64,000 nucleotides of DNA from an uncultured Chloroflexia bacterium. GTDB lineage: Bacteria; Chloroflexota; Chloroflexia; QHBQ01; JADMIH01. Both the position numbers and the translations under genes were made by a program. Location of the stretch: assembly GCA_963797095.1 (NCBI GenBank), contig CAWCNY010000001.1:384001-448000 (forward strand). Reading direction: 5' to 3'. Below are positions 1 to 64,000 of this stretch, piece by piece (the stretch's first letter is position 1; each line of letters opens with the position of its first letter). The notes under the pieces are model-generated. The model did not search any database and was not told the DNA's origin. It worked only from the letters and a program-made list of their open reading frames with translations.

Positions 1-992
1 ATATATACTCGTGGCTCAGCGCGATGCACCTCTTCCTGGGCGATTGGGCGGAGGCCGAGAGGATGATAGCCGAGGCACAGCCGGTGGTTGAACAGCTTGC
101 CAGCCCCGAACCTCTGGCGTTCGCCAGTCACGTGCGTGGGGTGATCGCTTACGAATTAGGCCGATACGCCGAGGCAGAGGCTCGTCAAGAGGCGGCGGTA
201 GCCATTCTTCGGCAGATGGGTCGTGGCACTTTGGTATGGTATCTCGCGCACCTGGGCATGGCGCAACTCGCACAGGGCAAGCGAGCAGAGGCTTTAGCTT
301 GCGCGCAGGAAGTGGAAGGGTTGATTGCCACACAGCCGGAAGGTACAATACCTGTTATGTGTGCGCTTTGCACGCTGGCAATCATGGCCCTGGATATGGG
401 AGATTACGAGCGGGCGGGCAGATATTATCCCCAGCTTCTACCTTTGCAGGGTCTGTATGACTGCTATCTGGTTGACCGCGTACTGGGCGAGATCGAGACC
501 GCAACAGGCGATCATAATTCGGCGGCACGGCATCTCAAGCTGGCGGAATCCACCGCCCGAAGTAATCAACTCGCACTGGAGCTTGCTAACATCCTGCTTG
601 CCCAGGCAAAGCTTGCAATGGCGCGAGGGGGGCCAGATGCTACCCTTCAGGCGCGGACATTACTCGACCAGGCAATGGACCGGTGCAAGCACTTCAATCT
701 GGCAGCCGTGGCGAGCCGGGTAACTTTGTTGCTTGACTCGTTGTCCAAAGCGCCACATGGCCCAGGGGGACATCAGCCACCAGCTTACGAGGCATTGCCT
801 GCGGGATTGAGCAAGCGCGAGGCCGAGGTGCTCAGGCTTGTAGCCGCGGGTAAAAGCAACCGCGAGATCGCCGCCGTGCTCTTCCTCAGCGAGAAGACCG
901 TCGCGAACCACCTTGCCAACATCCTCAGCAAGACCGGCACCGAGAATCGTGCCGCCGCAGCCGCTTTCGCCATACGTCATGGCCTTGCTTGA
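1..992 (+). CDS. LuxR/MalT-type transcriptional regulator (TPR-like helices + C-terminal LuxR HTH), 5'-truncated by window edge
   Basis: C-terminal [43 protein letters not shown] LuxR HTH; frame is open back to position 3. Confidence 0.9.
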
Positions 993-1010
993 CTTCCCAC
1001 AACGCGCCAC

Positions 1011-3338
1011 CTAAGGTTGTGAGACGGCATTGCAGTCTGGGAAGAAGGTTATGGATACGATCTTGGCTGCCTGTCCCCTGGTGACATAATTGCCGGCGCG
1101 GAAGTACGATCTATCGTCCGGTGATACGCAAGGCTCTCCTTCCCCTCCACACCTGTAACCTCCCACTATGCTTCGGCTTGCCAACCTCTCTATATACGCG
1201 TAGAAAGTGCTGCCGGAGGGTATGTCTTCAAACGTCTGGCCGCTTACAGGTTCAAGGAAGCCCGCCGCAGTTGCTACTAGCTTAGATGCCTGTCCCCGGC
1301 TCACCTCGCTGCTCGGTCTGAAGTACGGGCGATTGGCGGGTGGCACACAAGGCTCTCCTTCCCCTCCACACCTGTAACCTCCCACTATGCTTCGGCTTGC
1401 CAACCTCTCTACGTACTCGTAGAATGGAGAACCGGGCGGCGCATCTTCGAATGTCTGGCCGCTCACCGGATCGCTAAACCCGGCGGCATTTGACACGATT
1501 TTTGCCAACTGGCCTCTTGTCATAGGATTGGTGGGTCGGAACGTGCCATCAGAGTAACCTGTTAGTATGCCTCCACAAGCCAGGCAGCGCGCAAATGGAT
1601 AGAAGGTGCTACCGGGAGGCACGTCACGAAATAGCAGGTCGTAGTGCTCCACCCTATCGGTTGCCGTGAATCCCCCTATTGAGCCTCCCGCGACATATAT
1701 CTTGCCGCTTTGCACGGCGGCTTGCTGTCGAAAGGTGGCCACATTCAGGTTGGATTCCGAAGTCCAACTGTTTGTGGCGGTATCGTAACTGAGAACCCGG
1801 TTGCTCACGGTGTCGTAGCCATTGATCACGCCGCCTAGTAGATACGGTCTGCCGTTGAGCACCACGCTGGCGGCTCCCCAGATTGTTCTTGGCAGATTGG
1901 CTATCAGTTCGGGGTGTTGCGGCCAATAAGGATCTGCCGGGTCCGGGTGGTAGCGTGCCGCACTGAAACTTGTTCGCTCGCAATCGTCATCCTCAGGATC
2001 GCACGTTCCTCCGATATTCCACAGCCCGCCTGCAACATAGATATAGCCGTCGACAGCCCATGCTGCGGCACCTGCCCTCTCGCAACTGAAGTCCAGAGAT
2101 GAACCTGCACAGTAGGTATGATCATCGTTTTGGCTCCAACGATTGTTCGCTATGTCATAAGTCAGGAGGTGAGTGTTCTTCAGCTTACAATCAGGCTTGA
2201 GACATCCGCCTATGACGTGGATCTGACCATTCATGTAGACCGCCGAGGCTGCCGCGAGACCACCCCCGTAACCGCCGAGATAGGGCAATTGGGCTTTTCC
2301 GGACCAGGTGTTCGTTGCCGGGTTGTAGGCATAGGTTGAACTGGTTATGCCGTCCAGGTTGGTATCGGTGTACCCACCTATGACGTACAAGTTTGCCCCA
2401 TCGCTCGCGACCGCAGCATCCCACAGGTGATTGGGGAGATCGGCCACTCGGGTCCAGGAGCCTGAACCGGAATATTTATGTACGAGGTAGGTGCCTTGAT
2501 CACCGTGAAGGCCCCCGGCGACATACAGGTCGTTGCCGACAGCGGCCACCGCCGCTCCCATAAATGGCTCCGGCAATGGGGTATCGAGATGCCAGTTGCC
2601 GTCGGGGCAAGCAGTTGGTGTCACGGTAACCGTACCGGAGGTAGTAGGCGAGGGCGTGCGAGTGTGGGTAGGTGATGCGGTGGGTTGGGGAGTGCCCACA
2701 GGACAGGAGCTTGTGGCGATGCGCAGGCCCCAGGAGTTGATTGTGCCTTCTCCACTCGTACCGGTGTCGCACCCCACGTGCAGAGACCATGCCCCGTTGG
2801 CAGCTTGACCTGCCAGTGACCCTGGCAGAGGATCGGCAGGTTGGTAGCTCATTCCCGCCACAGGTGGGCAATCGTGACCTATGGGCCATTGAGCGGCGCT
2901 ATCAAAGCTTATGTCTGGGAAGTTGTGGCTCCCCTGCCCATCACATGGCGTATCTGCCAGCAGAGAAAATGGAGATGGCTCGAAGGTGTGGAACAAATAG
3001 AGCTTCAGAGAGCTAATATCGGGGAATGAGATATCGACGTTGACCACGTCAACATCGGTAATGAGACCGAGGGTGCCTGTTATGTTGATGATGGAATTAC
3101 CGGGCGTGAGGGGGCAGGCGAAGTGGATGGGCACGTCTGTGCTGGTGAAGACGTAAGTGATGGTGGAGCAAGTCGTGGGGGTAGCTTGAGGGCCTTTGTG
3201 AGAGCCTGAACCGCCTGAAGACCCCGATAAGGCGGCCCCCTGCGCCCGTGCGATTGCCCAGCTTGAGGCAGAGGCAAGCATCAGGACAATTGCGGCCAAT
3301 GACAACAGGGCCAGGCATAGTGCTCGGTTCATAGTCAC
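1011..3338 (-). CDS. Secreted surface protein: signal peptide, proprotein-convertase P-like domain, P/T linker, Kelch repeats, three SLH domains
   Basis: Hydrophobic N-terminus; GxWSL..D...GTINSWGL P-domain motif; repeated LYVAGG/LYVIGG Kelch motifs; FRDVPPGSTFY/FEDAPPGSPFY..TRGQ SLH repeats. Confidence 0.85.
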   Translation of the reverse strand: MTMNRALCLALLSLAAIVLMLASASSWAIARAQGAALSGSSGGSGSHKGPQATPTTCSTITYVFTSTDVPIHFACPLTPGNSIINITGTLGLITDVDVVNVDISFPDISSLKLYLFHTFEPSPFSLLADTPCDGQGSHNFPDISFDSAAQWPIGHDCPPVAGMSYQPADPLPGSLAGQAANGAWSLHVGCDTGTSGEGTINSWGLRIATSSCPVGTPQPTASPTHTRTPSPTTSGTVTVTPTACPDGNWHLDTPLPEPFMGAAVAAVGNDLYVAGGLHGDQGTYLVHKYSGSGSWTRVADLPNHLWDAAVASDGANLYVIGGYTDTNLDGITSSTYAYNPATNTWSGKAQLPYLGGYGGGLAAASAVYMNGQIHVIGGCLKPDCKLKNTHLLTYDIANNRWSQNDDHTYCAGSSLDFSCERAGAAAWAVDGYIYVAGGLWNIGGTCDPEDDDCERTSFSAARYHPDPADPYWPQHPELIANLPRTIWGAASVVLNGRPYLLGGVINGYDTVSNRVLSYDTATNSWTSESNLNVATFRQQAAVQSGKIYVAGGSIGGFTATDRVEHYDLLFRDVPPGSTFYPFARCLACGGILTGYSDGTFRPTNPMTRGQLAKIVSNAAGFSDPVSGQTFEDAPPGSPFYEYVERLASRSIVGGYRCGGEGEPCVPPANRPYFRPSSEVSRGQASKLVATAAGFLEPVSGQTFEDIPSGSTFYAYIERLASRSIVGGYRCGGEGEPCVSPDDRSYFRAGNYVTRGQAAKIVSITFFPDCNAVSQP

Positions 3339-3368
3339 GCCCCCTTCCTTCGACTACTCAGATAACGC

Positions 3369-4616
3369 TCAGGCTGTGACCCGCTTGCGTAATTTCCAAC
3401 CTGCAATCGTTGCGAGCCCCGCGGCAAAGAGCAGGAGCCAGACGACCAGTGGGTCGGAGGGGCTGCCCGTGCCCGTCCTCGGCATTCCGGCGCCTACAGG
3501 CGCGGCAAGGGGTGGGTTCACGTCAACACGCACGATCTCCCCCAGGCTGGGGTCGCCGCCGTAGCCGAAGTTCGATACGTACAGCATCCCATCAGGCCCG
3601 AAGGTCATGCCGGTCGGGAAGCTCAAGCCGGAGGCCACTACTTCAAGGCCGCCATCGGGTGCGACGCGCACCACCCTGCCTGTGCCCGGCTGGGGGAAGT
3701 CGTTGTCTACAACGGTGGTCTCAAGGGCGTAGAGTTGTCCCTGGCCGTCGAAAGCCACGCCCAGCACGGCGGTCAGGCCTTGCGCGTAAACCGAAAGCTG
3801 CCCGTCCGGGCTAATCTTGTAAAGTTTAGAGGCCCCGCGATTTATCGGGAAAGTGGAGAGATTGCCCGCGTAGAAATCGCCCGCGTTGAAGGTCAGCGCC
3901 GTCGGTGTGTTGGGTCCCTCGGTCGCCGAAATATCGAGTAAGCGCCTGATACTCCCGTCCGCTGCGACCTCATCCAGCTCGCCGTGGTTGGCCTCGACCA
4001 CATACAGCTTTCCATCAACTTCGATCATGTTGTACACCGAGCCATCCGGCTCCCAATCGTCGGGGGTAGAAGGTTGGGCCGTGGGATTCGTGCTCAGGTA
4101 TGCGCTGAAATCGGCGAAGAGGGTCCAGGTGCCGTCAGGATTGGCCTTATATATGCCCGCGGGAGTTTCGGCCAACCCGCGAGAACAGCCGCCTGCCGAG
4201 TTGAGGATGTACAGCGTGTCACCCACGAATGCAACGTCATTGGCGCCCAACGATTCGCCCGTGTTGTCACGGGCAGATGGGAGCTTGTCAACGACCGTTG
4301 ATCGCACGCCTTCGGGGCTTATCTTCGATGCGCGGGCAGTCAGGCCCGGATGGTACGGTGTGAAAGGTGAGGTATACCCTTCGCACGTGCCGTTGTTGGG
4401 GGCGTCGCCTCCTGGCCCGGCCTCCGCCACATATAGGTAGCCATCGGGGCCGAACTTAAGCCCGCGCGGAAACATGAGGCCAGTAGCGAAGGTGGAAACG
4501 CTTGCCGAAATCGAACTGCCACTTGATTCCTGTGCGGCGACTGATGCGCCGCCTGATGCGATGGCGCATACCAGGCCAATTGCGATGACCAACCGGTACA
4601 AACGAAGGACTTTCAT
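3369..4616 (-). CDS. ScyD/ScyE-family beta-propeller protein with C-terminal sortase-type signal (MPRTG + TM + basic tail)
   Basis: PRGLKFGPDGYLYVAEAG and PTGMTFGPDGMLYVSN propeller motifs; ATG at 4616 preceded by AGGAGG; ends GMPRTG..LVVWLLLFAAGLATIAGWKLRKR. Confidence 0.8.
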   Translation of the reverse strand: MKVLRLYRLVIAIGLVCAIASGGASVAAQESSGSSISASVSTFATGLMFPRGLKFGPDGYLYVAEAGPGGDAPNNGTCEGYTSPFTPYHPGLTARASKISPEGVRSTVVDKLPSARDNTGESLGANDVAFVGDTLYILNSAGGCSRGLAETPAGIYKANPDGTWTLFADFSAYLSTNPTAQPSTPDDWEPDGSVYNMIEVDGKLYVVEANHGELDEVAADGSIRRLLDISATEGPNTPTALTFNAGDFYAGNLSTFPINRGASKLYKISPDGQLSVYAQGLTAVLGVAFDGQGQLYALETTVVDNDFPQPGTGRVVRVAPDGGLEVVASGLSFPTGMTFGPDGMLYVSNFGYGGDPSLGEIVRVDVNPPLAAPVGAGMPRTGTGSPSDPLVVWLLLFAAGLATIAGWKLRKRVTA

Positions 4617-4846
4617 TTTGGACCTCCTCGGCAAATATGACCGGCACCAGGCATTTCCTGGTCCAGGCACATTATGGGTCTCAGAGATCAGCATGTCATG
4701 AGCAGGATTGCCCAATTCGGCGCTTCCGTCATCAATGAATGATGATGGACGGCAATATTGAAACTAGGTAGATCTACCCAGTTTTCCCCGGCGATTGTTG
4801 CGCCGGGCATAAAAGCCGTACTCTCGACTGGGCAGTTTGGTACCTG

Positions 4847-6031
4847 TCAAATATGGTCGTGTAACTTTGGAGGCCGGGCAGCCGCGCCTATGGCCTGCTT
4901 GTACGCGCCCTCTACGCCGACTACCATCCGGTCGACCGTGAACTGGGCGGCTACTTTACGCCCGCCCTCTACGAGCCGTGCGCGAAGCGCCTGGTCTTGG
5001 TGTATTCTTAGCGCAGCCCCAGCCAGGGCCTCTTTGTCGCCTCTCGGAACCAGCAAGCCCTGGTCGCTGTCGTGAATAAACTCAGGTATACCGCCCACCT
5101 CAGTGGCGACCACCGGGATGTCGCTGCCCATCGCTTCAAGCAGCACATGGGGGGTGCCCTCGGTATCAGATGTCAGCATCACGAGGTCGCTGGCAGCATA
5201 CACATTCTTCATATCTCGCGTCAACCCTGTGAAGAGGAGTCGCTCACCCAATCCCAGTGTTGCCGCCAGCTCCCGCAGATTGGCCTCTTGCTTGCCCCCG
5301 CCCACCAGCATGAATCTTGCTTCCGGTATCTTCTCGGCAAGCAGGGCGCACGTCTCAAGGTAGAGGTCAAATCGCTTCTCGGTCGAAAGCCTGCCTATCG
5401 CCGCTATTACGAAAGCATCTTCCGGCAGGCCCCATTTGCGCCGGGCCTCCGCTCGCTCCTCCTGGGAGGCCGCGCCGTGCCCTCCGCTTGCCAGGTAGGG
5501 TATGCCGGGCCGCACCACGCTTACTTTCCCCGGTGCGAATCCCTTCTCCAGCAGTGTTTGCCTCTGCTGCTCGGAGACGGTGATCACGTGATCGCAATCG
5601 CGTAGGGTGCCCAACTCAAGACGGGTGACTACTCGCCTCACAAAGTTGTCCTGCACCCAGCCGTGCACGGTCGCAACCAACGGAACGCGTCCCCAGGTGC
5701 GCGGGTAGAGCCGCCGCATCAGCCAGATGAAGTAGTTGGCGCGTTGGCCGTGCATGTGGATCACGCTTACCCCCATCCGCGCGGGCAAGCGCCGCAGCCA
5801 CCCTCTTTTCAACCTGAGGTCCTCTAATGGGATCACCTCAAGCCCCAGCGCCCGCGCGCGCCTCCCGAAATCCTTCGCCGGGTCAGCCTCCGGGTCTGGC
5901 TTGCGCAGGAGCAAGACAGGCGAGTGGAAGCTGCCTCGCGCCTCCAATGCGGGGCCAAGCAGGAGCACAAGCTCCTCCGCGCCACCTGTCTGCCTGGCGT
6001 CCACCGTGCGTATCGCCTGCAACGCTATCAT
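4847..6031 (-). CDS. Glycosyltransferase family 4
   Basis: GRLSTEK, EGTPHVLLEAM (EX7E) and VGGIPE motifs. Confidence 0.92.
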   Translation of the reverse strand: MIALQAIRTVDARQTGGAEELVLLLGPALEARGSFHSPVLLLRKPDPEADPAKDFGRRARALGLEVIPLEDLRLKRGWLRRLPARMGVSVIHMHGQRANYFIWLMRRLYPRTWGRVPLVATVHGWVQDNFVRRVVTRLELGTLRDCDHVITVSEQQRQTLLEKGFAPGKVSVVRPGIPYLASGGHGAASQEERAEARRKWGLPEDAFVIAAIGRLSTEKRFDLYLETCALLAEKIPEARFMLVGGGKQEANLRELAATLGLGERLLFTGLTRDMKNVYAASDLVMLTSDTEGTPHVLLEAMGSDIPVVATEVGGIPEFIHDSDQGLLVPRGDKEALAGAALRIHQDQALRARLVEGGRKVAAQFTVDRMVVGVEGAYKQAIGAAARPPKLHDHI

Positions 6032-6888
6032 GGCAAGCTCTCGCTGCTCTGGACTTCGCCCGGCGCTCGCCTGGGCCAGTTGTGCTTGCCCATGAACTTT
6101 GTCGCGACAAAATTCACCAGCCTGTAAGCAGGCCCGATGCCGGGCGATATGAAGGCACGCATCACATCCGGGGTTGTGTTGTTGCTTACCAGCAGCCTGG
6201 GCAATCTCAGTGGGTGGCTGTGCAGAGTAGCCGGCCCCTGGTCAACCGTGGTGGCAGTTCTATAGCCAGCGGCGCGTGCCGCGCGCAGCACCCGCCCGTC
6301 ATAGTCGCCCTGCGGGTAGGCGAACGCCCCCACGGGTTGTCCCAATCGCTTTTCAATCTCTATCTTGGGCAGGCGCATCTCGTCCTCTAGCTGCCCATCG
6401 TCGTACTGCGTGAGGAACCCGTGTGTGATCGAATGCGCCCCTATCTCCACTCCCGCACCGTGCAATTGTCCGATCTGCTCCCAATCCAGTATCCTCAGCG
6501 ATGGCAGGGACACCTCTCCATCGGTCCAAGCTGTGCGCCGCCCTACCATGCCCGTTATGACGTACACCGTCGCTTTCAGCCCATTTGCTTTCAGGACGGG
6601 TCGCGCCTGGGTCAGCATATTCTCGAAGCCATCGTCAAAGGTGATCGCCACCGCGCTTCGTGGGAAAGGCTGGCGCCTGGCGAGCCTGTCCGCCACCTCC
6701 TGCATGGTTAGCGATACGCAGCGCTCCTTTACAAGCGCCTTCATCTGCTGGGCGAACAGGCCCGGCGACACAGACAGGGGGGTGCCATATTCGTCAATCG
6801 AGTGGTAGCTGAGGATCGTGATCCCGCCGTACGGCAGGATGCGGCCCGCCACGCGTGCGGTCCCATAAAACAAACTCTTCACTGGCAC
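6028..6888 (-). CDS. Polysaccharide deacetylase (NodB/CE4)
   Basis: YHSI, ITFDDG, GAHSITH and FAYPQG motifs. Confidence 0.92.
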   Translation of the reverse strand: MPVKSLFYGTARVAGRILPYGGITILSYHSIDEYGTPLSVSPGLFAQQMKALVKERCVSLTMQEVADRLARRQPFPRSAVAITFDDGFENMLTQARPVLKANGLKATVYVITGMVGRRTAWTDGEVSLPSLRILDWEQIGQLHGAGVEIGAHSITHGFLTQYDDGQLEDEMRLPKIEIEKRLGQPVGAFAYPQGDYDGRVLRAARAAGYRTATTVDQGPATLHSHPLRLPRLLVSNNTTPDVMRAFISPGIGPAYRLVNFVATKFMGKHNWPRRAPGEVQSSESLP

Positions 6889-6966
6889 ATGTCATTCTAG
6901 CATAGCGCCGCTTCTTATCCTAATGGGTGAGGCACATACACCGCCCGTTCTGCTATACTCTTAGAT

Positions 6967-8451
6967 ATGAGTCTTGGCAGGCAGGCCGCCACCGGAGCGG
7001 TCTGGAACTACGCGGCATTTTTGGTGAGCAAGGGATTGCTTTTCGTGGCGACCCTGGTGCTGGCGCGCCTTCTGTCTCCCGCCGAGTTCGGCCTGGTTGG
7101 CATGGCCCTGCTGGTGATCACCCTGCTCGACATTGTGCGCGACTTCGGGATCGGCTCGGCCCTGATCTACCGCCAGGACGACGGCCATTCTGCCGCCAAC
7201 CTCTCCTTCTTCCTCAGCATCGGGATCGGCGTCATCCTCTTCTCCGCCAACTTCCTTCTAGCGCCTCTGGCCGCCGATTTCTTCAAGACTTCCGGCCCCT
7301 CGGAGACCGCCACGGTGGCGTCTCTCCTTCAGATACTCGGCCTCAGCCTCCTCTTCTCGTCCCTGGGTTCGACCCACGATGCCCTCCTCCAGAAGAGCAT
7401 AGATTACCGCAAGCGCATGGTGCCCGAAGTTGGCCGGACCCTCATCAAAGGTTTGTTGCAGGTGGGGCTTGCCCTCGCGGGTTTCGGCGTCTGGAGCCTG
7501 GTGATAGGGCAGGTGGTGGGCGAGGCCTGTGCAACTCTCCTGCTCTGGATAGTCATGCCCTGGCGGCCACGTCTTAAATTTGAGCGCAAACTGGTTCGCC
7601 CCATGCTCTCCTATGGCACCCAGCTAACAATGGTGGGTGGCCTCGGCACCCTCCTTTCCGACGTTGACTATCTGGTTATCGGTGGCCTGCTGGGCGAGAT
7701 CGCCCTCGGCCTTTACACCCTGGCTTTTCGCATTCCGGAGCTATTGATAAAGAACCTGGCGCAGGCGGTGTCCACGGTAGCCTTCCCGGTGGCCGCTCGG
7801 CTCCAATCCGACATGGACGCGCTTCGCTCAGCCTATCTCAAGATGCAGCGCTATATGCTCGCCATCCTTGCCCCGCTCGGCTTCGGCCTGTACGCGATCA
7901 CACCCGCGCTGATCCACATCCTCTTCGGCGACCGCTGGGAACCCGCCATCCCGGTCATGCAGATACTCTCTATCTACATGCTACTGGGAGGGATCAACCA
8001 TTGGCCCGGTGTGGTGTACAAGGCGGTGGGCAAACCGGGCATCTTGAACGTTTTGAGCTTGGTGAAGCTTGCAATGCTGGTGCCCACTCTCTGGTGGTGC
8101 GCAGCCAACTACGGCATTGTGGGCGTGGCGTGGGGCCAACTGGTGGTCCGCATCATCGGGATCGTGATTGACATGCAGGTAGTGGCGGGCTTCGTAGGGG
8201 TGAGCGTGTGGGCCAACGTGCGCGCCCTCCTGCCATCTCTGGTTTCGTCGGCGCTGATGGCCGCCACGCTCCAGGCATTTTTCACCCTTTCTTCCAGGGC
8301 GGCCAATTTGCCCGCCCTAATCCTCTCCATCGCGGCGGGCGCAGCCCAGTACACAGCCCTCTTGTGGCTCCTCGACCGCGACTCGGTTGATGCCCTGCTA
8401 GACCTCGCACGCGGCTTCCTTCCGCGCAGGCGGTCAGTAGCCAGAGGTTAA
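6967..8451 (+). CDS. Polysaccharide flippase (WzxC-like, PST family)
   Basis: LARLLSPAEFGL, GIGSALI, FGVWSLVIGQ and LGLYTLA motifs; many TM segments. Confidence 0.9.
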   Translation: MSLGRQAATGAVWNYAAFLVSKGLLFVATLVLARLLSPAEFGLVGMALLVITLLDIVRDFGIGSALIYRQDDGHSAANLSFFLSIGIGVILFSANFLLAPLAADFFKTSGPSETATVASLLQILGLSLLFSSLGSTHDALLQKSIDYRKRMVPEVGRTLIKGLLQVGLALAGFGVWSLVIGQVVGEACATLLLWIVMPWRPRLKFERKLVRPMLSYGTQLTMVGGLGTLLSDVDYLVIGGLLGEIALGLYTLAFRIPELLIKNLAQAVSTVAFPVAARLQSDMDALRSAYLKMQRYMLAILAPLGFGLYAITPALIHILFGDRWEPAIPVMQILSIYMLLGGINHWPGVVYKAVGKPGILNVLSLVKLAMLVPTLWWCAANYGIVGVAWGQLVVRIIGIVIDMQVVAGFVGVSVWANVRALLPSLVSSALMAATLQAFFTLSSRAANLPALILSIAAGAAQYTALLWLLDRDSVDALLDLARGFLPRRRSVARG

Positions 8452-8619
8452 TTTCTCCTCGGGCGCGACTGCGCCTTTCAAAGCCCGTAGTGTGCGGAAA
8501 TGCTGTCCGTGCCTACAACAATCGTGCGTCATGCCAAGTTATGGATACATCGTCTACCTTCTCTACGGTGCCTTATCAAGATTCAATGGCTGAGGCAATA
8601 GCAGAGGAGGTAGCACTTC

Positions 8620-9034
8620 ATGATCTACCTTGTATTCGCGCAGGTCCTTTCCTTTCTGTTGGACCTGTTGGCCGCCAACCGCTTATCCAATCATCAGAAA
8701 GACATCGAGCTACTCTTGCTGCGCCAACAGCTCAATATCCTGCAGCGCAGACTTGCCCAACCGCCGGCCATCTCTCGTTGGGAGAAATGCGCTCTTGCGG
8801 TCCTCGCTGTCCGGCTCAGGCAACTGCCAACCACCACCCGCACGCGGTTAGACCAGGTTCTGCTGCCATTCATGCTATTCAAACCCGACACTGTGCTCAA
8901 ATGGCACAGAGAACTCGTGCGGCGCAAATGGACCTATCGGCGGAAGGGATTGCCTGGCAGACCACGAGTGACACCTGCGTTGCAAGAGCTTATTGTGCGG
9001 CTGGCCAGGGAAAATCCCAGATGGGGTTACTCAA
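8620..9034 (+). pseudogene. Truncated integrase-core-type transposase (N-terminal half only)
   Basis: KDIELLLLRQQL..KPDTVLKWHRELVRRKW..GRP..RLARENPRWGY, then unrelated sequence; no DDE core. Confidence 0.75.
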
Positions 9035-9052
9035 GCGACTTTCACGTCGCAC
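9035..9052 (-). mobile_element. 5' terminal stub of a group II intron
   Basis: Minus strand reads GTGCGACGTGAAAGTCGC, a typical group IIB intron start; only 18 nt. Confidence 0.5.
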
Positions 9053-9640
9053 CGGACAAAAGACAACGGTTCGGGGCCTGTTAGAGAACCGAGAGTGACC
9101 GATTAGTAGGCTTCAATCCAAGCAAAGTAGATCAATAGGGTAAGCGGGCAATGCGCCCCTCCCACTCTTCGGGCGTGCTTGCGCCGAGCACCACTCCTGC
9201 TTTTACTTGCCCCCGGTTTTGAATGGCCTCGTTGTTAAGTGGATCCCTCTGACAAGGGGGCTTCATCTCCCTCCTGCACGCACGTCGAACAAATCAGCCA
9301 GCGATTTGGCATTCAGCACTTCATGCGGACCAAGGTCAGCCATGTCTATCGGCTGCCCGCAAGCCAGCGCCAGCGCCCAGAAACGGTGCCCAAGTCAGCA
9401 GGCAGAGCATTAGGTTAAGCGTCGCTGGCCGTGAGCCTAACCAGCTCAGACCAGGAGGCCATTTAGTAGCTAGTAAAACATTACGAAAGTCCCGTCACAT
9501 TAGGGACAAAAGGACCATTCTATTCGCTTAGCAACCGGATTACTCTTAAGGCGTAGGCGGGGTGCTAGTCCACGGCAGTTCTTTGCGTACCTGTTTTCGA
9601 TGCTGAGACTTCCAATACTGAAGCTCCATACGGACGCATA

Positions 9641-9681
9641 TTACAAGCTACGAGTTACGAGTTACGAGGTGCGAGTTACGA
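9641..9681. repeat. Degenerate heptamer tandem repeat (TTACGAG)n
   Basis: ttacaagctacgagttacgagttacgaggtgcgagttacga upstream of the kinase gene. Confidence 0.75.
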
Positions 9682-9786
9682 AGGGCGGATTGACCGGACA
9701 ATAGCTTCTTGGCTTCGACAATTCATTTCGCTTATCAATCGAAAAGCAATTCGTTATTCGTTATTGAGCACAAAGGGGTTCTAATA

Positions 9787-12105
9787 GTGCAGTATGCTTC
9801 GGTATCACAAATCATGACCGATTACATGGAGATGGAGCCAGCCCTGCGTGAAGAGCTTCACATGATGCGTATGCTCATGGAGACTTCGCCCAATAGCGTG
9901 TATTTCAAAGACCGAGATAGCCGCTACATCAAGATCAACGGAGTCTTGGCCGCCAAGCTGGGGCTCAGGAGCGCTCAGGAGGCGCGCGGCCAGTCAGATG
10001 CCGATTTCTTTCCCCTTGAGTATGCTCAGGAGTCCATCGCAGACGAGCAGGAAATAATGAGGTCGGGCGTGCCAATCATGGCCAGAGAACAGAGAGAATC
10101 GCTGCCCAACCGTGAGGAGAGATGGGTTTCTATAACCAAGATGCCCTTCTACGATCTTGAAGGGGAGGTGGCCGGCACTTTCGGGATTACGAGGGATATC
10201 ACAGAACACAAGCGTGCCGCAGAGGCTGCGGCGTTCGAGAGCTATCTCCTCCGCGCGCTCATGGATAATCTGCCGGACAGTATCTACTTCAAGGACAGCG
10301 CAAGCAAGTTCACACGCGTCAACCGCCACCTGGCGGAATTTGTGGGCCTGACGGACCCAGGGGAAGCGGTAGGCAAGTCTGATTGCGACTTCTTCTCGGA
10401 AGAGCTTGCCAGGCTCTCTTTCAACGATGAGCAGGAGATTATCAGAACAGGCGTACCAATACTGGGGCAGGAAGAGCGAGAGGTGTGGCCGGATGGGCAC
10501 GAGACCTGGGTCCTCACCACAAAAATGCCTCTCCGGGACGCTGAGGGCCATGTGGTCGGCACGTTTGGGATGTCACGCGATATCAGCGAAAGCAAGAAAG
10601 TGGAGCGGATGAAAAGCGAGTTCGTCTCCACGGTGAGCCACGAGCTTCGAACGCCTTTGACCTCCATTCGCGGCTCCCTGGGCTTGATCGCGGGCGGCGT
10701 GGCGGGCGAAATATCGCCCCAGGTCAAAGCTATGGTCGATATCGCCTACAACAACAGCGAGCGCCTTGTAAGGCTGATAAACGACATACTCGACATGGAG
10801 AAAATAGAATCGGGCAAGATGGTTTTCGATATGACTCCTGCCGCACTCATGCCCCTGGTTGAGCAGGCTATTGAGGCGAATCAAAGCTACGCGGAGCAAC
10901 AGGGCGTAAAGTTTACGCTGAAGCAGAGCCTGCCTGATGGGATTGCCAACGTCGACAGCGACCGCACAATACAAGTGCTTACCAATCTTCTATCGAACGC
11001 GGCCAAGTTCTCGCCACAAGGCGGAACAGTAGACGTGTCAGTTGTGCGCAGGGGCGGCAGGATTCGGGTATCTGTTGAGGACCACGGGCCTGGGATTAGT
11101 GAAGAGTTCAGCAGGCGTATCTTCCAGAAATTCGCACAGGCGGATTCGTCTGATACCAGGCAGAAGGGAGGCACGGGGCTCGGGCTGAGCATCAGCAAGG
11201 CTATCGTGGAGCACTTCGGCGGAGAGTTGGCCTTCGAAACCGAGGTAGGCAAGGGTACCACATTCTATTTCGATCTGCCCGAATGGCAGAGCTATTCAGC
11301 AAATTTGCCTGATTTGGAAGCTAGTCATGGAGGCAGGCAGCTTCACATTCTAATCTGCGAAGACGATCCTGATGTCGCTAAACTGCTCAGCATTATGCTT
11401 TCGCAAGGAGGTTTCACCTCTGATATCGCGCACAGTGTGGCGGAAGCAAAAGAGAGATTGGGACAAAACAGCTATGATGCCATGACATTGGACCTGATGC
11501 TGCCCGACGAGGATGGCCTCACGCTCATACGCGAATTAAGGGATCAAACGGCCACCCACGACCTTCCAATCGTGGTGGTTTCCGCCAAAGCCCAACTTGG
11601 CAAGAGCGAACTGAACGGCAACGCGGTGGCAGTCATCGACTGGATCGATAAACCTATCGACAAGGACCAATTGCTGATGTCGGTGCGGCGCGCTACCCAG
11701 CATCAGGCAGGCTCTCAAAAGACAACCCATGGCCCCAGGATATTGCATGTGGAGGACGACCCGGATATCGTGCAGGTAGTGACTTTGATGCTCAGCGGGT
11801 TTGCGGAGGTTTCATCTGCATCGACGCTGACTGACGCCCACAGAATGCTATCAGAGGAGCAATTCGACCTTGTGATTCTCGACCTTGTCCTACCAGACGG
11901 CACCGGCCTAGACCTACTGCCCCATGTTAACCAGACCGGCCCGCTGACATCCGTGGTACTTTTCTCGGCGCAAGAAGTAGATTTGGCGAGTGTGAAAGCG
12001 GCAGGCAACGTGGATGCAGCCCTGGTTAAGACGCGAACTTCCAGTAAGAAGTTGCTCAGCACAATCACGGAGTTGATTAATAAGAACAGGGAGTTCAGAA
12101 ATTAG
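9787..12105 (+). CDS. Hybrid sensor histidine kinase PAS-PAS-HisKA-HATPase-REC-REC
   Basis: Two YFKD..GITRDI PAS/PAC domains; VSHELRTPL H-box; NLLSNAAKFS, DHGPGI, GGTGLGL; two receivers; GTG 9787 after AAGGGG chosen as start. Confidence 0.93.
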   Translation: MQYASVSQIMTDYMEMEPALREELHMMRMLMETSPNSVYFKDRDSRYIKINGVLAAKLGLRSAQEARGQSDADFFPLEYAQESIADEQEIMRSGVPIMAREQRESLPNREERWVSITKMPFYDLEGEVAGTFGITRDITEHKRAAEAAAFESYLLRALMDNLPDSIYFKDSASKFTRVNRHLAEFVGLTDPGEAVGKSDCDFFSEELARLSFNDEQEIIRTGVPILGQEEREVWPDGHETWVLTTKMPLRDAEGHVVGTFGMSRDISESKKVERMKSEFVSTVSHELRTPLTSIRGSLGLIAGGVAGEISPQVKAMVDIAYNNSERLVRLINDILDMEKIESGKMVFDMTPAALMPLVEQAIEANQSYAEQQGVKFTLKQSLPDGIANVDSDRTIQVLTNLLSNAAKFSPQGGTVDVSVVRRGGRIRVSVEDHGPGISEEFSRRIFQKFAQADSSDTRQKGGTGLGLSISKAIVEHFGGELAFETEVGKGTTFYFDLPEWQSYSANLPDLEASHGGRQLHILICEDDPDVAKLLSIMLSQGGFTSDIAHSVAEAKERLGQNSYDAMTLDLMLPDEDGLTLIRELRDQTATHDLPIVVVSAKAQLGKSELNGNAVAVIDWIDKPIDKDQLLMSVRRATQHQAGSQKTTHGPRILHVEDDPDIVQVVTLMLSGFAEVSSASTLTDAHRMLSEEQFDLVILDLVLPDGTGLDLLPHVNQTGPLTSVVLFSAQEVDLASVKAAGNVDAALVKTRTSSKKLLSTITELINKNREFRN

Positions 12106-12140
12106 TTGTCTTCTAGTTTCCAATATCCAAGGGGGAGAGA

Positions 12141-12533
12141 ATGAGCAAGGAAAACCTCAACCGCATACTGTTTGTCGAAGATGAGAGTGATATCCAGGCC
12201 GTTGCAAGGCTGGCGCTGGAGGCAGTTGGTGGGTTTGCCGTCCAGATATGCAGTTCCGGCAGCGAGGCGTTGCAAAAGGCTCCGATCTTCTCCCCGGACC
12301 TCATACTGTTGGACGTAATGATGCCTGTCATGGACGGTCCGAGCACACTCAAAGCGCTCCGCCAGCTCCCTTCCACGTTCAGAACGCCAATTGTCTTTAT
12401 GACAGCCAAAGTACAGCCACAGGAGCGCAGGTACTACGAAGAGCTTGGCGCAATCGGGGTGATTCCCAAACCCTTCGATCCGATGACGCTCTCCTCGACT
12501 ATCCAATCTATCTGGAAAGAGCGCGGGCCGTGA
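12141..12533 (+). CDS. Single-domain response regulator (CheY-like)
   Basis: ILFVEDE, LILLDVMMP, FMTA, IPKPF. Confidence 0.93.
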   Translation: MSKENLNRILFVEDESDIQAVARLALEAVGGFAVQICSSGSEALQKAPIFSPDLILLDVMMPVMDGPSTLKALRQLPSTFRTPIVFMTAKVQPQERRYYEELGAIGVIPKPFDPMTLSSTIQSIWKERGP

Positions 12534-14413
12534 CCGCTACTGGGTTCACAGTGCAGGAGCAATTGTCGGCTCTACGGGAGGCATATGCTCGTGGCTTGCC
12601 CGAAAAACTTGAGCGAATGACACTGGCATGGCAAGAAATACGTGCCGAAATACGTGCCAACAAAAGGGCTGAACCGCAAAGAGCAAGGACTGAATCGGAT
12701 AGCTTTCTTCAACCTGCCTGCGAAGAGGCAAAGGAACGATTGCACCGAGGCGCGCACAGTCTCGCAGGTTCGGGAGCATCGTTCGGCTTCGCAGAGTTGA
12801 GCGTAGCGGCACGCGAGCTTGAGGTTTATTTGCAGGAAGTACTGGACCGAGGCACGGAATTCAACCCATTGGAGATGGAACAAGTTGAGTTGCTGCTCGC
12901 CACTCTACATCAGGCTGCGCATAAGGGAAAGATTGGGGCACCTAGACTCACCGCCGAGCAGACAGAGCACGATGGAGCCGCTCAGGTCTCAGTCGTGGCT
13001 CCCCAGACCTCAGTAACACAGAGCCGAGTAGATACGCAATACGAAGAGCGTGGCAAAGTTGTATTGTTGCTGGAAAAGGATGGCGAATTGGCGCGGGACC
13101 TTGCCGCTCAGATCAGCTACTTCGGATACCAGGTTCGCGTTCTCGATAGATGCGGTGATCTCCAACAGGCGTTTGAACAGTTCGCGCCTATTGCAGTGAT
13201 CACCGACATCGGTGACACAGATGATATAGATGAAGACCCAGCCTATATTCGATCTCTGACCAGGGTCCACGAGGCCAGGGACGTATGCGATGCAGAAACG
13301 CAGCGCAACACATCTCCACTCAGACCTGTCCCGCCGGTGATCTTCCTATCGGCGCGTGACGACATAATCACTCGTTTGCAAGCGGTTCGGTTGGGTGGGG
13401 CGGCCTATTTCACAAAGCCGGTGGGGGTGGATAGAATAGTCAGTAAGCTGGACGAGCTTGTCTCGCCGCAAGCCTCCGACCCATTCCGCATCCTGGTGAT
13501 AGACGATGAACCTGAGCTTGCCGCCTACCATGCGTCTATGCTGGAGAGCGCTGATATGCTGACCACGGTGATCAGTGACCCGATGCTGGCCTTGACTGCG
13601 TTGCTCGAAAGCAAGCCCGATCTGATCCTGATGGATATGCATATGCCTGGATGCACAGGCGTGGAACTCGCGGGAGTGATACGCCAGCAGGAGGCTTACG
13701 TCAGCGTGCCTATCGTCTATTTGTCTGCTGAGACCAATGTCGACAAACAATTGGCAGCGATGAGGCTAGGCGGCGACAGCTTCCTTACCAAGCCTATTCG
13801 TCCCGATCACCTGATCTCGGCGGTACGCGGGAGGGTAGAGCGTTTGCGCGTGTTACGCTCCTTCATGGTGCGCGACAGCCTGACAGGCTTGCTCAACCAC
13901 ACGGTCATAAAAGAACAGTTAGCTCTAGAGGTAGCACGCACAGTGCGAGTGGGCAGAGAAGGTCGAGAGATGGATATGTGCTTCGCTCTCATCGATATCG
14001 ACCACTTCAAGTTGGTGAACGATACTTATGGGCACATGACAGGTGATCGCGTTATAAAGAGCATATCGCGTCTGTTGAAGCAGAGGCTGCGCAAATCGGA
14101 TATGGTCGGGCGGTATGGTGGAGAAGAGTTCGCCATTATATTGCCCAACACAGCGGAAGCAGGGGCGGCGAAGCTGCTGGACGAGCTTCGCGATGGCTTT
14201 TCACAGGTGCGCCACCAGAGCGAAGAGCGCGAGTTTTATGTGACATTCAGTGCCGGCGTGGCGCAGCTCTCTGCGCAATTCGCCGACGCCGGTCAGCTTA
14301 GCAGTGCCGCGGATAGGGCCTTATATGAAGCTAAGGCTCAGGGCCGCAACTGCGTGGCTATAGCGACCCCTTTCTCTCCGCGCTCGCTACATAGTCAGGG
14401 CTTTGAGGGCTAA
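12530..14413 (+). CDS. Hpt-REC-REC-GGDEF diguanylate cyclase
   Basis: AHSLAGSGASFG Hpt; two receivers; DIDHFKLVNDTYGH and RKSDMVGRYGGEEF (RxxD I-site + GGEEF); GTG start overlaps upstream TGA. Confidence 0.92.
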   Translation: MTATGFTVQEQLSALREAYARGLPEKLERMTLAWQEIRAEIRANKRAEPQRARTESDSFLQPACEEAKERLHRGAHSLAGSGASFGFAELSVAARELEVYLQEVLDRGTEFNPLEMEQVELLLATLHQAAHKGKIGAPRLTAEQTEHDGAAQVSVVAPQTSVTQSRVDTQYEERGKVVLLLEKDGELARDLAAQISYFGYQVRVLDRCGDLQQAFEQFAPIAVITDIGDTDDIDEDPAYIRSLTRVHEARDVCDAETQRNTSPLRPVPPVIFLSARDDIITRLQAVRLGGAAYFTKPVGVDRIVSKLDELVSPQASDPFRILVIDDEPELAAYHASMLESADMLTTVISDPMLALTALLESKPDLILMDMHMPGCTGVELAGVIRQQEAYVSVPIVYLSAETNVDKQLAAMRLGGDSFLTKPIRPDHLISAVRGRVERLRVLRSFMVRDSLTGLLNHTVIKEQLALEVARTVRVGREGREMDMCFALIDIDHFKLVNDTYGHMTGDRVIKSISRLLKQRLRKSDMVGRYGGEEFAIILPNTAEAGAAKLLDELRDGFSQVRHQSEEREFYVTFSAGVAQLSAQFADAGQLSSAADRALYEAKAQGRNCVAIATPFSPRSLHSQGFEG

Positions 14414-14417
14414 TCCC

Positions 14418-17400
14418 ATGACATTACGCATGACGTTACAAACGAAGACGTTAGGCACTATCCTCCTGACCTCCGCCGCCCTGTTGATAGGCCTCTATTT
14501 CGCGTCCCAGCGCATACTGGAGGGCAGCTTCTCGCAGCTGGAGAACCAGGATTTACGGGACGATGTGGCGCGCGTGCAGGGTGCTCTGGATGACAATCTG
14601 GCGTCCTTGGAGAGCACTACTCGCGATTGGTCTACCTGGGACGATACGTACGCCTACGTACAGGACCACAACCAGAACTACTACAACTCCAATCTGGCCG
14701 ACGACACAACCATGGCCAACACCCAGCTCAACCTCATGGTGTTCGTCGATTCCCAGGCGCACATAGTCTTTGCAAAAGCCTTTGATTACAACGCAGGCAA
14801 TGAGCTGCCCGTGCCACGGGGCTTACAGGAGCAAATCTATCCGGGCAGCCCGTTACTGCAGCATCCCAACGCGGATAGTAGCATCAAAGGCTTTCTATCT
14901 CTCCCGGACGTCCCCATGCTCATCGCATCGGAGCCCATATTGCCCAGCGCAGGCGAAGGCCAAGTGGAGGGCACGCTCATCTTCGGGCGATTCCTTGATA
15001 AGAATGCGCTCCAGCACCTGGCAAAGACCACTGCAGTTGGCATAACGCTCCAGCCAATAGACGATCCACAGATGAGCCCGGACTTCAAACAGGCGCTTGC
15101 GACGCTAACGGAAACATCCTCGATTAGCATACGACCACTGGACCAAGCCGCCATTGCCGGGTACGATCTACAAAATGATGTCTATAGCAAGCCCGCGCTT
15201 ATCCTCAGGGTGGACACCGAGCGAGCCATATATGCACAGGGTCAACAGACGATCCAGTACTTCATATACGTGTTGGCGGCAGCGGGCGTAGTGTTCGGCC
15301 TCGTGATCATGGTAGTTATGAGGAGGCTCGTGCTGGCGAGGTTGGCCCGGCTCAAAAGCAACATTAGCAGCATAGCGGCAAGCAAAGACATGTTGGCCGG
15401 GATAACTATGGATGGCAACGACGAATTGTCGAGCCTGGCACGATCGGTCAATGAGATGCTGATCGAGTTACACCGCGCACGAGAGGAACAGAAAAAGGGG
15501 GAGGAAGTCTTCTTCAAGGCATTTCAGGCCAACCCCATGTTCCAGATACTTACCAGCCTGGCGGATCAACGCATCGTCGCTGTGAACGATGCCTGCTTGC
15601 TCCTGACCGGCTACTCTAAGGAAGAACTAATAGGCCATGCAACAATGGACCTCAGTACCTGGCTTGAGCCTGCTCAGCTCGCGGTGCTGGGGCAAACCCT
15701 GCGAGAGGAGGGCTGTGTAAGCAATATGGAGCTTGTCATACGAACCAAGCCCGGGAAGACCCTCTCTTTTCTTTATTCTGCTGTGCCGGTGGAGGTCGGT
15801 GGTGAACCTTGCCTGCTGTCGACCGCTATTGACATCACCCAACGTATCGCGGCAGAGGGATCGCTCAAAGCGAACCAGGCGCAGTTGACAGGGATTATTG
15901 CCTCCGCAATGGATGCCATCATTACTGTGGACAGAGAACAGCAGATCGTCATCTTCAACTCGGCTGCCGAGAAGATGTTCGGTTATACCGCAGAGGAAGT
16001 GGTCGGGCAGCGCCTGGATATGCTGATCCCCGAGCGCTTCAGAGAGGCACACGCTGTATACGTCGACAGATTCGCGCACACCAGCGCGACCAGCCGTACG
16101 ATGTTGTCGCTGGGCAGTATAACCGGTCTGCGAGCAAATGGGGAGGAATTCCCGATCGAGGCTTCCATATCCAGGATCATGCCTGGTCCGCGAGCCCTCC
16201 TCACGGTGATTCTTCGCGACATCACAGAGCGGGTGAAAGCGGATGAAGCTCAGCGCCTCTCAGCAGAGATCCTGAAGCGTGTTGGGTCGCTTGTAATGGT
16301 CGCCAATCGAGATGGTTCGATCGCTTACGCCGGTCCATCTGTGGAAACGATATTGGGTTATAAGCCTGAAGAGGTGTTGGGAGATGGCTGGTGGCGCCTT
16401 ACCAGCAGTGAGGGGGCCAACCGGCTGAACGAGAAGAAACGTATTATATGCGAGGCCACAGGCAAGATCGCTGTTCTCGATAAGCCGTACGAACGCGCGA
16501 TCACGGCCAAAGATGGCACCGTATACTCCATACTCTGGCAGGATACCCAGGGGACCGGTGGGCAAATCATCGGTATTGGACAGGACATTACCGATCGCAA
16601 GAGGGCCGAGGAGAGCCTACGCAGGAGCGAAGAGCGCTTCAGGCTGATGTTCGCCAGCAATCCGCTACCTATGTGGGTATATGACATCGAGTTGCTGCGG
16701 TTTCTGGAGGTAAATGAAGCAGCCTTAGCGCACTATGGCTACTCCAAAGACGAGTTCCTGTCGATGACAATCATGGATATCCGTCCACCCGAGGAGATCC
16801 CTCATCTCCTCGAGAATCTTGCCCACACGCGTCCTCCACTGCAACAGTCAGGCGAATGGAGACATCAAACGAAAGACGGGCAGACGATAGATGTGCAAAT
16901 CACCTCACATACCTTCCAATTCGGTGAGCGCAGCGCCGCACTGGTTGTCGCCCAGGATATCACCGAGCGCAAGAAAATGGAGGAAGCCCGTCTCGCTGCC
17001 GAGGCAGCCGAACAGGCCAATCGCGCCAAGAGTGAATTCCTTTCGCGTATGAGCCACGAACTGCGTACCCCGCTCAACTCCATACTGGGATTCTCTCAAC
17101 TGCTGCAAATGTCCGAGCTGAGCCCAAAACAATCCCGAAACCTGGACTACGTCTTGAGGGGGGGACGGCACCTCCTCGAACTGATCAACGAAGTGCTTGA
17201 TATCGCCCGCATCGAGTTCTGGACACTCCGGCATCTCTCTGGAGCCGGTTGATGTACAGGAAGCGCTGCGGGAATGCCTCGACCTGATAACGCCTATGGC
17301 TGCCCAGCGGAAGGTGACGATTCACACAGACGACTCACTTCAGCATCCCTGGCACGTCATGGCAGATCGCCAGCGATTGAGGCAGGTTTTGCTGAACATC

Positions 17401-18165
17401 ATGACCAATGCAGTCAAATATGACCGCGATGGAGGTCGGGTCTCGCTGGCATGCGAAGAGGCGGCAGGCAAACTGCGCATACGAGTCAGCGATACAGGCC
17501 CCGGCATCAGTTCGGACAATCTGGTGAAGTTGTTCACCCCTTTTGAGAGACTGGGGGTAGAGCAAACAGGCGTAGAGGGGACGGGGCTGGGTCTGACGTT
17601 ATCCAAGAACCTGGTAGAGGCGATGAATGGCACTATCGGTGTGGAGAGCGCCCTAGGCCAGGGGAGCACGTTTTGGGTAGGACTGAACATTGTTGAAAAC
17701 CCAGTGCAGCAACTGGAGAAGCAACAGTCAGGACCCATTTCCGGGAAGTTACTGTCCACCGAGGCGCGCACCGTACTGTACGTAGAGGATAACCTGCCTA
17801 ACGTTAAGCTGATTGAAGGGATCTTGGAAAAAGTGCAGGGTATCAAACTCCTTACAGCCATGCAGGGCATGCTTGCTATTGAGATGGCCAGGCATGAACA
17901 AATCGACCTGATCCTGCTCGACCTGCATCTGCCCGATATAATGGGCGACGAGGTGCTGATGAGGTTAAAAGAAGACCCTCGTACGTGTTCTATCCCGGTG
18001 GTAGTGATCAGTGCAGATGCAACGCAGGCACAGATAGAGCGATTGCGCGCAGCCGGTGCGTACGAATACCTGACCAAGCCACTCTCAATTAAGACCTTTC
18101 TGCGCGTCTTGGACGAGATACTGAAGTTAGGAGGAGCGAACTCGGGGAGCGAACTTAGTGGGTAG
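14418..18165 (+). pseudogene. CHASE4-HAMP-PASx4-HisKA-HATPase-REC hybrid kinase split by a +1 frameshift near 17217 (or sequencing error)
   Basis: ORF to 17252 ends just after SHELRTPL..LDIARIE; removing one T from GAGTTCTGGA restores RIESGH.GISLEPV and joins the 17197-18165 ORF (HATPase + REC). Confidence 0.88.
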
Positions 18166-18201
18166 AGCATTCTTGCGTGACTGCGTGTCGGTATCAAGAT
18201 G

Positions 18202-18266
18202 AGCAATCAGCAGTCAACTGTCAGCCGTAAGCTTTATTCCCCGAAAGCTGAGAGCTGAAAGCTGAC
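18202..18266. repeat. Inverted pair of heptamer tracts (TCAGCNN / NNGCTGA), potential long hairpin after the kinase operon
   Basis: agcaatcagcagtcaactgtcagccgtaagc ... gaaagctgagagctgaaagctgac. Confidence 0.6.
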
Positions 18267-18314
18267 AAATGGAACTCGAGAATCCGACCAGTCAATGGAA
18301 CAAGAAACGGTACA

Positions 18315-18527
18315 GGCCTGTTGCTAAGATTCCGGCGAGAAGCTACAGGGTGCCAGATAACCAGCCAGGTTTGAGCGTGAACCAGTTGGTCAGTGTCTGC
18401 CCAAACGCCATTTTGGAGCGGATTCAACGGGAAACGGTGTTCGCTAGTTATCTGGCATCTTGGAGCGACACAACAGCGCAGTTATCTGGGGCGTTGTAGG
18501 ATTCCGTCGGAATCTTAGCAACAGGCA
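18315..18527. mobile_element. ~213-bp MITE with 19-bp terminal inverted repeats
   Basis: GCCTGTTGCTAAGATTCCG (18316) ... CGGAATCTTAGCAACAGGC (ends 18526); first 77 bp identical to 30423-30499; internal CCAGATAAC motifs in both orientations. Confidence 0.75.
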
Positions 18528-19378
18528 GATTCGACTTCCTGGGCTTCTCCGTGCGTCACTTCCCGACCGGCAAAACCTGGCAGGGCAGCGAATGGCGGAG
18601 AAAACACCCGTACAAGATGCTCATCAAACCCAATACACAGGCTATCAAGCGACACCATCATGCACTTCGGGCGGTGGTCCGAGCGCACAAAGCGGCACCC
18701 CAAAAGGCGCTGTTAGTGGCTCTCAACCCGATCATTCGTGGCTGGTCCATGTACTACCGCTCGGTCGTATCAAAGCGTATCTTCGCTTCATGCGATTACC
18801 ATCTGATGGCAACGCTCAAGCATTGGGCAGGCCGCCGCCACGGACACAAAAGCTCAGGATGGGTGTTTGGCAAGTACTGGCATAGGAACAGCAATGCGGG
18901 AGGGAGGCTGGAATTCTCAACCCCCGACGGCTTGCGACTTGTGCATCATGCTGATGTGCCAATCCAAAGACATGTGAAAGTGCGCGGGAAGGCCAGCCCT
19001 TATGACGGTAATCTTGTGTACTGGGCACAAAGACTACGAGACCACCCCTTGACGAGTAGCAGGATTGCACTCTTGCTCAAGCGGCAGGGAGGCAGGTGCG
19101 CACGCTGTGGATTGCTCTTCACCGACAAGGATAACGATAGCATTGAGGTAGACCATGTGACACCTCGCTCACGAGGCGGAGCACATGATCCAACCAACAT
19201 ACAAGTCCTGCACGGCCATTGCCACGATGAGAAAACTGCCGAGGATTGGTCACAATCCAGGAGGCAGCAGAGCGGTATTACTGACAAGGACCGCGTGACT
19301 GAGGAGCCGGATGAACCCAAAGGTTCACGTCCGGTTTTGAAGACGAGTCGTTCCCGCGAGGGTGCGACTTAGTTCAAC
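18528..19378 (+). mobile_element. 5'-truncated group II intron (RT domain 7, maturase X, HNH endonuclease, RNA domains V-VI)
   Basis: FDFLGF, LNPIIRGWSMYYR, HVKVRGKASPYDG, DHVTP..N..H..CHDEKT; GAGCCGGATGAACCCAAAGGTTCACGTCCGGTT domain V; ends TTAGTTCAAC. Confidence 0.92.
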
Positions 19379-19491
19379 ACACCTTCGCTCATTTTACCCC
19401 CAAATGGCTGCCGGCCGCTGATCGGGGGCTCGCACCGGCCGGCAACCCAAGCAGACAAGATGCCTGGCCATCACCTGCCAGGCATCCCCGT

Positions 19492-19851
19492 TCAGAAGCT
19501 GATGCTCGACGCGCCCGATGCCATATACTGGGCGACGTAGGCGGCTGTAACCATCTGGGCGCCTTTGATCAGATCGCTCTCGGTGATGCCGCGTGGCTTG
19601 GCGCACGTGCCGCACACCCATATCTGGCCGCCGTTGCCCACGAACGAGTCCATGACCTCTTTGAGAGGCTGGAAGCCTTCCTTGCGGATGTCGTCTGCGT
19701 AGCCCGGTGTTGCCAGCCTGACGCCTTCGATTGTGAGAAGCACCACGGTGGACTGGTCGGCCGCTGCCGCCACGTTGCCGAATATGAATGAGAGGATAGC
19801 CCGTTCCGGGTCCTCCTTGCCATACGAGCAGCTTACAAGTAGATTAGCCAT
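19492..19851 (-). CDS. DsrE/DsrF-like sulfur-relay/peroxiredoxin-like protein
   Basis: EDPERA..LLTIEGV..GGQIWVCGTCAKPRGI; GGAGG RBS. Confidence 0.85.
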   Translation of the reverse strand: MANLLVSCSYGKEDPERAILSFIFGNVAAAADQSTVVLLTIEGVRLATPGYADDIRKEGFQPLKEVMDSFVGNGGQIWVCGTCAKPRGITESDLIKGAQMVTAAYVAQYMASGASSISF

Positions 19852-19875
19852 AGCATTGCCTCCTTGGTTTATGTC

Positions 19876-20166
19876 TTATTTCTTTCGGATGTAGAAGTGC
19901 AGTACTCCATCTCCGCTCTCGGTGGCGGCCTGCAGAGGGTTGCCGGTGAGGGCGCACCAGGCCGGCACATCCAGCCGGGCCGAAGGGTCGTCTACGCTGA
20001 CCAGCAGAACCTGGCCGGACTCGAGCTCTTTCAATCTCGCCTTGATGAGCGGAGTGAGGGTGGCGCAAGCGGCTCCCACGTTATCGCCTATGCCTAGATA
20101 CTCCAGTATGGCAGCGGGCTCGAAGGCCACGGCCTGCGCCAGAGCACTTTGATCGCTGCTGTTCAT
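19876..20166 (-). CDS. TusA/SirA-family sulfur carrier protein
   Basis: CATLTP..LESGQVLLVSVDDPSARLDVPAWC..FYIRK; GGAGGT RBS before ATG 20166. Confidence 0.82.
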   Translation of the reverse strand: MNSSDQSALAQAVAFEPAAILEYLGIGDNVGAACATLTPLIKARLKELESGQVLLVSVDDPSARLDVPAWCALTGNPLQAATESGDGVLHFYIRKK

Positions 20167-20353
20167 GATCACCTCCGTTCTTATCGTCGATCTGTTGGTT
20201 TGGGTGTCTACGTCCCTTGTCGTCAATCGAAGTCCCGCTTGCAGCCCCTGGCAGCTTCTGTTCCCCATCGTAGCGATATGGGGCCGGGCGCGTATTCGTA
20301 GAAATACCGCAATAGCTGCGAGGGGTTACGGTATTATTCCACACAAGCCACCG

Positions 20354-21619
20354 TTAGCTGACAGCTAGCGCCGGTACTTCTCTTATCTCGGCACGGGCCA
20401 CTATGTCGCCGGCGACGCGCTCTGCGTCCTCGCCCACGCCGTACAGCAGGCTTGACTTCTGCTTGGGGACGAAAGGTATGCCGAGGAAATAGAGGCCCGG
20501 GAAGTCTGCTGCTATCTGCTGCCTGGGCAGACCGTGCTCATCGAAGGCCGCCACGTTCACCCACTTGAAATCGGCGCTATAGCCGGTCGCCCATATGACA
20601 GTACCGACTCCGGCCGTCTTCAGGTCAAGCTCTGATAGCAGAGGGGGAGGGCTCCATTGTCTGAGCTCCTCGCTGCGAGTCTCTGGATCCTCGGGTGCAT
20701 CAAGGCCATTCCTGGCCACGAACTCGTCAATCGTTTTCATAACGGTCGCCGAGAAGCCGTCCACCATCGCCAGCTTTTCCCAGAGGTCGGGAGTGATGGA
20801 GAGAGTGTCGCCATGCACAGCGCCGATACGCCCGAGGAGAGTCACGCCGTCTTGCGCGAATCTGTGCAAGTTGAGACTATGCCCTCCGTCCTTCCCTGAA
20901 GCCTGGGGATTGCCCGCGAAGCGCGCCATTGGTGTGGGGAGTTGCTGAGGGGTCCTGTCGAGGAATCCTGTGATGGCGAGCCACACCGCGCAATCCGTGC
21001 CGCGATAGCGTCTGGGTACTCTGCCCGCGCTACCCACCGACAAATATACTTTTCGCCCGCTCTGGTACAGCTCCTCGGTGATCTGGCACCCTGACTGCCC
21101 GCTGCCAACCACCAGCACTGCCCCCTCGGGCAGCGTGTTCGGGTTGCGGTACTGGCCGGAATGTATTTGCGATATGCCGGCAGGAAGGTCGGCGCTCCAG
21201 GCAGATGGCTTGGGAGCCTGGTATGCACCGGCCGCAACCACCACGTTATCGGCAATGTAGTCGCCTTCGCCGGTCGTCACACGGTAGGTGCTGTCCTCCA
21301 ACCAGTCTACGGAAGTAACCTCTACTCCCGTTCGGACCGGAGCGTTAAACGAGGCAGCGTAGGCCTCCAGGTAATCGACAACGCCCTGGCGCGGCATGAA
21401 GCCGTCCGGATCGTCGCCCTTGTAAGCAAAGCCGGGCAGATTAGTCATGCAGTTCGGTGTGACCAGCGTAAAGGAGTCCCACCGTCCGCTGCGCCATGCC
21501 TCGCCCACTCTTCGCCGTTCGAGTAGAACGTGCTCACGCCCCTGTTGAGTCAGATAGTAGCTGGCGGAAAGCCCCGCCTGTCCGGCCCCTATGATAACCG
21601 TCTCTATGCGTTCCGCCAT
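20354..21619 (-). CDS. Flavin-dependent oxidoreductase/monooxygenase (FMO-like; MSMEG_0569/CzcO-type)
   Basis: IGAGQAG FAD motif, WRSGRWDSFTLVTP, HSGQYRNP, VGSGQSG NAD(P) motif, IWATGY. Confidence 0.88.
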   Translation of the reverse strand: MAERIETVIIGAGQAGLSASYYLTQQGREHVLLERRRVGEAWRSGRWDSFTLVTPNCMTNLPGFAYKGDDPDGFMPRQGVVDYLEAYAASFNAPVRTGVEVTSVDWLEDSTYRVTTGEGDYIADNVVVAAGAYQAPKPSAWSADLPAGISQIHSGQYRNPNTLPEGAVLVVGSGQSGCQITEELYQSGRKVYLSVGSAGRVPRRYRGTDCAVWLAITGFLDRTPQQLPTPMARFAGNPQASGKDGGHSLNLHRFAQDGVTLLGRIGAVHGDTLSITPDLWEKLAMVDGFSATVMKTIDEFVARNGLDAPEDPETRSEELRQWSPPPLLSELDLKTAGVGTVIWATGYSADFKWVNVAAFDEHGLPRQQIAADFPGLYFLGIPFVPKQKSSLLYGVGEDAERVAGDIVARAEIREVPALAVS

Positions 21620-21885
21620 CGGATATACCTCCTATGAGCTTGCCTCTCTTGACCGGGCGAGCCACCTGCTATTTCGCCCTTGGCCCACATGCTAGCATCT
21701 CCTGAAGGCGTTAACTTCGCACTCTCAGGCCATTCGGCGCGCCACCACTATGGCCTATTTAGGCCATAGTGCATGATCAGGGTGTTTGTTGGGGAAGATA
21801 ATGGCGTGCGGGGGACCTCCCCTGCCGGAGGCTTGAGGTGCCTTGTTGTGAGCGGTCTGTCGAGAACGGCCCGCGATAGCCGGTC

Positions 21886-22345
21886 CTATTCCAATTCAGG
21901 GCCCGCAACGTTCACTACGGTGATCCCGCTACAAGCGCGCGCCACCACAAAAACCACTTCTTCATCCCCGAGGGCTTCCTCCTTATGAACAGCGCCAGAC
22001 CCAACAGAAAGAAAATCGCCCTGGGCCACCTCGGCACTCTCGCTGCCGTCCTTTCCCCAGTGGAAGCGAGCCCAGGAAATCGCCTGGACCCACCTCCAGG
22101 CTTTCGGCACCGCCCTTGCCCCAGCGGAGGCGCGCCCGCCCTTGCAGCACGTAGAGGCCGGTCTCACAATCGCCGTGGTGGTGCCAGCCGCTCACCGCGC
22201 CGGCAGGCGATGTTGCCAGGCCCATCCATAGATCCCGGTTGCCCGTGGTCTCCGGTGCGATGGCAGCCTCGCGCCGTATGCCGCTGGTTTGCGCCTTAGC
22301 TCCGCTCAGTCGACCTGCACGAATGGCTTGAATTGCTCTGTTCAT
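21886..22345 (-). pseudogene. Cupin-domain gene with out-of-frame internal duplication (chimeric)
   Basis: SGWHHHGDCETGLYV..GPGDFL in one frame; ARFHWG..QGDFLSVGSGAVHKE in another. Confidence 0.78.
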
Positions 22346-22492
22346 CTCAATGTACTCCTTTCAAATGTCTGTATGTTGCTCGAAGTCGCGGATTTCGGCA
22401 TCGCTTGGGTGGGTCACTATTTTCACCCGGTAGGCAATGTTGGAAGCACCCTCTCCTTCCGCCTCGAACTGCCCCTCCACCTCGACCTCCAT

Positions 22493-23905
22493 TCAGGCAA
22501 CCTGCGGCTCGATATTCTGGTTCATCCTAAAGAAGTTGTCCGGATCATATTTCTTCTTCAGCGCGGCCAGTCTGGCGTAGTTGTCGCCGTAAGCATCGCG
22601 CACACTCTCTCGACCTTCATCACCGAGGAAATTGCTGTAGACCCCGCGGGTCGCGAACGGTTGCATCCTTTGCCACAGACCATCGGCCCACTTGATATGT
22701 TGTGGGGATTCCGCCGGGCTCATCCACATCGGGATGATGTTGAGCGCGAATTTGGAGGCGCGATGGGCGAACGCAGTGTCGTGCTCCCCTACGCGGCTAA
22801 CGGCACCCTGCATGTGGTGAATATGCACGGCGGACAGCGGTGAGGCCATGCCGGCGGCCTGCTCCGCCAGCAGCTGGATGGCCGCGTCGGGCAACTCCTG
22901 CATATATGCTGCTTTCCAGTAGGTCTGCATTCCGCTCGGCGCGGCGGCGTCGAACAGGCTCTGCTGGGCCGGATAAGGCATTGGCTGCAATATGTCCACG
23001 GCCGGAGGGCCGAACTCACGCAGCGGGCGAACTACTTCTGCACCCTGCTCGGGCACCCCTGCATAACAGGCCATGATCGCGACGGCAGGCTTACCCTGCA
23101 GCGGCTGCGGCACGAAGGGGGCGGGTGGCGCCGTCATGAAGACGAACAGGGTGGTAAGGTCGTCGGGCACTGTTTCCACGTAGTCACGATAGAAGCGCAG
23201 CAGCTCGGCTGCGCGCTGGGCAGGATGCAGGATTATCCCACCCAGCACCATCTTGAGCGGGTGCAGCCGGAATTCGAACGATGCGACTACGCCGAAGTTG
23301 CCTCCGCCGCCGCGCAAGGCCCACAGCAGATCCGGGTGCTGCTCGGCGTTGGCGTTGAGCACAGTACCATCCGCAGTTACGACCTGCGCGGCGACCAGGT
23401 TGTCCGCCGCCAGGCCATACTTACGCATAAGTGAACCCATGCCCCCACCGAGAGTCAGCCCGCCCACGCCGACCGTTGTCACCATGCCCCCGGTAGTCGC
23501 CAGACCTGCCTCAGCTGTGGCGCGATCAAACTCGCCCCAGGTCGCCCCGCCGCCGGAACGTGCTCGGCGAGTCGCAGCCTCAACTTGCACGTCTCTCATC
23601 CTCGCAAGATCGATCACGAGCCCGCCATCGCATGTGCCGAACCCAGCGACGCTGTGCCCGCCGCCGCGAACGGCCACCGGCATCTGCCGCTCCCGCCCCA
23701 GCCGGACGGCGCTCACCACGTCCTCCACTGTGGCGCAGCGGATGATCAGAGCCGGGTGCTTGTCGATCCGCCCGTTCCAGACGCTGCGGGCCGCCTCATA
23801 GGAGGCGTCGCCGGGGCTGATGATCTCCGCATCGTGGCTGAACGTCAATCCTCGCAGATTTATTTCAGCGAACGAGGGCGGATTAGATATTTGGTGTACT
23901 GTCAT
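22493..23905 (-). CDS. FAD-linked oxidoreductase, VAO/berberine-bridge-enzyme family
   Basis: RGGGHS covalent-FAD motif, GLTLGGG, WALRGGGGNFGVV, C-terminal YSNF..KKKYDPDNFF. Confidence 0.93.
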   Translation of the reverse strand: MTVHQISNPPSFAEINLRGLTFSHDAEIISPGDASYEAARSVWNGRIDKHPALIIRCATVEDVVSAVRLGRERQMPVAVRGGGHSVAGFGTCDGGLVIDLARMRDVQVEAATRRARSGGGATWGEFDRATAEAGLATTGGMVTTVGVGGLTLGGGMGSLMRKYGLAADNLVAAQVVTADGTVLNANAEQHPDLLWALRGGGGNFGVVASFEFRLHPLKMVLGGIILHPAQRAAELLRFYRDYVETVPDDLTTLFVFMTAPPAPFVPQPLQGKPAVAIMACYAGVPEQGAEVVRPLREFGPPAVDILQPMPYPAQQSLFDAAAPSGMQTYWKAAYMQELPDAAIQLLAEQAAGMASPLSAVHIHHMQGAVSRVGEHDTAFAHRASKFALNIIPMWMSPAESPQHIKWADGLWQRMQPFATRGVYSNFLGDEGRESVRDAYGDNYARLAALKKKYDPDNFFRMNQNIEPQVA

Positions 23906-23992
23906 TTCTGATTCTCCTTCTCCCGTGTGATATCTACTCCGTGTGCAGCGTCCTTCTTTCCGAGTCGCCGGCCCTCTGAGGTATGGTTAGTT

Positions 23993-24135
23993 GAGGCATG
24001 GTCATAAATCCAAATCTGTCTATTACCCCACGCTTGGGATGTGGCCTTAATGTCACAAAATGCCGCCAAAATGGGCTGTTTCCAGATGAAGTTGCTCTCC
24101 TTCTACGCACGGAAAATGAATTATGACCATGCCTC
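23993..24135. mobile_element. 143-bp MITE with 18-bp TIRs and 8-bp target-site duplication
   Basis: GAGGCATGGTCATAAATC ... GAATTATGACCATGCCTC (17/18), flanked on both sides by GGTTAGTT (23985-23992 and 24136-24143). Confidence 0.85.
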
Positions 24136-24196
24136 GGTTAGTTGTCGCCTGCTAGTTGCTAGTTGCTAGTCGTCGGTCGATGAGCGAAGCGAGCTA

Positions 24197-24313
24197 TCGT
24201 CAGTCGTCAGTCGTCAGTCGTCAGTCGTCAGTCGTCAGTCGTCAGTCGTCAGTCGTCAGTCGTCAGTCGTCAGTCGTCAGTCGTCAGTCGTCAGTCGTCA
24301 GTCGTCAGTCGTC
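24197..24313. repeat. Perfect heptamer microsatellite (TCGTCAG)x16 + partial unit
   Basis: Direct count; preceded by (GCTAGTT)-type heptamers at ~24150-24170. Confidence 0.95.
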
Positions 24314-24319
24314 GGGTGG

Positions 24320-24742
24320 TCAGTCGGTGACTCCGAGCTGGCGCAGCATTGTTCCGGCGTCGTAGTATAGCGCGGCGCGCTTGATGGTGTTCTGCGCGAC
24401 CTCGCAGACCAGCACCATCGGGACAAGCACCAGGCGGCCGGTGGCGGGAATGCCCAGGAAGCGGCCCTGCTGCCGCCCGCGAAAATGAAACTCCATCGCG
24501 ACTGTGTGCTCGTCGGCCGCGATGCTGAGTGGAGTGACGCCGACGTCGGCAAAGCAGTCGATCAAGAGGGCCTCGAAAAAGCGCCGGGCCTCGTCACGAC
24601 CGGCAAACGAGCGGTCCTGCGCTCGATCGACGAAGATCACATCCGCGGCCAGGGCGCTTGTGTCGCCCAACATGACCAGGGTCTCAATTAATTGGCGGTT
24701 GCGACAGGACACGGATCCTCGGTACGGGCTACCCAATGGCAT
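24320..24742 (-). CDS. SnoaL-like ester cyclase/NTF2-fold protein (start uncertain, possibly 5'-truncated)
   Basis: FRGRQQGRFLGIPATGR..YYDAGTMLRQLG motif. Confidence 0.78.
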   Translation of the reverse strand: MPLGSPYRGSVSCRNRQLIETLVMLGDTSALAADVIFVDRAQDRSFAGRDEARRFFEALLIDCFADVGVTPLSIAADEHTVAMEFHFRGRQQGRFLGIPATGRLVLVPMVLVCEVAQNTIKRAALYYDAGTMLRQLGVTD

Positions 24743-24822
24743 GCAGGAGTTTCATTTGTCGCAGCATAGCACGGTGGCGTGTGGGTTTTCGTGTGGACGC
24801 GGACTCGATTGCAGGAGTGGGG

Positions 24823-27800
24823 CTATTTGGCCATGAGTTCATCTACCTGCGCGAGCAGCGCACCCAGGCCGGGGGCCTGCACATGGTCGCCGGGAGGCGG
24901 TGGCAGCGGGGGTGGCGGCGGCAAGCTGACGCCGCTCAGTTCTTCGTAGCGTCGACGATAGTCGACCAGTTTGCTGCGTCGATAGAGATCGAGATAGAAC
25001 CTGGCGGCTGCGGCAGCGTGTTCGCGGGCAGCGGCCGGGTCAGGCTCCCAGTGCGCCAGGTGGTAGTGGATGGCCGCCTGCCCATGAGCATCCTGCCAGG
25101 CAGCCAGCAGACCCTCTGCCTCGTGTACGGCGGCGGCGCGGTCGATCTGGGCCAACGCCAACCCGGCTTGCAGCAACAGCAAGCGGGCGGGCAACTCAAC
25201 CTGGCCCAGCGTGCCCGCCTCGTGAGCCAGTCGCAGCGCCTCCGCCGCCACCTGCCGGCCGGTTTCGTTGTGCCCCTGGCGCAAGTAGAGTTCCGCCGCA
25301 TAGATCAGGTTCATACCAAAAAAGAAAGGCGGCCCGGCCGGCCGCACGGCGGCCAGGGCGCGATCGTAAAGCGGCACGGCTTCGGCGTCACGTTCTTCGA
25401 GCAGCGCCGCCTGGCCGAGGTGCGCCAGCGCCAGCGAGATATCAATCCAACTTTCCAGTTCGAGACTGATTTGCAGGTGCTTCGTGGCGCAGGCAATCGC
25501 CGGAGTTGTCTGGCCGAGGTTAAGGTAGACGAGCGTCAGGTTACCCAGAGCGATTGCCAGGCCGGGTAGGTCGCCGATCTCGGCGCAGAGCGCCAGCAAC
25601 TGCTCGTAGCAATCCCAGGTGCGCTGATAATCGAAGAGTTTGCCCTGATACAGCCCGGCCAGGTTACGCAGGGCGCGGGTCAGTTGCACTTTATCACCAA
25701 GTTCGGCGGCCATGCGGCGCTGCTCGTGCAGGCACTCCTCGGCCCGTGTAAAGTCCTCCAGGTGAGTATAGGCGATACCCAGCGCGCCCCGCGCCTGGCT
25801 CATGCGCCGCAGGTCGCCCTGCTCGCGGGCCAGGTTGTACTGGCGCTCGGCATAGGTCCGCGCCTCGCTGAACCGACCCTGACTGATAGCGACAGCGGCC
25901 AGGCCTCCGAGCGCATCGGCGCGAGCCGCGGGCTCAAGCGCGACCCTGGCGGCTCCCAGCGCCGCTAGCAGCAACGGCGACGCAGCCGCATAGTCCCCCC
26001 GGTCAATCTTCAGCACGCCCAGGCACACCCGGCAGCGGGCCTGCAACGCCTCATTGTCCGCGCTCACCGCCAGCGCCTCTTGCAGAATCGCTTCCCCGGC
26101 CGGCCACTGGCCGGTCAGCCGCCACACTTCGGCCAGTCGCAGCATCAACTCCACGCGTCGCGCCGGGTCTTGCGCCAGGTCCAGCGCCCGGCGCAGATAG
26201 AGCACTGCCTCGTCGTTGGCGTAGCTCGCTGCCGCCGCTGCTCCGGCCAGGGCAGCGTAGTGGCCCTCTTTCTGCCGGTCGCCGGCCATTCGCCAGTGGT
26301 AGGTCAGCACAGCGGGTGGGGAGGCGCTCCGCTCGAGCGTGAGCGCGGCGCGCCTGTGCAGGATCTGGCGTCGCACAGGACTCAGTTGTGCCAGCACAGC
26401 CTGTCTCATCAGGTCGTGCTGATAATCGAAGCGTGGTGGCCCCGTGCCGCCCGCCGCGAGCAGGCGCCACCGAAGGCCCTGTTCCAGGGCGGTGGCGGTC
26501 TCATCCTCTCCGCGCCCGCTGGCCTGGCGGGCCTGGTCCAGCGTAACCGGGCGCTCCAGCACCGCCAGTGCTTCGAGTACCTGCCGTTCACCGGGCTCAA
26601 GTTGCGCCAGCCGACGCTCGATTAGTGCGAGCAGGCTCGGCGGTAGGGGCAGGGGCAGCGGCAGGGGCAATGGCGCGGGCACCGTCCCTGCCTGGGCCAA
26701 CTCATGCACCAATTCGCTGACGAACAATGGATTGCCCCCGGTTTCATGCAGCAGGGTATTGCGGATGTGCGGCACGCGATACCCTGGCGGTAGGTCCGGC
26801 CAAAGCTGCTCGATCAACGCGGAGACTTCGCGTGCCGTGAGCGGAGCCAGGTCCAGCCGCAGTATGGGCACACTTCGGGGCAGGTCACGCAGAAGCGCCG
26901 CAAGCGCCGCGTTGTCTTCGCACTCCTCGGTGCGGAACGCGCCCAGCAACAGCACGGGTGTCGCCGGCCGCTGCAGGCGCAGCCGCCGCGCCATGAAGTG
27001 GAACATGCGCAGACTGGCTTCGTCGAACCACTGCAGGTCGTCCAGGAACAACCCCCGGCCCTCTCCATCGCCCGCTGCCTGCAGAGGTCTCCTCTGCAGC
27101 AGCACTTCCGCTATTGCCGCGAACAGGTGCTCCTGCCGGCCCGCCGGGGGATCGACCTGGCCGGGCCGCCCGCGCGCGGCGAGCTCAGGCAGCAGGCGAG
27201 CCAGTTGCTCGCGCCAGTAGGGGGCGAGTTGCCCCAGGTCGGGCGCGTCGGGTTGCGCCAGGCGGCTTTGCAGCAGTTCGATCCAGGGCCGGTAGGGTAG
27301 TGTGCGCGTCGATTCGTACCCCTGCGACATCAGGAGTTGCACCCCGGGCGTGCGCTGGGCCCATTCCCGCACCAACCGGGTCTTGCCGCCGCCCGCCTCT
27401 GCTGCGATCAGGGCCAGCGCGCTGCCCTCTTTTCGGGCGCTCTGCCAGGCTTGCGCAAGCGCCGCTAGTTCGATGGAGCGGCCCACGAAGGGAGTGGTGG
27501 CAGTTGTAGCTTGCTGTGGTGCAGATTCGATAGGCCCTGCCAGCCAGGGCAGGGCAGATGGGCCCGCCTCGTGGCGCTCGATCTGCTGTCGTAGACGCAA
27601 CAGAGCCGGGCTCGGCTCTACGGCCAGTTCCTGGCGCAACAGCTCGCGGCAGCGCTCGAACTGCTCCACCGCAGCCCTGCGTTGCCCCGTGCGGGCGTAG
27701 AGCCAGACGAGTCGCAGATGGGCCTCTTCAAACAGCGGGTCGATCTGCACGAGTTGCCCGGCTCGCTGAATAGCCTGTTCATAATGCCCGGCTGCGATCA

Positions 27801-28320
27801 GCCGGTCGATCAGCGTCGCCATTCCACGGATGTAGAGCTGCTGGTAGCGGGCCCGCTCGCCCAGCAACCACAACTCGAACTCGGGCGCATCGCCCAGGCT
27901 CAAGCCGGTCAGAAACTCGCCGCGGTAGAGACTAAGAGCTGTGGCAAGCGCATCCATATCGAGCGCCTGCAGGTCGCCATCGAGCCTGTCCTGGAAGTGC
28001 CTGCAGTCGACCCATGCGACGGAGCCGTCCAGGGCTACCGTCTCCCGTCCCGCAACCAATGACCGGGGATCGGTATGGCGGCGAATGCGGCTCAGATGCC
28101 AGCGTAGGGTGCCGGCTGGGTCGGCGGCATTCTGACAGAAGATAGCGCACAGTGAGTGACGACTCTGGGCCTGAGTGGTGGCAGCCAGGTAGGCCAGGAT
28201 CGCCCGCGTCTTGCGATCGAGCGCCTGCACCTGGCTTTGCCCGTCTCGGCGCAACTCGAACGGTCCTAACAGAGCCAAGGTGACGCCGGGCGCTTGATGG
28301 TCGGATTGAGGCCTGGTCAT
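24823..28320 (-). CDS. SARP/BTAD + AAA ATPase + TPR transcriptional regulator (AfsR/DnrI-like)
   Basis: LALLGPFEL, LYRGEFLTG..FELWL, EEAH..LAVEPSP (BTAD); FVGR..AEAGGGKTRL Walker A; LDDLQW; TGGNPLF; TPRs; start chosen at MTRPQ. Confidence 0.9.
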   Translation of the reverse strand: MTRPQSDHQAPGVTLALLGPFELRRDGQSQVQALDRKTRAILAYLAATTQAQSRHSLCAIFCQNAADPAGTLRWHLSRIRRHTDPRSLVAGRETVALDGSVAWVDCRHFQDRLDGDLQALDMDALATALSLYRGEFLTGLSLGDAPEFELWLLGERARYQQLYIRGMATLIDRLIAAGHYEQAIQRAGQLVQIDPLFEEAHLRLVWLYARTGQRRAAVEQFERCRELLRQELAVEPSPALLRLRQQIERHEAGPSALPWLAGPIESAPQQATTATTPFVGRSIELAALAQAWQSARKEGSALALIAAEAGGGKTRLVREWAQRTPGVQLLMSQGYESTRTLPYRPWIELLQSRLAQPDAPDLGQLAPYWREQLARLLPELAARGRPGQVDPPAGRQEHLFAAIAEVLLQRRPLQAAGDGEGRGLFLDDLQWFDEASLRMFHFMARRLRLQRPATPVLLLGAFRTEECEDNAALAALLRDLPRSVPILRLDLAPLTAREVSALIEQLWPDLPPGYRVPHIRNTLLHETGGNPLFVSELVHELAQAGTVPAPLPLPLPLPLPPSLLALIERRLAQLEPGERQVLEALAVLERPVTLDQARQASGRGEDETATALEQGLRWRLLAAGGTGPPRFDYQHDLMRQAVLAQLSPVRRQILHRRAALTLERSASPPAVLTYHWRMAGDRQKEGHYAALAGAAAAASYANDEAVLYLRRALDLAQDPARRVELMLRLAEVWRLTGQWPAGEAILQEALAVSADNEALQARCRVCLGVLKIDRGDYAAASPLLLAALGAARVALEPAARADALGGLAAVAISQGRFSEARTYAERQYNLAREQGDLRRMSQARGALGIAYTHLEDFTRAEECLHEQRRMAAELGDKVQLTRALRNLAGLYQGKLFDYQRTWDCYEQLLALCAEIGDLPGLAIALGNLTLVYLNLGQTTPAIACATKHLQISLELESWIDISLALAHLGQAALLEERDAEAVPLYDRALAAVRPAGPPFFFGMNLIYAAELYLRQGHNETGRQVAAEALRLAHEAGTLGQVELPARLLLLQAGLALAQIDRAAAVHEAEGLLAAWQDAHGQAAIHYHLAHWEPDPAAAREHAAAAARFYLDLYRRSKLVDYRRRYEELSGVSLPPPPPLPPPPGDHVQAPGLGALLAQVDELMAK

Positions 28321-28510
28321 GGTGGGGGTTTTCTGCTTGCAGGTGGCCAAGCACGGCCGGCCTTGCATTGGGACCACTTGGGCAGGCTTTCGGCTGCGAG
28401 GGAGGGTACAACTAGGGCAAAAGCGCCTGGTATCGGTCAACCCTGCACTTGGTGCCCTGCATTCAACGTGCCTTCGGTGGTCGGACTATCCGAATCATGA
28501 GAAGTACCGC

Positions 28511-30199
28511 TCAAATCAGCTTCTCTCGGGCCGCGTATGCGATCGCAGCTGCCCGCGAGCGGACGTCCAGACGGGCCAGGATGTTGGTTACGTGTCGATG
28601 TACGGTGTGCCGGCTCAGGCTGAGCTTGCCGGCAATCTCTGCATCACTGAACCCCTGGGCGATCAACTTGAGCACTTCCTGCTGGCGTGCCGACAGCCTC
28701 TGTCGGCCGCTTGTCTGCTCAGGTTGCTGTTGGCGTCCTCGACGAAGATGATTCAGCAGACCTTCGGCGCGGGCCACCTGGCGCTCGGCGCCGAGCTCGC
28801 GGAAGGTTGCGAGAGCTGCCTGCGCCTCTCGCTCGGCTGCGGGCAGACGGTCGAGCGCTTCGAGTGAGGTGGCGAGGGCGACGCGAGCCTGGCCCATCTC
28901 GAACGGCGCGCCGCTACGTATGAACAGGTCTACGGCGTCCTCCAGCAGGCTGCGCGCCCGTTCGTGGTCGTTGGCGGCGGCCGCCGCAACGCCGGCGCTG
29001 AGGTTGGCGATGGCGAGCAGTGGCCCTGTGCCGATGCGATTGGCAACCTCCGCCAATTCGTCGAGAGCGACTTGAGCTTCCTTGAGATCGCCGAGGGCAA
29101 GATTGGCCCTCGCAACCAACTCCAGGCCCCTGACCCGCTCGGTACGGTTCTCACGAGGCATGCGGCGCAGATAGCGCTCGGCGTGATCAAGCGCGGTGCG
29201 CGCCTCGCCCAGGTCGAGCGCCAGCCACCCGAGCCCCAGTTGAGAGGGCGGGAAGTGCAGGGTCTGTTCGAACAATGCCACCGCCTCGTCGAGCCTGCCC
29301 TGCCGGTAGCGCAAATACCCGAGGCGTGCCACCGCTTCGGCCAGGAAGGCCGGGCGCGTGGCCTGCAGGGTGCTGGCCGCTTCGGCCAGCTCAGTCTCGG
29401 CTTCCCTCCATGCGCCCGACCAAAGCAACACACCCGCGTGGTGGCTGAGGCATACGCCGAGCAAAGGTGCGTACCCGATACGCTCGCAGTAGTCCTTCAG
29501 GCGATCGCACCATTGGATGGCCCTGTCGTAGTCAAACACCCGCTCGCACGCGAAGATCAGGCAGCAGCAGGTAGAGCCGATGGCCGTGCGGTTGCTCATT
29601 TCCCCGCCCACGGCCGCGGTGGTGGCCTCGTCCAGCCGGCGCATGCCCCCACGTAGGTCCCCTTCGCTCACCATGACGAAGCCCTCGAGGGCCAGTCCAA
29701 ACATTTCCATGTCGATCAGGCCCAGGGCACGCCCTATCTCAACCCCTTGTGCAGCCAGTTTGCGGGCGGTAATCGGATCCTCGGCCCACAAAATAGCGTT
29801 CTCGGCCTCCCGGAGGGCCAGCCAGCCATGCTCGCTTCCCGGCTCAAGGCCGTCCAGGAGGGTATGTGCGCGCTGCAGCCACCCGTTGGCCACGGCCATC
29901 TGGCCGCGCACTCCCAGGTAATCCCAGCCCAGCCAGATGGCTACGCGGGCCGCCGAGCGCCGGTCGCCTTTGCTTCGGTACATGGGGAAAGCTCGCTCCC
30001 GAGCTTCGAAGGCGTCGTCCAGGCGGTTCAGCCACCACAAGGCTGCGCCAAGCCCTTCCCAGGCCTCTGGCGTTTCCCGGCGGGCAAGGGCCTGGCGAAA
30101 GTGCCCCTCCGCTTCCTCCCAGGCTCCGCTCTCCAGCGCTTCGGAGCCTGCCGCCAGGGATGGGTCATCGAATTTGGCTAGTTCGGTAACGTCTATCAT
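28511..30199 (-). CDS. TPR-LuxR transcriptional regulator
   Basis: C-terminal LSARQQEVLKLIAQGFSDAEIAGKLSLSRHTVHRHVTNI; helical repeats; start 30199 or 30241. Confidence 0.9.
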   Translation of the reverse strand: MIDVTELAKFDDPSLAAGSEALESGAWEEAEGHFRQALARRETPEAWEGLGAALWWLNRLDDAFEARERAFPMYRSKGDRRSAARVAIWLGWDYLGVRGQMAVANGWLQRAHTLLDGLEPGSEHGWLALREAENAILWAEDPITARKLAAQGVEIGRALGLIDMEMFGLALEGFVMVSEGDLRGGMRRLDEATTAAVGGEMSNRTAIGSTCCCLIFACERVFDYDRAIQWCDRLKDYCERIGYAPLLGVCLSHHAGVLLWSGAWREAETELAEAASTLQATRPAFLAEAVARLGYLRYRQGRLDEAVALFEQTLHFPPSQLGLGWLALDLGEARTALDHAERYLRRMPRENRTERVRGLELVARANLALGDLKEAQVALDELAEVANRIGTGPLLAIANLSAGVAAAAANDHERARSLLEDAVDLFIRSGAPFEMGQARVALATSLEALDRLPAAEREAQAALATFRELGAERQVARAEGLLNHLRRGRQQQPEQTSGRQRLSARQQEVLKLIAQGFSDAEIAGKLSLSRHTVHRHVTNILARLDVRSRAAAIAYAAREKLI

Positions 30200-30350
30200 T
30201 GCAGGTGTTGCCTCAGTATAGCAGAGTCCCAAATCATTCACTACAAGTCAATCCCGGCGCATATGGTACTCACCGGAGTACCCAATCCAGGCGCGCCTTA
30301 TACCACGTACAGGTGATGGTCGCCGGGGTGCGAGATGGTATACTTATGCT

Positions 30351-30389
30351 ATGAGTTTGGGTCGCCAGGCCGCGCAGGGCGCTGTCTGG
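30351..30389 (+). pseudogene. 13-codon 5' stub of a paralogous flippase gene (MSLGRQAAQGAVW)
   Basis: 12/13 aa identical to the N-terminus of 6967-8451 (MSLGRQAATGAVW), with TATACT 6 nt upstream; cut by an IS6-like end GGAAGTGTTGCAAC at 30390. Confidence 0.75.
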
Positions 30390-30422
30390 GGAAGTGTTGC
30401 AACAACCGATGAAGGGGCTAAT

Positions 30423-30499
30423 GGCCTGTTGCTAAGATTCCGGCGAGAAGCTACAGGGTGCCAGATAACCAGCCAGGTTTGAGCGTGAACCAGTTGGTC
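30423..30499. mobile_element. Truncated second copy of the 18315-18527 MITE
   Basis: 77/77 nt identical to 18315-18391; interrupted by IS6 end at 30500. Confidence 0.85.
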
Positions 30500-30948
30500 G
30501 GAAGTGGCAGAATTGGGGGCAGTAGCTGGTTTAGATGCTGTTTGTCGGGTATCCTTAGCTGCATCAATCCCTATTCAGCCGAGGAGTACCTGCTCTACAT
30601 ATGATTTGTCCTCATTGCTCATCTGTCGCCACCAGCCAACTGGCCGAGAAGACCTCTTTGGGATATCAGGTCTTCCGTTGTAGGCACTGCAGACGCAAGT
30701 TCAACGAGCGCACTGGCACTCCTTTCAACTTCTTGGAGTTCCCCACTGACATTGTCCTGCTCGTTGTCCTGTGGCGCCTCCGATACAAGCTCAGCCTCCG
30801 AGACCTTGCAGAGATGTTTATCGAGAGGGGATTCGAGTTTACCCACGAGGCAGTTAGGGATTGGGAAGCACGCTTCGCTCCACTGATAACCGAGAAGTTG
30901 CGCTCCAGACGTAGAGGCAAGGCTGGCCGGTCATGGCATGTAGACGAG
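30500..30948 (+). mobile_element. IS6-family element, 3'-truncated (transposase from 30601, stops at WHVDE)
   Basis: IR GGAAGTGGCAGAA; CPHC..CRHC zinc ribbon; RYKLSLRDLAEM..THEAVRDW. Confidence 0.88.
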
Positions 30949-31944
30949 GGTAGTGTCAGAACTCAGGTCAGGCGATCTCAACTTTAGGGTTTTGAGTGTC
31001 TTGGCCATGGCTACGCCATACCACTGCTACACGCCTAGACTAACATCAGTTGCTTATGGAGGGCACCAAATCGCTGCCGAAACAGCTGGCGTTGTTCGGC
31101 CAAAGGCACCTTCTCCTTCGGCTTGCTGCGATACCGGAAGTAATCCCGCTGCTCGTCGAACGCCTGGCAGAACCTCCAGGCAGATTGAAACGAACTAAAA
31201 CCGCGCATCGGATAGTATCTCTGCTTGATACCCCGGTGATCCTGTTCCAGCCTGTTATTGAGATACCTATTGGTCCGGTGCTCTACCTTGCGGCCCAGTA
31301 TTCGGCGTATCGCACGCGGGTAGGCATCATGTCCGTCGGTGGTTACCCGAGTTGGCTTGTGGCCGACTACCTCCCTGGCCTGCCTAAACAAGCGTTTAGC
31401 CGCCTCCATATCCCGGTGCTCAGATAGCATGGAGTCCACCAGGTTGCCATCCCTATCTATGGCCCGATACAGGTAGCACCATTTACCACCGACTTTGACG
31501 TACGTTTCATCTGCGTACCACGACCGACCAGCCTTACCTTTACGCCTAGCACGCAAGCGATCGGTGATCAGTGGCGCGAAGCGCGCTTCCCAATCTCTCA
31601 CCGCCTCGTGAGTAAACTCAAAACCTCTCTCCAAGAACATCTCCGCAAGGTCTCGGAGGCTGAGCTTGTATCTCAGCCGCCAAAGGACAACGAGGAGCAC
31701 TATGTCGGTTGGGAACTGCAGATGATTGAAAACGGTACCGGTACGCTCGTTGAACTTGCGGCAGCACCGTGAGCAGCGAAAGGTGGAATAGCCCAGCGAT
31801 GTTTTGTGCGCCAATGGGGTAGTTGCGAGTGAGTAGCAATGGGGACAGTCCATGAGGAATCCTTATCGGCATCATTGTGTTACAGATGAGGATACTACAC
31901 GAACGACCCAATCGCCAACTCCAACCCTGATTTCTGACAGAACC
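30949..31944 (-). mobile_element. IS6-family element, apparently intact (996 bp; transposase 31035-31853)
   Basis: IRs GGTAGTGTCAGAA / GGTTCTGTCAGAA; DETY..YLYRAID..TTDG..NNRLEQDHR DDE motifs; no TSD. Confidence 0.93.
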
Positions 31945-32016
31945 AGTGTGTGCGTCGGTGCCCATACGCTTGGCCAATCGCTCCGCGAACTCAGGCTTGC
32001 CTATCCTACTAACCAT
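31945..32016 (-). pseudogene. N-terminal stub of a probable HU/IHF-like DNA-binding protein, cut by IS6
   Basis: MVSRIGKPEFAERLAKRMGTD resembles HU helix 1; follows the PIN gene directly. Confidence 0.35.
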
Positions 32017-32018
32017 AC

Positions 32019-32513
32019 TCAACTGACCAACTCATCTAGGGAAGCCTGGTCGTCTTTCTCAGGGTTCCACACAACTAGACCGCTTGCCTTAGCCGCAGTT
32101 GCCATTCGATTGTCCGATGTCACTAACGCCAAATCGTCCCCGCCTTTCCGAAACGACTGGCTCAACTGCAAAGCGCAACTCAAGATGATGGCGTCTGTGG
32201 CATTGAGCGAGTACTGCTCAATGAGAGGCAAAGATGCCAGCACCAAATCATCTGACACCGATTGGAGTGGGATCCCCGTGTTGCTAACCACTTCATTGTG
32301 AAATTCCACGATTGCCTGCCGGTAAACGGCATCAGAAATCTGTCCGGCGTTTCTCCGGCGCACAAGGATGGATATTACTTCTCCAAGAGCGAGCACCAGT
32401 GCGGTCATGCGCTCCTTTGAAACACTTTGGAATAAGTGGTTGACTAACGGTGTTCCGATCTCAGGAACGTATCGCTTGCCCAATGCACTGGCGTCAAGGA
32501 AGAAATAATTCAC
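32019..32513 (-). CDS. vapC: PIN-domain (VapC) toxin
   Basis: FFLDASALGKRYVPEIGT..E..LNATDAI..LVTSD. Confidence 0.88.
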   Translation of the reverse strand: MNYFFLDASALGKRYVPEIGTPLVNHLFQSVSKERMTALVLALGEVISILVRRRNAGQISDAVYRQAIVEFHNEVVSNTGIPLQSVSDDLVLASLPLIEQYSLNATDAIILSCALQLSQSFRKGGDDLALVTSDNRMATAAKASGLVVWNPEKDDQASLDELVS

Positions 32514-32546
32514 TCGTTGCTACCCTCTACTCCTCACTGCCCTTTA

Positions 32547-32912
32547 CTACTCTTCCCGCATAGCAATTATGCCACTGCTCAACAGGTTCTCTTCCGGACG
32601 CACACCCTCTCCCAGCATCATCGTTTGTAGCTTCTCAGCGCCAATCGGCTGAACGGTTATGCCTACTCGCGCAAACCACTCATCGAACCACTCTCCCCAG
32701 TGTGCCTTGTTTACCTGTTGATCTGGTCTGGCAGTTCCAGCAGTTCCAGCAGTTCCAGCGGTCCTCCAATCTTGTAGAGTTGCATTATTCGTGTTGGAGC
32801 TGGTGTTTGTACCGGTAAGTTTGTCCAAGACCAGATGCACCTCACTCAATTCCCGCTCAATCCGTTCGATCTTCTCCTGTAGATCATGCAAATCTTTCCT
32901 AATAGCTGACAT
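32547..32912 (-). CDS. Putative antitoxin (coiled-coil N-terminus; internal 9-nt repeat encoding TAG x3)
   Basis: Directly upstream of PIN gene on the same strand; GGAGG RBS. Confidence 0.65.
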   Translation of the reverse strand: MSAIRKDLHDLQEKIERIERELSEVHLVLDKLTGTNTSSNTNNATLQDWRTAGTAGTAGTARPDQQVNKAHWGEWFDEWFARVGITVQPIGAEKLQTMMLGEGVRPEENLLSSGIIAMREE

Positions 32913-33123
32913 GATATTACGCCTCCCAAGTGAAACGTCTGAGTGTTATGTTGTCATATTTGTTATACTCCAAGCTCTTTACTCTGTCCAAGTGCTAAAC
33001 ACGTAAGCGGCAAGCGGCCAGGTCTGAGTCTCTAAGTCTGAGTGCCAAAAAGGTCCCGATTTGGGCCATTGGACTGATCTACTCGCCTGCGTATGTGGGA
33101 GGCTGTGAAGTTGCGGATTCATT

Positions 33124-35003
33124 GGGATCTCCCGCGCTTTTGGTGAAGCAGCATGGCGGACCTCAAACATTGTAGAATCTAGTGAGCAGCCTTCCAATTT
33201 AATCCCCACTAACCCTCTGCTGCTCCTAGAAGACTATGCCGTGCTTGCTCAATTCTTATTGCCAGCGCCAGAAACCCTCGATTTGCGGGCCGTCCTTGCT
33301 GATGCCACTGGCCTCACCCTCGTGGTGGCTACAACTGCCCCCCACGTATCTTGTCCTACTTGCGAGGAACCGACCGCTCGGTGCCATAGCCGCTATCAGC
33401 GCATGCTTGCTGATGTTCCCTGGGCCAGCCTTGCCGTCCGTCTGCACCTGCAGACCCGCCGTTTCTTCTGTTCCAATCCCCTCTGTCCACGCCGTATCTT
33501 CACTGAACGCTTTCCAGCGCTTGCTGCCCCTTCCGCCCGACGTACCGCTCGCCTGACCACCCTGTTACACAGCGTGGGTCAGGCACTTGGTGGCGAACCT
33601 GGTGCTCGCCTCAGCCAACAGTTGAGCCTGCTTACTAGTCCAACCACCCTGCTACGTCTGGTACGCCAAACATCCGACCCGCACACCAGTGCACCCAGTA
33701 TCATAGGCATCGATGATTTCGCCTTTCGCAAGGGCCGTACATACGGCACCATCCTGGTCGATCATGAGCGCGGTCAGATTATTGACCTCCTGCCGGATCG
33801 CACTACGGAGAGTGTCGCCGCTTGGCTGCGTGCTCATCCCAGCGTCAACATCATTACCCGCGACCGCGCCGAGGCTTATGCCCAAGGAGCCGCACAGGGC
33901 GCCCCGCAGGCCACTCAGGTTGCCGACCGCTAGCACCTGCTGTGCAACCTCAGCGAGACCTTGGATGAAGTGCTCACCCGGCTCTACCCCGAATTGTGCC
34001 GGGCACTGACCGATAGCCCCGATGGCCCCGCGGCAACCTCAGACCTTACAGCCTCCCATACCACCAAGGTCTCAACCCAGCAACTCAGCGATCCTCCTGA
34101 GCAGGGAACCGCAGGGGCAACGCCTACCGCGCCGCTCAAGGATCACAACGGTCAAGCCGGCCTCAACTCGACAGGCCGAGTTAGTGCTCGTGTTCTCCAG
34201 TTGCAGCAACAGCGGCGGGAAGAACGCTTGGCTCGCTACGAGCAAGTCCACAGCCTCCGTCAGGCTGGCCAATCGATCCACCAGATTGCCTCTACCCTGG
34301 ACATGGGTGAGCGAACGGTGAACAGGTTCCTACGCGCAGCGGCCTTTCCCGAACGAAAACACCGGAGGCCTTCGGCACGTGAACTCGACATGTACAAGGA
34401 TTATCTGCGCCAACGCTGGGCGGGGGGCTGTCGAAATCGGGCGCGGCTATGGCGGGAGATAGAGGAGCTTGGATACAAGGGTGGTTCCTCCAGTGTATAT
34501 GCGTGGCTGTGTCAGTTGCATGGGTTGAAGCGCGATGAGCAGCGAGGCGGGGTCGATAGTCAACGGCGGCGGACGGTCAGCCTGCGGAAATGGAAGGTGC
34601 GTTTCGGGCAGCCAGCCGAGAAGTTGACGGTCGAGGAAGCGCAAGAGGTGGCACAAGTCTGTGCTGACAGCGCCGAACTGGGCAAAGTTTACAAACTGGC
34701 GCAGGAATTTGGGGCGATAGTGCGCGAGCACAAGCGGGTGGAGTTTGATGGTTGGCTCCAACAAGCACTGGACAGTGGAGTGGAGGAGATGGTACGGTTT
34801 GCCCGTGGATTGCAGGGGGACTATGCAGCGGTAGCCGCAGCAATCGAACTGGCTTTTAGCAATGGACCGACTGAAGGCCACGTCAACCGCCTGAAAGCCG
34901 TCAAACGGACCATGTTTGGGCGGGCTAAGTTCGACTTACTACGCAAGAGGGTGCTCTGTGCCAGTTGACAGCCAGCCCCTTCACCAAAAGCGCGGGAGAT
35001 CCC
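33124..35003 (+). mobile_element. ISL3-family element with nonsense-interrupted transposase (33241-34968, TAG at 33931)
   Basis: Perfect 25-bp IR GGGATCTCCCGCGCTTTTGGTGAAG; CPTC zinc finger, GIDDFA, TRDR, VADR*HL (expected W), SNGPTEG..NRLK. Confidence 0.93.
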
Positions 35004-35039
35004 ACTTAATTTCCAACTTTACAGGTTTTGAATGGCCTC

Positions 35040-35312
35040 CAACTACGGGGAGCGGTATCGCAATGGAGAGCGGATCAGCACCAGTTTCGCTGAATTGACT
35101 ATTAACCAGGTGATCAGTAAGCGGATGGCCAAGAAACAGCTGATGCAATGGACGCCAGAAGGAGCGCACCTACTGCTGCAAGTGCGGACTGCGGTAATCA
35201 ATGAAGATTGGGAAGACATATTCCGGACCTGGTATCCCCAGTTTCGGCTCGTGGCGTCAGACGAAGAGAACCGTGAAGCAGCCTGATGCCCCCGACTTTT
35301 CACTGCTCTCCC
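35040..35312 (+). pseudogene. ISKra4-family transposase C-terminal remnant with element end
   Basis: NYGERYRNGERISTSFAE.TINQVISKRMAKKQ.MQWTPEGAHLLLQVR; ends GCCCCCGACTTTTCACTGCTCTCCC. Confidence 0.8.
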
Positions 35313-35389
35313 TTATTGTAGCTGCGATAAGGATACCGGATAGATTACCTGAGCGCCAACTCTTGGTCCTGAGTTCTGCCGCTTCCCGT

Positions 35390-35581
35390 CAGTGCCGAGC
35401 TGCTCAAAACGGCTGAGCCACTTGCGGAGGGTAGGTCTGGAGATTCCGCACCGGCGGCAAACCAGACCAGCATCGCCCGTTCTTTGGAAGAGTCTTATCC
35501 ACCTCAATCTCTGCCTGATCTCGTCGTCCATGCGGCGATTGTATCATCAACCAATTGCAACCATGTCCCCGAACTTGAACA
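35390..35581 (-). pseudogene. IS481-family left end and HTH fragment
   Basis: End TGTTCAAGTTCGGGGACATGGTT at 35581; MDDEIRQRLRWI..GLVCRRCGISRPTLRKW. Confidence 0.75.
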
Positions 35582-35927
35582 CTTCTCGCATTGGGGACGA
35601 TTCTGTCCCGGGTACCCAGGATAGACGAGCCGCGATCCAAGAGTTGGCGACCGACGCCTTTGGGACCAGTGCCGATAACATCCAGATATTCGAAGGGCTA
35701 TTTCTGAGAAGCGAGCGGGTGTATCTCGCTTTAGTTCAAAAGCGTGACTCAGGAGATGTCTACGTAATCGGAACAGGTTTCGACCCTTACCATGTCCAGT
35801 TCCCCGAAGGATCGCGCTGGCGACAACTATCGCGGGCTGTCGGCCATTTGCTTCGGGCCGGAATGCTGAAAACTCCTGCGGAGAAGTGAGCCGACGCGGC
35901 CCTAGCTCTTACTGACAAGATCGCAGT

Positions 35928-36263
35928 ATGCCTCTGACAAAGATAACAGCTAGCTTTCTATACCTGATCTACATAGGCTCCAGTGGGTGGTGCCTGTTGG
36001 CAATATTGGAGCTTGTAGTTCGTATGGGTCATGGTTCTGGTATGTATTCCGATTACGGGAAAAATACTGGTGAGGTAGTTCTTGCTTTTGGATTTCTGGC
36101 CACACTCTTGTTATGGCTGGTAATTGGCACTGTTGTTGGTATCAAAGTGCTGCGTGGACAATTGAGTTCTGAGATGGCTCGGAACTGCAACACTTGGTGC
36201 TGTACTCATCATACTACCACCGACACTAGTATACCTCTTAGGCGTTGGGCACTCTTGAGGTAG
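35928..36263 (+). CDS. Small hypothetical membrane protein (two TM segments)
   Basis: Two hydrophobic stretches; no recognisable motif. Confidence 0.4.
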   Translation: MPLTKITASFLYLIYIGSSGWCLLAILELVVRMGHGSGMYSDYGKNTGEVVLAFGFLATLLLWLVIGTVVGIKVLRGQLSSEMARNCNTWCCTHHTTTDTSIPLRRWALLR

Positions 36264-36301
36264 CTACCTCGGCGCAGTGACGCAACTTCGGAGTAAAAAG
36301 C

Positions 36302-36769
36302 GTGGCAACTCTTCACCTAATGGTTGGACTTCCTTGCTCAGGGAAAACAACGCTTGCCAAGAAGCTTGAACAGGAACGCTCGGCACTCAGATTGACACCC
36401 GATGAGTGGCAGCTTGGTCTCTTTGGGCAAGATGCACAAGAGCCGGAACATGACGCCAGACATAGCTTTATCGAGGCCATGCTTTGGAATATCGCGAGCA
36501 GGGCGTTGGAATTGGGAGCGAACGTCATCCTCGATTTTGGCTTCTGGGCACGAGAAGAACGCGAAGATTTCCGGCAGCGGGCGAAACGAGTGGGAGCCAG
36601 CAGTGAGGTACATTTTCTTGATGTGCCAGCAGAGGAGCTACTGAGGCGGCTTGCTGTCAGGAACTCGCAACCCTCACAGGAGAGCTTCCACATTTCCGGA
36701 GAAAGCATGAAGCTTTGGATAGCGTTTTTCCAGAAGCCGACACCTGAAGAACTTGAACGGAGAGTATAA
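36302..36769 (+). CDS. P-loop AAA_33-type predicted kinase
   Basis: GLPCSGKTT, LTPDEW, VILDFGFWAREER, ELLRRLAVRN. Confidence 0.88.
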   Translation: MATLHLMVGLPCSGKTTLAKKLEQERSALRLTPDEWQLGLFGQDAQEPEHDARHSFIEAMLWNIASRALELGANVILDFGFWAREEREDFRQRAKRVGASSEVHFLDVPAEELLRRLAVRNSQPSQESFHISGESMKLWIAFFQKPTPEELERRV

Positions 36770-36772
36770 CCC

Positions 36773-37243
36773 ATGTTCAAACGGAAAGAAGCATCCAAAC
36801 CGAACCCAGCCCTTGAACCCTTCCATGTATTGATTGGAAGCTGGAGTACGACCGGAACACACGGTCAAGACCCAGGTACTATTCTCCATGGGCATACCTC
36901 GTTCGAATGGCTGGAGAACGGAGCATTTTTGCTGATGCGCTCGGAGATTGACGATCCGCGCTTTCCGAGCGCCGTCGCGATTATTGGCAGCGACGCTGCT
37001 AGAGACGATGCTGAAGGCGAATACTATATGCTCACCTTTGATGAGCGCGGTGTCTCAAGAAAGTATGAAGTTAGCCTGCGCGACAATATCTGGAAATGGT
37101 GGAGAGACGCGCCAGGTTTCCTCCAACGCTATGAGGGTATCATTGAAGACGGCGGTAATACTATAATCAGCAAAGGAGAGTTGTCGAAAGACGGCCTATC
37201 CTGGGAGCAGGATCTCAACTTGACGTACAAGCGGGTTGAGTGA
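36773..37243 (+). CDS. Conserved hypothetical beta-barrel protein (DUF1579-like)
   Basis: LIGSW..SFEWLENGAFL..FDERGVSR..WEQDLNLTYKR; stop codon supplied by the adjacent element. Confidence 0.7.
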   Translation: MFKRKEASKPNPALEPFHVLIGSWSTTGTHGQDPGTILHGHTSFEWLENGAFLLMRSEIDDPRFPSAVAIIGSDAARDDAEGEYYMLTFDERGVSRKYEVSLRDNIWKWWRDAPGFLQRYEGIIEDGGNTIISKGELSKDGLSWEQDLNLTYKRVE

Positions 37244-37460
37244 TGACTCCACGTCGGCTAAAGCCGAGCAGCTTCTACGGACTTTCACCGATGCATACTC
37301 ATCCATATGCAACTAAGGTTTGCACTATAGGAGACACCTGAGATGCTTTTACATGACGCAAGGATTTCTACGTCACAACCCGCTAACATCTTGCATTATC
37401 AAAGTGCGGACTACTACCCGAAGGCAATAGTGGCGTGTAGCATTGGTTAGCTGCCACGCT
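37240..37460 (-). ncRNA. Predicted ~220-nt structured RNA (TnpB omegaRNA-like scaffold) reading out through the right end
   Basis: Extended -10 TGgTATAAT (37467-37475); hairpins CTATTGCC-TTCG-GGTAGTAG, TGACGTAG..CTTGCGTCA, TGCAA..TTGCA; no sizeable ORF on this strand. Confidence 0.6.
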
Positions 37461-37552
37461 ACCCACATTATACCACAAAAGGAGAGACTATGAACGACCT
37501 TTTGTCCGCCTCACCGCAGCCCATAAATGGGCGTGGCTTTAGCAAAACCTCG
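37240..37552 (-). mobile_element. Non-autonomous IS200/IS605-family element (PATE-like) carrying an omegaRNA-like ncRNA
   Basis: Minus strand: TTAC|..AAAG + hairpin GCCCATTTATGGGC (left end); GAAG + hairpin + TCAC (right end), 31/40 identical to the right end at 41651-41690. Confidence 0.82.
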
Positions 37553-37611
37553 GTAAGCAGCAATGAAGTGCGCGTAGGACCGGAGCGCACAACGTAAAGT
37601 AGAGCAACTCG

Positions 37612-38079
37612 ATGACAGACACGTTCGAGACCAAGTTACGTGCAGCACTTGGGAATAGTGGCTCAAGCAGCAGGAACCTTTCGGCCTTCGCGCTAGACAT
37701 CGAGCACTTTATGGAGAAAACGGGACTGTTCTCGCGCATTCAGCTCAAGAAGACCGGAGAACCCAAGCGTGCGCTGCTCATGACCTGTCAGCTCTCCGAC
37801 CCAACCACCCTACCAGACCTGGTAATTGAGAAACTGGCGCAGGTTTGGAACGAAACTCCACTGGGTTGTGGCGGAGAGTACGATGCATACGAGTTCCAGC
37901 ACAGCGCTGAGGACATCCCCATGAGGTTTGTTATTGTAGCGGTCCACGAAGCCCTTGTCACTGGAGAGGTTTTTGTCGCGGGCTTTGCTGAGCGCGAGTT
38001 TGGACCTACGGTGGCCGAGCGCGACGAGGCAGGCACCTTCGACCGTTGGGTATTCGACAAATGTGCATGCACCACCTGA
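37612..38079 (+). CDS. Hypothetical protein
   Basis: 155-aa ORF co-oriented with neighbours; no motif recognised. Confidence 0.5.
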   Translation: MTDTFETKLRAALGNSGSSSRNLSAFALDIEHFMEKTGLFSRIQLKKTGEPKRALLMTCQLSDPTTLPDLVIEKLAQVWNETPLGCGGEYDAYEFQHSAEDIPMRFVIVAVHEALVTGEVFVAGFAEREFGPTVAERDEAGTFDRWVFDKCACTT

Positions 38080-38558
38080 TCCACATCGAGCAGCCAGACG
38101 CGCCCATCTTCAACTTCAGAGCAGCAGCTATAATCCTTGACGGAGAGTGGGTGCTTCTGCACAGGGCTGAGATCGACGATTTCTGGGCACCGCCTGGTGG
38201 GCGCGTGGAGTTGGGCGAGGCAGCAGCAGAGGCGCTCGCTCGTGAGATGCGCGAAGAGACCGGCCTGCAAGTACGTGTCGGGCGGCTCCTCTGGGTGGCA
38301 GAGAGCTTTTTCACGTTCGAGGCTCGTGCCCAGCATGGTATATGCTTCTACTTCCTCGTCCACCTGCCGGAAGGCTCTTCCATCCTGGACAAAGATAAGC
38401 CGTTCGCCGGACAAGAAGAAGAAGGACTGAAGCTGGAGTTCTGCTGGTTCCACCGGAGGGACGTTGCCGATCTCGATGTTCGGCCTGCCTTCCTGAGGGC
38501 TGCATTGCAGGAGCTACCTGATACACTTGTACATATCCTCGATGTTGAAAGAAGATAG
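38061..38558 (+). CDS. NUDIX hydrolase
   Basis: Nudix box GGRVELGEAAAEALAREMREETG. Confidence 0.92.
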   Translation: MCMHHLIHIEQPDAPIFNFRAAAIILDGEWVLLHRAEIDDFWAPPGGRVELGEAAAEALAREMREETGLQVRVGRLLWVAESFFTFEARAQHGICFYFLVHLPEGSSILDKDKPFAGQEEEGLKLEFCWFHRRDVADLDVRPAFLRAALQELPDTLVHILDVERR

Positions 38559-38618
38559 CATCTGACTTCTACCGGCTGCAGGCCAGACCGCCTGACCGCA
38601 GGCCTCACGACGCAACAG

Positions 38619-39641
38619 CTACCAGGCGAGGCTATCCAGATGGTTATGGCCCGAGAGCACGCGAGCAATTCGCTCCCGCGCCGCTGCGCGTACGTCAGGC
38701 GCAGGGTGGTGTGCGTAGAGCGCGAGCTCCCTCTGCATGTCATAGAAGAGCAACCGGTCGTGCAGACGCTCGCCCTCGAACAGTTCCGGATAGGCGCTCC
38801 GCAGCCATCCCGGGACCGCACTGAGAGTGGCCTCGTCGAGCCCTCGCTCGCCAGGTACAGGTGGGTACTCGCCCGCCTTCGCGCACCATCGCAGGATCGT
38901 GTCGAGTTCGACGTCCGCCGGCTGGGCCAACAACTCCGCGAAGTCGACAATGCCCGTGACGCGTCCTTCGTCGACGACCACGTTGGATCCGTGAACGTCG
39001 CCATGGACGAGCACGGGTTCGTCGCCAGCGAACAACGGTTGCCGTTGCTGGATCCAAGCAGTGACCTCCGAGAGGAGGCGTGCGTCGTGACCGGGTTGTC
39101 GCCGGGCGCTCTCGACCGAATGGAGCGCGGCATTCACCACGGGTGGGTGGAACGAGACCCGCGGCTTGCCGGTGAGCGCGTCGGCCAGCCAGGGTGGCAG
39201 CAGGTCCGCCGCGACCGGAACCCGGTGCAGCGCGCGCAGCGCAGTTCCGAGGCTCTCGATCATTGCTTGGCGTGTGGGCACGTCCGCCGCCGGCCACGCG
39301 TCGTGCAGACTTCGGCCGGGCAGACGTTCGCCGATGTACCACGGTCCGTCCGGGCCCTCGCCGTGGCCGAGGAGTTGGGCGTGTGGGACCTTGGTGCCGG
39401 CGAGCAGGTTGATCACGGTAGCCTCGTGCTGAAACGAGTCGCGAAACCGCACGTCGCTCAGTCGTACGACGATTTCGTCTCCTATCCACACGCGGTTAAC
39501 CCAACCGTGCTTCGCAACAAAGCGTCCGGTTGCTGGCAGACCAGCGGCCGCCAGCGTCCGACGTAGGGCCGGATCGTTGGCGGGCTCGTCGATGAACGAT
39601 ACTGACCGGCCGGTCACACCACGCATTCTCACACCACACAC
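38619..39641 (-). CDS. Aminoglycoside-phosphotransferase (APH)-family kinase
   Basis: LRALHRV, LVHGDVHGSNVVV..GIVDF Brenner motif; start uncertain. Confidence 0.85.
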   Translation of the reverse strand: MCGVRMRGVTGRSVSFIDEPANDPALRRTLAAAGLPATGRFVAKHGWVNRVWIGDEIVVRLSDVRFRDSFQHEATVINLLAGTKVPHAQLLGHGEGPDGPWYIGERLPGRSLHDAWPAADVPTRQAMIESLGTALRALHRVPVAADLLPPWLADALTGKPRVSFHPPVVNAALHSVESARRQPGHDARLLSEVTAWIQQRQPLFAGDEPVLVHGDVHGSNVVVDEGRVTGIVDFAELLAQPADVELDTILRWCAKAGEYPPVPGERGLDEATLSAVPGWLRSAYPELFEGERLHDRLLFYDMQRELALYAHHPAPDVRAAARERIARVLSGHNHLDSLAW

Positions 39642-39900
39642 GACCTAACCCGAATCCAAGCCACCTGCAGCCGTCGCCGGTAGAACCCGACGACCGCCTC
39701 CTCTGCTCAAGCGCCTACCCGGAGCGGCAGCTTGCCTGGCCCATCAGTCCGGATAACTTTTACTGTACCTGATGAGCACCCAAACGTCAACTTCCCTCTA
39801 TACGTACCTAGGGCTTACGCATCTAAATGAGAGGCAAACAGCCACGGCGCTCGCAGGCGGATTTGGTAAGATTGCGGTAGCCACATGCAAAGGAGCTATC

Positions 39901-40062
39901 ATGCAATCAAGTGATGACCAATGCGCGGCGCTTGAGCAAAGACTACGAGGTGAAGCCCGCCGTCAGGGAGAGTTGGATTCTGCTGACGATGTGTCATCTG
40001 ATGCTCCAGCGCCTCGGCCCAGCGAGCCACAAACGCCGCGCCCGCCAGCCTCGAGATTGTGA
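39901..40062 (+). CDS. Small hypothetical protein (53 aa)
   Basis: AAGGAG RBS before ATG 39901. Confidence 0.3.
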   Translation: MQSSDDQCAALEQRLRGEARRQGELDSADDVSSDAPAPRPSEPQTPRPPASRL

Positions 40063-40160
40063 CAAGGTTTCCTAACAGCCAATCATGGGCCTACGGCTCA
40101 CCACCAAGGATGAAAATGGGTGTATGCTTACAATCTACAGATTTGGTGCATACTTAGGGC

Positions 40161-40550
40161 ATGGAGTACCAACGAGACGAACACCAAGTCCACCTGATTG
40201 TGTACCACCTTATCTGGTGTCCTAAAAGGCGCAAAAAGGTGCTTGTCAAAGACGTTGCGAAGGACTGCAAGGCTCTCATTCAAGAAGTATGTGCCTCTCA
40301 GGACTGGCAGATATTGGAGCTTGCTATCATGCCGGACCACATTCACTTGTTTGTAAGGGCACGACCTACGGATAGTGCGGCTGATATAGTCGGCAGGATA
40401 AAGGGCAGAACGTCGCACGACCTTAGAGAGAAGTACCCGCACCTGCTGAAACTCCCTAGTCTGTGGACAAGGTCGTACTTTTCGAGCACAGCAGGCAATA
40501 TCTCGGCTGACACCATTCAGAGGTACATAGAGGAGGAGAAGGGTATTTAG
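40161..40550 (+). CDS. tnpA: IS200/IS605 Y1 HUH transposase TnpA
   Basis: YHLIWCPKRR, MPDHIHLFV (HUH), LWTRSYF, IQRYIE (catalytic Y). Confidence 0.95.
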   Translation: MEYQRDEHQVHLIVYHLIWCPKRRKKVLVKDVAKDCKALIQEVCASQDWQILELAIMPDHIHLFVRARPTDSAADIVGRIKGRTSHDLREKYPHLLKLPSLWTRSYFSSTAGNISADTIQRYIEEEKGI

Positions 40551-41624
40551 ATGCTGGTCCGCCGCACCTACAAGTACATCCTTCGTCCTACCAGCAGGCA
40601 AGCACGTCTGTTGCAGCACAACATTGATTTGTGCAGGGAGTTGTACAATGCCGCCCTGCAACACCGTAGGGATGCCTATCGCATGGCAGGAAAGAGCGTT
40701 AGCTTTGCTGAACAATCCTCTGCGCTTGTAGAGTGCAAAGAGCGGAGACCAGACCTTGCCGACGTGTACAGCCAGACGTTGCAGGATGTCCTTCACAGGG
40801 TAGACAAGACCTATAAGGCTTTCTACGCACGTGTGAAGCGTGGCGATAAGGCTGGCTTTCCCCGGTTCCGCTCCTATGACCGGTACGATAGCTTCACCTA
40901 CCCTCAGTTGGGTTGGTCTCTCCAAAACGATAGATTGACGCTCTCCAAGATTGGCACTATCAAGCTGAAGTTGCACTGGCCTGTGCAGGGCAAAGTCAAA
41001 ACCGTACAAGTCAAGCGGGAAGGCAGCAAGTGGTTCGTGTGCTTCTCTGTCGAAACTGAGATACAAGTCCCTATTCATACCGGGCCTGCTGTCGGTATAG
41101 ACGTTGGCTTGGAGCACCTTGCCAACCTTTCTACCGGAGAGCAGGTCGAAAACCCCCGCTACTACCGCCGAGGGCAGAAACGGCTTGCCAAAGCGCAGAG
41201 GCAACTTGCTAAAGCTATTAGTATTAGGATGCATCGGGGGCGTAGGGAGTATCGCAAGCGTGTGGTTAGCTGCCACCGCAAGGTGCGTAACCAACGTGCC
41301 AACTTCTTGCACAAGTTGTCTCTTCGGCTGGTACAGACCTACTCCCTGATTGCGATAGAGAAGTTGTCGGTCAAGGGGTTGGCAGGCGGGATGCTTGCCA
41401 AGGCTGTGAATGATGCAGCGTGGTCTATCTTCACCGCACAACTGAGGTACAAGGCAGAATGCGCCGGTACGCAGTTGGTAGAGGTAGACCCGTCCTACAC
41501 TTCGCAGACCTGCCCAAAGTGCGGCAGCATCCGAAAGAAGGAACTTTCGGAACGTTGGCACCATTGTGATTGTGGCTTTGAGTGTCATAGAGATGTTGCC
41601 GCCGCTATGGTCATTCTTGCATGA
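40551..41624 (+). CDS. tnpB: RNA-guided endonuclease TnpB (357 aa)
   Basis: CRELYNAAL, GFPRF, RuvC GIDVG / IAIEKL / HRDVAAA, TSQTCPKCG..CDCG zinc finger. Confidence 0.95.
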   Translation: MLVRRTYKYILRPTSRQARLLQHNIDLCRELYNAALQHRRDAYRMAGKSVSFAEQSSALVECKERRPDLADVYSQTLQDVLHRVDKTYKAFYARVKRGDKAGFPRFRSYDRYDSFTYPQLGWSLQNDRLTLSKIGTIKLKLHWPVQGKVKTVQVKREGSKWFVCFSVETEIQVPIHTGPAVGIDVGLEHLANLSTGEQVENPRYYRRGQKRLAKAQRQLAKAISIRMHRGRREYRKRVVSCHRKVRNQRANFLHKLSLRLVQTYSLIAIEKLSVKGLAGGMLAKAVNDAAWSIFTAQLRYKAECAGTQLVEVDPSYTSQTCPKCGSIRKKELSERWHHCDCGFECHRDVAAAMVILA

Positions 41625-41690
41625 GGACTATCGTGCATGGGTATCCAATCCCTAGAAGCTACCTGGCTTTAGCCGGTGTAGAGTAGTCAC
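41625..41690 (+). ncRNA. IS200/IS605 right end / 3' part of TnpB omegaRNA
   Basis: GAAG-CTACCTGGC-TTTA-GCCGGTGTAG-AGTAG-TCAC. Confidence 0.8.
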
Positions 41691-41786
41691 GCTTGTTAAG
41701 TGCCTTTCGATAGGCGTCGGTCTCCCTTGCATTGGTTAGCTATCTCTGCTGACTATCCCGGAACGTTGAGTTGGGGCTGGACATCG

Positions 41787-42782
41787 GGCAGTGTCAGAAG
41801 TGGCGGCACACAGTCTCCCCAGTGAGGCTTATAGCGTCTTGGCCAAGCCTTAGGCCAAGGCTATCGCTTGCCGTTATGCCGTCATCAGCAGATATTGCAG
41901 GGCACCAATCTCTGCCTGAATAGGCGGCGTTGTTCGGACAGGGGTACCGTTTGTTTCGGCCTGGTGCGGTACCGGAAATAGTCCCTCTGCTCATCATAAG
42001 CCCGGCAAAGGCGTGAGGCCGAATCGAACTTCCCGAATCCGCGCATAGGGTAGTAGCGCTGTTTGATGCCTCGATGGTCTTGCTCGAGGCGATTGTTCAA
42101 GTAGCGGTTCGTGCGATGAACCACTTTTCGTCCGAGTATCCGGCGTATGGCCCGCGGGTAAGAATCGTGTCCGTCAGTAGTCACCCGATCTGGTACGCAC
42201 CCAGTCACATCTTTGGCCCCCTTGAAGAACTTCTTGGCTGCATCCATATCTCGCTGCTCCGAGAGCATCGAGTCCACCAGATTGCCATCCCCATCTATGG
42301 CACGATACAAGTAACACCATTTGCCACCAACCTTGACGTATGTCTCGTCCGTGTACCAGGACCGACCAACCTTACCTTTGCGCCTGGCACGTAGTTGCTC
42401 GGTGATCAGAGGAGCAAATCTGGCTTCCCAATCGCGTACAGCTTCATGAGTGAACTCGAACCCTCGGACCAAGAACATCTCTGACAGGTCGCGAAAACTC
42501 AACTTGTACCGGAGCCTCCACAGGACAACCAATAGGACCACATCCTTGGGGAAATGAAGTTGATTGAAAAGAGTACCAGTACGCTCGTTGAACTTGCGTT
42601 TACACTGCGAGCAGCGGAAAGTAGAATAACCGAGGGAGGTTTTGCCTGCCAACTGAGTAGTCGCAGAAGATGAGCAGTAAGGACACTTCATCAGGATTCC
42701 TTGTCAGGATGATTCTATCTATGGCAAGGATACCCGATGAGTTGCCTCAATACCAGCCCACACCCTGATTTCTGCCACTTCC
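41787..42782 (-). mobile_element. IS6-family element (996 bp; transposase 41885-42691 with 1-nt deletion near C-terminus)
   Basis: IRs GGCAGTGTCAGAA / GGAAGTGGCAGAA; full DDE motifs; adding one A near 41907 restores RFGALQYLLMTA, matching the other copy. Confidence 0.92.
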
Positions 42783-42845
42783 TCGCAACTTCGCACCTTC
42801 CGGTACAGGGAGCTGAACGGCGGGCAATAGACCCGCTCCGAAAGT

Positions 42846-42880
42846 GATCAAGATGGGCAGCGAGACTGCCCATCTTGATC
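42846..42880. terminator. Perfect 15-bp hairpin, likely terminator of the ydcF-like gene
   Basis: GATCAAGATGGGCAG-CGAGA-CTGCCCATCTTGATC immediately after stop at 42882. Confidence 0.75.
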
Positions 42881-42881
42881 G

Positions 42882-43490
42882 TTAATTCCTCTGCCCAACA
42901 AGAAACTTGACCTGGTACAGCATCAGCGATAGGGCATCGCGGCTTACCGTAAATGTCTTTATGTAGAGGTTATTCCAGTTTTGTGAGTCGACCGCTGGGG
43001 ACGGGTAGACCGTGATCTCTTGTCCCCAGATGTCGTGGGCGATCAGCGTGCTGCGCTTGATATGGAAAGGCTCCGTGACCAGGATCGCGCTGTGCCATCC
43101 TTTCGACTGTATGATAGCCTGGCTGTGTTCGATGTTCTGGATAGTGTTGTACAAATCGCTCTCGCGCACAATGGCGTCCGAGGGCACGCCATCGTCTTCG
43201 AGCACACGACTCAACACCGAGCTTTCTGTGGGGTTGCCGGTGGCAATGACATTGCCCGCGTATCCCTCCTTATAGAGGTCGGCGGCGTGGCCCCCGCGTG
43301 CGACCATGCAGGCGCTTGGCCCGTTTTGCCCGATGGGATTGCACCCCAGCACCACGATCACATCCGCGTGGGCCACGTAATCCGTTTCAGCCCCGGCAGC
43401 CACATACGCCGCGTCAATCCCGAACCAGAGTGCGGGCAGCAGTAAAGCAAGTGCCGACCACTTCAAAACGCGCCGCATCCTGGATCTCAT
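42882..43490 (-). CDS. YdcF/DUF218-family envelope protein
   Basis: N-terminal TM, ADVIVVLG, NTIQNI, ILVTEPFHIKRS. Confidence 0.87.
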   Translation of the reverse strand: MRSRMRRVLKWSALALLLPALWFGIDAAYVAAGAETDYVAHADVIVVLGCNPIGQNGPSACMVARGGHAADLYKEGYAGNVIATGNPTESSVLSRVLEDDGVPSDAIVRESDLYNTIQNIEHSQAIIQSKGWHSAILVTEPFHIKRSTLIAHDIWGQEITVYPSPAVDSQNWNNLYIKTFTVSRDALSLMLYQVKFLVGQRN

Positions 43491-43593
43491 AGTATTATTC
43501 TAGCACGAAGCCCCCTGCTGCTTGCTAATGGCTTCTCTTTGAGATAGAATTAGTACGTGATTTCGGATTATCCACCAATGAGGATATTATTCA

Positions 43594-44046
43594 ATGTCGA
43601 ATAAATCAACCACCATAGGGATTGTGGACGAGATAATTGACCTGGACGGTATGTTGCAGCAGATCCTGCGGAACAGCTGGCCTGAGACCTGGCTGCAAAT
43701 CAACCTGCCGGTCGGGTCGACACGTGCGCTGTTTGCAATCGAGAGCAAGGAAGCGCGCACGCCCGGCGGGGTGGCCGAGGCGCTTGGCGTGAGCCGTACC
43801 ACGGTCACAGGTATGCTCGACCGCCTTGAGGGTGAGGGCCTGCTTACCCGCTCCATCGACCCCAACGATAGGCGCTGCTTCATGCTTGAGCTTACGCCAA
43901 AGGCGCGCAGCCTGATCGAAGAGATAGAGGGGAGTCGTCGCGACCGCTTGAATGAGGCACTAACCTCTATGTCCCAGGAAGAGTTGCAAGCTCTCCGTAC
44001 AGGGCTTGGGGCGCTGCTCCACCAAATGCAACCGCCCAACTTATAA
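43594..44046 (+). CDS. MarR-family regulator
   Basis: VAEALGVSRTTVTGMLDRLEGEGLLTRSIDPNDRR..LTPKA. Confidence 0.92.
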   Translation: MSNKSTTIGIVDEIIDLDGMLQQILRNSWPETWLQINLPVGSTRALFAIESKEARTPGGVAEALGVSRTTVTGMLDRLEGEGLLTRSIDPNDRRCFMLELTPKARSLIEEIEGSRRDRLNEALTSMSQEELQALRTGLGALLHQMQPPNL

Positions 44047-44141
44047 AGCATAGTCCATAGAAGAGTTATCAGGAGACATATTACATGGCGAACAGCAAAT
44101 TGCATCACATCCACTATAAGGGGTAAACCCAACATTCGTGA

Positions 44142-44201
44142 GTTGAACTAAGCCGCTCCCTCGCGAGAACGACTCGTCTTCAAAACCGGACATGAACCGT
44201 T
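44142..44201 (-). mobile_element. 3' stump (half of domain V + domain VI) of a group II intron related to 18528-19378
   Basis: GGTTCATGTCCGGTTTTGAAGACGAGTCGTTCTCGCGAGGGAGCGGCTTAGTTCAAC, near-identical to 19322-19378. Confidence 0.85.
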
Positions 44202-44404
44202 TGGGCTTACCCCGATACAAATGACTCGGTGATATTGGATTGGTGAGTGCGCTCGAAGGCCTCAGGGCTCATGTAGCCGATGGCCGAATGCCGCCTCTTT
44301 CGATTGTACCAAACTTCGATATATTCGAAGATGCTCTGCCTGGCTTCCGAGCGCGAGGCGTAAACGCCGGTTGCGCATTCGGCCTTGAGCGTCGACCAAA
44401 AGCT

Positions 44405-46934
44405 GGTGGCTAAGGTTCTACGGTCGCCCGCAGAACCTCGCCTTCAAATCCGGACGTGAGGGTTTCCCACTCATCCGGCTCCTCAGCTATACGGTCCTTG
44501 TCCTGGATACCTCGTACGGTAGACTTATCGCCTGCCGTTTTTACGTCGTGACAATGCCGATGGAGTAATTGCCAGTTCGCGTATGTTTCTCGTCCTCCCC
44601 GACTTTGTGGGGTTATGTGGTCCACTTCGCGTAGCTCTTCTCCACCTCTAAAGTACATCTTGCACCAGGCGCACCTGCCGGCCTGCCGTTTGAGCAGTAC
44701 TGCTGCTCTCGTTGTCAGACCTGGATAGCGCCCTAGCCTGCTTGCCCAGTAAACCCAGTCGCCGTTGTATGGGCTTTGTCGTCCCTCGACTTTGATATGC
44801 CGTCTGATTGCGGTACTTGCGTGCCTTATCAGCGCAGGTCCATTGTCGGAAACGAATAGCCAGCCTTTCTCGCCAGATCGTTTGTGACCCTCGATGTTGA
44901 AGTACTTGCGTACTACCCACTGACTGCCTTTCTTCGGATGGCGATATTTTGCCCAGCGCATCAACTTGTTCCAGACCAGGTGGTCTAGCTTGTTGAACGC
45001 TTTCGACGCTACGACTGTGCGATAATACCCACTCCAACCCCGGATTTTGGGGTTCAGTGTTGCTATCACGGTGCTTTGTGGCGCCGCTTTTAGCCTAGCA
45101 ATTACCTCACTCAGCGATGCATAGTGCCGTTGCAACGCTGTTTTGCTGGGTTTAATGATGGTTTTGAAGTCCACCCTTTCGTTAGTTCGTCCTCTTGTCC
45201 TACCTCCTGTTTTCACAAAGTGCGTTTTACCTACCTGGTAATGCCGCACATTGAAACCCAGAAAGTCGAACCCTGCGCCTCCCGCTTCACCCGCTTCCCC
45301 TGTTTCACCTTCAACTGCTTGCAGTGTGTGGGTTATGCGAGTCTTGCTTGGCTTCAACTCCAGACCCATGTGTTTCAGCCATTCCGCTACCACTTCCTTG
45401 CTCCGCTGGATTACTGCCTGGTCACGATGCAGGATGACCAGATCGTCGGCATAGCGAATGATCTGGGGTTTCCAGTTCTGTATCCTGTGGCCGTGTACCA
45501 TCTGGTTGGCAGGAAAGGCATCACGCACGGCTGTTTCCAGTCCATGCAGCGCCACATTGGCGAGCAGAGGAGAGATAACACCCCCTTGCTGTGTACCTTC
45601 TTCCGTCGGGAACAGTTCGTCGCCTTCCATCACCCCTGCTTTTAGCCAGCCTCTAATGACCCGCCTTAGCATTGGGGTGGTGTCCAGTTTCTCAAGCATT
45701 GCCTCCTGGTCGATTCTATCGAAGCATTTGGCAATGTCAGCATCAAGCACATATTTTTGCATGTACTTGATGCTGTCGAAGATAGCAGCGATGGCATCAT
45801 GGGCAGAGCGTCCTGGGCGAAAGCCATAGCTATTGGGTTCGAATTTGGCTTCCCATTCGGGTTCAAGTGCCAGTTTGACCAATGCTTGTGCTGCTCGGTC
45901 ATGCATCACGGGAATACCGAGGGGTCGTTTGTCCGGTGTGCCAGGCTTGGGTATCCAGACCCGTCGCACCGGTTGTGGCTTACCTCGCAGGTCCAGAGAT
46001 TGTACAAGCTCCATGCGTTGTTGAGGAGTTAGAGATTTCACCCCGTCAATTCCGGCGGTTTTCTTGCCCTGGTTATCCTGTGTTACCCGTCTTACCGCCA
46101 AGCATCTGGCTGCCCAGGACCTAACCATCAGGTGTTGCAATCTGTGTACAGTTTTTCTTTCGTCACGTTGTGAGGCTTGGTAAATGCGCTTTTGGAGCTT
46201 GAAAACCGCCTGTTCGATTACTCGCCAGGGGAGGGTTTTCCATTCATACACTGGCATTTGCGCTTGAGCTTGCGCTAACGCTGATACCGTGCTCATGACA
46301 TTTTTTACTCCTATTCGTGCCCTTACCATCCGTATGCCGTGCCCACGTCTGCCTGTTTGGGCTTCTTGGGCAATCCCTACACTCAGTGGTTTGCGGCTGA
46401 CGACCTGCTCCACATGAGGAACTTGATGCTCCTCATGTGGAGAACCAACTGAGTGGTTACCCCGTTCCTGGTATTCGTTTTGCGTAGTTTTAGGACCGTA
46501 CTATCCGCCGGGTTTAGTGGGAATGAAAACTGGTCGGATAGAAAACCGCCAGCCCCTATCCTTGTCCTTTTGGACCAGGCCATAGAACCTGCGTAGGCCT
46601 GTTCGCGCTAACGACGGTTCAGCTGTACGTTCACTTTCGTTGTCCATGACTGCCTGCTGGCAAGTTGTCGGCATCAGGTTTGTCGTTGGCTTGCGTTCCA
46701 CCCATGCACCGCACAGATTTGATGGTCAGTCGCACCCATGTGGGTGGGGCATTTCCTTGTTCATTTCAAGGGTGGGGAATTGGACTAGACCGCACCTAAA
46801 CCTCACCCCACATCGAATACCAAGTTATCAAGGGAGAATGGTCGGCATCCATCCTCCCCAGTCTCACATTCGAGTCGCTATTGTCCCCCATTGCAAGGCA
46901 ACAAAGTTGACAATTATATGAGAACGGGTCGCAC
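44405..46934 (-). mobile_element. Full-length group IIB intron (2530 nt) inserted in IS3 orfB
   Basis: Starts GTGCGACCCGTT at 46934; domain V GAGCCGGATGAGTGGGAAACCCTCACGTCCGG; removal rejoins ATGGAG|AGCTTTTGG in frame. Confidence 0.92.
44410..46296 (-). CDS. ltrA: Group II intron reverse transcriptase/maturase with HNH endonuclease
   Basis: NQGKKTAGIDG, RPLGIP, SYGFRPGRS, DADIAKCFD, QQGGVISPLLAN, RYADD, FDFLGF, DHI..N..H..CH; AGGAG RBS before ATG 46296. Confidence 0.96.
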   Translation of the reverse strand: MSTVSALAQAQAQMPVYEWKTLPWRVIEQAVFKLQKRIYQASQRDERKTVHRLQHLMVRSWAARCLAVRRVTQDNQGKKTAGIDGVKSLTPQQRMELVQSLDLRGKPQPVRRVWIPKPGTPDKRPLGIPVMHDRAAQALVKLALEPEWEAKFEPNSYGFRPGRSAHDAIAAIFDSIKYMQKYVLDADIAKCFDRIDQEAMLEKLDTTPMLRRVIRGWLKAGVMEGDELFPTEEGTQQGGVISPLLANVALHGLETAVRDAFPANQMVHGHRIQNWKPQIIRYADDLVILHRDQAVIQRSKEVVAEWLKHMGLELKPSKTRITHTLQAVEGETGEAGEAGGAGFDFLGFNVRHYQVGKTHFVKTGGRTRGRTNERVDFKTIIKPSKTALQRHYASLSEVIARLKAAPQSTVIATLNPKIRGWSGYYRTVVASKAFNKLDHLVWNKLMRWAKYRHPKKGSQWVVRKYFNIEGHKRSGEKGWLFVSDNGPALIRHASTAIRRHIKVEGRQSPYNGDWVYWASRLGRYPGLTTRAAVLLKRQAGRCAWCKMYFRGGEELREVDHITPQSRGGRETYANWQLLHRHCHDVKTAGDKSTVRGIQDKDRIAEEPDEWETLTSGFEGEVLRATVEP

Positions 46935-48055
46935 CTCCATTACTGCGTTGTCATAGCAATCCCCCTTTCTGCTCATACTCACCTGCATGTGATGAGCACT
47001 GAGTAACTGCTGGTAGCTGTGCGAAGCGTATTGACTGCCCCTATTGGAGTGATGCAGTACCCCTTTGCATGGCCGCCGCCCGGCGGCGGCCATGCAAAGG
47101 GCGGATTCTACCAGGTTGGTTTCCATTGTCTTGTCCATAGCCCACCCCACCACACGGCGGGAGTAGATGTCGAGCATCGCGGCCAGGTAGAGCCAGCCCT
47201 CTCGGGTTTCGATATAGGTGATATCTCCAACCCACTTTTCGTTAGGTCCTTGTGCCCAGAACTGGCGGTTGAGCGTGTTCGGGGCGACTGGGTAGTTGTG
47301 ACGAGAATTGGTAGTAGTCACCTTGTACGCCCGATGCTTTCTTGCTTGTATACCTGTCTTGCGCATGAGACGAGCCACGCGGTTGAGGCTGCACGTCATT
47401 CCACTTTCCTTTAGCTCGGCATGGATGCGTGGTGCTCCGTACGTGCCTCGGCTCCGCTTGAACTCAGTCTGTATGGCCGCTGTTAGCTGTTGATTAGCAT
47501 CTCTCTCCTCGAAGGTGGCTCTTCTAGGCGTTTCACCCAGTTGTAGTATCCGCCTCTCGATACTCCAAGCACTCGGCACATGATTTTGACTTCGTACTCC
47601 TGCTGGTGCTTGTGGATAAAGGCGAACTTTACTCTTGGTTTGGCGTCTTGGAGAAGATGGCGAGCGCTTTTTTTAGTATGTCCCTCTCTTGGCGCAGGAT
47701 TTCGTTCTCTCGCTTCAGCCTGCTCAGCTCAGCTTCCGCCTCGTTCTGGTGTCCAATGCCTGGAAACGCTTGCTGCAAATTGCCCCCTTCCTTATTGAAT
47801 GCCTTTTCCCACAGGTGCAACTGCCCTTGATACAGACCTAGTTCTCGCTCTAATTCAGTCTTGGTCCTGCCGCTGCTCTTGAGGAGACGCAGCGCTTCTA
47901 GCTTGAACTCTCGGCTGTATACTTTCTTCGGTGGCATCGCAGGTCTTACTGGTCCTGTCTGCTGGAGTGTTTGGGACCTGTTAGGCATCATTTAGTTCTT
48001 CCTCCATATTGTGGACCAGAGTCTTTCTCTTGTCCACTTTTCTGGGGGAAGCCCA

Positions 48056-48743
48056 CTCGCAGAGTCGCATCGACTGCTGTGCTGACGAAATCGTCCAACA
48101 AGGCTCGCGGTGCTGGGGCCTGCGTCGGGTCGTCGGTAACAGCCCTGACCAGCGGGGGGAGCGCGTTCGCCAGCGCGGCCATCTTCTGCGTTCGCTCAGG
48201 AGCGAGGCGCAAGCGCCAGAGCGCGCGTAGCCGGTAGCCATCGCGCACCAGCGCCGGCATTACCTCCTGAGCGGCCACCACTTCCATCGCCAGCAGCGCT
48301 GCCAGGTGCCAGACCCGTAGGTCGGCGCCCAGCCCCCTGGCTGACCCGACCGATCCCGCCGACCCAAGTACCAGCAGCAGATCGATGGCAGGCCCAAGTG
48401 GGCAGGCAAACCCCGTTACCTGCCAGGCACGCAGCTCTATCTCGCCTTCAGGTGGTGTTACCGCGCCACCGGATAGAAGCTCAGGGGAGAGTACGGGGCC
48501 ATTTCCGGCGGATGGTAGCCAGATAGTGCGAGCCTGTTCTTCGAGATCCGTTGCGGGCACCGGTAGTGAGTGGCGCTCCAGGTACTCGCGGAGCTGTGCT
48601 GGCGTGCTGCCAAAGGGGTGCCGCGGTATGGCAGGTAACTTCGGATGGCGGCCCTTGTGCGAAATGGAGTGGGCGCTCTCGCCCCATAGGAAGAACCGCC
48701 TCGTGCCCGGCAGCCAGGTGCCGTGCAGAACTTCAGTGCTCAT
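48056..48743 (-). pseudogene. N-terminal fragment of SNF2-like helicase, truncated by IS3
   Basis: VLHGTW..FFLWGE..HPF..WLPS..P.SPEL N-terminus typical of bacterial SNF2/DUF3670 helicases; runs into IS3 IR. Confidence 0.72.
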
Positions 48744-48786
48744 GTTAGTGTGCTTATGCCCTTGATAGTTCGATGGTTCTTTAATG

Positions 48787-49248
48787 CTATGGTTCTTTTG
48801 GGAACCAGCCGCCCGGGGTCACATGCACCTCGCGGTATCCTTTGAAATCATGTACTGCTTCTAGCATTTCTTCAATGGATTGGGGTTGGCGCATCCCCTC
48901 ACGCCAGGTCTTCCTCTCCACGGTGCCGAGCACAAGGTAATCGTCTTCGGTAACATCAGCAGCGCGCTTGCCAAGAAAGGCCGCCAGCACTCCCTCAACC
49001 TCGTCCTGGTGGGCTATCAAGAGATCGCAGGTCGGGCAGTAGCGGCAGGTCTTGTTCAGCGCAAGTAGTTGAATGGGTTCGATGTGGATCAGCAATGGCA
49101 GCTTGCGCTGCCTGGTCTTGCCGCCGCATCCTGGACAGGTGGAGAAGCGAACATCCTGGTATGGGTTCAGGACGAAATCGTAGAGGGGCGGCAGCTTGCC
49201 GAAGTGTCTGTCTTGTCTCTTCTTAGCACGCTTGTTAGCACCCATCAC
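48787..49248 (-). CDS. Conserved hypothetical Cys-rich (CxxC x2) protein upstream of SNF2 gene
   Basis: FVLNPY..CPGCGGKT..KTCRYCPTCDLLIAH. Confidence 0.7.
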   Translation of the reverse strand: MMGANKRAKKRQDRHFGKLPPLYDFVLNPYQDVRFSTCPGCGGKTRQRKLPLLIHIEPIQLLALNKTCRYCPTCDLLIAHQDEVEGVLAAFLGKRAADVTEDDYLVLGTVERKTWREGMRQPQSIEEMLEAVHDFKGYREVHVTPGGWFPKEP

Positions 49249-49272
49249 GCATCACGCATCGCACACCGCACA

Positions 49273-49719
49273 TCATAGTTCAAGGTTGTCAAGTACCAGA
49301 ATACGCAGTTCAACGACACGACCCAATTTGGTGTCATTCGTCAGAAATGCTTGGCAACCGGAAAGCAAAGCCGCCGCAATTTGCAGGGCATCTGGTGTTC
49401 GCAATCCGTAGCGAGAGCGCAAATCGGCAGCGCGCTCTGCGATGGTCATGTCTATGCTTGTGACCTCGAAATGGTCGCTATGGAGCAGCAGATCGCGGTA
49501 TTCTTGTTGAAGCTGGGTATTGTTATGCAGGAGGGGCTGCACGAGCACTTCTGTAACAGTAATAGCTGATGTTATGCCGGTGAGGCTCCCGCGCGCAATA
49601 AGGTCGAATATATGCTCAACCAGCGCCTCATAGCGAGGGTGAGCCTCGATGTAGTAGATAATGGGAGCGGTGTCGAGGCCCAGACGCGCAACTCCTGCCA
49701 GGGCGTCATCGAGCTTCAT
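49273..49719 (-). CDS. vapC: PIN-domain (VapC) toxin
   Basis: LDTAPIIYYIE..TSAITVTE..LRTPDALQIA..FLTND. Confidence 0.9.
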   Translation of the reverse strand: MKLDDALAGVARLGLDTAPIIYYIEAHPRYEALVEHIFDLIARGSLTGITSAITVTEVLVQPLLHNNTQLQQEYRDLLLHSDHFEVTSIDMTIAERAADLRSRYGLRTPDALQIAAALLSGCQAFLTNDTKLGRVVELRILVLDNLEL

Positions 49720-50026
49720 CGGAGTTGTTGGAGTTGTCGGAGGGAGATGGGTATTCTCCCTGTTCCTGCTGTTCCCGATGTTCCCACTCATCGCGCAGTT
49801 GATCTACATAGTTTTGGGCGTCAACTCCTTCCCAGATTTCCTTGCCCAGCCCATGCAGTTCGGTAATGCTGCGCCTAGGTAGAGTAGGTAGCCCGGCAGG
49901 TAATCCGGCAGCCGAAGGTTCAGCTGCTAACCTCTGTGCAAGCATGGCAAGGAGTCGCAGCTGCTCCGGTACAGGTAGCGAACTCACATAGCGTTCATAG
50001 ATTTCTTGTGCGCTTGCCGTTCTCAT
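49706..50026 (-). CDS. Putative antitoxin
   Basis: Overlaps PIN gene start; RSITELHGLGKEIWEGVDAQNYV..LRDEW. Confidence 0.78.
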   Translation of the reverse strand: MRTASAQEIYERYVSSLPVPEQLRLLAMLAQRLAAEPSAAGLPAGLPTLPRRSITELHGLGKEIWEGVDAQNYVDQLRDEWEHREQQEQGEYPSPSDNSNNSDEAR

Positions 50027-50387
50027 GCATCATACCCCTCACGCCTCATGCCTCACTGGAGATCCTATCGAAAGCATATCAGAACTCCGTGCTTTATTCA
50101 ATGCTCTTCAGGCTTCCGGGCTTCTCGCAGGGCTCATGTATGCTAAACCAAAAGGTCTGACAAGACCAAGTCCGCACGCTGCTTGGGCGACCAAGCAACT
50201 CTCTGTGGGTGTCCGCTTCGCCAGCGTGGGGCAGCGAGCTAGCATACATGAACCCTTCTTGACAGAACCTTTTGACAGGAATGGTACACTGATATCGCTT
50301 CGTGCTTAGCATACCAAAACACTGTGCAGAATGTCCCTTCTGTATACCGTTTTGTATATACTCCTGCAAAACCTGTAGGAGAAACGC

Positions 50388-50854
50388 ATGGAAAAGACCC
50401 CTGCCAACACCCCTTATCCCGACAAATTCGCTTTACGAAAGATGGAGGACCCGTCGCCCCCGACGATCGTGGGCATCCTCAATAGCATTCACGTCACCGG
50501 TGTCACGGCAACCATCCCTGATAGCTTGGAGAGTTGGATCAATGGCTATTTGCAACTCGCTGTTGAGGGCATACGGTCTGAAGCGGTTGCCCAGAAGATA
50601 GCTTTGCACTTACGCCGCTTCCTCAACTTCTTCATTGAGGGTTACGGCCATGACCGCATCTCCACTTGTCTGCGCCGTGATGTAATCGCCTGGCAACGCT
50701 CCCTCCTCGATGGTGGACTGGCCCACTCCACTGTCAACAACCATCTGGCTTCGCTCTCCACCTTCACCACCTGGGTACACGCTCAGGCTCCTCACCTGTT
50801 TGCAGCGGGCGATCCAACCAAGGGGGTCGGGGAATTGGGGCTGCCACCGTTGGA
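50388..50854 (+). pseudogene. Tyrosine recombinase N-terminal (SAM-like) part, truncated by IS6
   Basis: LRRFLNFF..RDVIAWQRSL..GLAHSTVNNHLASLSTFTTW..DPT; catalytic domain absent. Confidence 0.75.
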
Positions 50855-51270
50855 GGAAGTGGCAGAACTCAGGGCGCGGGTTGATATGGGGGCAACTCAT
50901 TGGGTATCCTTGCCATAAATAAATCATCCTGCAAGGAATCCTGATGAATTGTCCTTACTGCTCATCTTCTGCGACTACCCAACTGGCTGGCAATACCTCC
51001 CTCGGTTATCACACGTTCCGCTGCTCGCAGTGTAAGCGCAAGTTCAACGAGCGAACCGGCACTCCATTCAATTTCCTGGAGTACCCAACAGACGTTGTGC
51101 TTCTCGTCGTCCTGTGGCGGCTACGCTATAAGTTGAGCCTTCGCGACCTGGCAGAAATGTTTCTGGTGCGCGGCTTCGAGTTCACGCATGAAGCAGTTAG
51201 GAACTGGGAAGCTCGCTTTGCTCCCCTAATCACTGCGCAATTGCGTACCAGACGAAAGGGCAAGGCTGGC
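50855..51270 (+). mobile_element. IS6-family element, 3'-truncated by IS3
   Basis: IR GGAAGTGGCAGAA; transposase from 50944 to ..RRKGKAG. Confidence 0.88.
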
Positions 51271-52672
51271 TGTAGTGCGCCCCGGGACTTGGACACAGCG
51301 GATAATCAATGTCGTATGATGGTCCAAGAACGGAAAGGAGCGCAACAAGATGCCTCAGATGCAAAATCGGCGGAGTTTCAGCGCCGAGTTCAAAGCGCAG
51401 GTAGTGCTGGAAATCCTCACAGGAGCCAAGAGTGTAGCTCAGGCCTCTCGCGAGTACTCCATCAAGCCCGAATTGCTGTCCAGATGGAAAGCCGATTTCG
51501 TGGCAAGTGCCCCCAAGCTCTTCGAGAACGGCCCTTCCGGACGAGTGGCCGACCCACAAGCAGAACGGATAGCCGAGTTGGAGAGGCTGGTTGGACGCAT
51601 GACTCTGGAGATGGAAATCCTAAAAAAGGGGTCTGCGATCTTGAATGCAGAGCTGAGCAGAAAAGGCGGGCAGTCGTGAAGCTCGTTCAAGAGGAGAGCT
51701 ACCCGGTACAGCTGGTTTGCCGTCTGCTGGACTACCCTCGCAGCAGCTACTACCATTACACTCAAGCTCAGACCACGTCTCGGGTCCAGAGTGCGCCAGA
51801 CCAAGAGGTAAAAGAGGCCATCCAAGCGGTTGCTGACCGCTGGTCTACCTATGGATACAGGCGCATCACCCATCAGCTACGCAGAAGCAAGGAAGCGGGT
51901 GGGTACGAGCTTCGGGCCAACCACAAGCGAGTGCGGCGGTTGATGCGTGAGATGGGCCTGCAAGGACGCATCCCTCGCCGTAAGAAGCGCACGACCAATA
52001 GTGCCCACTCGTTCCCACGCTACCCCAACCTGGTAGAGGGGCTGGCGGTGGTGCGACCAGAGCAGCTTTGGGTCGGGGACATCACCTACGTGCGCCTCGG
52101 GAGCGAGTTTGTCTACTTGGCTGTGGTCATGGATGTGTTCACTCGCTCAATCCGTGGGTGGCACCTCTCGCGGTGGCTGGATGCTGACCTTACTGAAACG
52201 GCACTGCGGCGGGCACTGCTCGTTGGCACTCCTCAAATCCACCACTCCGACCAGGGAGTACAGTACGCGGCGGGTGGCTACGTGCAGATGCTGGTGGGAG
52301 CGGGAGTTGCCATCAGCATGGCTGAGGTGGGGCAGGCGTGGCAGAACGGGTACGCGGAACGGGTGATTCGAACCATCAAGGAAGAGGAGGTAGATTTATC
52401 GGAATACATCGACTACAATGATGCTTACCAGCAGATCGGGCGGTTCCTGGACGAGGTGTACCAGCACAAGCGGATACACTCATCGCTGGGGTACATGACC
52501 CCTGCTGAGTTCGAGGCGCAGTGGGTTCAGCGCAACCAGAGCTGCAACCAGGTATATCTGGGTGGTGGCGTGGGGAGCCAGGACGCACTCGCCGCTAGCC
52601 GGTCAGCCCAGCCGGTCGGGGCTATTGACTAACCTAAGCCCCATTTGTGTCCAACACCAAGGGCGCAGTACA
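51271..52672 (+). mobile_element. IS3-family element, apparently intact (orfA 51350-51679; orfB to 52632; A AAA AAG -1 frameshift site 51622-51628)
   Basis: 27-bp IRs TGTAGTGCGCCCCGGGACTTGGACACA / TGTACTGCGCCCTTGGTGTTGGACACA; WVGDITY, HHSDQGVQY, NGYAER..K. Confidence 0.93.
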
Positions 52673-52793
52673 GCATCCGCTGTGCCCGTGCGCTTGGACA
52701 TGAGTGGCGCCCGGAGATTTCTCGTGCTATGGATCTTGCGATTTTGCATGGCCCTGCTCATTTTGCTTGTTTACCCTACTATGATACATGTTA

Positions 52794-53078
52794 CTAACTC
52801 GCGACATCTGGCGATTCACGTCCCAGTTCGGGACGAACTGTATCTATCTTGGACCGCGAGTCGGATATCTTCTTGATTACCACCCCAATGACCGTATAGT
52901 AACTCACTGGGCCCCAGGAAAGTGAGTCATACCCTCCCGGTAAGTTGTCACTCAGAACGAAAATATGTCCGGGAGGAATATGCCATGTGCGCTTACCCTC
53001 CCTATCATGTTCTAGGCGGTACTTGTCCTGGAACTTGGGTGCCACGTCGGCAAGCGATGTGATGATGGTGTCACCGGC
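52794..53078 (-). pseudogene. S26 signal peptidase C-terminal remnant
   Basis: AGDTII..IPPGHIFVLSDN..YDSLSWGPV..VIGVV; catalytic Ser/Lys region missing. Confidence 0.6.
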
Positions 53079-53371
53079 AACAACAGAGGCAATCAGGCGG
53101 GCTATGGCCTCGGAGGGCGGACCCGTGGCTGCACATTCGGCTGTGCCAGTGTTCGCTCACAATACGCAGGCGCAACCCGACTGACCCACCTTGCAGATGA
53201 AGATTCACTAAAACCATGAGCAGCCTCAATCTTCGATTCGTGCGTAAAACAGATTGGGAACACTCAACGACCCCACCCCAACCCCTCCCCAAATTTTAGC
53301 ATATTTTAGAACCAGATTGCACGGTTGCGAATCCGAACCCAAAATTCGCGATGTTTCATGTTCTAAAAATC

Positions 53372-54343
53372 CTACGCGTGATGGCGCAGCAAGGCTTTGC
53401 CTCGCCTGAGCGCGCTCCCCAGCGGGCTTATCCTCAGCTTGAACCTGTTCAGCGAAAGGCCCGCCGTCGCGCCTATCCTGTGCATCATATATGGGTCTGT
53501 CTTGCCCGGCGTGTTATACCCTGCCATCATTGTGAAAGCCCCTATCAACCCGGCGCTCCGTACGGCTTGTGAACTTGTTTCGCCGATCGCGTAAGATTGA
53601 CCGTTCGGGTAGGCGAACAGGGGCAATGGCCTCTTGAGGTGGGCGTTGAGGTCGGCCAATGAGCCTTCTATCTCGTCGCGCATGCGCTGGGGATTCGTGC
53701 GCGAAAGGATGGGATGCCGCCGAGTGTGCGGGCCGATTGCCACATCTCCGGTCTCGCTCAGGGCGATCAACTCTGTCCAATCGAGACGCTGCTTCTCGCT
53801 GCTCGGTTTTATGCCGCACGCCTGCGCGATCATCTCCACAAGGCGCTCGGCTTCGTCCGCATCTGAATGCTCGACTGCTACCACCAGCGTTTTATAAGCC
53901 GTGCCTCTCTGTTCCTTTGTGCCAAGCGCGAGCCGTCCCACGCCCGGCACTTCGATTTCTCGATTCTCTGTTCGCTCAATTACCCTGTGTAGAGTGTCCC
54001 ACCAGAACGGTTCGCACGGATTGGACGTGTAGCCTGTCGCCACAAACAGCGTTGAGGGGAGTCCGTAGCGGCGCATTATTGGTGCCGCCGTGTCCATGAA
54101 GCAGCTATTTCCATCGTCGAAAGTGATCATCAGGGCACGCGGCGGCAAGGGCTTGCCATCGCGCAGGCTTTCGACCAGTTGCCACCCCGAAATGACGTTA
54201 TACCTGCCCGCGATCCACCTCATCTGCGCCTCGAACTCGTCGGGATACGCATCTATGAGCGCAGGCGACAGGTCGCGATTGGCTGTGTTGTCCGGAGTAT
54301 CGATCCTGTGGTACGCCAGGGTTGTCAATGTGCCGCCTGCCAC
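53372..54343 (-). CDS. Polysaccharide deacetylase
   Basis: LAYHRI, MITFDDG, GPHTRRHP, FAYPNG; GTG 54343 directly after upstream stop. Confidence 0.9.
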   Translation of the reverse strand: MAGGTLTTLAYHRIDTPDNTANRDLSPALIDAYPDEFEAQMRWIAGRYNVISGWQLVESLRDGKPLPPRALMITFDDGNSCFMDTAAPIMRRYGLPSTLFVATGYTSNPCEPFWWDTLHRVIERTENREIEVPGVGRLALGTKEQRGTAYKTLVVAVEHSDADEAERLVEMIAQACGIKPSSEKQRLDWTELIALSETGDVAIGPHTRRHPILSRTNPQRMRDEIEGSLADLNAHLKRPLPLFAYPNGQSYAIGETSSQAVRSAGLIGAFTMMAGYNTPGKTDPYMMHRIGATAGLSLNRFKLRISPLGSALRRGKALLRHHA

Positions 54344-54344
54344 C

Positions 54345-56891
54345 TCATTGCCCCACCTTCTGCCCGTACTTGCTCTCGAAAACGACCGCGCCCAACTGGG
54401 ATACCTGCACCCCGTACACGGTGTCGGCCAAGCGCGGGTGGTATTCCAGTGCTGCTTTCTTGAAGTATTGTACCCACACATCTTTACCGTTGGCGTTGGT
54501 ATCCAGCAACACGTGGCTGATAGGCGCTCCGAAAACGTGCGGCCCGCCGTTGGCTACCCAGAAGTCGAAGAACTTTTGCGGAACCTCCATCCCATCCTCA
54601 AAGATCACCTGCTCACCGTCCAGGCCGCGAGGCAATTTCGCTACAGGCGACCCGCTGCCGGTGATGGGCATCTCAAGCCCCAGGTTGCCACACTGCACAT
54701 CGTCGGGCGTGCCGGCCAGCTTCGGATAGTATTCCAGCCTGGCTTTCTCGAAGTATTGCACATCGATCAACTCTCCCTGCGTGCTGATTTCGTAGAATCG
54801 CGGGGTGATCGGGTAGCCGAACACAGGCACTCCACCATTCGTATGCCAGAACCCGAACATCTTCTCGTAGACATCGTGCATTGGCCGCTCGGCATTCCAG
54901 GCCACGAACTTGCCGGGCCTTGTCCTTACCTCGCCGTTCAGTCGTATGCGCAAGTCCATATCCCAGGCCATGAGGTTATAGGGGTCGCGCTCAAGTGCCA
55001 ATTCGACCATAACCCTCGCCACTTTGAGGTCGCCTCTGCTCAGCGCGGCCTCTCCGGTCGATAGCCATGTTTCCAACCTGGCAACCTGCGCCGTGCTCTT
55101 CGTTCCCAGCCTGCGCACATATGCAGAGCGCTCGTTCCAGGCTGCGGTATCCGGTTTCTTCTGGCCCGGCTCTTCAGCCAGGATCACGGTCGAGAACAGA
55201 TGCTCGACCTGTGGCGATTCCATGCTCTCGACTACCTCCCCGTATGTAGATGTTGCCATCGTCTTGTTCCTCCCAAACCATCCTCGAAGACCTGTTCGTC
55301 TGATCCGCTTGTTGTTCGATCCTTGATTCACCTGCCCAACTGTCACTGTTGCCATGGGCAAAACGGGCACATAGCTCCTGGCGATAAGGCGTAGTGCCGC
55401 TATTAGCGAAATGATCATCCACAACATATACAAGAATGCGCCGTGTAACGACATGGCAGTGACCAAGTAGCCAATAAACACAATAGCTAACCACCCAGCA
55501 AGCTGGTGTTCCCTGGTCGCCCCTGCGAACTTGAACCGCCTGCGAGCATCTATAAGAGCGAGCCACGCCGTTACTAGCAGGCCCCCGAACACGATGATGC
55601 CCATAACGCCATGCTCTGCCGCTACTTCGAGATAGAGGTTGTGGGGTGGAATGCCCGTAGACACCCTCGCGAACTCCGTCCCCTCCAGGTAGTCCAACTG
55701 GTAAAGAGGATAGTTCTCCCTTCCCACGCCAATGAGGGGGTGGTCGGCGAACATCTCGATTGCCGCCTGTGTCGCGCCAGCTCGCCCCCTGATCGAGTCC
55801 TCTCCGATAATGGTCAACTGGTTGCCCTGTGCTACGTCAACGATAGTTGTAAGGCGCTCCATGTAATTAGATGGCAGGAGCGGCACAGCCAACAGCAGCG
55901 CCACCACACCACCCACTAACAAGAGCGGATTGGGGCGCTTGAATATCACCACTGCGATGGCGATAACCCCAAGTGCCAGCGCGTCGCCTCGTGAATAGGT
56001 GAGGATCACAGCTACCAACAGTATCCCGGAGCAGACAAGGCCCGCCAGCCTCGCCAGAGCGCCCCGCGCCTCAAACAGCAGATAGAGCGCAATGGGCACT
56101 ACTATCAACAGCAATTGCCCGTAGTAGTTGGCGTCGCCAATAGTCCCGCCGGGCCGCGCGCCTTCGGTGTCGCCCGCGATATCGCTCACGCGGTACTGCG
56201 CCAGCCCACCGAAATCCTGATCATAGCGCCCGGTTACGGCCTGGAAGATCGTCAACGAGGCCAGAAACACCCCCGCTGCCATCACCGCATACAGGGCAAC
56301 GTGCATCCTGCGTATGGTCGTAAGGGAGTTGATCACTATCAGATAGGTGAAGAAATCGCGGAGGAACTCGATCATGTTGTCCACGACCAGGCTGGAATTA
56401 CGAGCGTAGACCACGCCAAGGGCAACCATCAGGCCGTATGCTATGAGCCACCACGTCAGCCGGTCGCCCGCCGGCCTTTCATGCTGCACGAAGACCCGGT
56501 AGCCAAGCACGGCGGTTACCAGTGCCATGCCTATGAAGCGTGCCAGCGACGGGAAATCGTGATACCTGACGAGGATGCTCAGGAGGTCTGTGTAGACAAG
56601 CACCAGGTAGATGATAGATGCCCAATGCGGTCGCGCCAGCACCACCAGCAACCCGAAGGGAGCGAGCAGGCCGAGCACCAGCATTACAGTGCTAAGGCCA
56701 AGCCCCACGCCCAAGCCGAGACCCAGGCCCGCCACCAGGGCCGCCACCAGGGCCGCCAGCACGACCGGCCATGACCAGCGCGATTGTCCAGGCTGCGGGG
56801 CAGCACCGGGCTGATAAGCCTGTGAGCCGGGCAAATGGAACCCGCCCTCGCGGGCTAGCCCTCCCAATACTCTTGTCTCCGTGAGGCTCAT
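54345..56891 (-). CDS. O-antigen ligase/Wzy-family membrane protein fused to two C-terminal Chloroflexota-type repeats
   Basis: GTIGDANYYG, LTYSRG, S..GR..FADHPLIGVG..PHNLYLEVAAEHG; C-terminal FW..NGG..VFG(Y/A)PI..VQYF.KA.LEY.P x2. Confidence 0.85.
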   Translation of the reverse strand: MSLTETRVLGGLAREGGFHLPGSQAYQPGAAPQPGQSRWSWPVVLAALVAALVAGLGLGLGVGLGLSTVMLVLGLLAPFGLLVVLARPHWASIIYLVLVYTDLLSILVRYHDFPSLARFIGMALVTAVLGYRVFVQHERPAGDRLTWWLIAYGLMVALGVVYARNSSLVVDNMIEFLRDFFTYLIVINSLTTIRRMHVALYAVMAAGVFLASLTIFQAVTGRYDQDFGGLAQYRVSDIAGDTEGARPGGTIGDANYYGQLLLIVVPIALYLLFEARGALARLAGLVCSGILLVAVILTYSRGDALALGVIAIAVVIFKRPNPLLLVGGVVALLLAVPLLPSNYMERLTTIVDVAQGNQLTIIGEDSIRGRAGATQAAIEMFADHPLIGVGRENYPLYQLDYLEGTEFARVSTGIPPHNLYLEVAAEHGVMGIIVFGGLLVTAWLALIDARRRFKFAGATREHQLAGWLAIVFIGYLVTAMSLHGAFLYMLWMIISLIAALRLIARSYVPVLPMATVTVGQVNQGSNNKRIRRTGLRGWFGRNKTMATSTYGEVVESMESPQVEHLFSTVILAEEPGQKKPDTAAWNERSAYVRRLGTKSTAQVARLETWLSTGEAALSRGDLKVARVMVELALERDPYNLMAWDMDLRIRLNGEVRTRPGKFVAWNAERPMHDVYEKMFGFWHTNGGVPVFGYPITPRFYEISTQGELIDVQYFEKARLEYYPKLAGTPDDVQCGNLGLEMPITGSGSPVAKLPRGLDGEQVIFEDGMEVPQKFFDFWVANGGPHVFGAPISHVLLDTNANGKDVWVQYFKKAALEYHPRLADTVYGVQVSQLGAVVFESKYGQKVGQ

Positions 56892-56898
56892 TGCCGTC

Positions 56899-57765
56899 CT
56901 AACCTGGGTACGAGTTGTCTTTGCGGGTCGGTTGGAGCGCATCGCCGTGCTGTGGCTCTGCATCGGCGTCGTTCGGCCAGCTTCCCACGCGGGGCTGTCG
57001 CCCAGGCAGCAGGTATCCGGTTGTGAGCCGCCCGCCATTGATCACCGTCATATCGTCGTGTCCGATCTGTTGAGCATTGGGCGGCGGCGGGGCCAGCGAA
57101 GGCATCGCCGATGGCAGGGCCTGCACGCCATTGGGGACCAGAGAGCGTATCTGCGGCTCGTATGCGACCCGGCGCGGCATCCTGAGGTACTCGATTGCCA
57201 GTGCCAGCAGTATGCCGAGCGCCAGTCCAAGCCCTGCGCCTATCGGTATATCTCTGCTTGGCACCGGTGAGGTCGGCGCTGTCGGCACGACAGCCATCTC
57301 GATTGGCGCAAGCTCTATCACTCTGTACAGTTCAAGCCCGCTTGCTACCGAGGCATTCACGGTGGCGTTCACGTAGTTAGTCAGCAGTTGCGGGTCGCGG
57401 CCTTTCGCGGTCAGCTCGATAACGGTTGTGTCGGGCAGCACATTGGCCTCGATTGGATAGTCTTTGGCGGTTGTTGGGTTAAGGCCGACTTCGTCTTGTG
57501 CCTGTTTCTGCACATCGGCTGAGGTGAATAGCTGCGCGAACGTTCCGATCACCGACTTCATACCGAGCTGGCTGATCATATTTACCAGGTCTCGTGTATC
57601 GGTGAGCACGCCGGTCGCGGGCCTGGCCACCACCCGCGCCTGCACGCTGTATGTGGGCGACTTCGTGAACGAGATAGCCGCCGCGACCCCTGTAGAGATG
57701 AGCGCCGTCAGCAGCACGACCCACCAGTAGCGGCCTATGATCTTTAGATAAGTAACTACTTCCAT
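56899..57765 (-). CDS. Wzz/CapA(YveK)-type polysaccharide co-polymerase
   Basis: YLKIIGRYWWVV N-terminal TM, P.Y, P..PTSP..GAGLGLALG second TM. Confidence 0.85.
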   Translation of the reverse strand: MEVVTYLKIIGRYWWVVLLTALISTGVAAAISFTKSPTYSVQARVVARPATGVLTDTRDLVNMISQLGMKSVIGTFAQLFTSADVQKQAQDEVGLNPTTAKDYPIEANVLPDTTVIELTAKGRDPQLLTNYVNATVNASVASGLELYRVIELAPIEMAVVPTAPTSPVPSRDIPIGAGLGLALGILLALAIEYLRMPRRVAYEPQIRSLVPNGVQALPSAMPSLAPPPPNAQQIGHDDMTVINGGRLTTGYLLPGRQPRVGSWPNDADAEPQHGDALQPTRKDNSYPG

Positions 57766-57774
57766 ACCAGTCTC

Positions 57775-60195
57775 CTATGACGAATGGCGAGTGACGAGTG
57801 TGGCGCGTCGTCTTTCGCCGACCTTACGCGCGTAAAGCTCTCTGTAGATTTCGTCCACGCGGCTTACCATGTGCTCAGTCGTGTATGCTTTGCGCACCCG
57901 CGCCAGTCCGGCTTCTCCCAGCCTGTGGCGCAACGATGCATCGCTTGCCAATCGCTCAAGTGCTAATACGAGCCTGGATTCATCCCCGGGCCGCACCAGC
58001 AAGCCGTTCACGTCGTCTTCCACTATCTCAGGCACGCCTCCGACCTGCGTCGCTACCAGGGGCAGACCCACCGCCATAGCTTCCAGCAGGACGATTGGAA
58101 GCGCCTCGTTATTCGACGGAAGCACGAAGAGGTCCATCGCGCCCAGCAGGCGTGGGGTGTCCTGTCGCGTGCCCACAAATTGCACTCTGTCTGTCTGCCC
58201 TTGTGCCAACTCGGTGTTCAATCTTTCCAAATCGGGTCGCAACTGACCATCACCAACGATCAGAAGGCGAACCTGCTCATTCTTAGGTTTGTAGATAGCC
58301 CTGATAAGGTGGTCAACGCCTCCCTTCTCCGGGCTAAGCCTTCCCACCAGCCCGGCCAGCAAAGTATCGCCCGATATACCGAGTTCGCGCCTCGCGCCCA
58401 CTCTCTCCTCAGGGGTGGGTGGTCTGAATGTGGCCGTATCTACCCCATTGTAAAGCACACCAATCGTCTGTAGAGGCACCCCCTCGACCTTGCTGACCAG
58501 TCGCTTGCTGGCCTCGGAGGGCACAAGCACGCGGTCGCTAAGCCGGTGGAGCAGGCGGTTGACCAGTGCTTCGCGCACCGAGATGGTAGACCAATGCTCG
58601 TGCGCGATGATTACGGGCACACCTGCCAGCTTACCCAGCAATCGGCCCAGCGTGTTCGAGCCGAACAGGTGTGTATGGAGTATATCCACCCGCTCGCGCT
58701 TCATCAATCTTACCAGTTTCAGCCATTGGCCCACGTCCCAGCGGCTCGTGCGCCCCTGTACGAAGGTACGCACGCTTGCAGCATCCAGCATCGGCTGGTA
58801 GTTGCCAGCGCTCCTGGTCGCGCACACCGCCACGTTGTACCTGCTTCTGTCCAGGTGGATTGCAATATCGGCCAGGGCTTTTTCGGCCCCGCCCCGCCCG
58901 GTAACATCCGTCAGTTGCATGACGTTCAATTTGGGAGCGCGCACGGCAAGACGTGGAGCCGCAGTTGTGCCACCACGAACCGATTCAGGCAGGTTCCGCA
59001 CTCCCTGTTCAGCGCCTCGCATCTCGTACAACTCGGTCAGCTTGCTTGCGTGCTCCTCCCACCTGAACTGGCTTTCCACGTAGGCACGCGCTACTCCGGC
59101 CAGTTCCGCACGCCTTCCGGGGTTGTCAATGAGCACCCTGATCGCTTCGGCGAAATCGCGTGCGGTGTCGGCCACCAGCAATTGGCGACCGTGCTCGGCT
59201 CCCACACCGCGATTGCCTATGGAAGTGGTCACCACCGGAGCGCCCGCCGACATAGCCTCAAGCACCTTGTTCTGGATGCCAGAACCGGATCGCATCGGAG
59301 CGACCGCGACGGTTGCTTTTGCCAGCCATGCGCCCAGGTCATGCACCTTGCCGAGCACCTCCACAGCCGGGGTGCGCAGTCCCATAGCTCGCACGCGCTC
59401 GCTTGGACTTGTCCCCACCACCAGGAAGCGCAGGTTGGGGCGCACTCCTCGGAGTAAAGGCCACACCTTGTCTAAGAACCACAGCACCGCCTCTTCGTTC
59501 GGCCCATATGCCATGTTGCCTGTGAAGATCAATGTGGCAGTGTCCCGTGCCTCGGCCGGCCTGAAAGGGAAGCGGTTCAAGTCCACGCCGTTGGGGATGA
59601 CCACGATCTTATCTTCGCCACCGAGCGCTTCCTTATCGGCGGGTGACGACACTGCCAGCGCGAGAAACCGCTCCACGCTCTCCTGCTCATACCGGCGCAC
59701 CCGCCTGTACTCCATCTCGTAGGCAAGCCTCACCGGGCCATGCGCGCTCTTGCGCCTGGCCTCAAGATTGAGAGCCAGCGAATCGATCAGGTCCGCGACC
59801 ACCGGCGGGCGCGAAGTGGCTCTATCCCACACGTAGGGCAGCATCCTGATCAGGGCAACGTGCACCGCGTCGAATTTGTCCTCCGCCATGCGCCGGGCCA
59901 ACAGATCGCGGAACCTGCCCGACATATAGTGGCTTACCTGCAGAGGCCTGGTCCCGAACACTCCCAACGCCATGTTCAGCATGGCACGCGATTTAGGCAA
60001 ACGGACCACTGCTACATCGTCGCACAGGCGCTCTATATGGGCGCGGTCGTGCTCGCTTACGGGAGCATCGGCGATGCTGAGCAGGGTAATGCTGTGCCCG
60101 GCCTCATGGAGCGCGCTGATCTGGTGGTACGCACGTAGCGTATCGCCTTTGATCGGAGGATATGGGAACCTGGGAGTAAGAAATAGGATTCGCAC
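57775..60195 (-). CDS. Tandem double GT4 glycosyltransferase fusion
   Basis: RILFLTPRFPYPP..GD..GSGIQNKVLEAM followed by GGAEK..HTH..EALPIVLLEAM..VGGVPE. Confidence 0.9.
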   Translation of the reverse strand: MRILFLTPRFPYPPIKGDTLRAYHQISALHEAGHSITLLSIADAPVSEHDRAHIERLCDDVAVVRLPKSRAMLNMALGVFGTRPLQVSHYMSGRFRDLLARRMAEDKFDAVHVALIRMLPYVWDRATSRPPVVADLIDSLALNLEARRKSAHGPVRLAYEMEYRRVRRYEQESVERFLALAVSSPADKEALGGEDKIVVIPNGVDLNRFPFRPAEARDTATLIFTGNMAYGPNEEAVLWFLDKVWPLLRGVRPNLRFLVVGTSPSERVRAMGLRTPAVEVLGKVHDLGAWLAKATVAVAPMRSGSGIQNKVLEAMSAGAPVVTTSIGNRGVGAEHGRQLLVADTARDFAEAIRVLIDNPGRRAELAGVARAYVESQFRWEEHASKLTELYEMRGAEQGVRNLPESVRGGTTAAPRLAVRAPKLNVMQLTDVTGRGGAEKALADIAIHLDRSRYNVAVCATRSAGNYQPMLDAASVRTFVQGRTSRWDVGQWLKLVRLMKRERVDILHTHLFGSNTLGRLLGKLAGVPVIIAHEHWSTISVREALVNRLLHRLSDRVLVPSEASKRLVSKVEGVPLQTIGVLYNGVDTATFRPPTPEERVGARRELGISGDTLLAGLVGRLSPEKGGVDHLIRAIYKPKNEQVRLLIVGDGQLRPDLERLNTELAQGQTDRVQFVGTRQDTPRLLGAMDLFVLPSNNEALPIVLLEAMAVGLPLVATQVGGVPEIVEDDVNGLLVRPGDESRLVLALERLASDASLRHRLGEAGLARVRKAYTTEHMVSRVDEIYRELYARKVGERRRATLVTRHSS

Positions 60196-60588
60196 GGTGG
60201 CAGCGTCGGGTGATACCAGGGCCACACACGAGGCGACGATCCGGCACAACTCAGGCAGCCGTTCCTGTCCAAAAAAAAGTAGGCCGCCTATCGCTATGCG
60301 ACGCCGGTGACTATAAAACTAACGTTCAATCAGCAGCATGCTGCTGCGCTTGTGGCAAGCCAGAGGCCGGTCCCACATCGTGTGCCTCGTGCTTCACACG
60401 ATGTGAGTGTGAGCATATTGCCTTTCGGCGCGTTGTGCGGTCACGGTCTTTGAGAGATAAAGTAATCGCCGCTCGCCTCGATAATGTGCTCACCGGGATA
60501 TTCTTTGGTGCTTGCTACCATATTGTAACCCAGCCCCCATGCGTGCACAATTACCCATTAGCGGTATATTTCTACTACCCTCCGGCCT

Positions 60589-61476
60589 TCAGAGGCGCGA
60601 TTCACCACGCGCGTGTAAGCGCCGCTCGATGTCGTCCGCCATCAACTTTACTGCCTCCGGCGAGAACTGAAAGAACAATGACGGCTCGATTAACTCAAGC
60701 TCCATCAGCCTGAGCCTCCCTTGATCGTCGGGTGCTATGTCTATGCGAGCATAAAGTGGAATCTCTATAAGCACGTCCAGCACACCCACCGCGAAGTCGA
60801 TCTCCTCCGGCATGGCCTGGGCGGGTCGGCTTGCGTGTTCCATTTCGTCGCCCATGAACGGCTCTGGCCGCCGCACCGCATGGGTGTATGCGCCGTCGAT
60901 GAAAATGAGCGATCTCTCACCGTAATCGTGTACAGATCGCATGAACGGCTGCACCATCAATTCTCTCGTGGGAAGCAGCCTCTCTATATGCGCCTCAGCC
61001 TTCTCAATCTCATTGGCCGGAAAAAGCGCGGTCTCGAAACTCGACGCCGACACCGAAGGCTTGATGACGAACCTGTCCCAATCTCTTTCCGATATTAGCG
61101 CGCCAATATTGACCTGCGTGCCGGCTTTCAGCCACTGTGTAGGTACCGTGTCTATCCCGCGCCTTTCAAGATCTCGTAAGTAGCACTTTTGAGAGTTCCA
61201 CCGAACCAACTCAGGCGCGTTCAATACTCGCGATTGCTCTTCAGCGCGGCTCAACCATGCCAGATACTCATCCAGCCGCAAGTGATAATCCCAGGTCTCC
61301 CTTATCAGGCAAAGGGAAGGTTTGGACCAATCCACCATGGGGTCATCCCATACCAGAGGCGCGACCGCGACCCCGCGCGCCTGCAACTCCCTGAGCAGGA
61401 GCAAATCGTCCTCTACAAGATCGGGGAGTGCGGCACAAGTTACAAATGCGACATCCATCTCCCACCGTTCTCCCAC
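60589..61476 (-). CDS. ATP-grasp ligase (RimK/glutathione-synthetase-like, DcsG-type)
   Basis: RETWDY, WNSQKCYL, VIKPSVSA, MVQPF..GE.S, YARID, LMELELIEPSLF. Confidence 0.88.
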   Translation of the reverse strand: MGERWEMDVAFVTCAALPDLVEDDLLLLRELQARGVAVAPLVWDDPMVDWSKPSLCLIRETWDYHLRLDEYLAWLSRAEEQSRVLNAPELVRWNSQKCYLRDLERRGIDTVPTQWLKAGTQVNIGALISERDWDRFVIKPSVSASSFETALFPANEIEKAEAHIERLLPTRELMVQPFMRSVHDYGERSLIFIDGAYTHAVRRPEPFMGDEMEHASRPAQAMPEEIDFAVGVLDVLIEIPLYARIDIAPDDQGRLRLMELELIEPSLFFQFSPEAVKLMADDIERRLHARGESRL

Positions 61477-61539
61477 CGCTACCGCAACATATATATCCGT
61501 CGTTTATCTTTCGTCTTTCGTAGTCCGTCTCGCAGACAA

Positions 61540-61577
61540 ACAGAAACCCCAGACGGTCCTGACGGATCTTCTGGGGG
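61540..61577 (-). terminator. Intrinsic terminator-like hairpin in the leader of the ATP-grasp gene
   Basis: CCCCAGAAGATCC-GTCA-GGACCGTCTGGGG followed by TTTCTGTTT. Confidence 0.6.
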
Positions 61578-61629
61578 CCTGTTAGTCTTTAGAAACAGAC
61601 CCGAAAGCCTAATTCCTTCGACTGATTTG

Positions 61630-61658
61630 AGTATATGGCAGTGGGGCGTGCGTGTCAA
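61630..61658 (-). promoter_or_regulatory. Near-consensus sigma70 promoter
   Basis: TTGACA-17 nt-TATACT. Confidence 0.8.
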
Positions 61659-61748
61659 CGACTAATCGCGATAGTTTTCCCCAATGCCGTCATTGTTGGA
61701 AGGGGCTACGCATCTACCCGCAACCACCAATCGCCAACCGGCAACTGA

Positions 61749-63578
61749 CTACCGGCTGACGCTCTTCATCATCCCGGCAACCCGGTCGCGTTCGTGCTTG
61801 GAAAGGAGACGCTTGCGAATGCGGAAGGTCTTGGGTGTGACCTCCAGCAGCTCGTCGTCGGCAAGGAACTCGATGGCGTCGTCCAGGGAGAGAACGCGGG
61901 GCGGCTCAAGCCTGATAGCCTCCTCGGCTGTGCTGTTCCGCATATTGGTCAGGTGCTTCTTCTTACAGACGTTCACCTCAAGGTCGCGCTCGCGGATATG
62001 CTGGCCCACGACCATCCCCTCGTACACGTCAACACCAGAACCCAGGAACAACTGGCCTCTCTCCTGCGCGGTGTTGAGGCCGTAGCTTGACGTTAGGCCG
62101 GTCTCCCAGGCGATCAGCGAGCCAAGTTCGCGAGTAGTGACCGGCCCGGACAAAGGCCCGTAGCCCGCGAACAGCGTGTTGACGATCCCCTGGCCGCGAG
62201 TGCGCGTCAGGAACGACTGCCGGAAGCCCAGCAGACCTCTCGTGGGCACTTTGTAGACGTAGTGCACCGAGCCATCGTCTCGGTACTTCATGTCGATCAA
62301 GGTGCCCCGGCGCTGGCCCATCATCTCGACCACCACGCCCGCCGCCTCCTGAGCTACCTCGATCTCGGCCTGCTCGTAAGGCTCCAGCTTGTGGCCGTCC
62401 TCTTCGTGAAAGATCACTTCTGGCTTGGATACCTGGAACTCGTAGCCTTCGCGACGCATGGTCTCAACCAGGATCGCCAGGTGCAATTCGCCTCTACCGC
62501 TTACCAGGAAGGTGTCGGCGCTGTCGGTGTCGGCCACGCGAAGCGCCACGTCACGCTGTAGCTCGTTGTACAGTCGCTCGCGAATCTGGCGGCTGGTAAC
62601 GAATTTACCGTCGCGCCCGGCGAAGGGGCTGTTGTTCACGCCGAAGCTCATCCTGACAGTCGGCTCTTCAACCTTGATAGGTGGGAGGGCCTGGGGGTCA
62701 CTCGCGTCTGCTATCGTTTCACCGATATTGATGTCGGTTATTCCTGCCACCGCCACAATATCACCGGCCTGAACCTCGTCCACCTCGGTGCGGGTCAGCC
62801 CCTGGAACGTGAAAACCTGTGTGACCTTCGCTAGCGACATATCCCCCTGATGGTCAACTCGCATAACAGACTGAGCCCTGTGCAACTTACCCGCATGCAG
62901 GCGGCCTACCGCGATCTTCCCCTTGTATTCGTCGTATATAGTTGCCGTTACAAGCATCTGGGCGGGGTCGTCGGGCCGCACTTCGGGGGCGGGTATGGTC
63001 TCCAGGATCGCCTCGAACAGCGGTTCGAGGGTCGGCCCCATGTGATTGTGGTCCGTGCCGGACTCGCCGGTGAGGGCATTTGTATAGATCACGGCGAACT
63101 CGGCCTGTTCCTCACTCGCGCCCAGGTCGAGAAACAGATCAAACGTTTCGTTGAGCACATGGTTAGGCCGGGCATTGGCCCTGTCTATCTTGTTGATCAC
63201 CAGGATCGCCCTGTGGCCTCGCTGTAGCGCCTGCCTCAACACAAATTTGGTCTGCGGCATTGGCCCCTCGACCGCATCAACCAGCAGAAGCACACCGTCC
63301 ACCATGTTCATCACGCGCTCTACCTCGCCTCCGAAGTCGGCATGGCCCGGCGTGTCCACGATGTTGATTTTGCGACCATGGTAAACGACGGCGGTGTTCT
63401 TCGCCATGATAGTGATGCCGCGCTCGCGTTCGAGGGCGTTGGAGTCCATAACCCGCTCGGCCACCTGCTGGTTCTCGCGGAAGATGTGGCTCTGCTTGAG
63501 CATGGCATCAACCAGGGTGGTCTTGCCGTGGTCTACGTGCGCTATTATCGCTATATTTCTGATATCGTCTCTTCGCAT
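61749..63578 (-). CDS. typA: Translational GTPase TypA/BipA
   Basis: [61 protein letters not shown]. Confidence 0.98.
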
Positions 63579-63596
63579 TCTCTTTTTCTTACCCCA

Positions 63597-63651
63597 CAAA
63601 AAAGCCCCGTTCCGACGGGGCACTGATTCCTGTCATCCTGTAATTATACCA
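63597..63651 (-). promoter_or_regulatory. typA extended -10 promoter and 5'-UTR hairpin with U-tract
   Basis: TGgTATAAT (63643-63651); GCCCCGT-CGGA-ACGGGGC-TTTTTT. Confidence 0.55.
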
Positions 63652-63816
63652 GATTCGGTTGTTTGTCGTGAAAGGATCGATGTCTGGAGTGTTTGCGCTA
63701 CATATCCCTTAGAATACAATAAGTGAAAACCACCCACACAACGGCAAATCTAGACGAACAAGCCTGCCTACTGTAAAGTGTTGTGTAGTGTGTGCATAAT
63801 GCAAAGGAGGCAGGAA

Positions 63817-64000
63817 ATGACAACATCGGCAGCGGACCTGCGGGAATACGATGTAACAGCAGATACTACCGCTACACCGGGGCGCGTGCTTTGCAGCGTG
63901 CGCAATCACCATGTGATCATTGATGGTCCAGTGCAGAACGGTTTTCCGGGTGAGGAAATGACCCCGCCTGAGCAATTTTTGTCGGCTGTGGCGGCCTGCG
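63817..64000 (+). CDS. OsmC/Ohr-family protein, runs off window end
   Basis: GGAGG RBS; MTTSAADLREY..RNHHVIIDGP..G..GEEMTPPEQFLSAVAAC. Confidence 0.75.
   Translation, partial: MTTSAADLREYDVTADTTATPGRVLCSVRNHHVIIDGPVQNGFPGEEMTPPEQFLSAVAAC

Follow-up and report, generated by a model that had tools for sequence, protein, structure and literature searches.

The question raised by this locus is why a small insertion without genes, bounded by the ends of an IS200/IS605 transposon, should carry what looks like a guide-RNA gene, and whose proteins would move and use it. The window, that is, the whole stretch of DNA analysed (64,000 nucleotides from an uncultured Chloroflexia bacterium), contains at 37240-37552 on the minus strand a protein-free IS200/IS605 derivative of 313 bp with precise boundaries. 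An earlier note on the same DNA had described a minus-strand element of this length without a sizeable ORF; all of its coordinates are correct, and no ORF of at least 40 aa lies wholly within the element on either strand. The element, its target and its left end are located as follows.

37240-37552, minus strand: whole element, free of ORFs, delimited by copy boundaries and by empty sites at six of seven orthologous loci and in one run contig.
37553-37556, minus strand: TTAC target tetranucleotide 5' of the left end and predicted TAM for TnpB, found at 7 of 9 full-length copies; the relatives' empty sites keep GTAA (plus strand).
37519-37540, minus strand: left-end recognition region, with AAAG at 37537-37540, then the hairpin GCCCA-TTTA-TGGGC at 37519-37532.

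Read along the minus strand, the left junction runs from TTAC (37556-37553) through CGAGGTTTTGCT and AAAG (37540-37537) into the hairpin GCCCA-TTTA-TGGGC (37532-37519), the order that had been reported for 37556-37519. The right end consists of GAAG, a hairpin with a UUUA loop, and TCAC, the last base being 37240, and the reported gap-free identity of the last 40 nt to 41651-41690, at 31 of the 40 positions, was found again. Subterminal hairpins are thus present at both ends (37519-37532 and 37249-37271) and terminal inverted repeats are absent. In IS608, the guide AAAG specifies the target TTAC and GAAT specifies TCAA; the pair GAAG/TCAC of this element presumably follows the same code. The 12 nt between TTAC and AAAG in the window copy (37541-37552, CGAGGTTTTGCT) resemble the reverse complement of the segment found there in other copies and in relatives (AGAAAACCTTG / AGAAAACCTCT), which would be a small inversion inside the left end of this copy.

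A DNA search of the own genome (6.0 Mb in 8 contigs) found 11 close copies including that of the window, nine of them full-length and two truncated at the 5' side. The other eight full-length copies are near-identical to each other and 85-86% identical to the window copy; similarity among the copies stops precisely at the element ends, and the flanks are all unrelated. It starts directly after TTAC in seven of the nine full-length copies, with CAAC and GTAC before the remaining two, and every close copy ends in ...GTCATCAC. With a covariance model of the RNA (R1), the stand-alone copies in this genome number 17 and fall into several subfamilies (11 close and 6 divergent full-length copies). 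Two other protein-free loci were seen in the same genome, a relative of ~90 bp with similarity at its left and right ends only (C6:415034-415124) and an element with the same left and right ends and a different promoter region (C3:433438-433772).

Empty-site alleles are present as well. Six of the seven orthologous loci examined in same-genus genomes are empty sites, joined at TTAC without duplication, while the seventh diverges past the junction; at the empty loci the conserved gene end (the homologue of 36773-37243) runs straight into GTAA and the downstream DNA. In one contig of an RNA-library run from soil, 37236 is connected to 37553, and three letters in between differ. From the empty sites, the join in the run contig and the copy boundaries it follows that the insertion is exactly 37240-37552 (313 bp) and made no target duplication, and this signature of an element is far beyond chance. 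The earlier proposal of a TnpA-mobilisable element, with other copies showing TTAC before the left end, variable right flanks and no TSD, is borne out by the IS-like ends, the TTAC target, the 11 close copies (TTAC at 7 of 9, all flanks different, duplication absent) and the empty sites at six of seven orthologous loci and in one run contig. The near-identical dispersed copies and the empty sites are indirect signs of excision and insertion by TnpA.

The insertion point itself deserves a remark. The stop codon of the conserved plus-strand gene 36773-37243 is the precise insertion point of the window element (37240-37243 / 37553-37556). The gene of the relatives ends in GAG TAA, where GTAA is the complement of the target TTAC, and that of the window ends in GAG TGA, where GTGA is the complement of the right-end TCAC; the insertion changed GAG TAA to GAG TGA, and the protein of gene 36773-37243 is therefore unchanged. 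The end of an ORF on the opposite strand is abutted in the same way by three of nine copies (including those at C3:357746 and C3:686314 of the own genome).

The nearest source of transposon proteins in the window is an IS at 40130-41690, which has the following parts.

40161-40550, plus strand: tnpA, Y1 transposase of 129 aa, candidate mobiliser (Pfam Y1_Tnp, E 3.5e-38; HIH and SYF motifs).
40551-41624, plus strand: tnpB, 357 aa, candidate trans partner (Pfam OrfB_IS605 and Cas12f1-like_TNB; 8H1J, E 9.6e-46; identical copy on contig C3).
41606-41690, plus strand: omegaRNA core linked in cis to tnpB, together with the right end of this left-truncated IS, placed by covariance model alignment.

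The resident TnpB aligns over residues 5-354 to the TnpB of ISDra2 (8H1J, E 9.6e-46), and the RuvC residues D, E and D are present. The left end of this IS is lost, the identity to its twin on C3 beginning 30 nt before the tnpA ATG (region 40070-40130). The twin has a complete left end, in which TTAC is followed by AGAAAAACTTGAAAGCC and a hairpin, and an identical tnpB. The left end of the small element is ~90% identical to that of the C3 IS over 67 nt, with compensating changes in the C3 hairpin. On account of this match, the 31 of 40 identities at the right end and the TTAC target, the small element shares left end, right end and target with the tnpA-tnpB IS family, and since its ends are those of the resident tnpA-tnpB IS, TnpA could mobilise it. 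A special role for the neighbouring TnpB, as suggested in the earlier note, is not upheld: the IS beside the element is left-truncated, an identical tnpB lies in an intact IS on another contig, and the other 16 stand-alone copies are elsewhere. No tnpB match was found within 1.5 kb of any of the 17 stand-alone copies in the own genome, and the nearness of the element to the truncated IS looks incidental. The genome has three intact tnpB genes, to be set against 17 stand-alone RNAs.

This neighbourhood has some further features. The stop codon of the resident tnpB, TGA at 41622-41624, comes ~20 codons before the end of related TnpBs; a decayed copy on contig C1 and relatives read past that point as ..GGLSSIGIQSVEAT.., through the omegaRNA core. 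The early stop was counted against the use of this TnpB by the element RNA. In the structural account of ISDra2 TnpB, the C-terminal tail is described as poorly conserved and disordered (passages of PMC10097598). The region collects mobile elements. A DDE transposase of IS240 type lies at 41885-42691 on the minus strand, 200 nt past the IS right end (Pfam DDE_Tnp_IS240, E 1.7e-37). At 44405-44484 on the minus strand there is a match to the 3' part of a group II intron, for which Intron_gpII scores 36.4 bits (gathering score 40, E 4e-4) and the domain-5 model 40.3 bits (E 3.6e-6).

Within the element, an extended -10 pointing to the right end had been noted, and it is confirmed as a promoter-like site that recurs in relatives.

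37467-37494, minus strand: promoter-like site, TTCATA, a 16-nt spacer and a TG-extended TATAAT (promoter scan 10 of 12, TG present).

The -10 reads TGG+TATAAT at 37475-37467; the scan found 3 promoter-like sites per 1 kb, compared with 0.8 +/- 0.9 in shuffles. In 19 of 31 rows of the family, as read by eye from the alignment, a -10-like hexamer coincides with the RNA start or shortly precedes it. In the largest subfamily of the own genome the TG of the extended -10 is lost, and six of its copies have CATAAT. No terminator was predicted after the right end. From the promoter-like site we infer that the element would be transcribed from its own promoter. In a search of sequencing runs, the best run contains 0.27 of the sampled words and one RNA run 0.06, none reaching 0.5 or more; in contigs built from four runs, the RNA run leaves the RNA body uncovered and has no bearing on transcription. 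On the plus strand, opposite the RNA, 37478-37492 contains a strong Shine-Dalgarno sequence and ATG (GGAGAGACTATG) reading outward through the left-end hairpin; other copies share this feature, as does the intact IS on C3. In most copies this gives a 21-codon ORF, translated by hand, that terminates at the TAA within the target GTAA; in a second left-end family, GGAGGGCTTTATG takes this position. The Shine-Dalgarno-like stretch may instead be a hairpin (ACAAAAGG/CCTTTTGT) or a -35 region.

The predicted RNA is ~225 nt long and rich in hairpins, among them the hairpin with a UUCG loop that had been reported, found at 37431-37410. In an alignment of nine sequences, made with homologues from two relatives, RNAalifold gave 61 pairs, of which 27 are compensatory. 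The covariance model R1 found 23 matches in the own genome, namely the 11 close and 6 divergent full-length copies, 4 at tnpB 3' ends (~100-146 nt) and 2 weak ones. When 33 matches from the class were aligned, 91.6% of the cells pair, compared with 32-44% with slid partners, and 54 of the 61 pairs are compensatory, both values coming from an alignment fitted to the model. The covariation looked for with a covariance model is thus present in the same model-fitted set of 33 sequences. G-U and U-G cells (170) outnumber A-C and C-A cells (45), and the RNA structure therefore belongs to the minus strand, that is, to the element strand. In the comparison with Rfam, no family matched at E up to 1, neither on the element (window 30000-46000) nor on the RNA at nine homologous loci.

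The RNA was present in 29 of 151 genomes of the class sample, a tally that, like the 13 of 151 given below for the 5' domain and the genus count of RNA-positive genomes, includes the unpublished genome G016; no other result depends on that genome. A pattern scan of genome contigs gave eight loci, four of them on contigs of Chloroflexia MAGs; R1 was tried on five of the eight and matched the Chloroflexia one only. The same pattern occurs at seven loci in metagenome contigs, two of which are matched by R1.

The 3' part of this RNA connects it to TnpB.

37240-37310, minus strand: 3' omegaRNA-like core, from the model alignment to the tnpB-linked RNA 41606-41690 and the pseudoknot.
37293-37310, minus strand: core hairpin Ha, with the pseudoknot loop at 37299-37303.
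37279-37290, minus strand: core hairpin Hb.
37272-37275, minus strand: GAAG of the core.
37249-37271, minus strand: right-end hairpin, with the UUUA loop at 37259-37262.
37242-37246, minus strand: pseudoknot tail.
37240-37243, minus strand: TCAC.

R1 aligns the last ~85 nt of the element RNA to 41606-41690 (match 41591-41690; 47.3 bits, E 6e-12), a stretch leading from the tnpB stop codon to the IS right end. In relatives whose tnpB reaches nearly to the right end, the equivalent stretch encodes the TnpB tail, and the short R1 matches adjoin a full or near-full tnpB at 9 of 25 loci in relatives. A MAFFT alignment, not fitted to structure, of the 3' 90 nt from 16 stand-alone RNAs and 10 tnpB-linked ones shows a pseudoknot: five nt in the loop of the first hairpin pair with the tail at -7 to -3, with 95.3% of cells paired and three of the five pairs compensatory. 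All five pairs form in 12 of the 16 stand-alone rows and in 10 of the 10 tnpB-linked rows. Passages of Nakagawa et al. 2023 (PMC10097598) place the pseudoknot of the ISDra2 omegaRNA at -5..-3 and the UUUA loop of its terminal stem at -20..-17. Because the pseudoknot and the UUUA terminal loop are as in that RNA, the last ~75-85 nt of the element RNA, on alignment, is a compact relative of the TnpB guide-RNA scaffold. The omegaRNA-like nature of the RNA is thus supported by homology of its last ~85 nt to the RNA at tnpB 3' ends. Of the earlier statement that the body of the RNA is unlike the tnpB 3' region, the part on the 5' ~140 nt stands; for the last ~85 nt it fails, given the match (47.3 bits, E 6e-12) and the shared covarying pseudoknot.

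The pseudoknot has changed repeatedly. Stand-alone RNAs have four versions (GAUGA/UCAUC, GGCGG/CCGUC, GGCAA/UUGUC and GACGG/CUGUC) and tnpB-linked RNAs two (GACUA/UAGUC and GAUUA/UAAUC), and no version is common to both. As the sequences of pseudoknot and hairpins differ (GAUGA/UCAUC in the stand-alone RNA versus GACUA/UAGUC in the resident tnpB-linked one), compatibility of the element RNA with the resident TnpB is an assumption.

The 5' part is peculiar to the protein-free elements.

37311-37466, minus strand: 5' RNA domain, with P1 at 37434-37458, the UUCG hairpin P2 at 37410-37431 and the composite long helix P3 at 37322-37407, supported by covariation and by R2 matches.

These ~140 nt have no counterpart in the tnpB-linked RNA and include invariant unpaired stretches. 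A second model, R2, built from the 5' domain only, gave 17 matches in the own genome, all of them stand-alone copies and none at tnpB. In the class sample it matched 13 of 151 genomes from three families, and no tnpA or tnpB lies within ~1.5 kb of the 17 R2 loci checked. In the phylum sample it matched 4 of 151 genomes; besides the own genome these are two further members of the class and one from outside it, and in this last genome the right-end core is also present at one R2 locus. The 5' domain is joined to the omegaRNA core at every locus whose neighbourhood was checked. The RNA body was also searched for relics of TnpB coding sequence: with the C-terminal 140 aa of two TnpBs as tblastn queries, none of 10 RNA bodies gave a match below E 0.5. 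At 10 tnpB-linked loci, RNAalifold applied to the final 260 nt returned essentially the three 3' hairpins only, and thus no conserved structure within tnpB ahead of the core. Two lookalikes near tnpB, noticed by eye, were considered and rejected: CTTTGA..AGATGTT at 41575-41600, which resembles the start of P3, and CCGCAC..GTGCGG at ~41430-41525, which resembles a P3-like helix. R2 matches no tnpB locus in the own genome, all 17 of its 17 matches being stand-alone copies. The 5' ~140-nt domain is probably accessory; it may, for instance, stabilise, or assist the loading of, an RNA made without cutting of a tnpB mRNA. A bolder suggestion, possible and, in our judgement, rather doubtful, is that the domain is an adaptation peculiar to effector-less guide-RNA genes, a module that gets the RNA made, kept and loaded onto the nuclease of another transposon or onto a different protein; on this view the elements would form a separate class of hyperparasitic, self-promoted guide-RNA genes and not be deletion remnants of an IS.

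The architecture of omegaRNAs points to the flank as the guide.

37220-37239, minus strand: predicted guide, formed by the flank into which the RNA would continue beyond the right end; it lies antisense to the final codons of gene 36773-37243, which is conserved.

This flank is unique in the genome, with no second TTAC-adjacent match; the 17 copies have 17 different flanks, and a search of the own genome for secondary targets of the 17 guides found no TTAC-adjacent site with two or fewer mismatches. We think it reasonably probable, taken as a whole, that TnpA mobilises this element, which is of the PATE kind, and that its RNA uses TnpB in trans so that the empty site of the element is cut again. 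The Y1 TnpA would excise and insert the element as single-stranded DNA 3' of TTAC, and the promoter would drive a ~225-nt structured RNA that continues past the right end and enters the flank. Of this RNA, the final ~75-85 nt would act as scaffold, with the loop-tail pseudoknot hairpin next to the guide, a small second hairpin and the terminal hairpin with the UUUA loop. The RNA would be loaded in trans onto TnpB from a full IS, and with the flank as guide TTAC plus flank would be cleaved. By analogy with known omegaRNAs, binding of TnpB, cleavage and homing may be attributed to the element RNA. Excision of the element leaves TTAC plus flank as its empty site, and recombination would therefore bring the element back. 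Being moved by TnpA and restored via TnpB, it would use both proteins of another transposon. The different flanks, the want of second targets, the lack of a predicted terminator and the co-occurrence of TnpB and RNA in the genus were counted as fitting this mechanism. TnpB (E 1e-20 or better) and the RNA are both found in G000, G001, G015 and G024, while G016 (66% complete) has the RNA alone and G005 a distant TnpB alone, a co-occurrence that is expected for any IS derivative and comes from related, non-independent genomes. Among distant genomes, TnpB homologues were found in five of five RNA-positive ones tested, a rate with no baseline for comparison.

Other explanations for the RNA can be weighed against trans-guided homing. 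TnpA might still move an element whose RNA no longer serves any TnpB, the structure being the legacy of an ancestor and left without a cognate nuclease. That the stand-alone pseudoknot versions never equal the tnpB-linked ones agrees with such decay, as do the weakened -10 box in the most numerous subfamily and the two copies truncated at the 5' side. The compensatory changes within the stand-alone lineage, with four pseudoknot versions, argue that the RNA is still under selection, and the persistence of 5' domain and core together in three families of the class speaks for the same, so that decay seems unlikely. Another option is that the RNA binds TnpB chiefly to keep it away from the parent IS, or to lower its activity, and not to guide the element's own homing. 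An excess of 17 stand-alone RNAs over 3 intact tnpB genes would suit a decoy, and the extra 5' domain could raise stability or affinity; there is, however, no indication of a defective guide, and with the scaffold terminating precisely at the right end, a usable guide from the flank would be part of every transcript, which makes a decoy very unlikely in our view.

The 5' domain or the whole transcript might instead have a role unrelated to TnpB, such as antisense action on the flanking gene or its regulation, protein binding, or activity as a small ribozyme. The absence of the 5' domain from all tnpB-linked RNAs and its invariant unpaired stretches would fit, and RNA reading through in the window would run antisense to the last part of a conserved gene. 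On the other hand, an ORF end on the opposite strand is abutted by only three of nine copies, no Rfam match was obtained at E up to 1 in the window region or at nine homologous loci, and the 5' domain is always joined to the omegaRNA core where the neighbourhood was checked; we regard such a role as quite unlikely. Finally, the pairing might act in DNA, the hairpins folding in the single-stranded transposition intermediate and mattering to TnpA, not as RNA. TnpA is known to require just the subterminal hairpins, G-U wobbles are frequent (170 cells), and a promoter-like site stands in front of the structure. IS200/IS605 elements do move as single-stranded DNA, on the same strand, and TnpA reads DNA hairpins at both ends, as stated in passages of PMC10055086; the loop-tail pseudoknot, in turn, matches the RNA pseudoknot solved for TnpB (passages of PMC10097598), and an effect in DNA only appears highly improbable.

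Taken as a TnpA-mobilised element with a trans-acting guide RNA, the locus offers a clean natural case of a guide-RNA gene travelling without its nuclease, with exact boundaries, empty sites in relatives and a strong covariation model. A compact TnpB scaffold of ~75-85 nt, in which the pseudoknot sequence has been replaced repeatedly with pairing kept, is useful for the design of minimal guide RNAs, and the turnover of the pseudoknot bears on how freely TnpB accepts foreign scaffolds. The 5' domain, occurring only where no tnpB lies upstream, gives a handle on what a trans guide RNA needs as opposed to a cis-encoded RNA from mRNA. Current views are not overturned, the general idea being already in print. 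A literature search, made largely in open-access text without supplements, found no description of this RNA family, or of a conserved 5' domain or promoter on stand-alone TnpB guide RNAs.

A trans-acting guide RNA on a protein-free element is an established concept, on the strength of passages in PMC10055086 and PMC10691335. The PATEs of Geobacillus stearothermophilus, according to passages of Meers et al. (PMC10055086), frequently encode omegaRNAs that need TnpB in trans; like the present element they are free of ORFs and share their ends with a TnpA-bearing IS, and they differ in phylum and in the RNA. Stand-alone omegaRNAs of OMEGA systems, without effector and transposase and expected to act in trans, exist as well, as stated in a passage of Altae-Tran et al. 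2023 (PMC10691335) that summarises 2021 work. These too are mobilised, lack effector and transposase and share a genome with effector-bearing loci; the passage adds, with reference to the 2021 paper, that their action in trans has been demonstrated. Compared with what that passage describes, the present RNA is of TnpB type with a 3' guide, has a covarying 5' domain of 140 nt absent from the cis RNA and its own promoter-like site, and is known here from sequence alone. The IStrons of IS605 and IS607 type, with a group I intron ahead of the omegaRNA (passages of 10.1101/2023.11.20.567912), resemble the element in placing a large structured RNA domain before the scaffold within one transposon, whereas the domain of the element is only 140 nt long and gives no Rfam intron or ribozyme match, and tnpB is absent.

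The closest comparison for the core is the ISDra2 omegaRNA, as described in passages of PMC10097598. The core of the element measures ~75-85 nt as against 116 nt in ISDra2, the 5' strand of its pseudoknot lies ~60 nt upstream as against ~104 nt, and its UUUA loop stands at -23..-20 as against -20..-17. A small hairpin takes the place of the long stem 3 of ISDra2, and the predicted TAM is TTAC where ISDra2 has TTGAT. Common to both are a scaffold that ends at the right end, a pseudoknot that uses the last nt before the guide, a UUUA tetraloop, and a homologous partner protein (E 9.6e-46).

Follow-up and report, generated by a model that had tools for sequence, protein, structure and literature searches.

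IS608 of Helicobacter pylori is an autonomous element with a Y1 transposase (TnpA), a tnpB gene and subterminal hairpins, and it inserts 3' of TTAC without target duplication. Its right-end motif is TCAA, not TCAC. Genomic islands in tRNA genes and Tn7 downstream of glmS insert at the end of a gene and leave the gene product intact, and they rely on site-specific recombinases or on target selectors, each dedicated to a single locus. Near-identity of the target motif (TAM) and the transposon-encoded motif (TEM), seamless donor joints, and PATEs that carry omegaRNAs are described in the available text of Meers et al. 2023 (PMC10055086), in which ISGst2 has the TAM TTTAT and the TEM TTCAC; the phrase "stop codon" occurs 0 times in the main text of that paper. 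IS608 is cited as the mechanistic model there and in PMC7290912. The available text on IStrons (10.1101/2023.11.20.567912) describes IS605-family elements with a group I intron that are spliced out of mRNA. Finally, the available text of Delihas 2009 (PMC2775950) reports IS605B stem-loops that overlap the 3' ends of Borrelia lipoprotein genes and notes similar overlaps for other small repeats. A search of limited scope in open-access papers found no explicit stop-for-stop replacement by an IS200/IS605 element, and the closest description was the IS605B end that overlaps the final 8 nt of a lipoprotein gene in Borrelia (PMC2775950, text as available).

Here, we analyzed a window of 64,000 nucleotides from an uncultured Chloroflexia bacterium (assembly GCA_963797095.1, contig CAWCNY010000001.1, positions 384,001 to 448,000 of the forward strand), in which a small element sits at the stop codon of a gene. 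Unprefixed coordinates are positions in the window.

36773..37243, plus strand: host gene, 156 aa, conserved hypothetical, from the list of open reading frames.
37240..37552, minus strand: non-autonomous, PATE-like IS200/IS605 element of 313 bp, defined by its repeat copies, flanks and ends.
37240..37243, minus strand: transposon-encoded motif TCAC (TEM) at the right end, which is G plus TGA on the plus strand.
37553..37556, minus strand: displaced target motif TTAC (TAM), which is G plus TAA on the plus strand, the original last base and stop.
37568..37590, plus strand: GC-rich hairpin, read directly, 11 nt past the original stop and now 313 bp further from the coding end.

Read directly, the host gene ends with GTT (37235-37237), GAG (37238-37240) and the stop TGA (37241-37243). 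Read on the opposite strand, the GTGA at 37240-37243 is TCAC and the GTAA at 37553-37556 is TTAC. Removal of 37240-37552 in silico gives GTT GAG TAA GCA. Thus, the element-derived bases of the host gene are the third base of the last codon (G 37240) and the stop itself (TGA, 37241-37243), and because the TCAC end restores G plus TGA, the protein is unchanged. A second TGA follows in frame directly after the first (37244-37246), and the original G-TAA now lies 313 bp downstream of its former position. The original prediction held that the gene ends GTT GAG TGA, that deletion restores GAG TAA, and that the insertion is silent because the TCAC end recreates G plus a stop at a TTAC/G-TAA target. 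Its arithmetic was correct on rereading, and we conclude that the stop-codon swap is confirmed and well supported. The 156-aa host protein matched no family in a Pfam search, and the hairpin at 37568..37590, which has no T run, was not called by a terminator scan. The upstream neighbor (36302-36769) encodes a P-loop kinase like AAA_33/zeta toxin (PF13671, E = 2.6e-28), the downstream neighbor (38046-38558) encodes a NUDIX hydrolase (PF00293), and a 155-aa open reading frame at 37612-38079 matched no family in the Pfam search.

The element borders were set by alignment of copies, independently of the original prediction. The bacterium's own genome (G000; 6.0 Mb in 8 contigs) holds 10 further copies at 85 to 88% identity; besides the window's, eight are complete (85 to 86%) and two are truncated, and there are several fragments. 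When the 11 own-genome copies were aligned with their flanks, similarity began exactly at GTGATGACTCC and, in six of the eight complete subfamily-A copies, stopped just before GTAA; the other two read GTAC and GTTG. The element's top strand is the minus strand of the window, on which the element is inserted 3' of TTAC and terminates in TCAC. The order on the top strand is the TTAC flank, the left end with its hairpin, a promoter-like site, a scaffold of about 220 nt, the right-end hairpin and TCAC. Terminal inverted repeats are absent, and there are subterminal hairpins at both ends.

37249..37271, minus strand: right-end subterminal hairpin, consensus pairs between columns 208 and 230 of alignment A1, 6 of the 9 pairs showing compensatory changes.
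37519..37532, minus strand: core of the left-end subterminal hairpin, GCCCAT-TT-ATGGGC on the top strand, read directly.

The left-end hairpin is kept across family members with changes on both arms, and paired changes in two hairpins set the window copy apart from the near-identical subfamily. All three frames of the top strand are closed by several stops each, and the only open reading frames that overlap the element encode 40 to 66 aa. Family members are also found in other Chloroflexia MAGs and in soil metagenome contigs. A search of the genus found the element in 4 of 26 genomes, mostly fragmented MAGs, so absence carries little weight. Right ends are uniform: TCAC terminates the element at 37 of 37 family junctions, under a search pattern that left these bases free. 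A TTAC (GTAA) flank is present at 14 of the 17 family copies with a visible left flank, plus an autonomous copy on contig C3, and the remaining three copies read GTAC, CAAC and TGAC. The second TGA is limited to a GTGATGA sub-lineage, and other variants read GTGACGG and GTGACAA. An 11-mer scan of the genome with 2 mismatches gave 1,181 mostly chance matches and was dropped. Every defining feature of an IS200/IS605 PATE that was open to testing was found, and we assign the element to a new Chloroflexia family of PATEs within IS200/IS605.

The site before insertion can be read in relatives. Orthologues of the host gene at 70 to 82% identity occur in 10 of them (L021-L030), and the element is absent from 10 of 10 orthologous loci. 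The original prediction expected element-free orthologues to end GAG TAA. Nine of the 10 do, followed by sequence homologous to 37557-37590 that includes the GC-rich hairpin directly after the TAA, and the count is 7 of 8 when L025 (= G033) and L030 (= G016), from genomes flagged unpublished, are left out. The tenth, L024, reads GAT TAT, and its reading frame continues. One 189-nt contig (X18, from a soil metatranscriptome) aligns to 37180-37236 and 37553-37679 with CAA between, and its junction reads GTC AAG TAA GCAGC, again with G-TAA at the stop. The X18 contig is the unoccupied allele of a near relative. No target duplication was seen at the empty sites of the orthologues or of X18. The X18 contigs come from an RNA library, and transcript strand, ends and level cannot be read from them; runs X1, X2 and X12 cover parts of the stretch and are uninformative on the junction. 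We note that the X18 contig reaches from the 3' end of the 156-aa gene across the intergenic hairpin into the first part of the next open reading frame (37612-38079). This is a weak hint, with DNA carry-over possible, that the two are cotranscribed where the element is absent. The empty junctions thus have the form that the original prediction gave them, GAG TAA in the orthologues and AAG TAA in X18.

A potential partner for the small element lies in the same window.

40130..41690, plus strand: autonomous IS605-type element, with tnpA at 40161-40550 and tnpB at 40551-41624.

A Y1 transposase and a TnpB, recognized by matches to PF01797 and PF07282, are encoded at 40161-41624 and at C3:1052864-1054291. 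From 40130 to its right end, the window tnpA-tnpB element is 99.9% identical to the C3 copy (about 1052700-1054450). At its left end, the C3 copy is flanked by TTAC and matches the small element at 84% identity over 75 nt, and the right ends of the small element and the tnpA-tnpB elements can be aligned. The tnpA-tnpB element is the likely source of a transposase and a nuclease that would act in trans. The first 65 nt or so of the window copy (40063-40129) are a diverged left end that adjoins TGAC, not TTAC, and this TGAC holds the TGA stop of a co-oriented 96-aa open reading frame (39772-40062). A TGAC flank is also present at one small-element copy, L054. Outside the window, the same genome carries a decayed tnpB-only element (C1:22058-23461) with its frame broken into three pieces, short tandem repeats translated LCPLCPL and HSAHSAH, and repeated GCTGAGGAGTAT units near the 3' end.

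How the swap arose is very probably a matter of the ordinary insertion rule. We propose that a non-autonomous IS200/IS605 element inserted at a TTAC that complements a G-TAA stop and was retained by selection, with no dedicated targeting. A Y1 TnpA, presumably supplied in trans by the tnpA-tnpB element, would excise the top strand, and the element would be inserted as single-stranded DNA 3' of a single-stranded TTAC. On the gene strand, the insertion point would fall between the second and third bases of the last sense codon. Here, by chance, the TTAC would have been complementary to the G-TAA that formed the last base and stop of the 156-aa gene. The element would bring its own G plus TGA, which would re-create codon 156 (GAG) and the stop, and the old G plus TAA and the downstream hairpin would be pushed 313 bp away. 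The host transcript would then read through the element, antisense to the element's RNA. That RNA, if made, would run into the antisense of the gene's last 16 to 20 nt, and after excision, TTAC and that flank would be a TnpB target. With no duplication of the target, the original sequence would be regained on excision. TCAC is a near match of the target motif, as TnpA recognizes the two in like manner, and since the complement of the target contains a stop, the TAM/TEM rule would yield stop-for-stop replacement. As stop codons rank among the TTAC sites where an insertion does least harm, insertions there would persist and accumulate, to about one in five copies. The stop swap very probably follows from the known insertion rule, with selection then acting on the insertions. 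These data give no sign of a dedicated targeting mechanism; only the coincidence with a stop codon is special, and the other steps are standard for the family.

Junctions were collected family-wide by scanning for the right end without fixing its last seven bases. This found 14 sites in the genome of the window, 19 loci among species-representative genomes and 7 sites on metagenome contigs. L052 (Hymenobacter), L056 (Planctomycetota) and L070 lack GTGA and the rest of the element, were taken as chance matches and were dropped; the remaining junctions, 37 of 37, begin GTGA. L049 and L059 share one flank and were counted once, which leaves 36 unique junctions. At 10 of 37 junctions, the element's TGA closes an in-frame open reading frame with at least 150 codons, and each of the other two frames gives 1 of 37 (Fisher P = 2.6e-4). 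The 190-codon in-frame open reading frame at L051 was rejected as a gene (no Pfam family, codon score of -62). C3:686611 was first counted as a stop case and proved to be a truncation, with a GTTG flank and an empty-site open reading frame 21 codons longer. Genes supported by Pfam or by orthologues are ended by the element's TGA at 7 of 36 unique junctions, and the seven genes are different.

Window: the 156-aa gene, 36773..37243, supported by orthologues.
C3:358043: glutaredoxin-PDZ (Grx-PDZ) protein.
L049: signal peptidase S26.
L060: BrxC/D-like ATPase.
L063: TPR protein.
L066: APH-type kinase, on a contig also present as G016, flagged unpublished.
L069: GH4 glycosidase (hydrolase).

Both flanks are visible in four of the seven, and in these the reconstructed empty site ends one codon later with TAA. 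At L049, L063 and L069, where the left flank is out of view, we deduce the original TAA from the GTAA rule (14 of 17). Nine of 11 Grx-PDZ orthologues end at the homologous residue, which indicates that the length of that protein is unchanged as well. Among complete copies with a visible left flank, 4 of 17 are stop-codon copies.

The background was drawn from the genome with our own simple codon-usage gene caller, which is crude (4,635 genes, 84.5% coverage). The genome has 25,194 TTAC/GTAA sites: 458 G-TAA gene stops (1.8%), 19,142 sites within genes and 5,594 non-genic sites. G-TAA stops are 7.6% of the TTAC sites that interrupt no gene. Seven of 36 unique junctions exceed the 1.8% share of all TTAC sites (binomial P = 3.5e-6) and also the 7.6% share of non-genic sites (P = 0.017), a background in which intergenic DNA is not all neutral. 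When the window copy, which had prompted the finding, was left out, the count was 6 of 35 against 7.6% (P = 0.046). When six junctions scored as genic and the GTTG truncation were removed, the count was 7 of 29 against 7.6% (P = 0.005); loci from relatives were scored with the codon table of the window's genome, and many MAG contigs end within the repeat, a possible source of bias in the copies that are seen. Compared with random TTAC sites, stop codons are a clearly enriched location for the family, and relative to non-genic TTAC sites the enrichment is modest, about 2.5- to 3-fold.

These counts bear on whether the window copy is pure coincidence, a random TTAC insertion in a family with no link to stop codons. 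Within the own genome, that reading fits, as clean stop swaps account for 2 of 14 junctions only and do not differ significantly from the 7.6% background. Across the family it fits poorly: in-frame open reading frames of at least 150 codons number 10 per 37 against 1 per 37 in each other frame, even if L051 looks spurious, and seven different genes with Pfam or orthologue support are involved. We therefore think it most unlikely that the family has no connection with stop codons.

Alternatively, stop codons could be an evolved safe harbor, in which TTAC and TCAC were selected as complements of G plus a stop and the family prefers stop codons as harmless landing pads. The original prediction spoke of such a built-in strategy and expected in-frame G-TAA stops to be enriched among the copies. 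The enrichment was found, as 7 of 36 unique junctions and 4 of 17 complete, flank-visible copies sit at stops. This is 2.5 to 3 times what G-TAA stops contribute to the non-genic TTAC sites and more than a uniform choice of non-genic sites predicts, and the TCAC end is invariant. The strategy itself fared less well. The likeness of TAM and TEM is mechanistic, as both pair with DNA guides beside the hairpins (PMC10055086, in its available text), and four-base motifs rich in T and A often hold stop triplets by composition alone. The second in-frame TGA, moreover, is not conserved, and the P value becomes marginal without the window copy. Insertions into genes also argue against it. Among 13 complete copies analyzed, at least two split long open reading frames on the opposite strand and one truncates a gene. 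The copy at C1:64443-64752 splits a frame into 202 and 115 codons, that at C2:324777-325086 splits one into 163 and 165 codons, and that at C3:686611 cuts off the 21 codons noted above. The C1 and C2 copies are near-identical and presumably recent, which suggests that the family is, or was recently, active and inactivates genes. Thus, the element does not avoid genes, and we consider an evolved preference unlikely. The excess can be explained as what is expected from the similarity of target and end motifs and the removal of harmful insertions. Beyond the observed anatomy, empty site, family-wide TCAC and TTAC motifs, and excess at stops, a built-in strategy is possible but not needed, and insertion by the known rule followed by selection is the reading we retain.

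We note one further feature of the left end. On the plus strand of 37477-37556, a strong ribosome-binding-site-like AAGGAGAGACT is followed by ATG and an outward mini-ORF. Mini-ORFs of 21 to 25 codons are also present in other left ends, for example, at C3:1054387, L053 and L066. In four of six distinct GTAA-flanked sequences, one of which has an in-frame 12-nt insertion, the mini-ORF ends exactly on the TAA of the target, a proportion indistinguishable from the 1 in 3 expected by chance. In the window copy, the mini-ORF is out of frame with the TAA and continues for another 14 codons. The mini-ORF and its putative ribosome-binding site may simply be the complement of the -35 element and spacer of the inward promoter. 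We speculate, with little confidence, that TTAC and TCAC are kept as complements of G plus a stop, that several hundred G-TAA stops serve as preferred and fully reversible landing pads for about one copy in five, roughly threefold over a neutral expectation, and that the left-end mini-ORF limits polarity. If so, ribosomes on the read-through transcript would be kept on it up to the original stop, which would limit polarity on downstream genes.

Whether the element makes an RNA was approached by prediction.

37467..37494, minus strand: sigma-70-like promoter of predicted function, TTCATA, a 16-nt spacer and a TG-extended TATAAT, facing the right end.
37224..37462, minus strand: predicted omegaRNA-like transcript, about 220 nt of scaffold to the right end plus a 16-nt flank-derived "guide" at 37239-37224.

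The promoter-like site scores 10 of 12 (3 sites found versus 0.7 expected), and its -10 region is conserved in the family alignment. Covariation was assessed over 11 distinct family sequences from the own genome, other Chloroflexia MAGs and soil metagenome contigs, and at 26 of 49 consensus pairs both partners have changed with pairing retained. Folded as a single sequence, the window copy alone gives a z score of -2.9. The last 75 nt or so of the element, including the hairpin and terminal TCAC, align with the 3' ends of tnpB elements. The internal 150 nt or so of the scaffold have no counterpart in this genome's tnpB elements, and 36000-39000 gave no Rfam match at E values up to 1. With the internal scaffold unmatched and no Rfam family to assign, we infer the omegaRNA label, and transcription of the RNA and its use by TnpB are likewise presumed from sequence. 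The element has, in its predicted parts, the anatomy of a PATE carrying an omegaRNA, as in Geobacillus. The original prediction had the geometry of this RNA right: a promoter-like site on the minus strand and a covarying RNA that would run through the right end into the antisense of the gene. The predicted guide (37239-37224) is antisense to the last codons of the host gene.

The same geometry could mean that the element is a domesticated regulator, kept because the gene is controlled by an outward RNA that is antisense to the host mRNA at its 3' end. A promoter-like site on the minus strand, a structured RNA through the right end, and complementarity between the first 16 flank bases and the gene's last codons are what such a regulator would have. 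The geometry is identical, however, at every copy and site, whatever the neighbor. Moreover, absence of the element from 10 of 10 orthologous loci indicates that it is recent and not conserved with the gene. Domestication is therefore very unlikely.

The locus matters in several ways. It is a clean, comparatively verified case of a transposon family with a four-base target landing on a gene and leaving the product unaltered. For annotation, the implication is that a transposon can supply the stop codon and a short 3' end of a gene in such genomes, and small IS605 derivatives are thus worth seeking inside "gene ends." For TnpB biology, the predicted guide of such a copy would target the coding end of the host gene, and an excised allele would be cut within the last codons of that gene. 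If the excess at stops were a true preference, it would be a simple sequence-encoded device for avoiding harm, alongside the splicing of IStrons.

Among known systems, the element resembles IS608 in its TTAC target, lack of duplication and subterminal hairpins. Unlike the autonomous IS608, it ends in TCAC, whereas TCAA would give T plus TGA and could change the third base of the last codon. It differs from islands in tRNA genes and from Tn7 in recognizing a four-base motif with about 25,000 occurrences per genome. Similar in design are the PATEs and ISGst-type elements of Geobacillus stearothermophilus, which, in the available text of PMC10055086, are likewise gene-less, carry both hairpin ends and have nearly identical target and end motifs; they also carry an omegaRNA and are mobilized in trans, both of which are predicted here. 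The present family differs from that description in its TAM, TTAC rather than TTTAT, in its Chloroflexia host and in a scaffold without an Rfam match. As in Borrelia (PMC2775950, available text), an IS605 end sequence forms the last bases of the neighboring coding region, but the IS605B cases there are one-end fragments only, with 8 nt of coding sequence derived from the element, and the text shows no empty site and describes no exact stop-for-stop replacement. Finally, the element shares with IStrons an IS605-family route to less harm for the host gene, and while IStrons, as described in the available text (10.1101/2023.11.20.567912), achieve this by splicing, harm is avoided here at the level of DNA, by re-creation of the stop codon.
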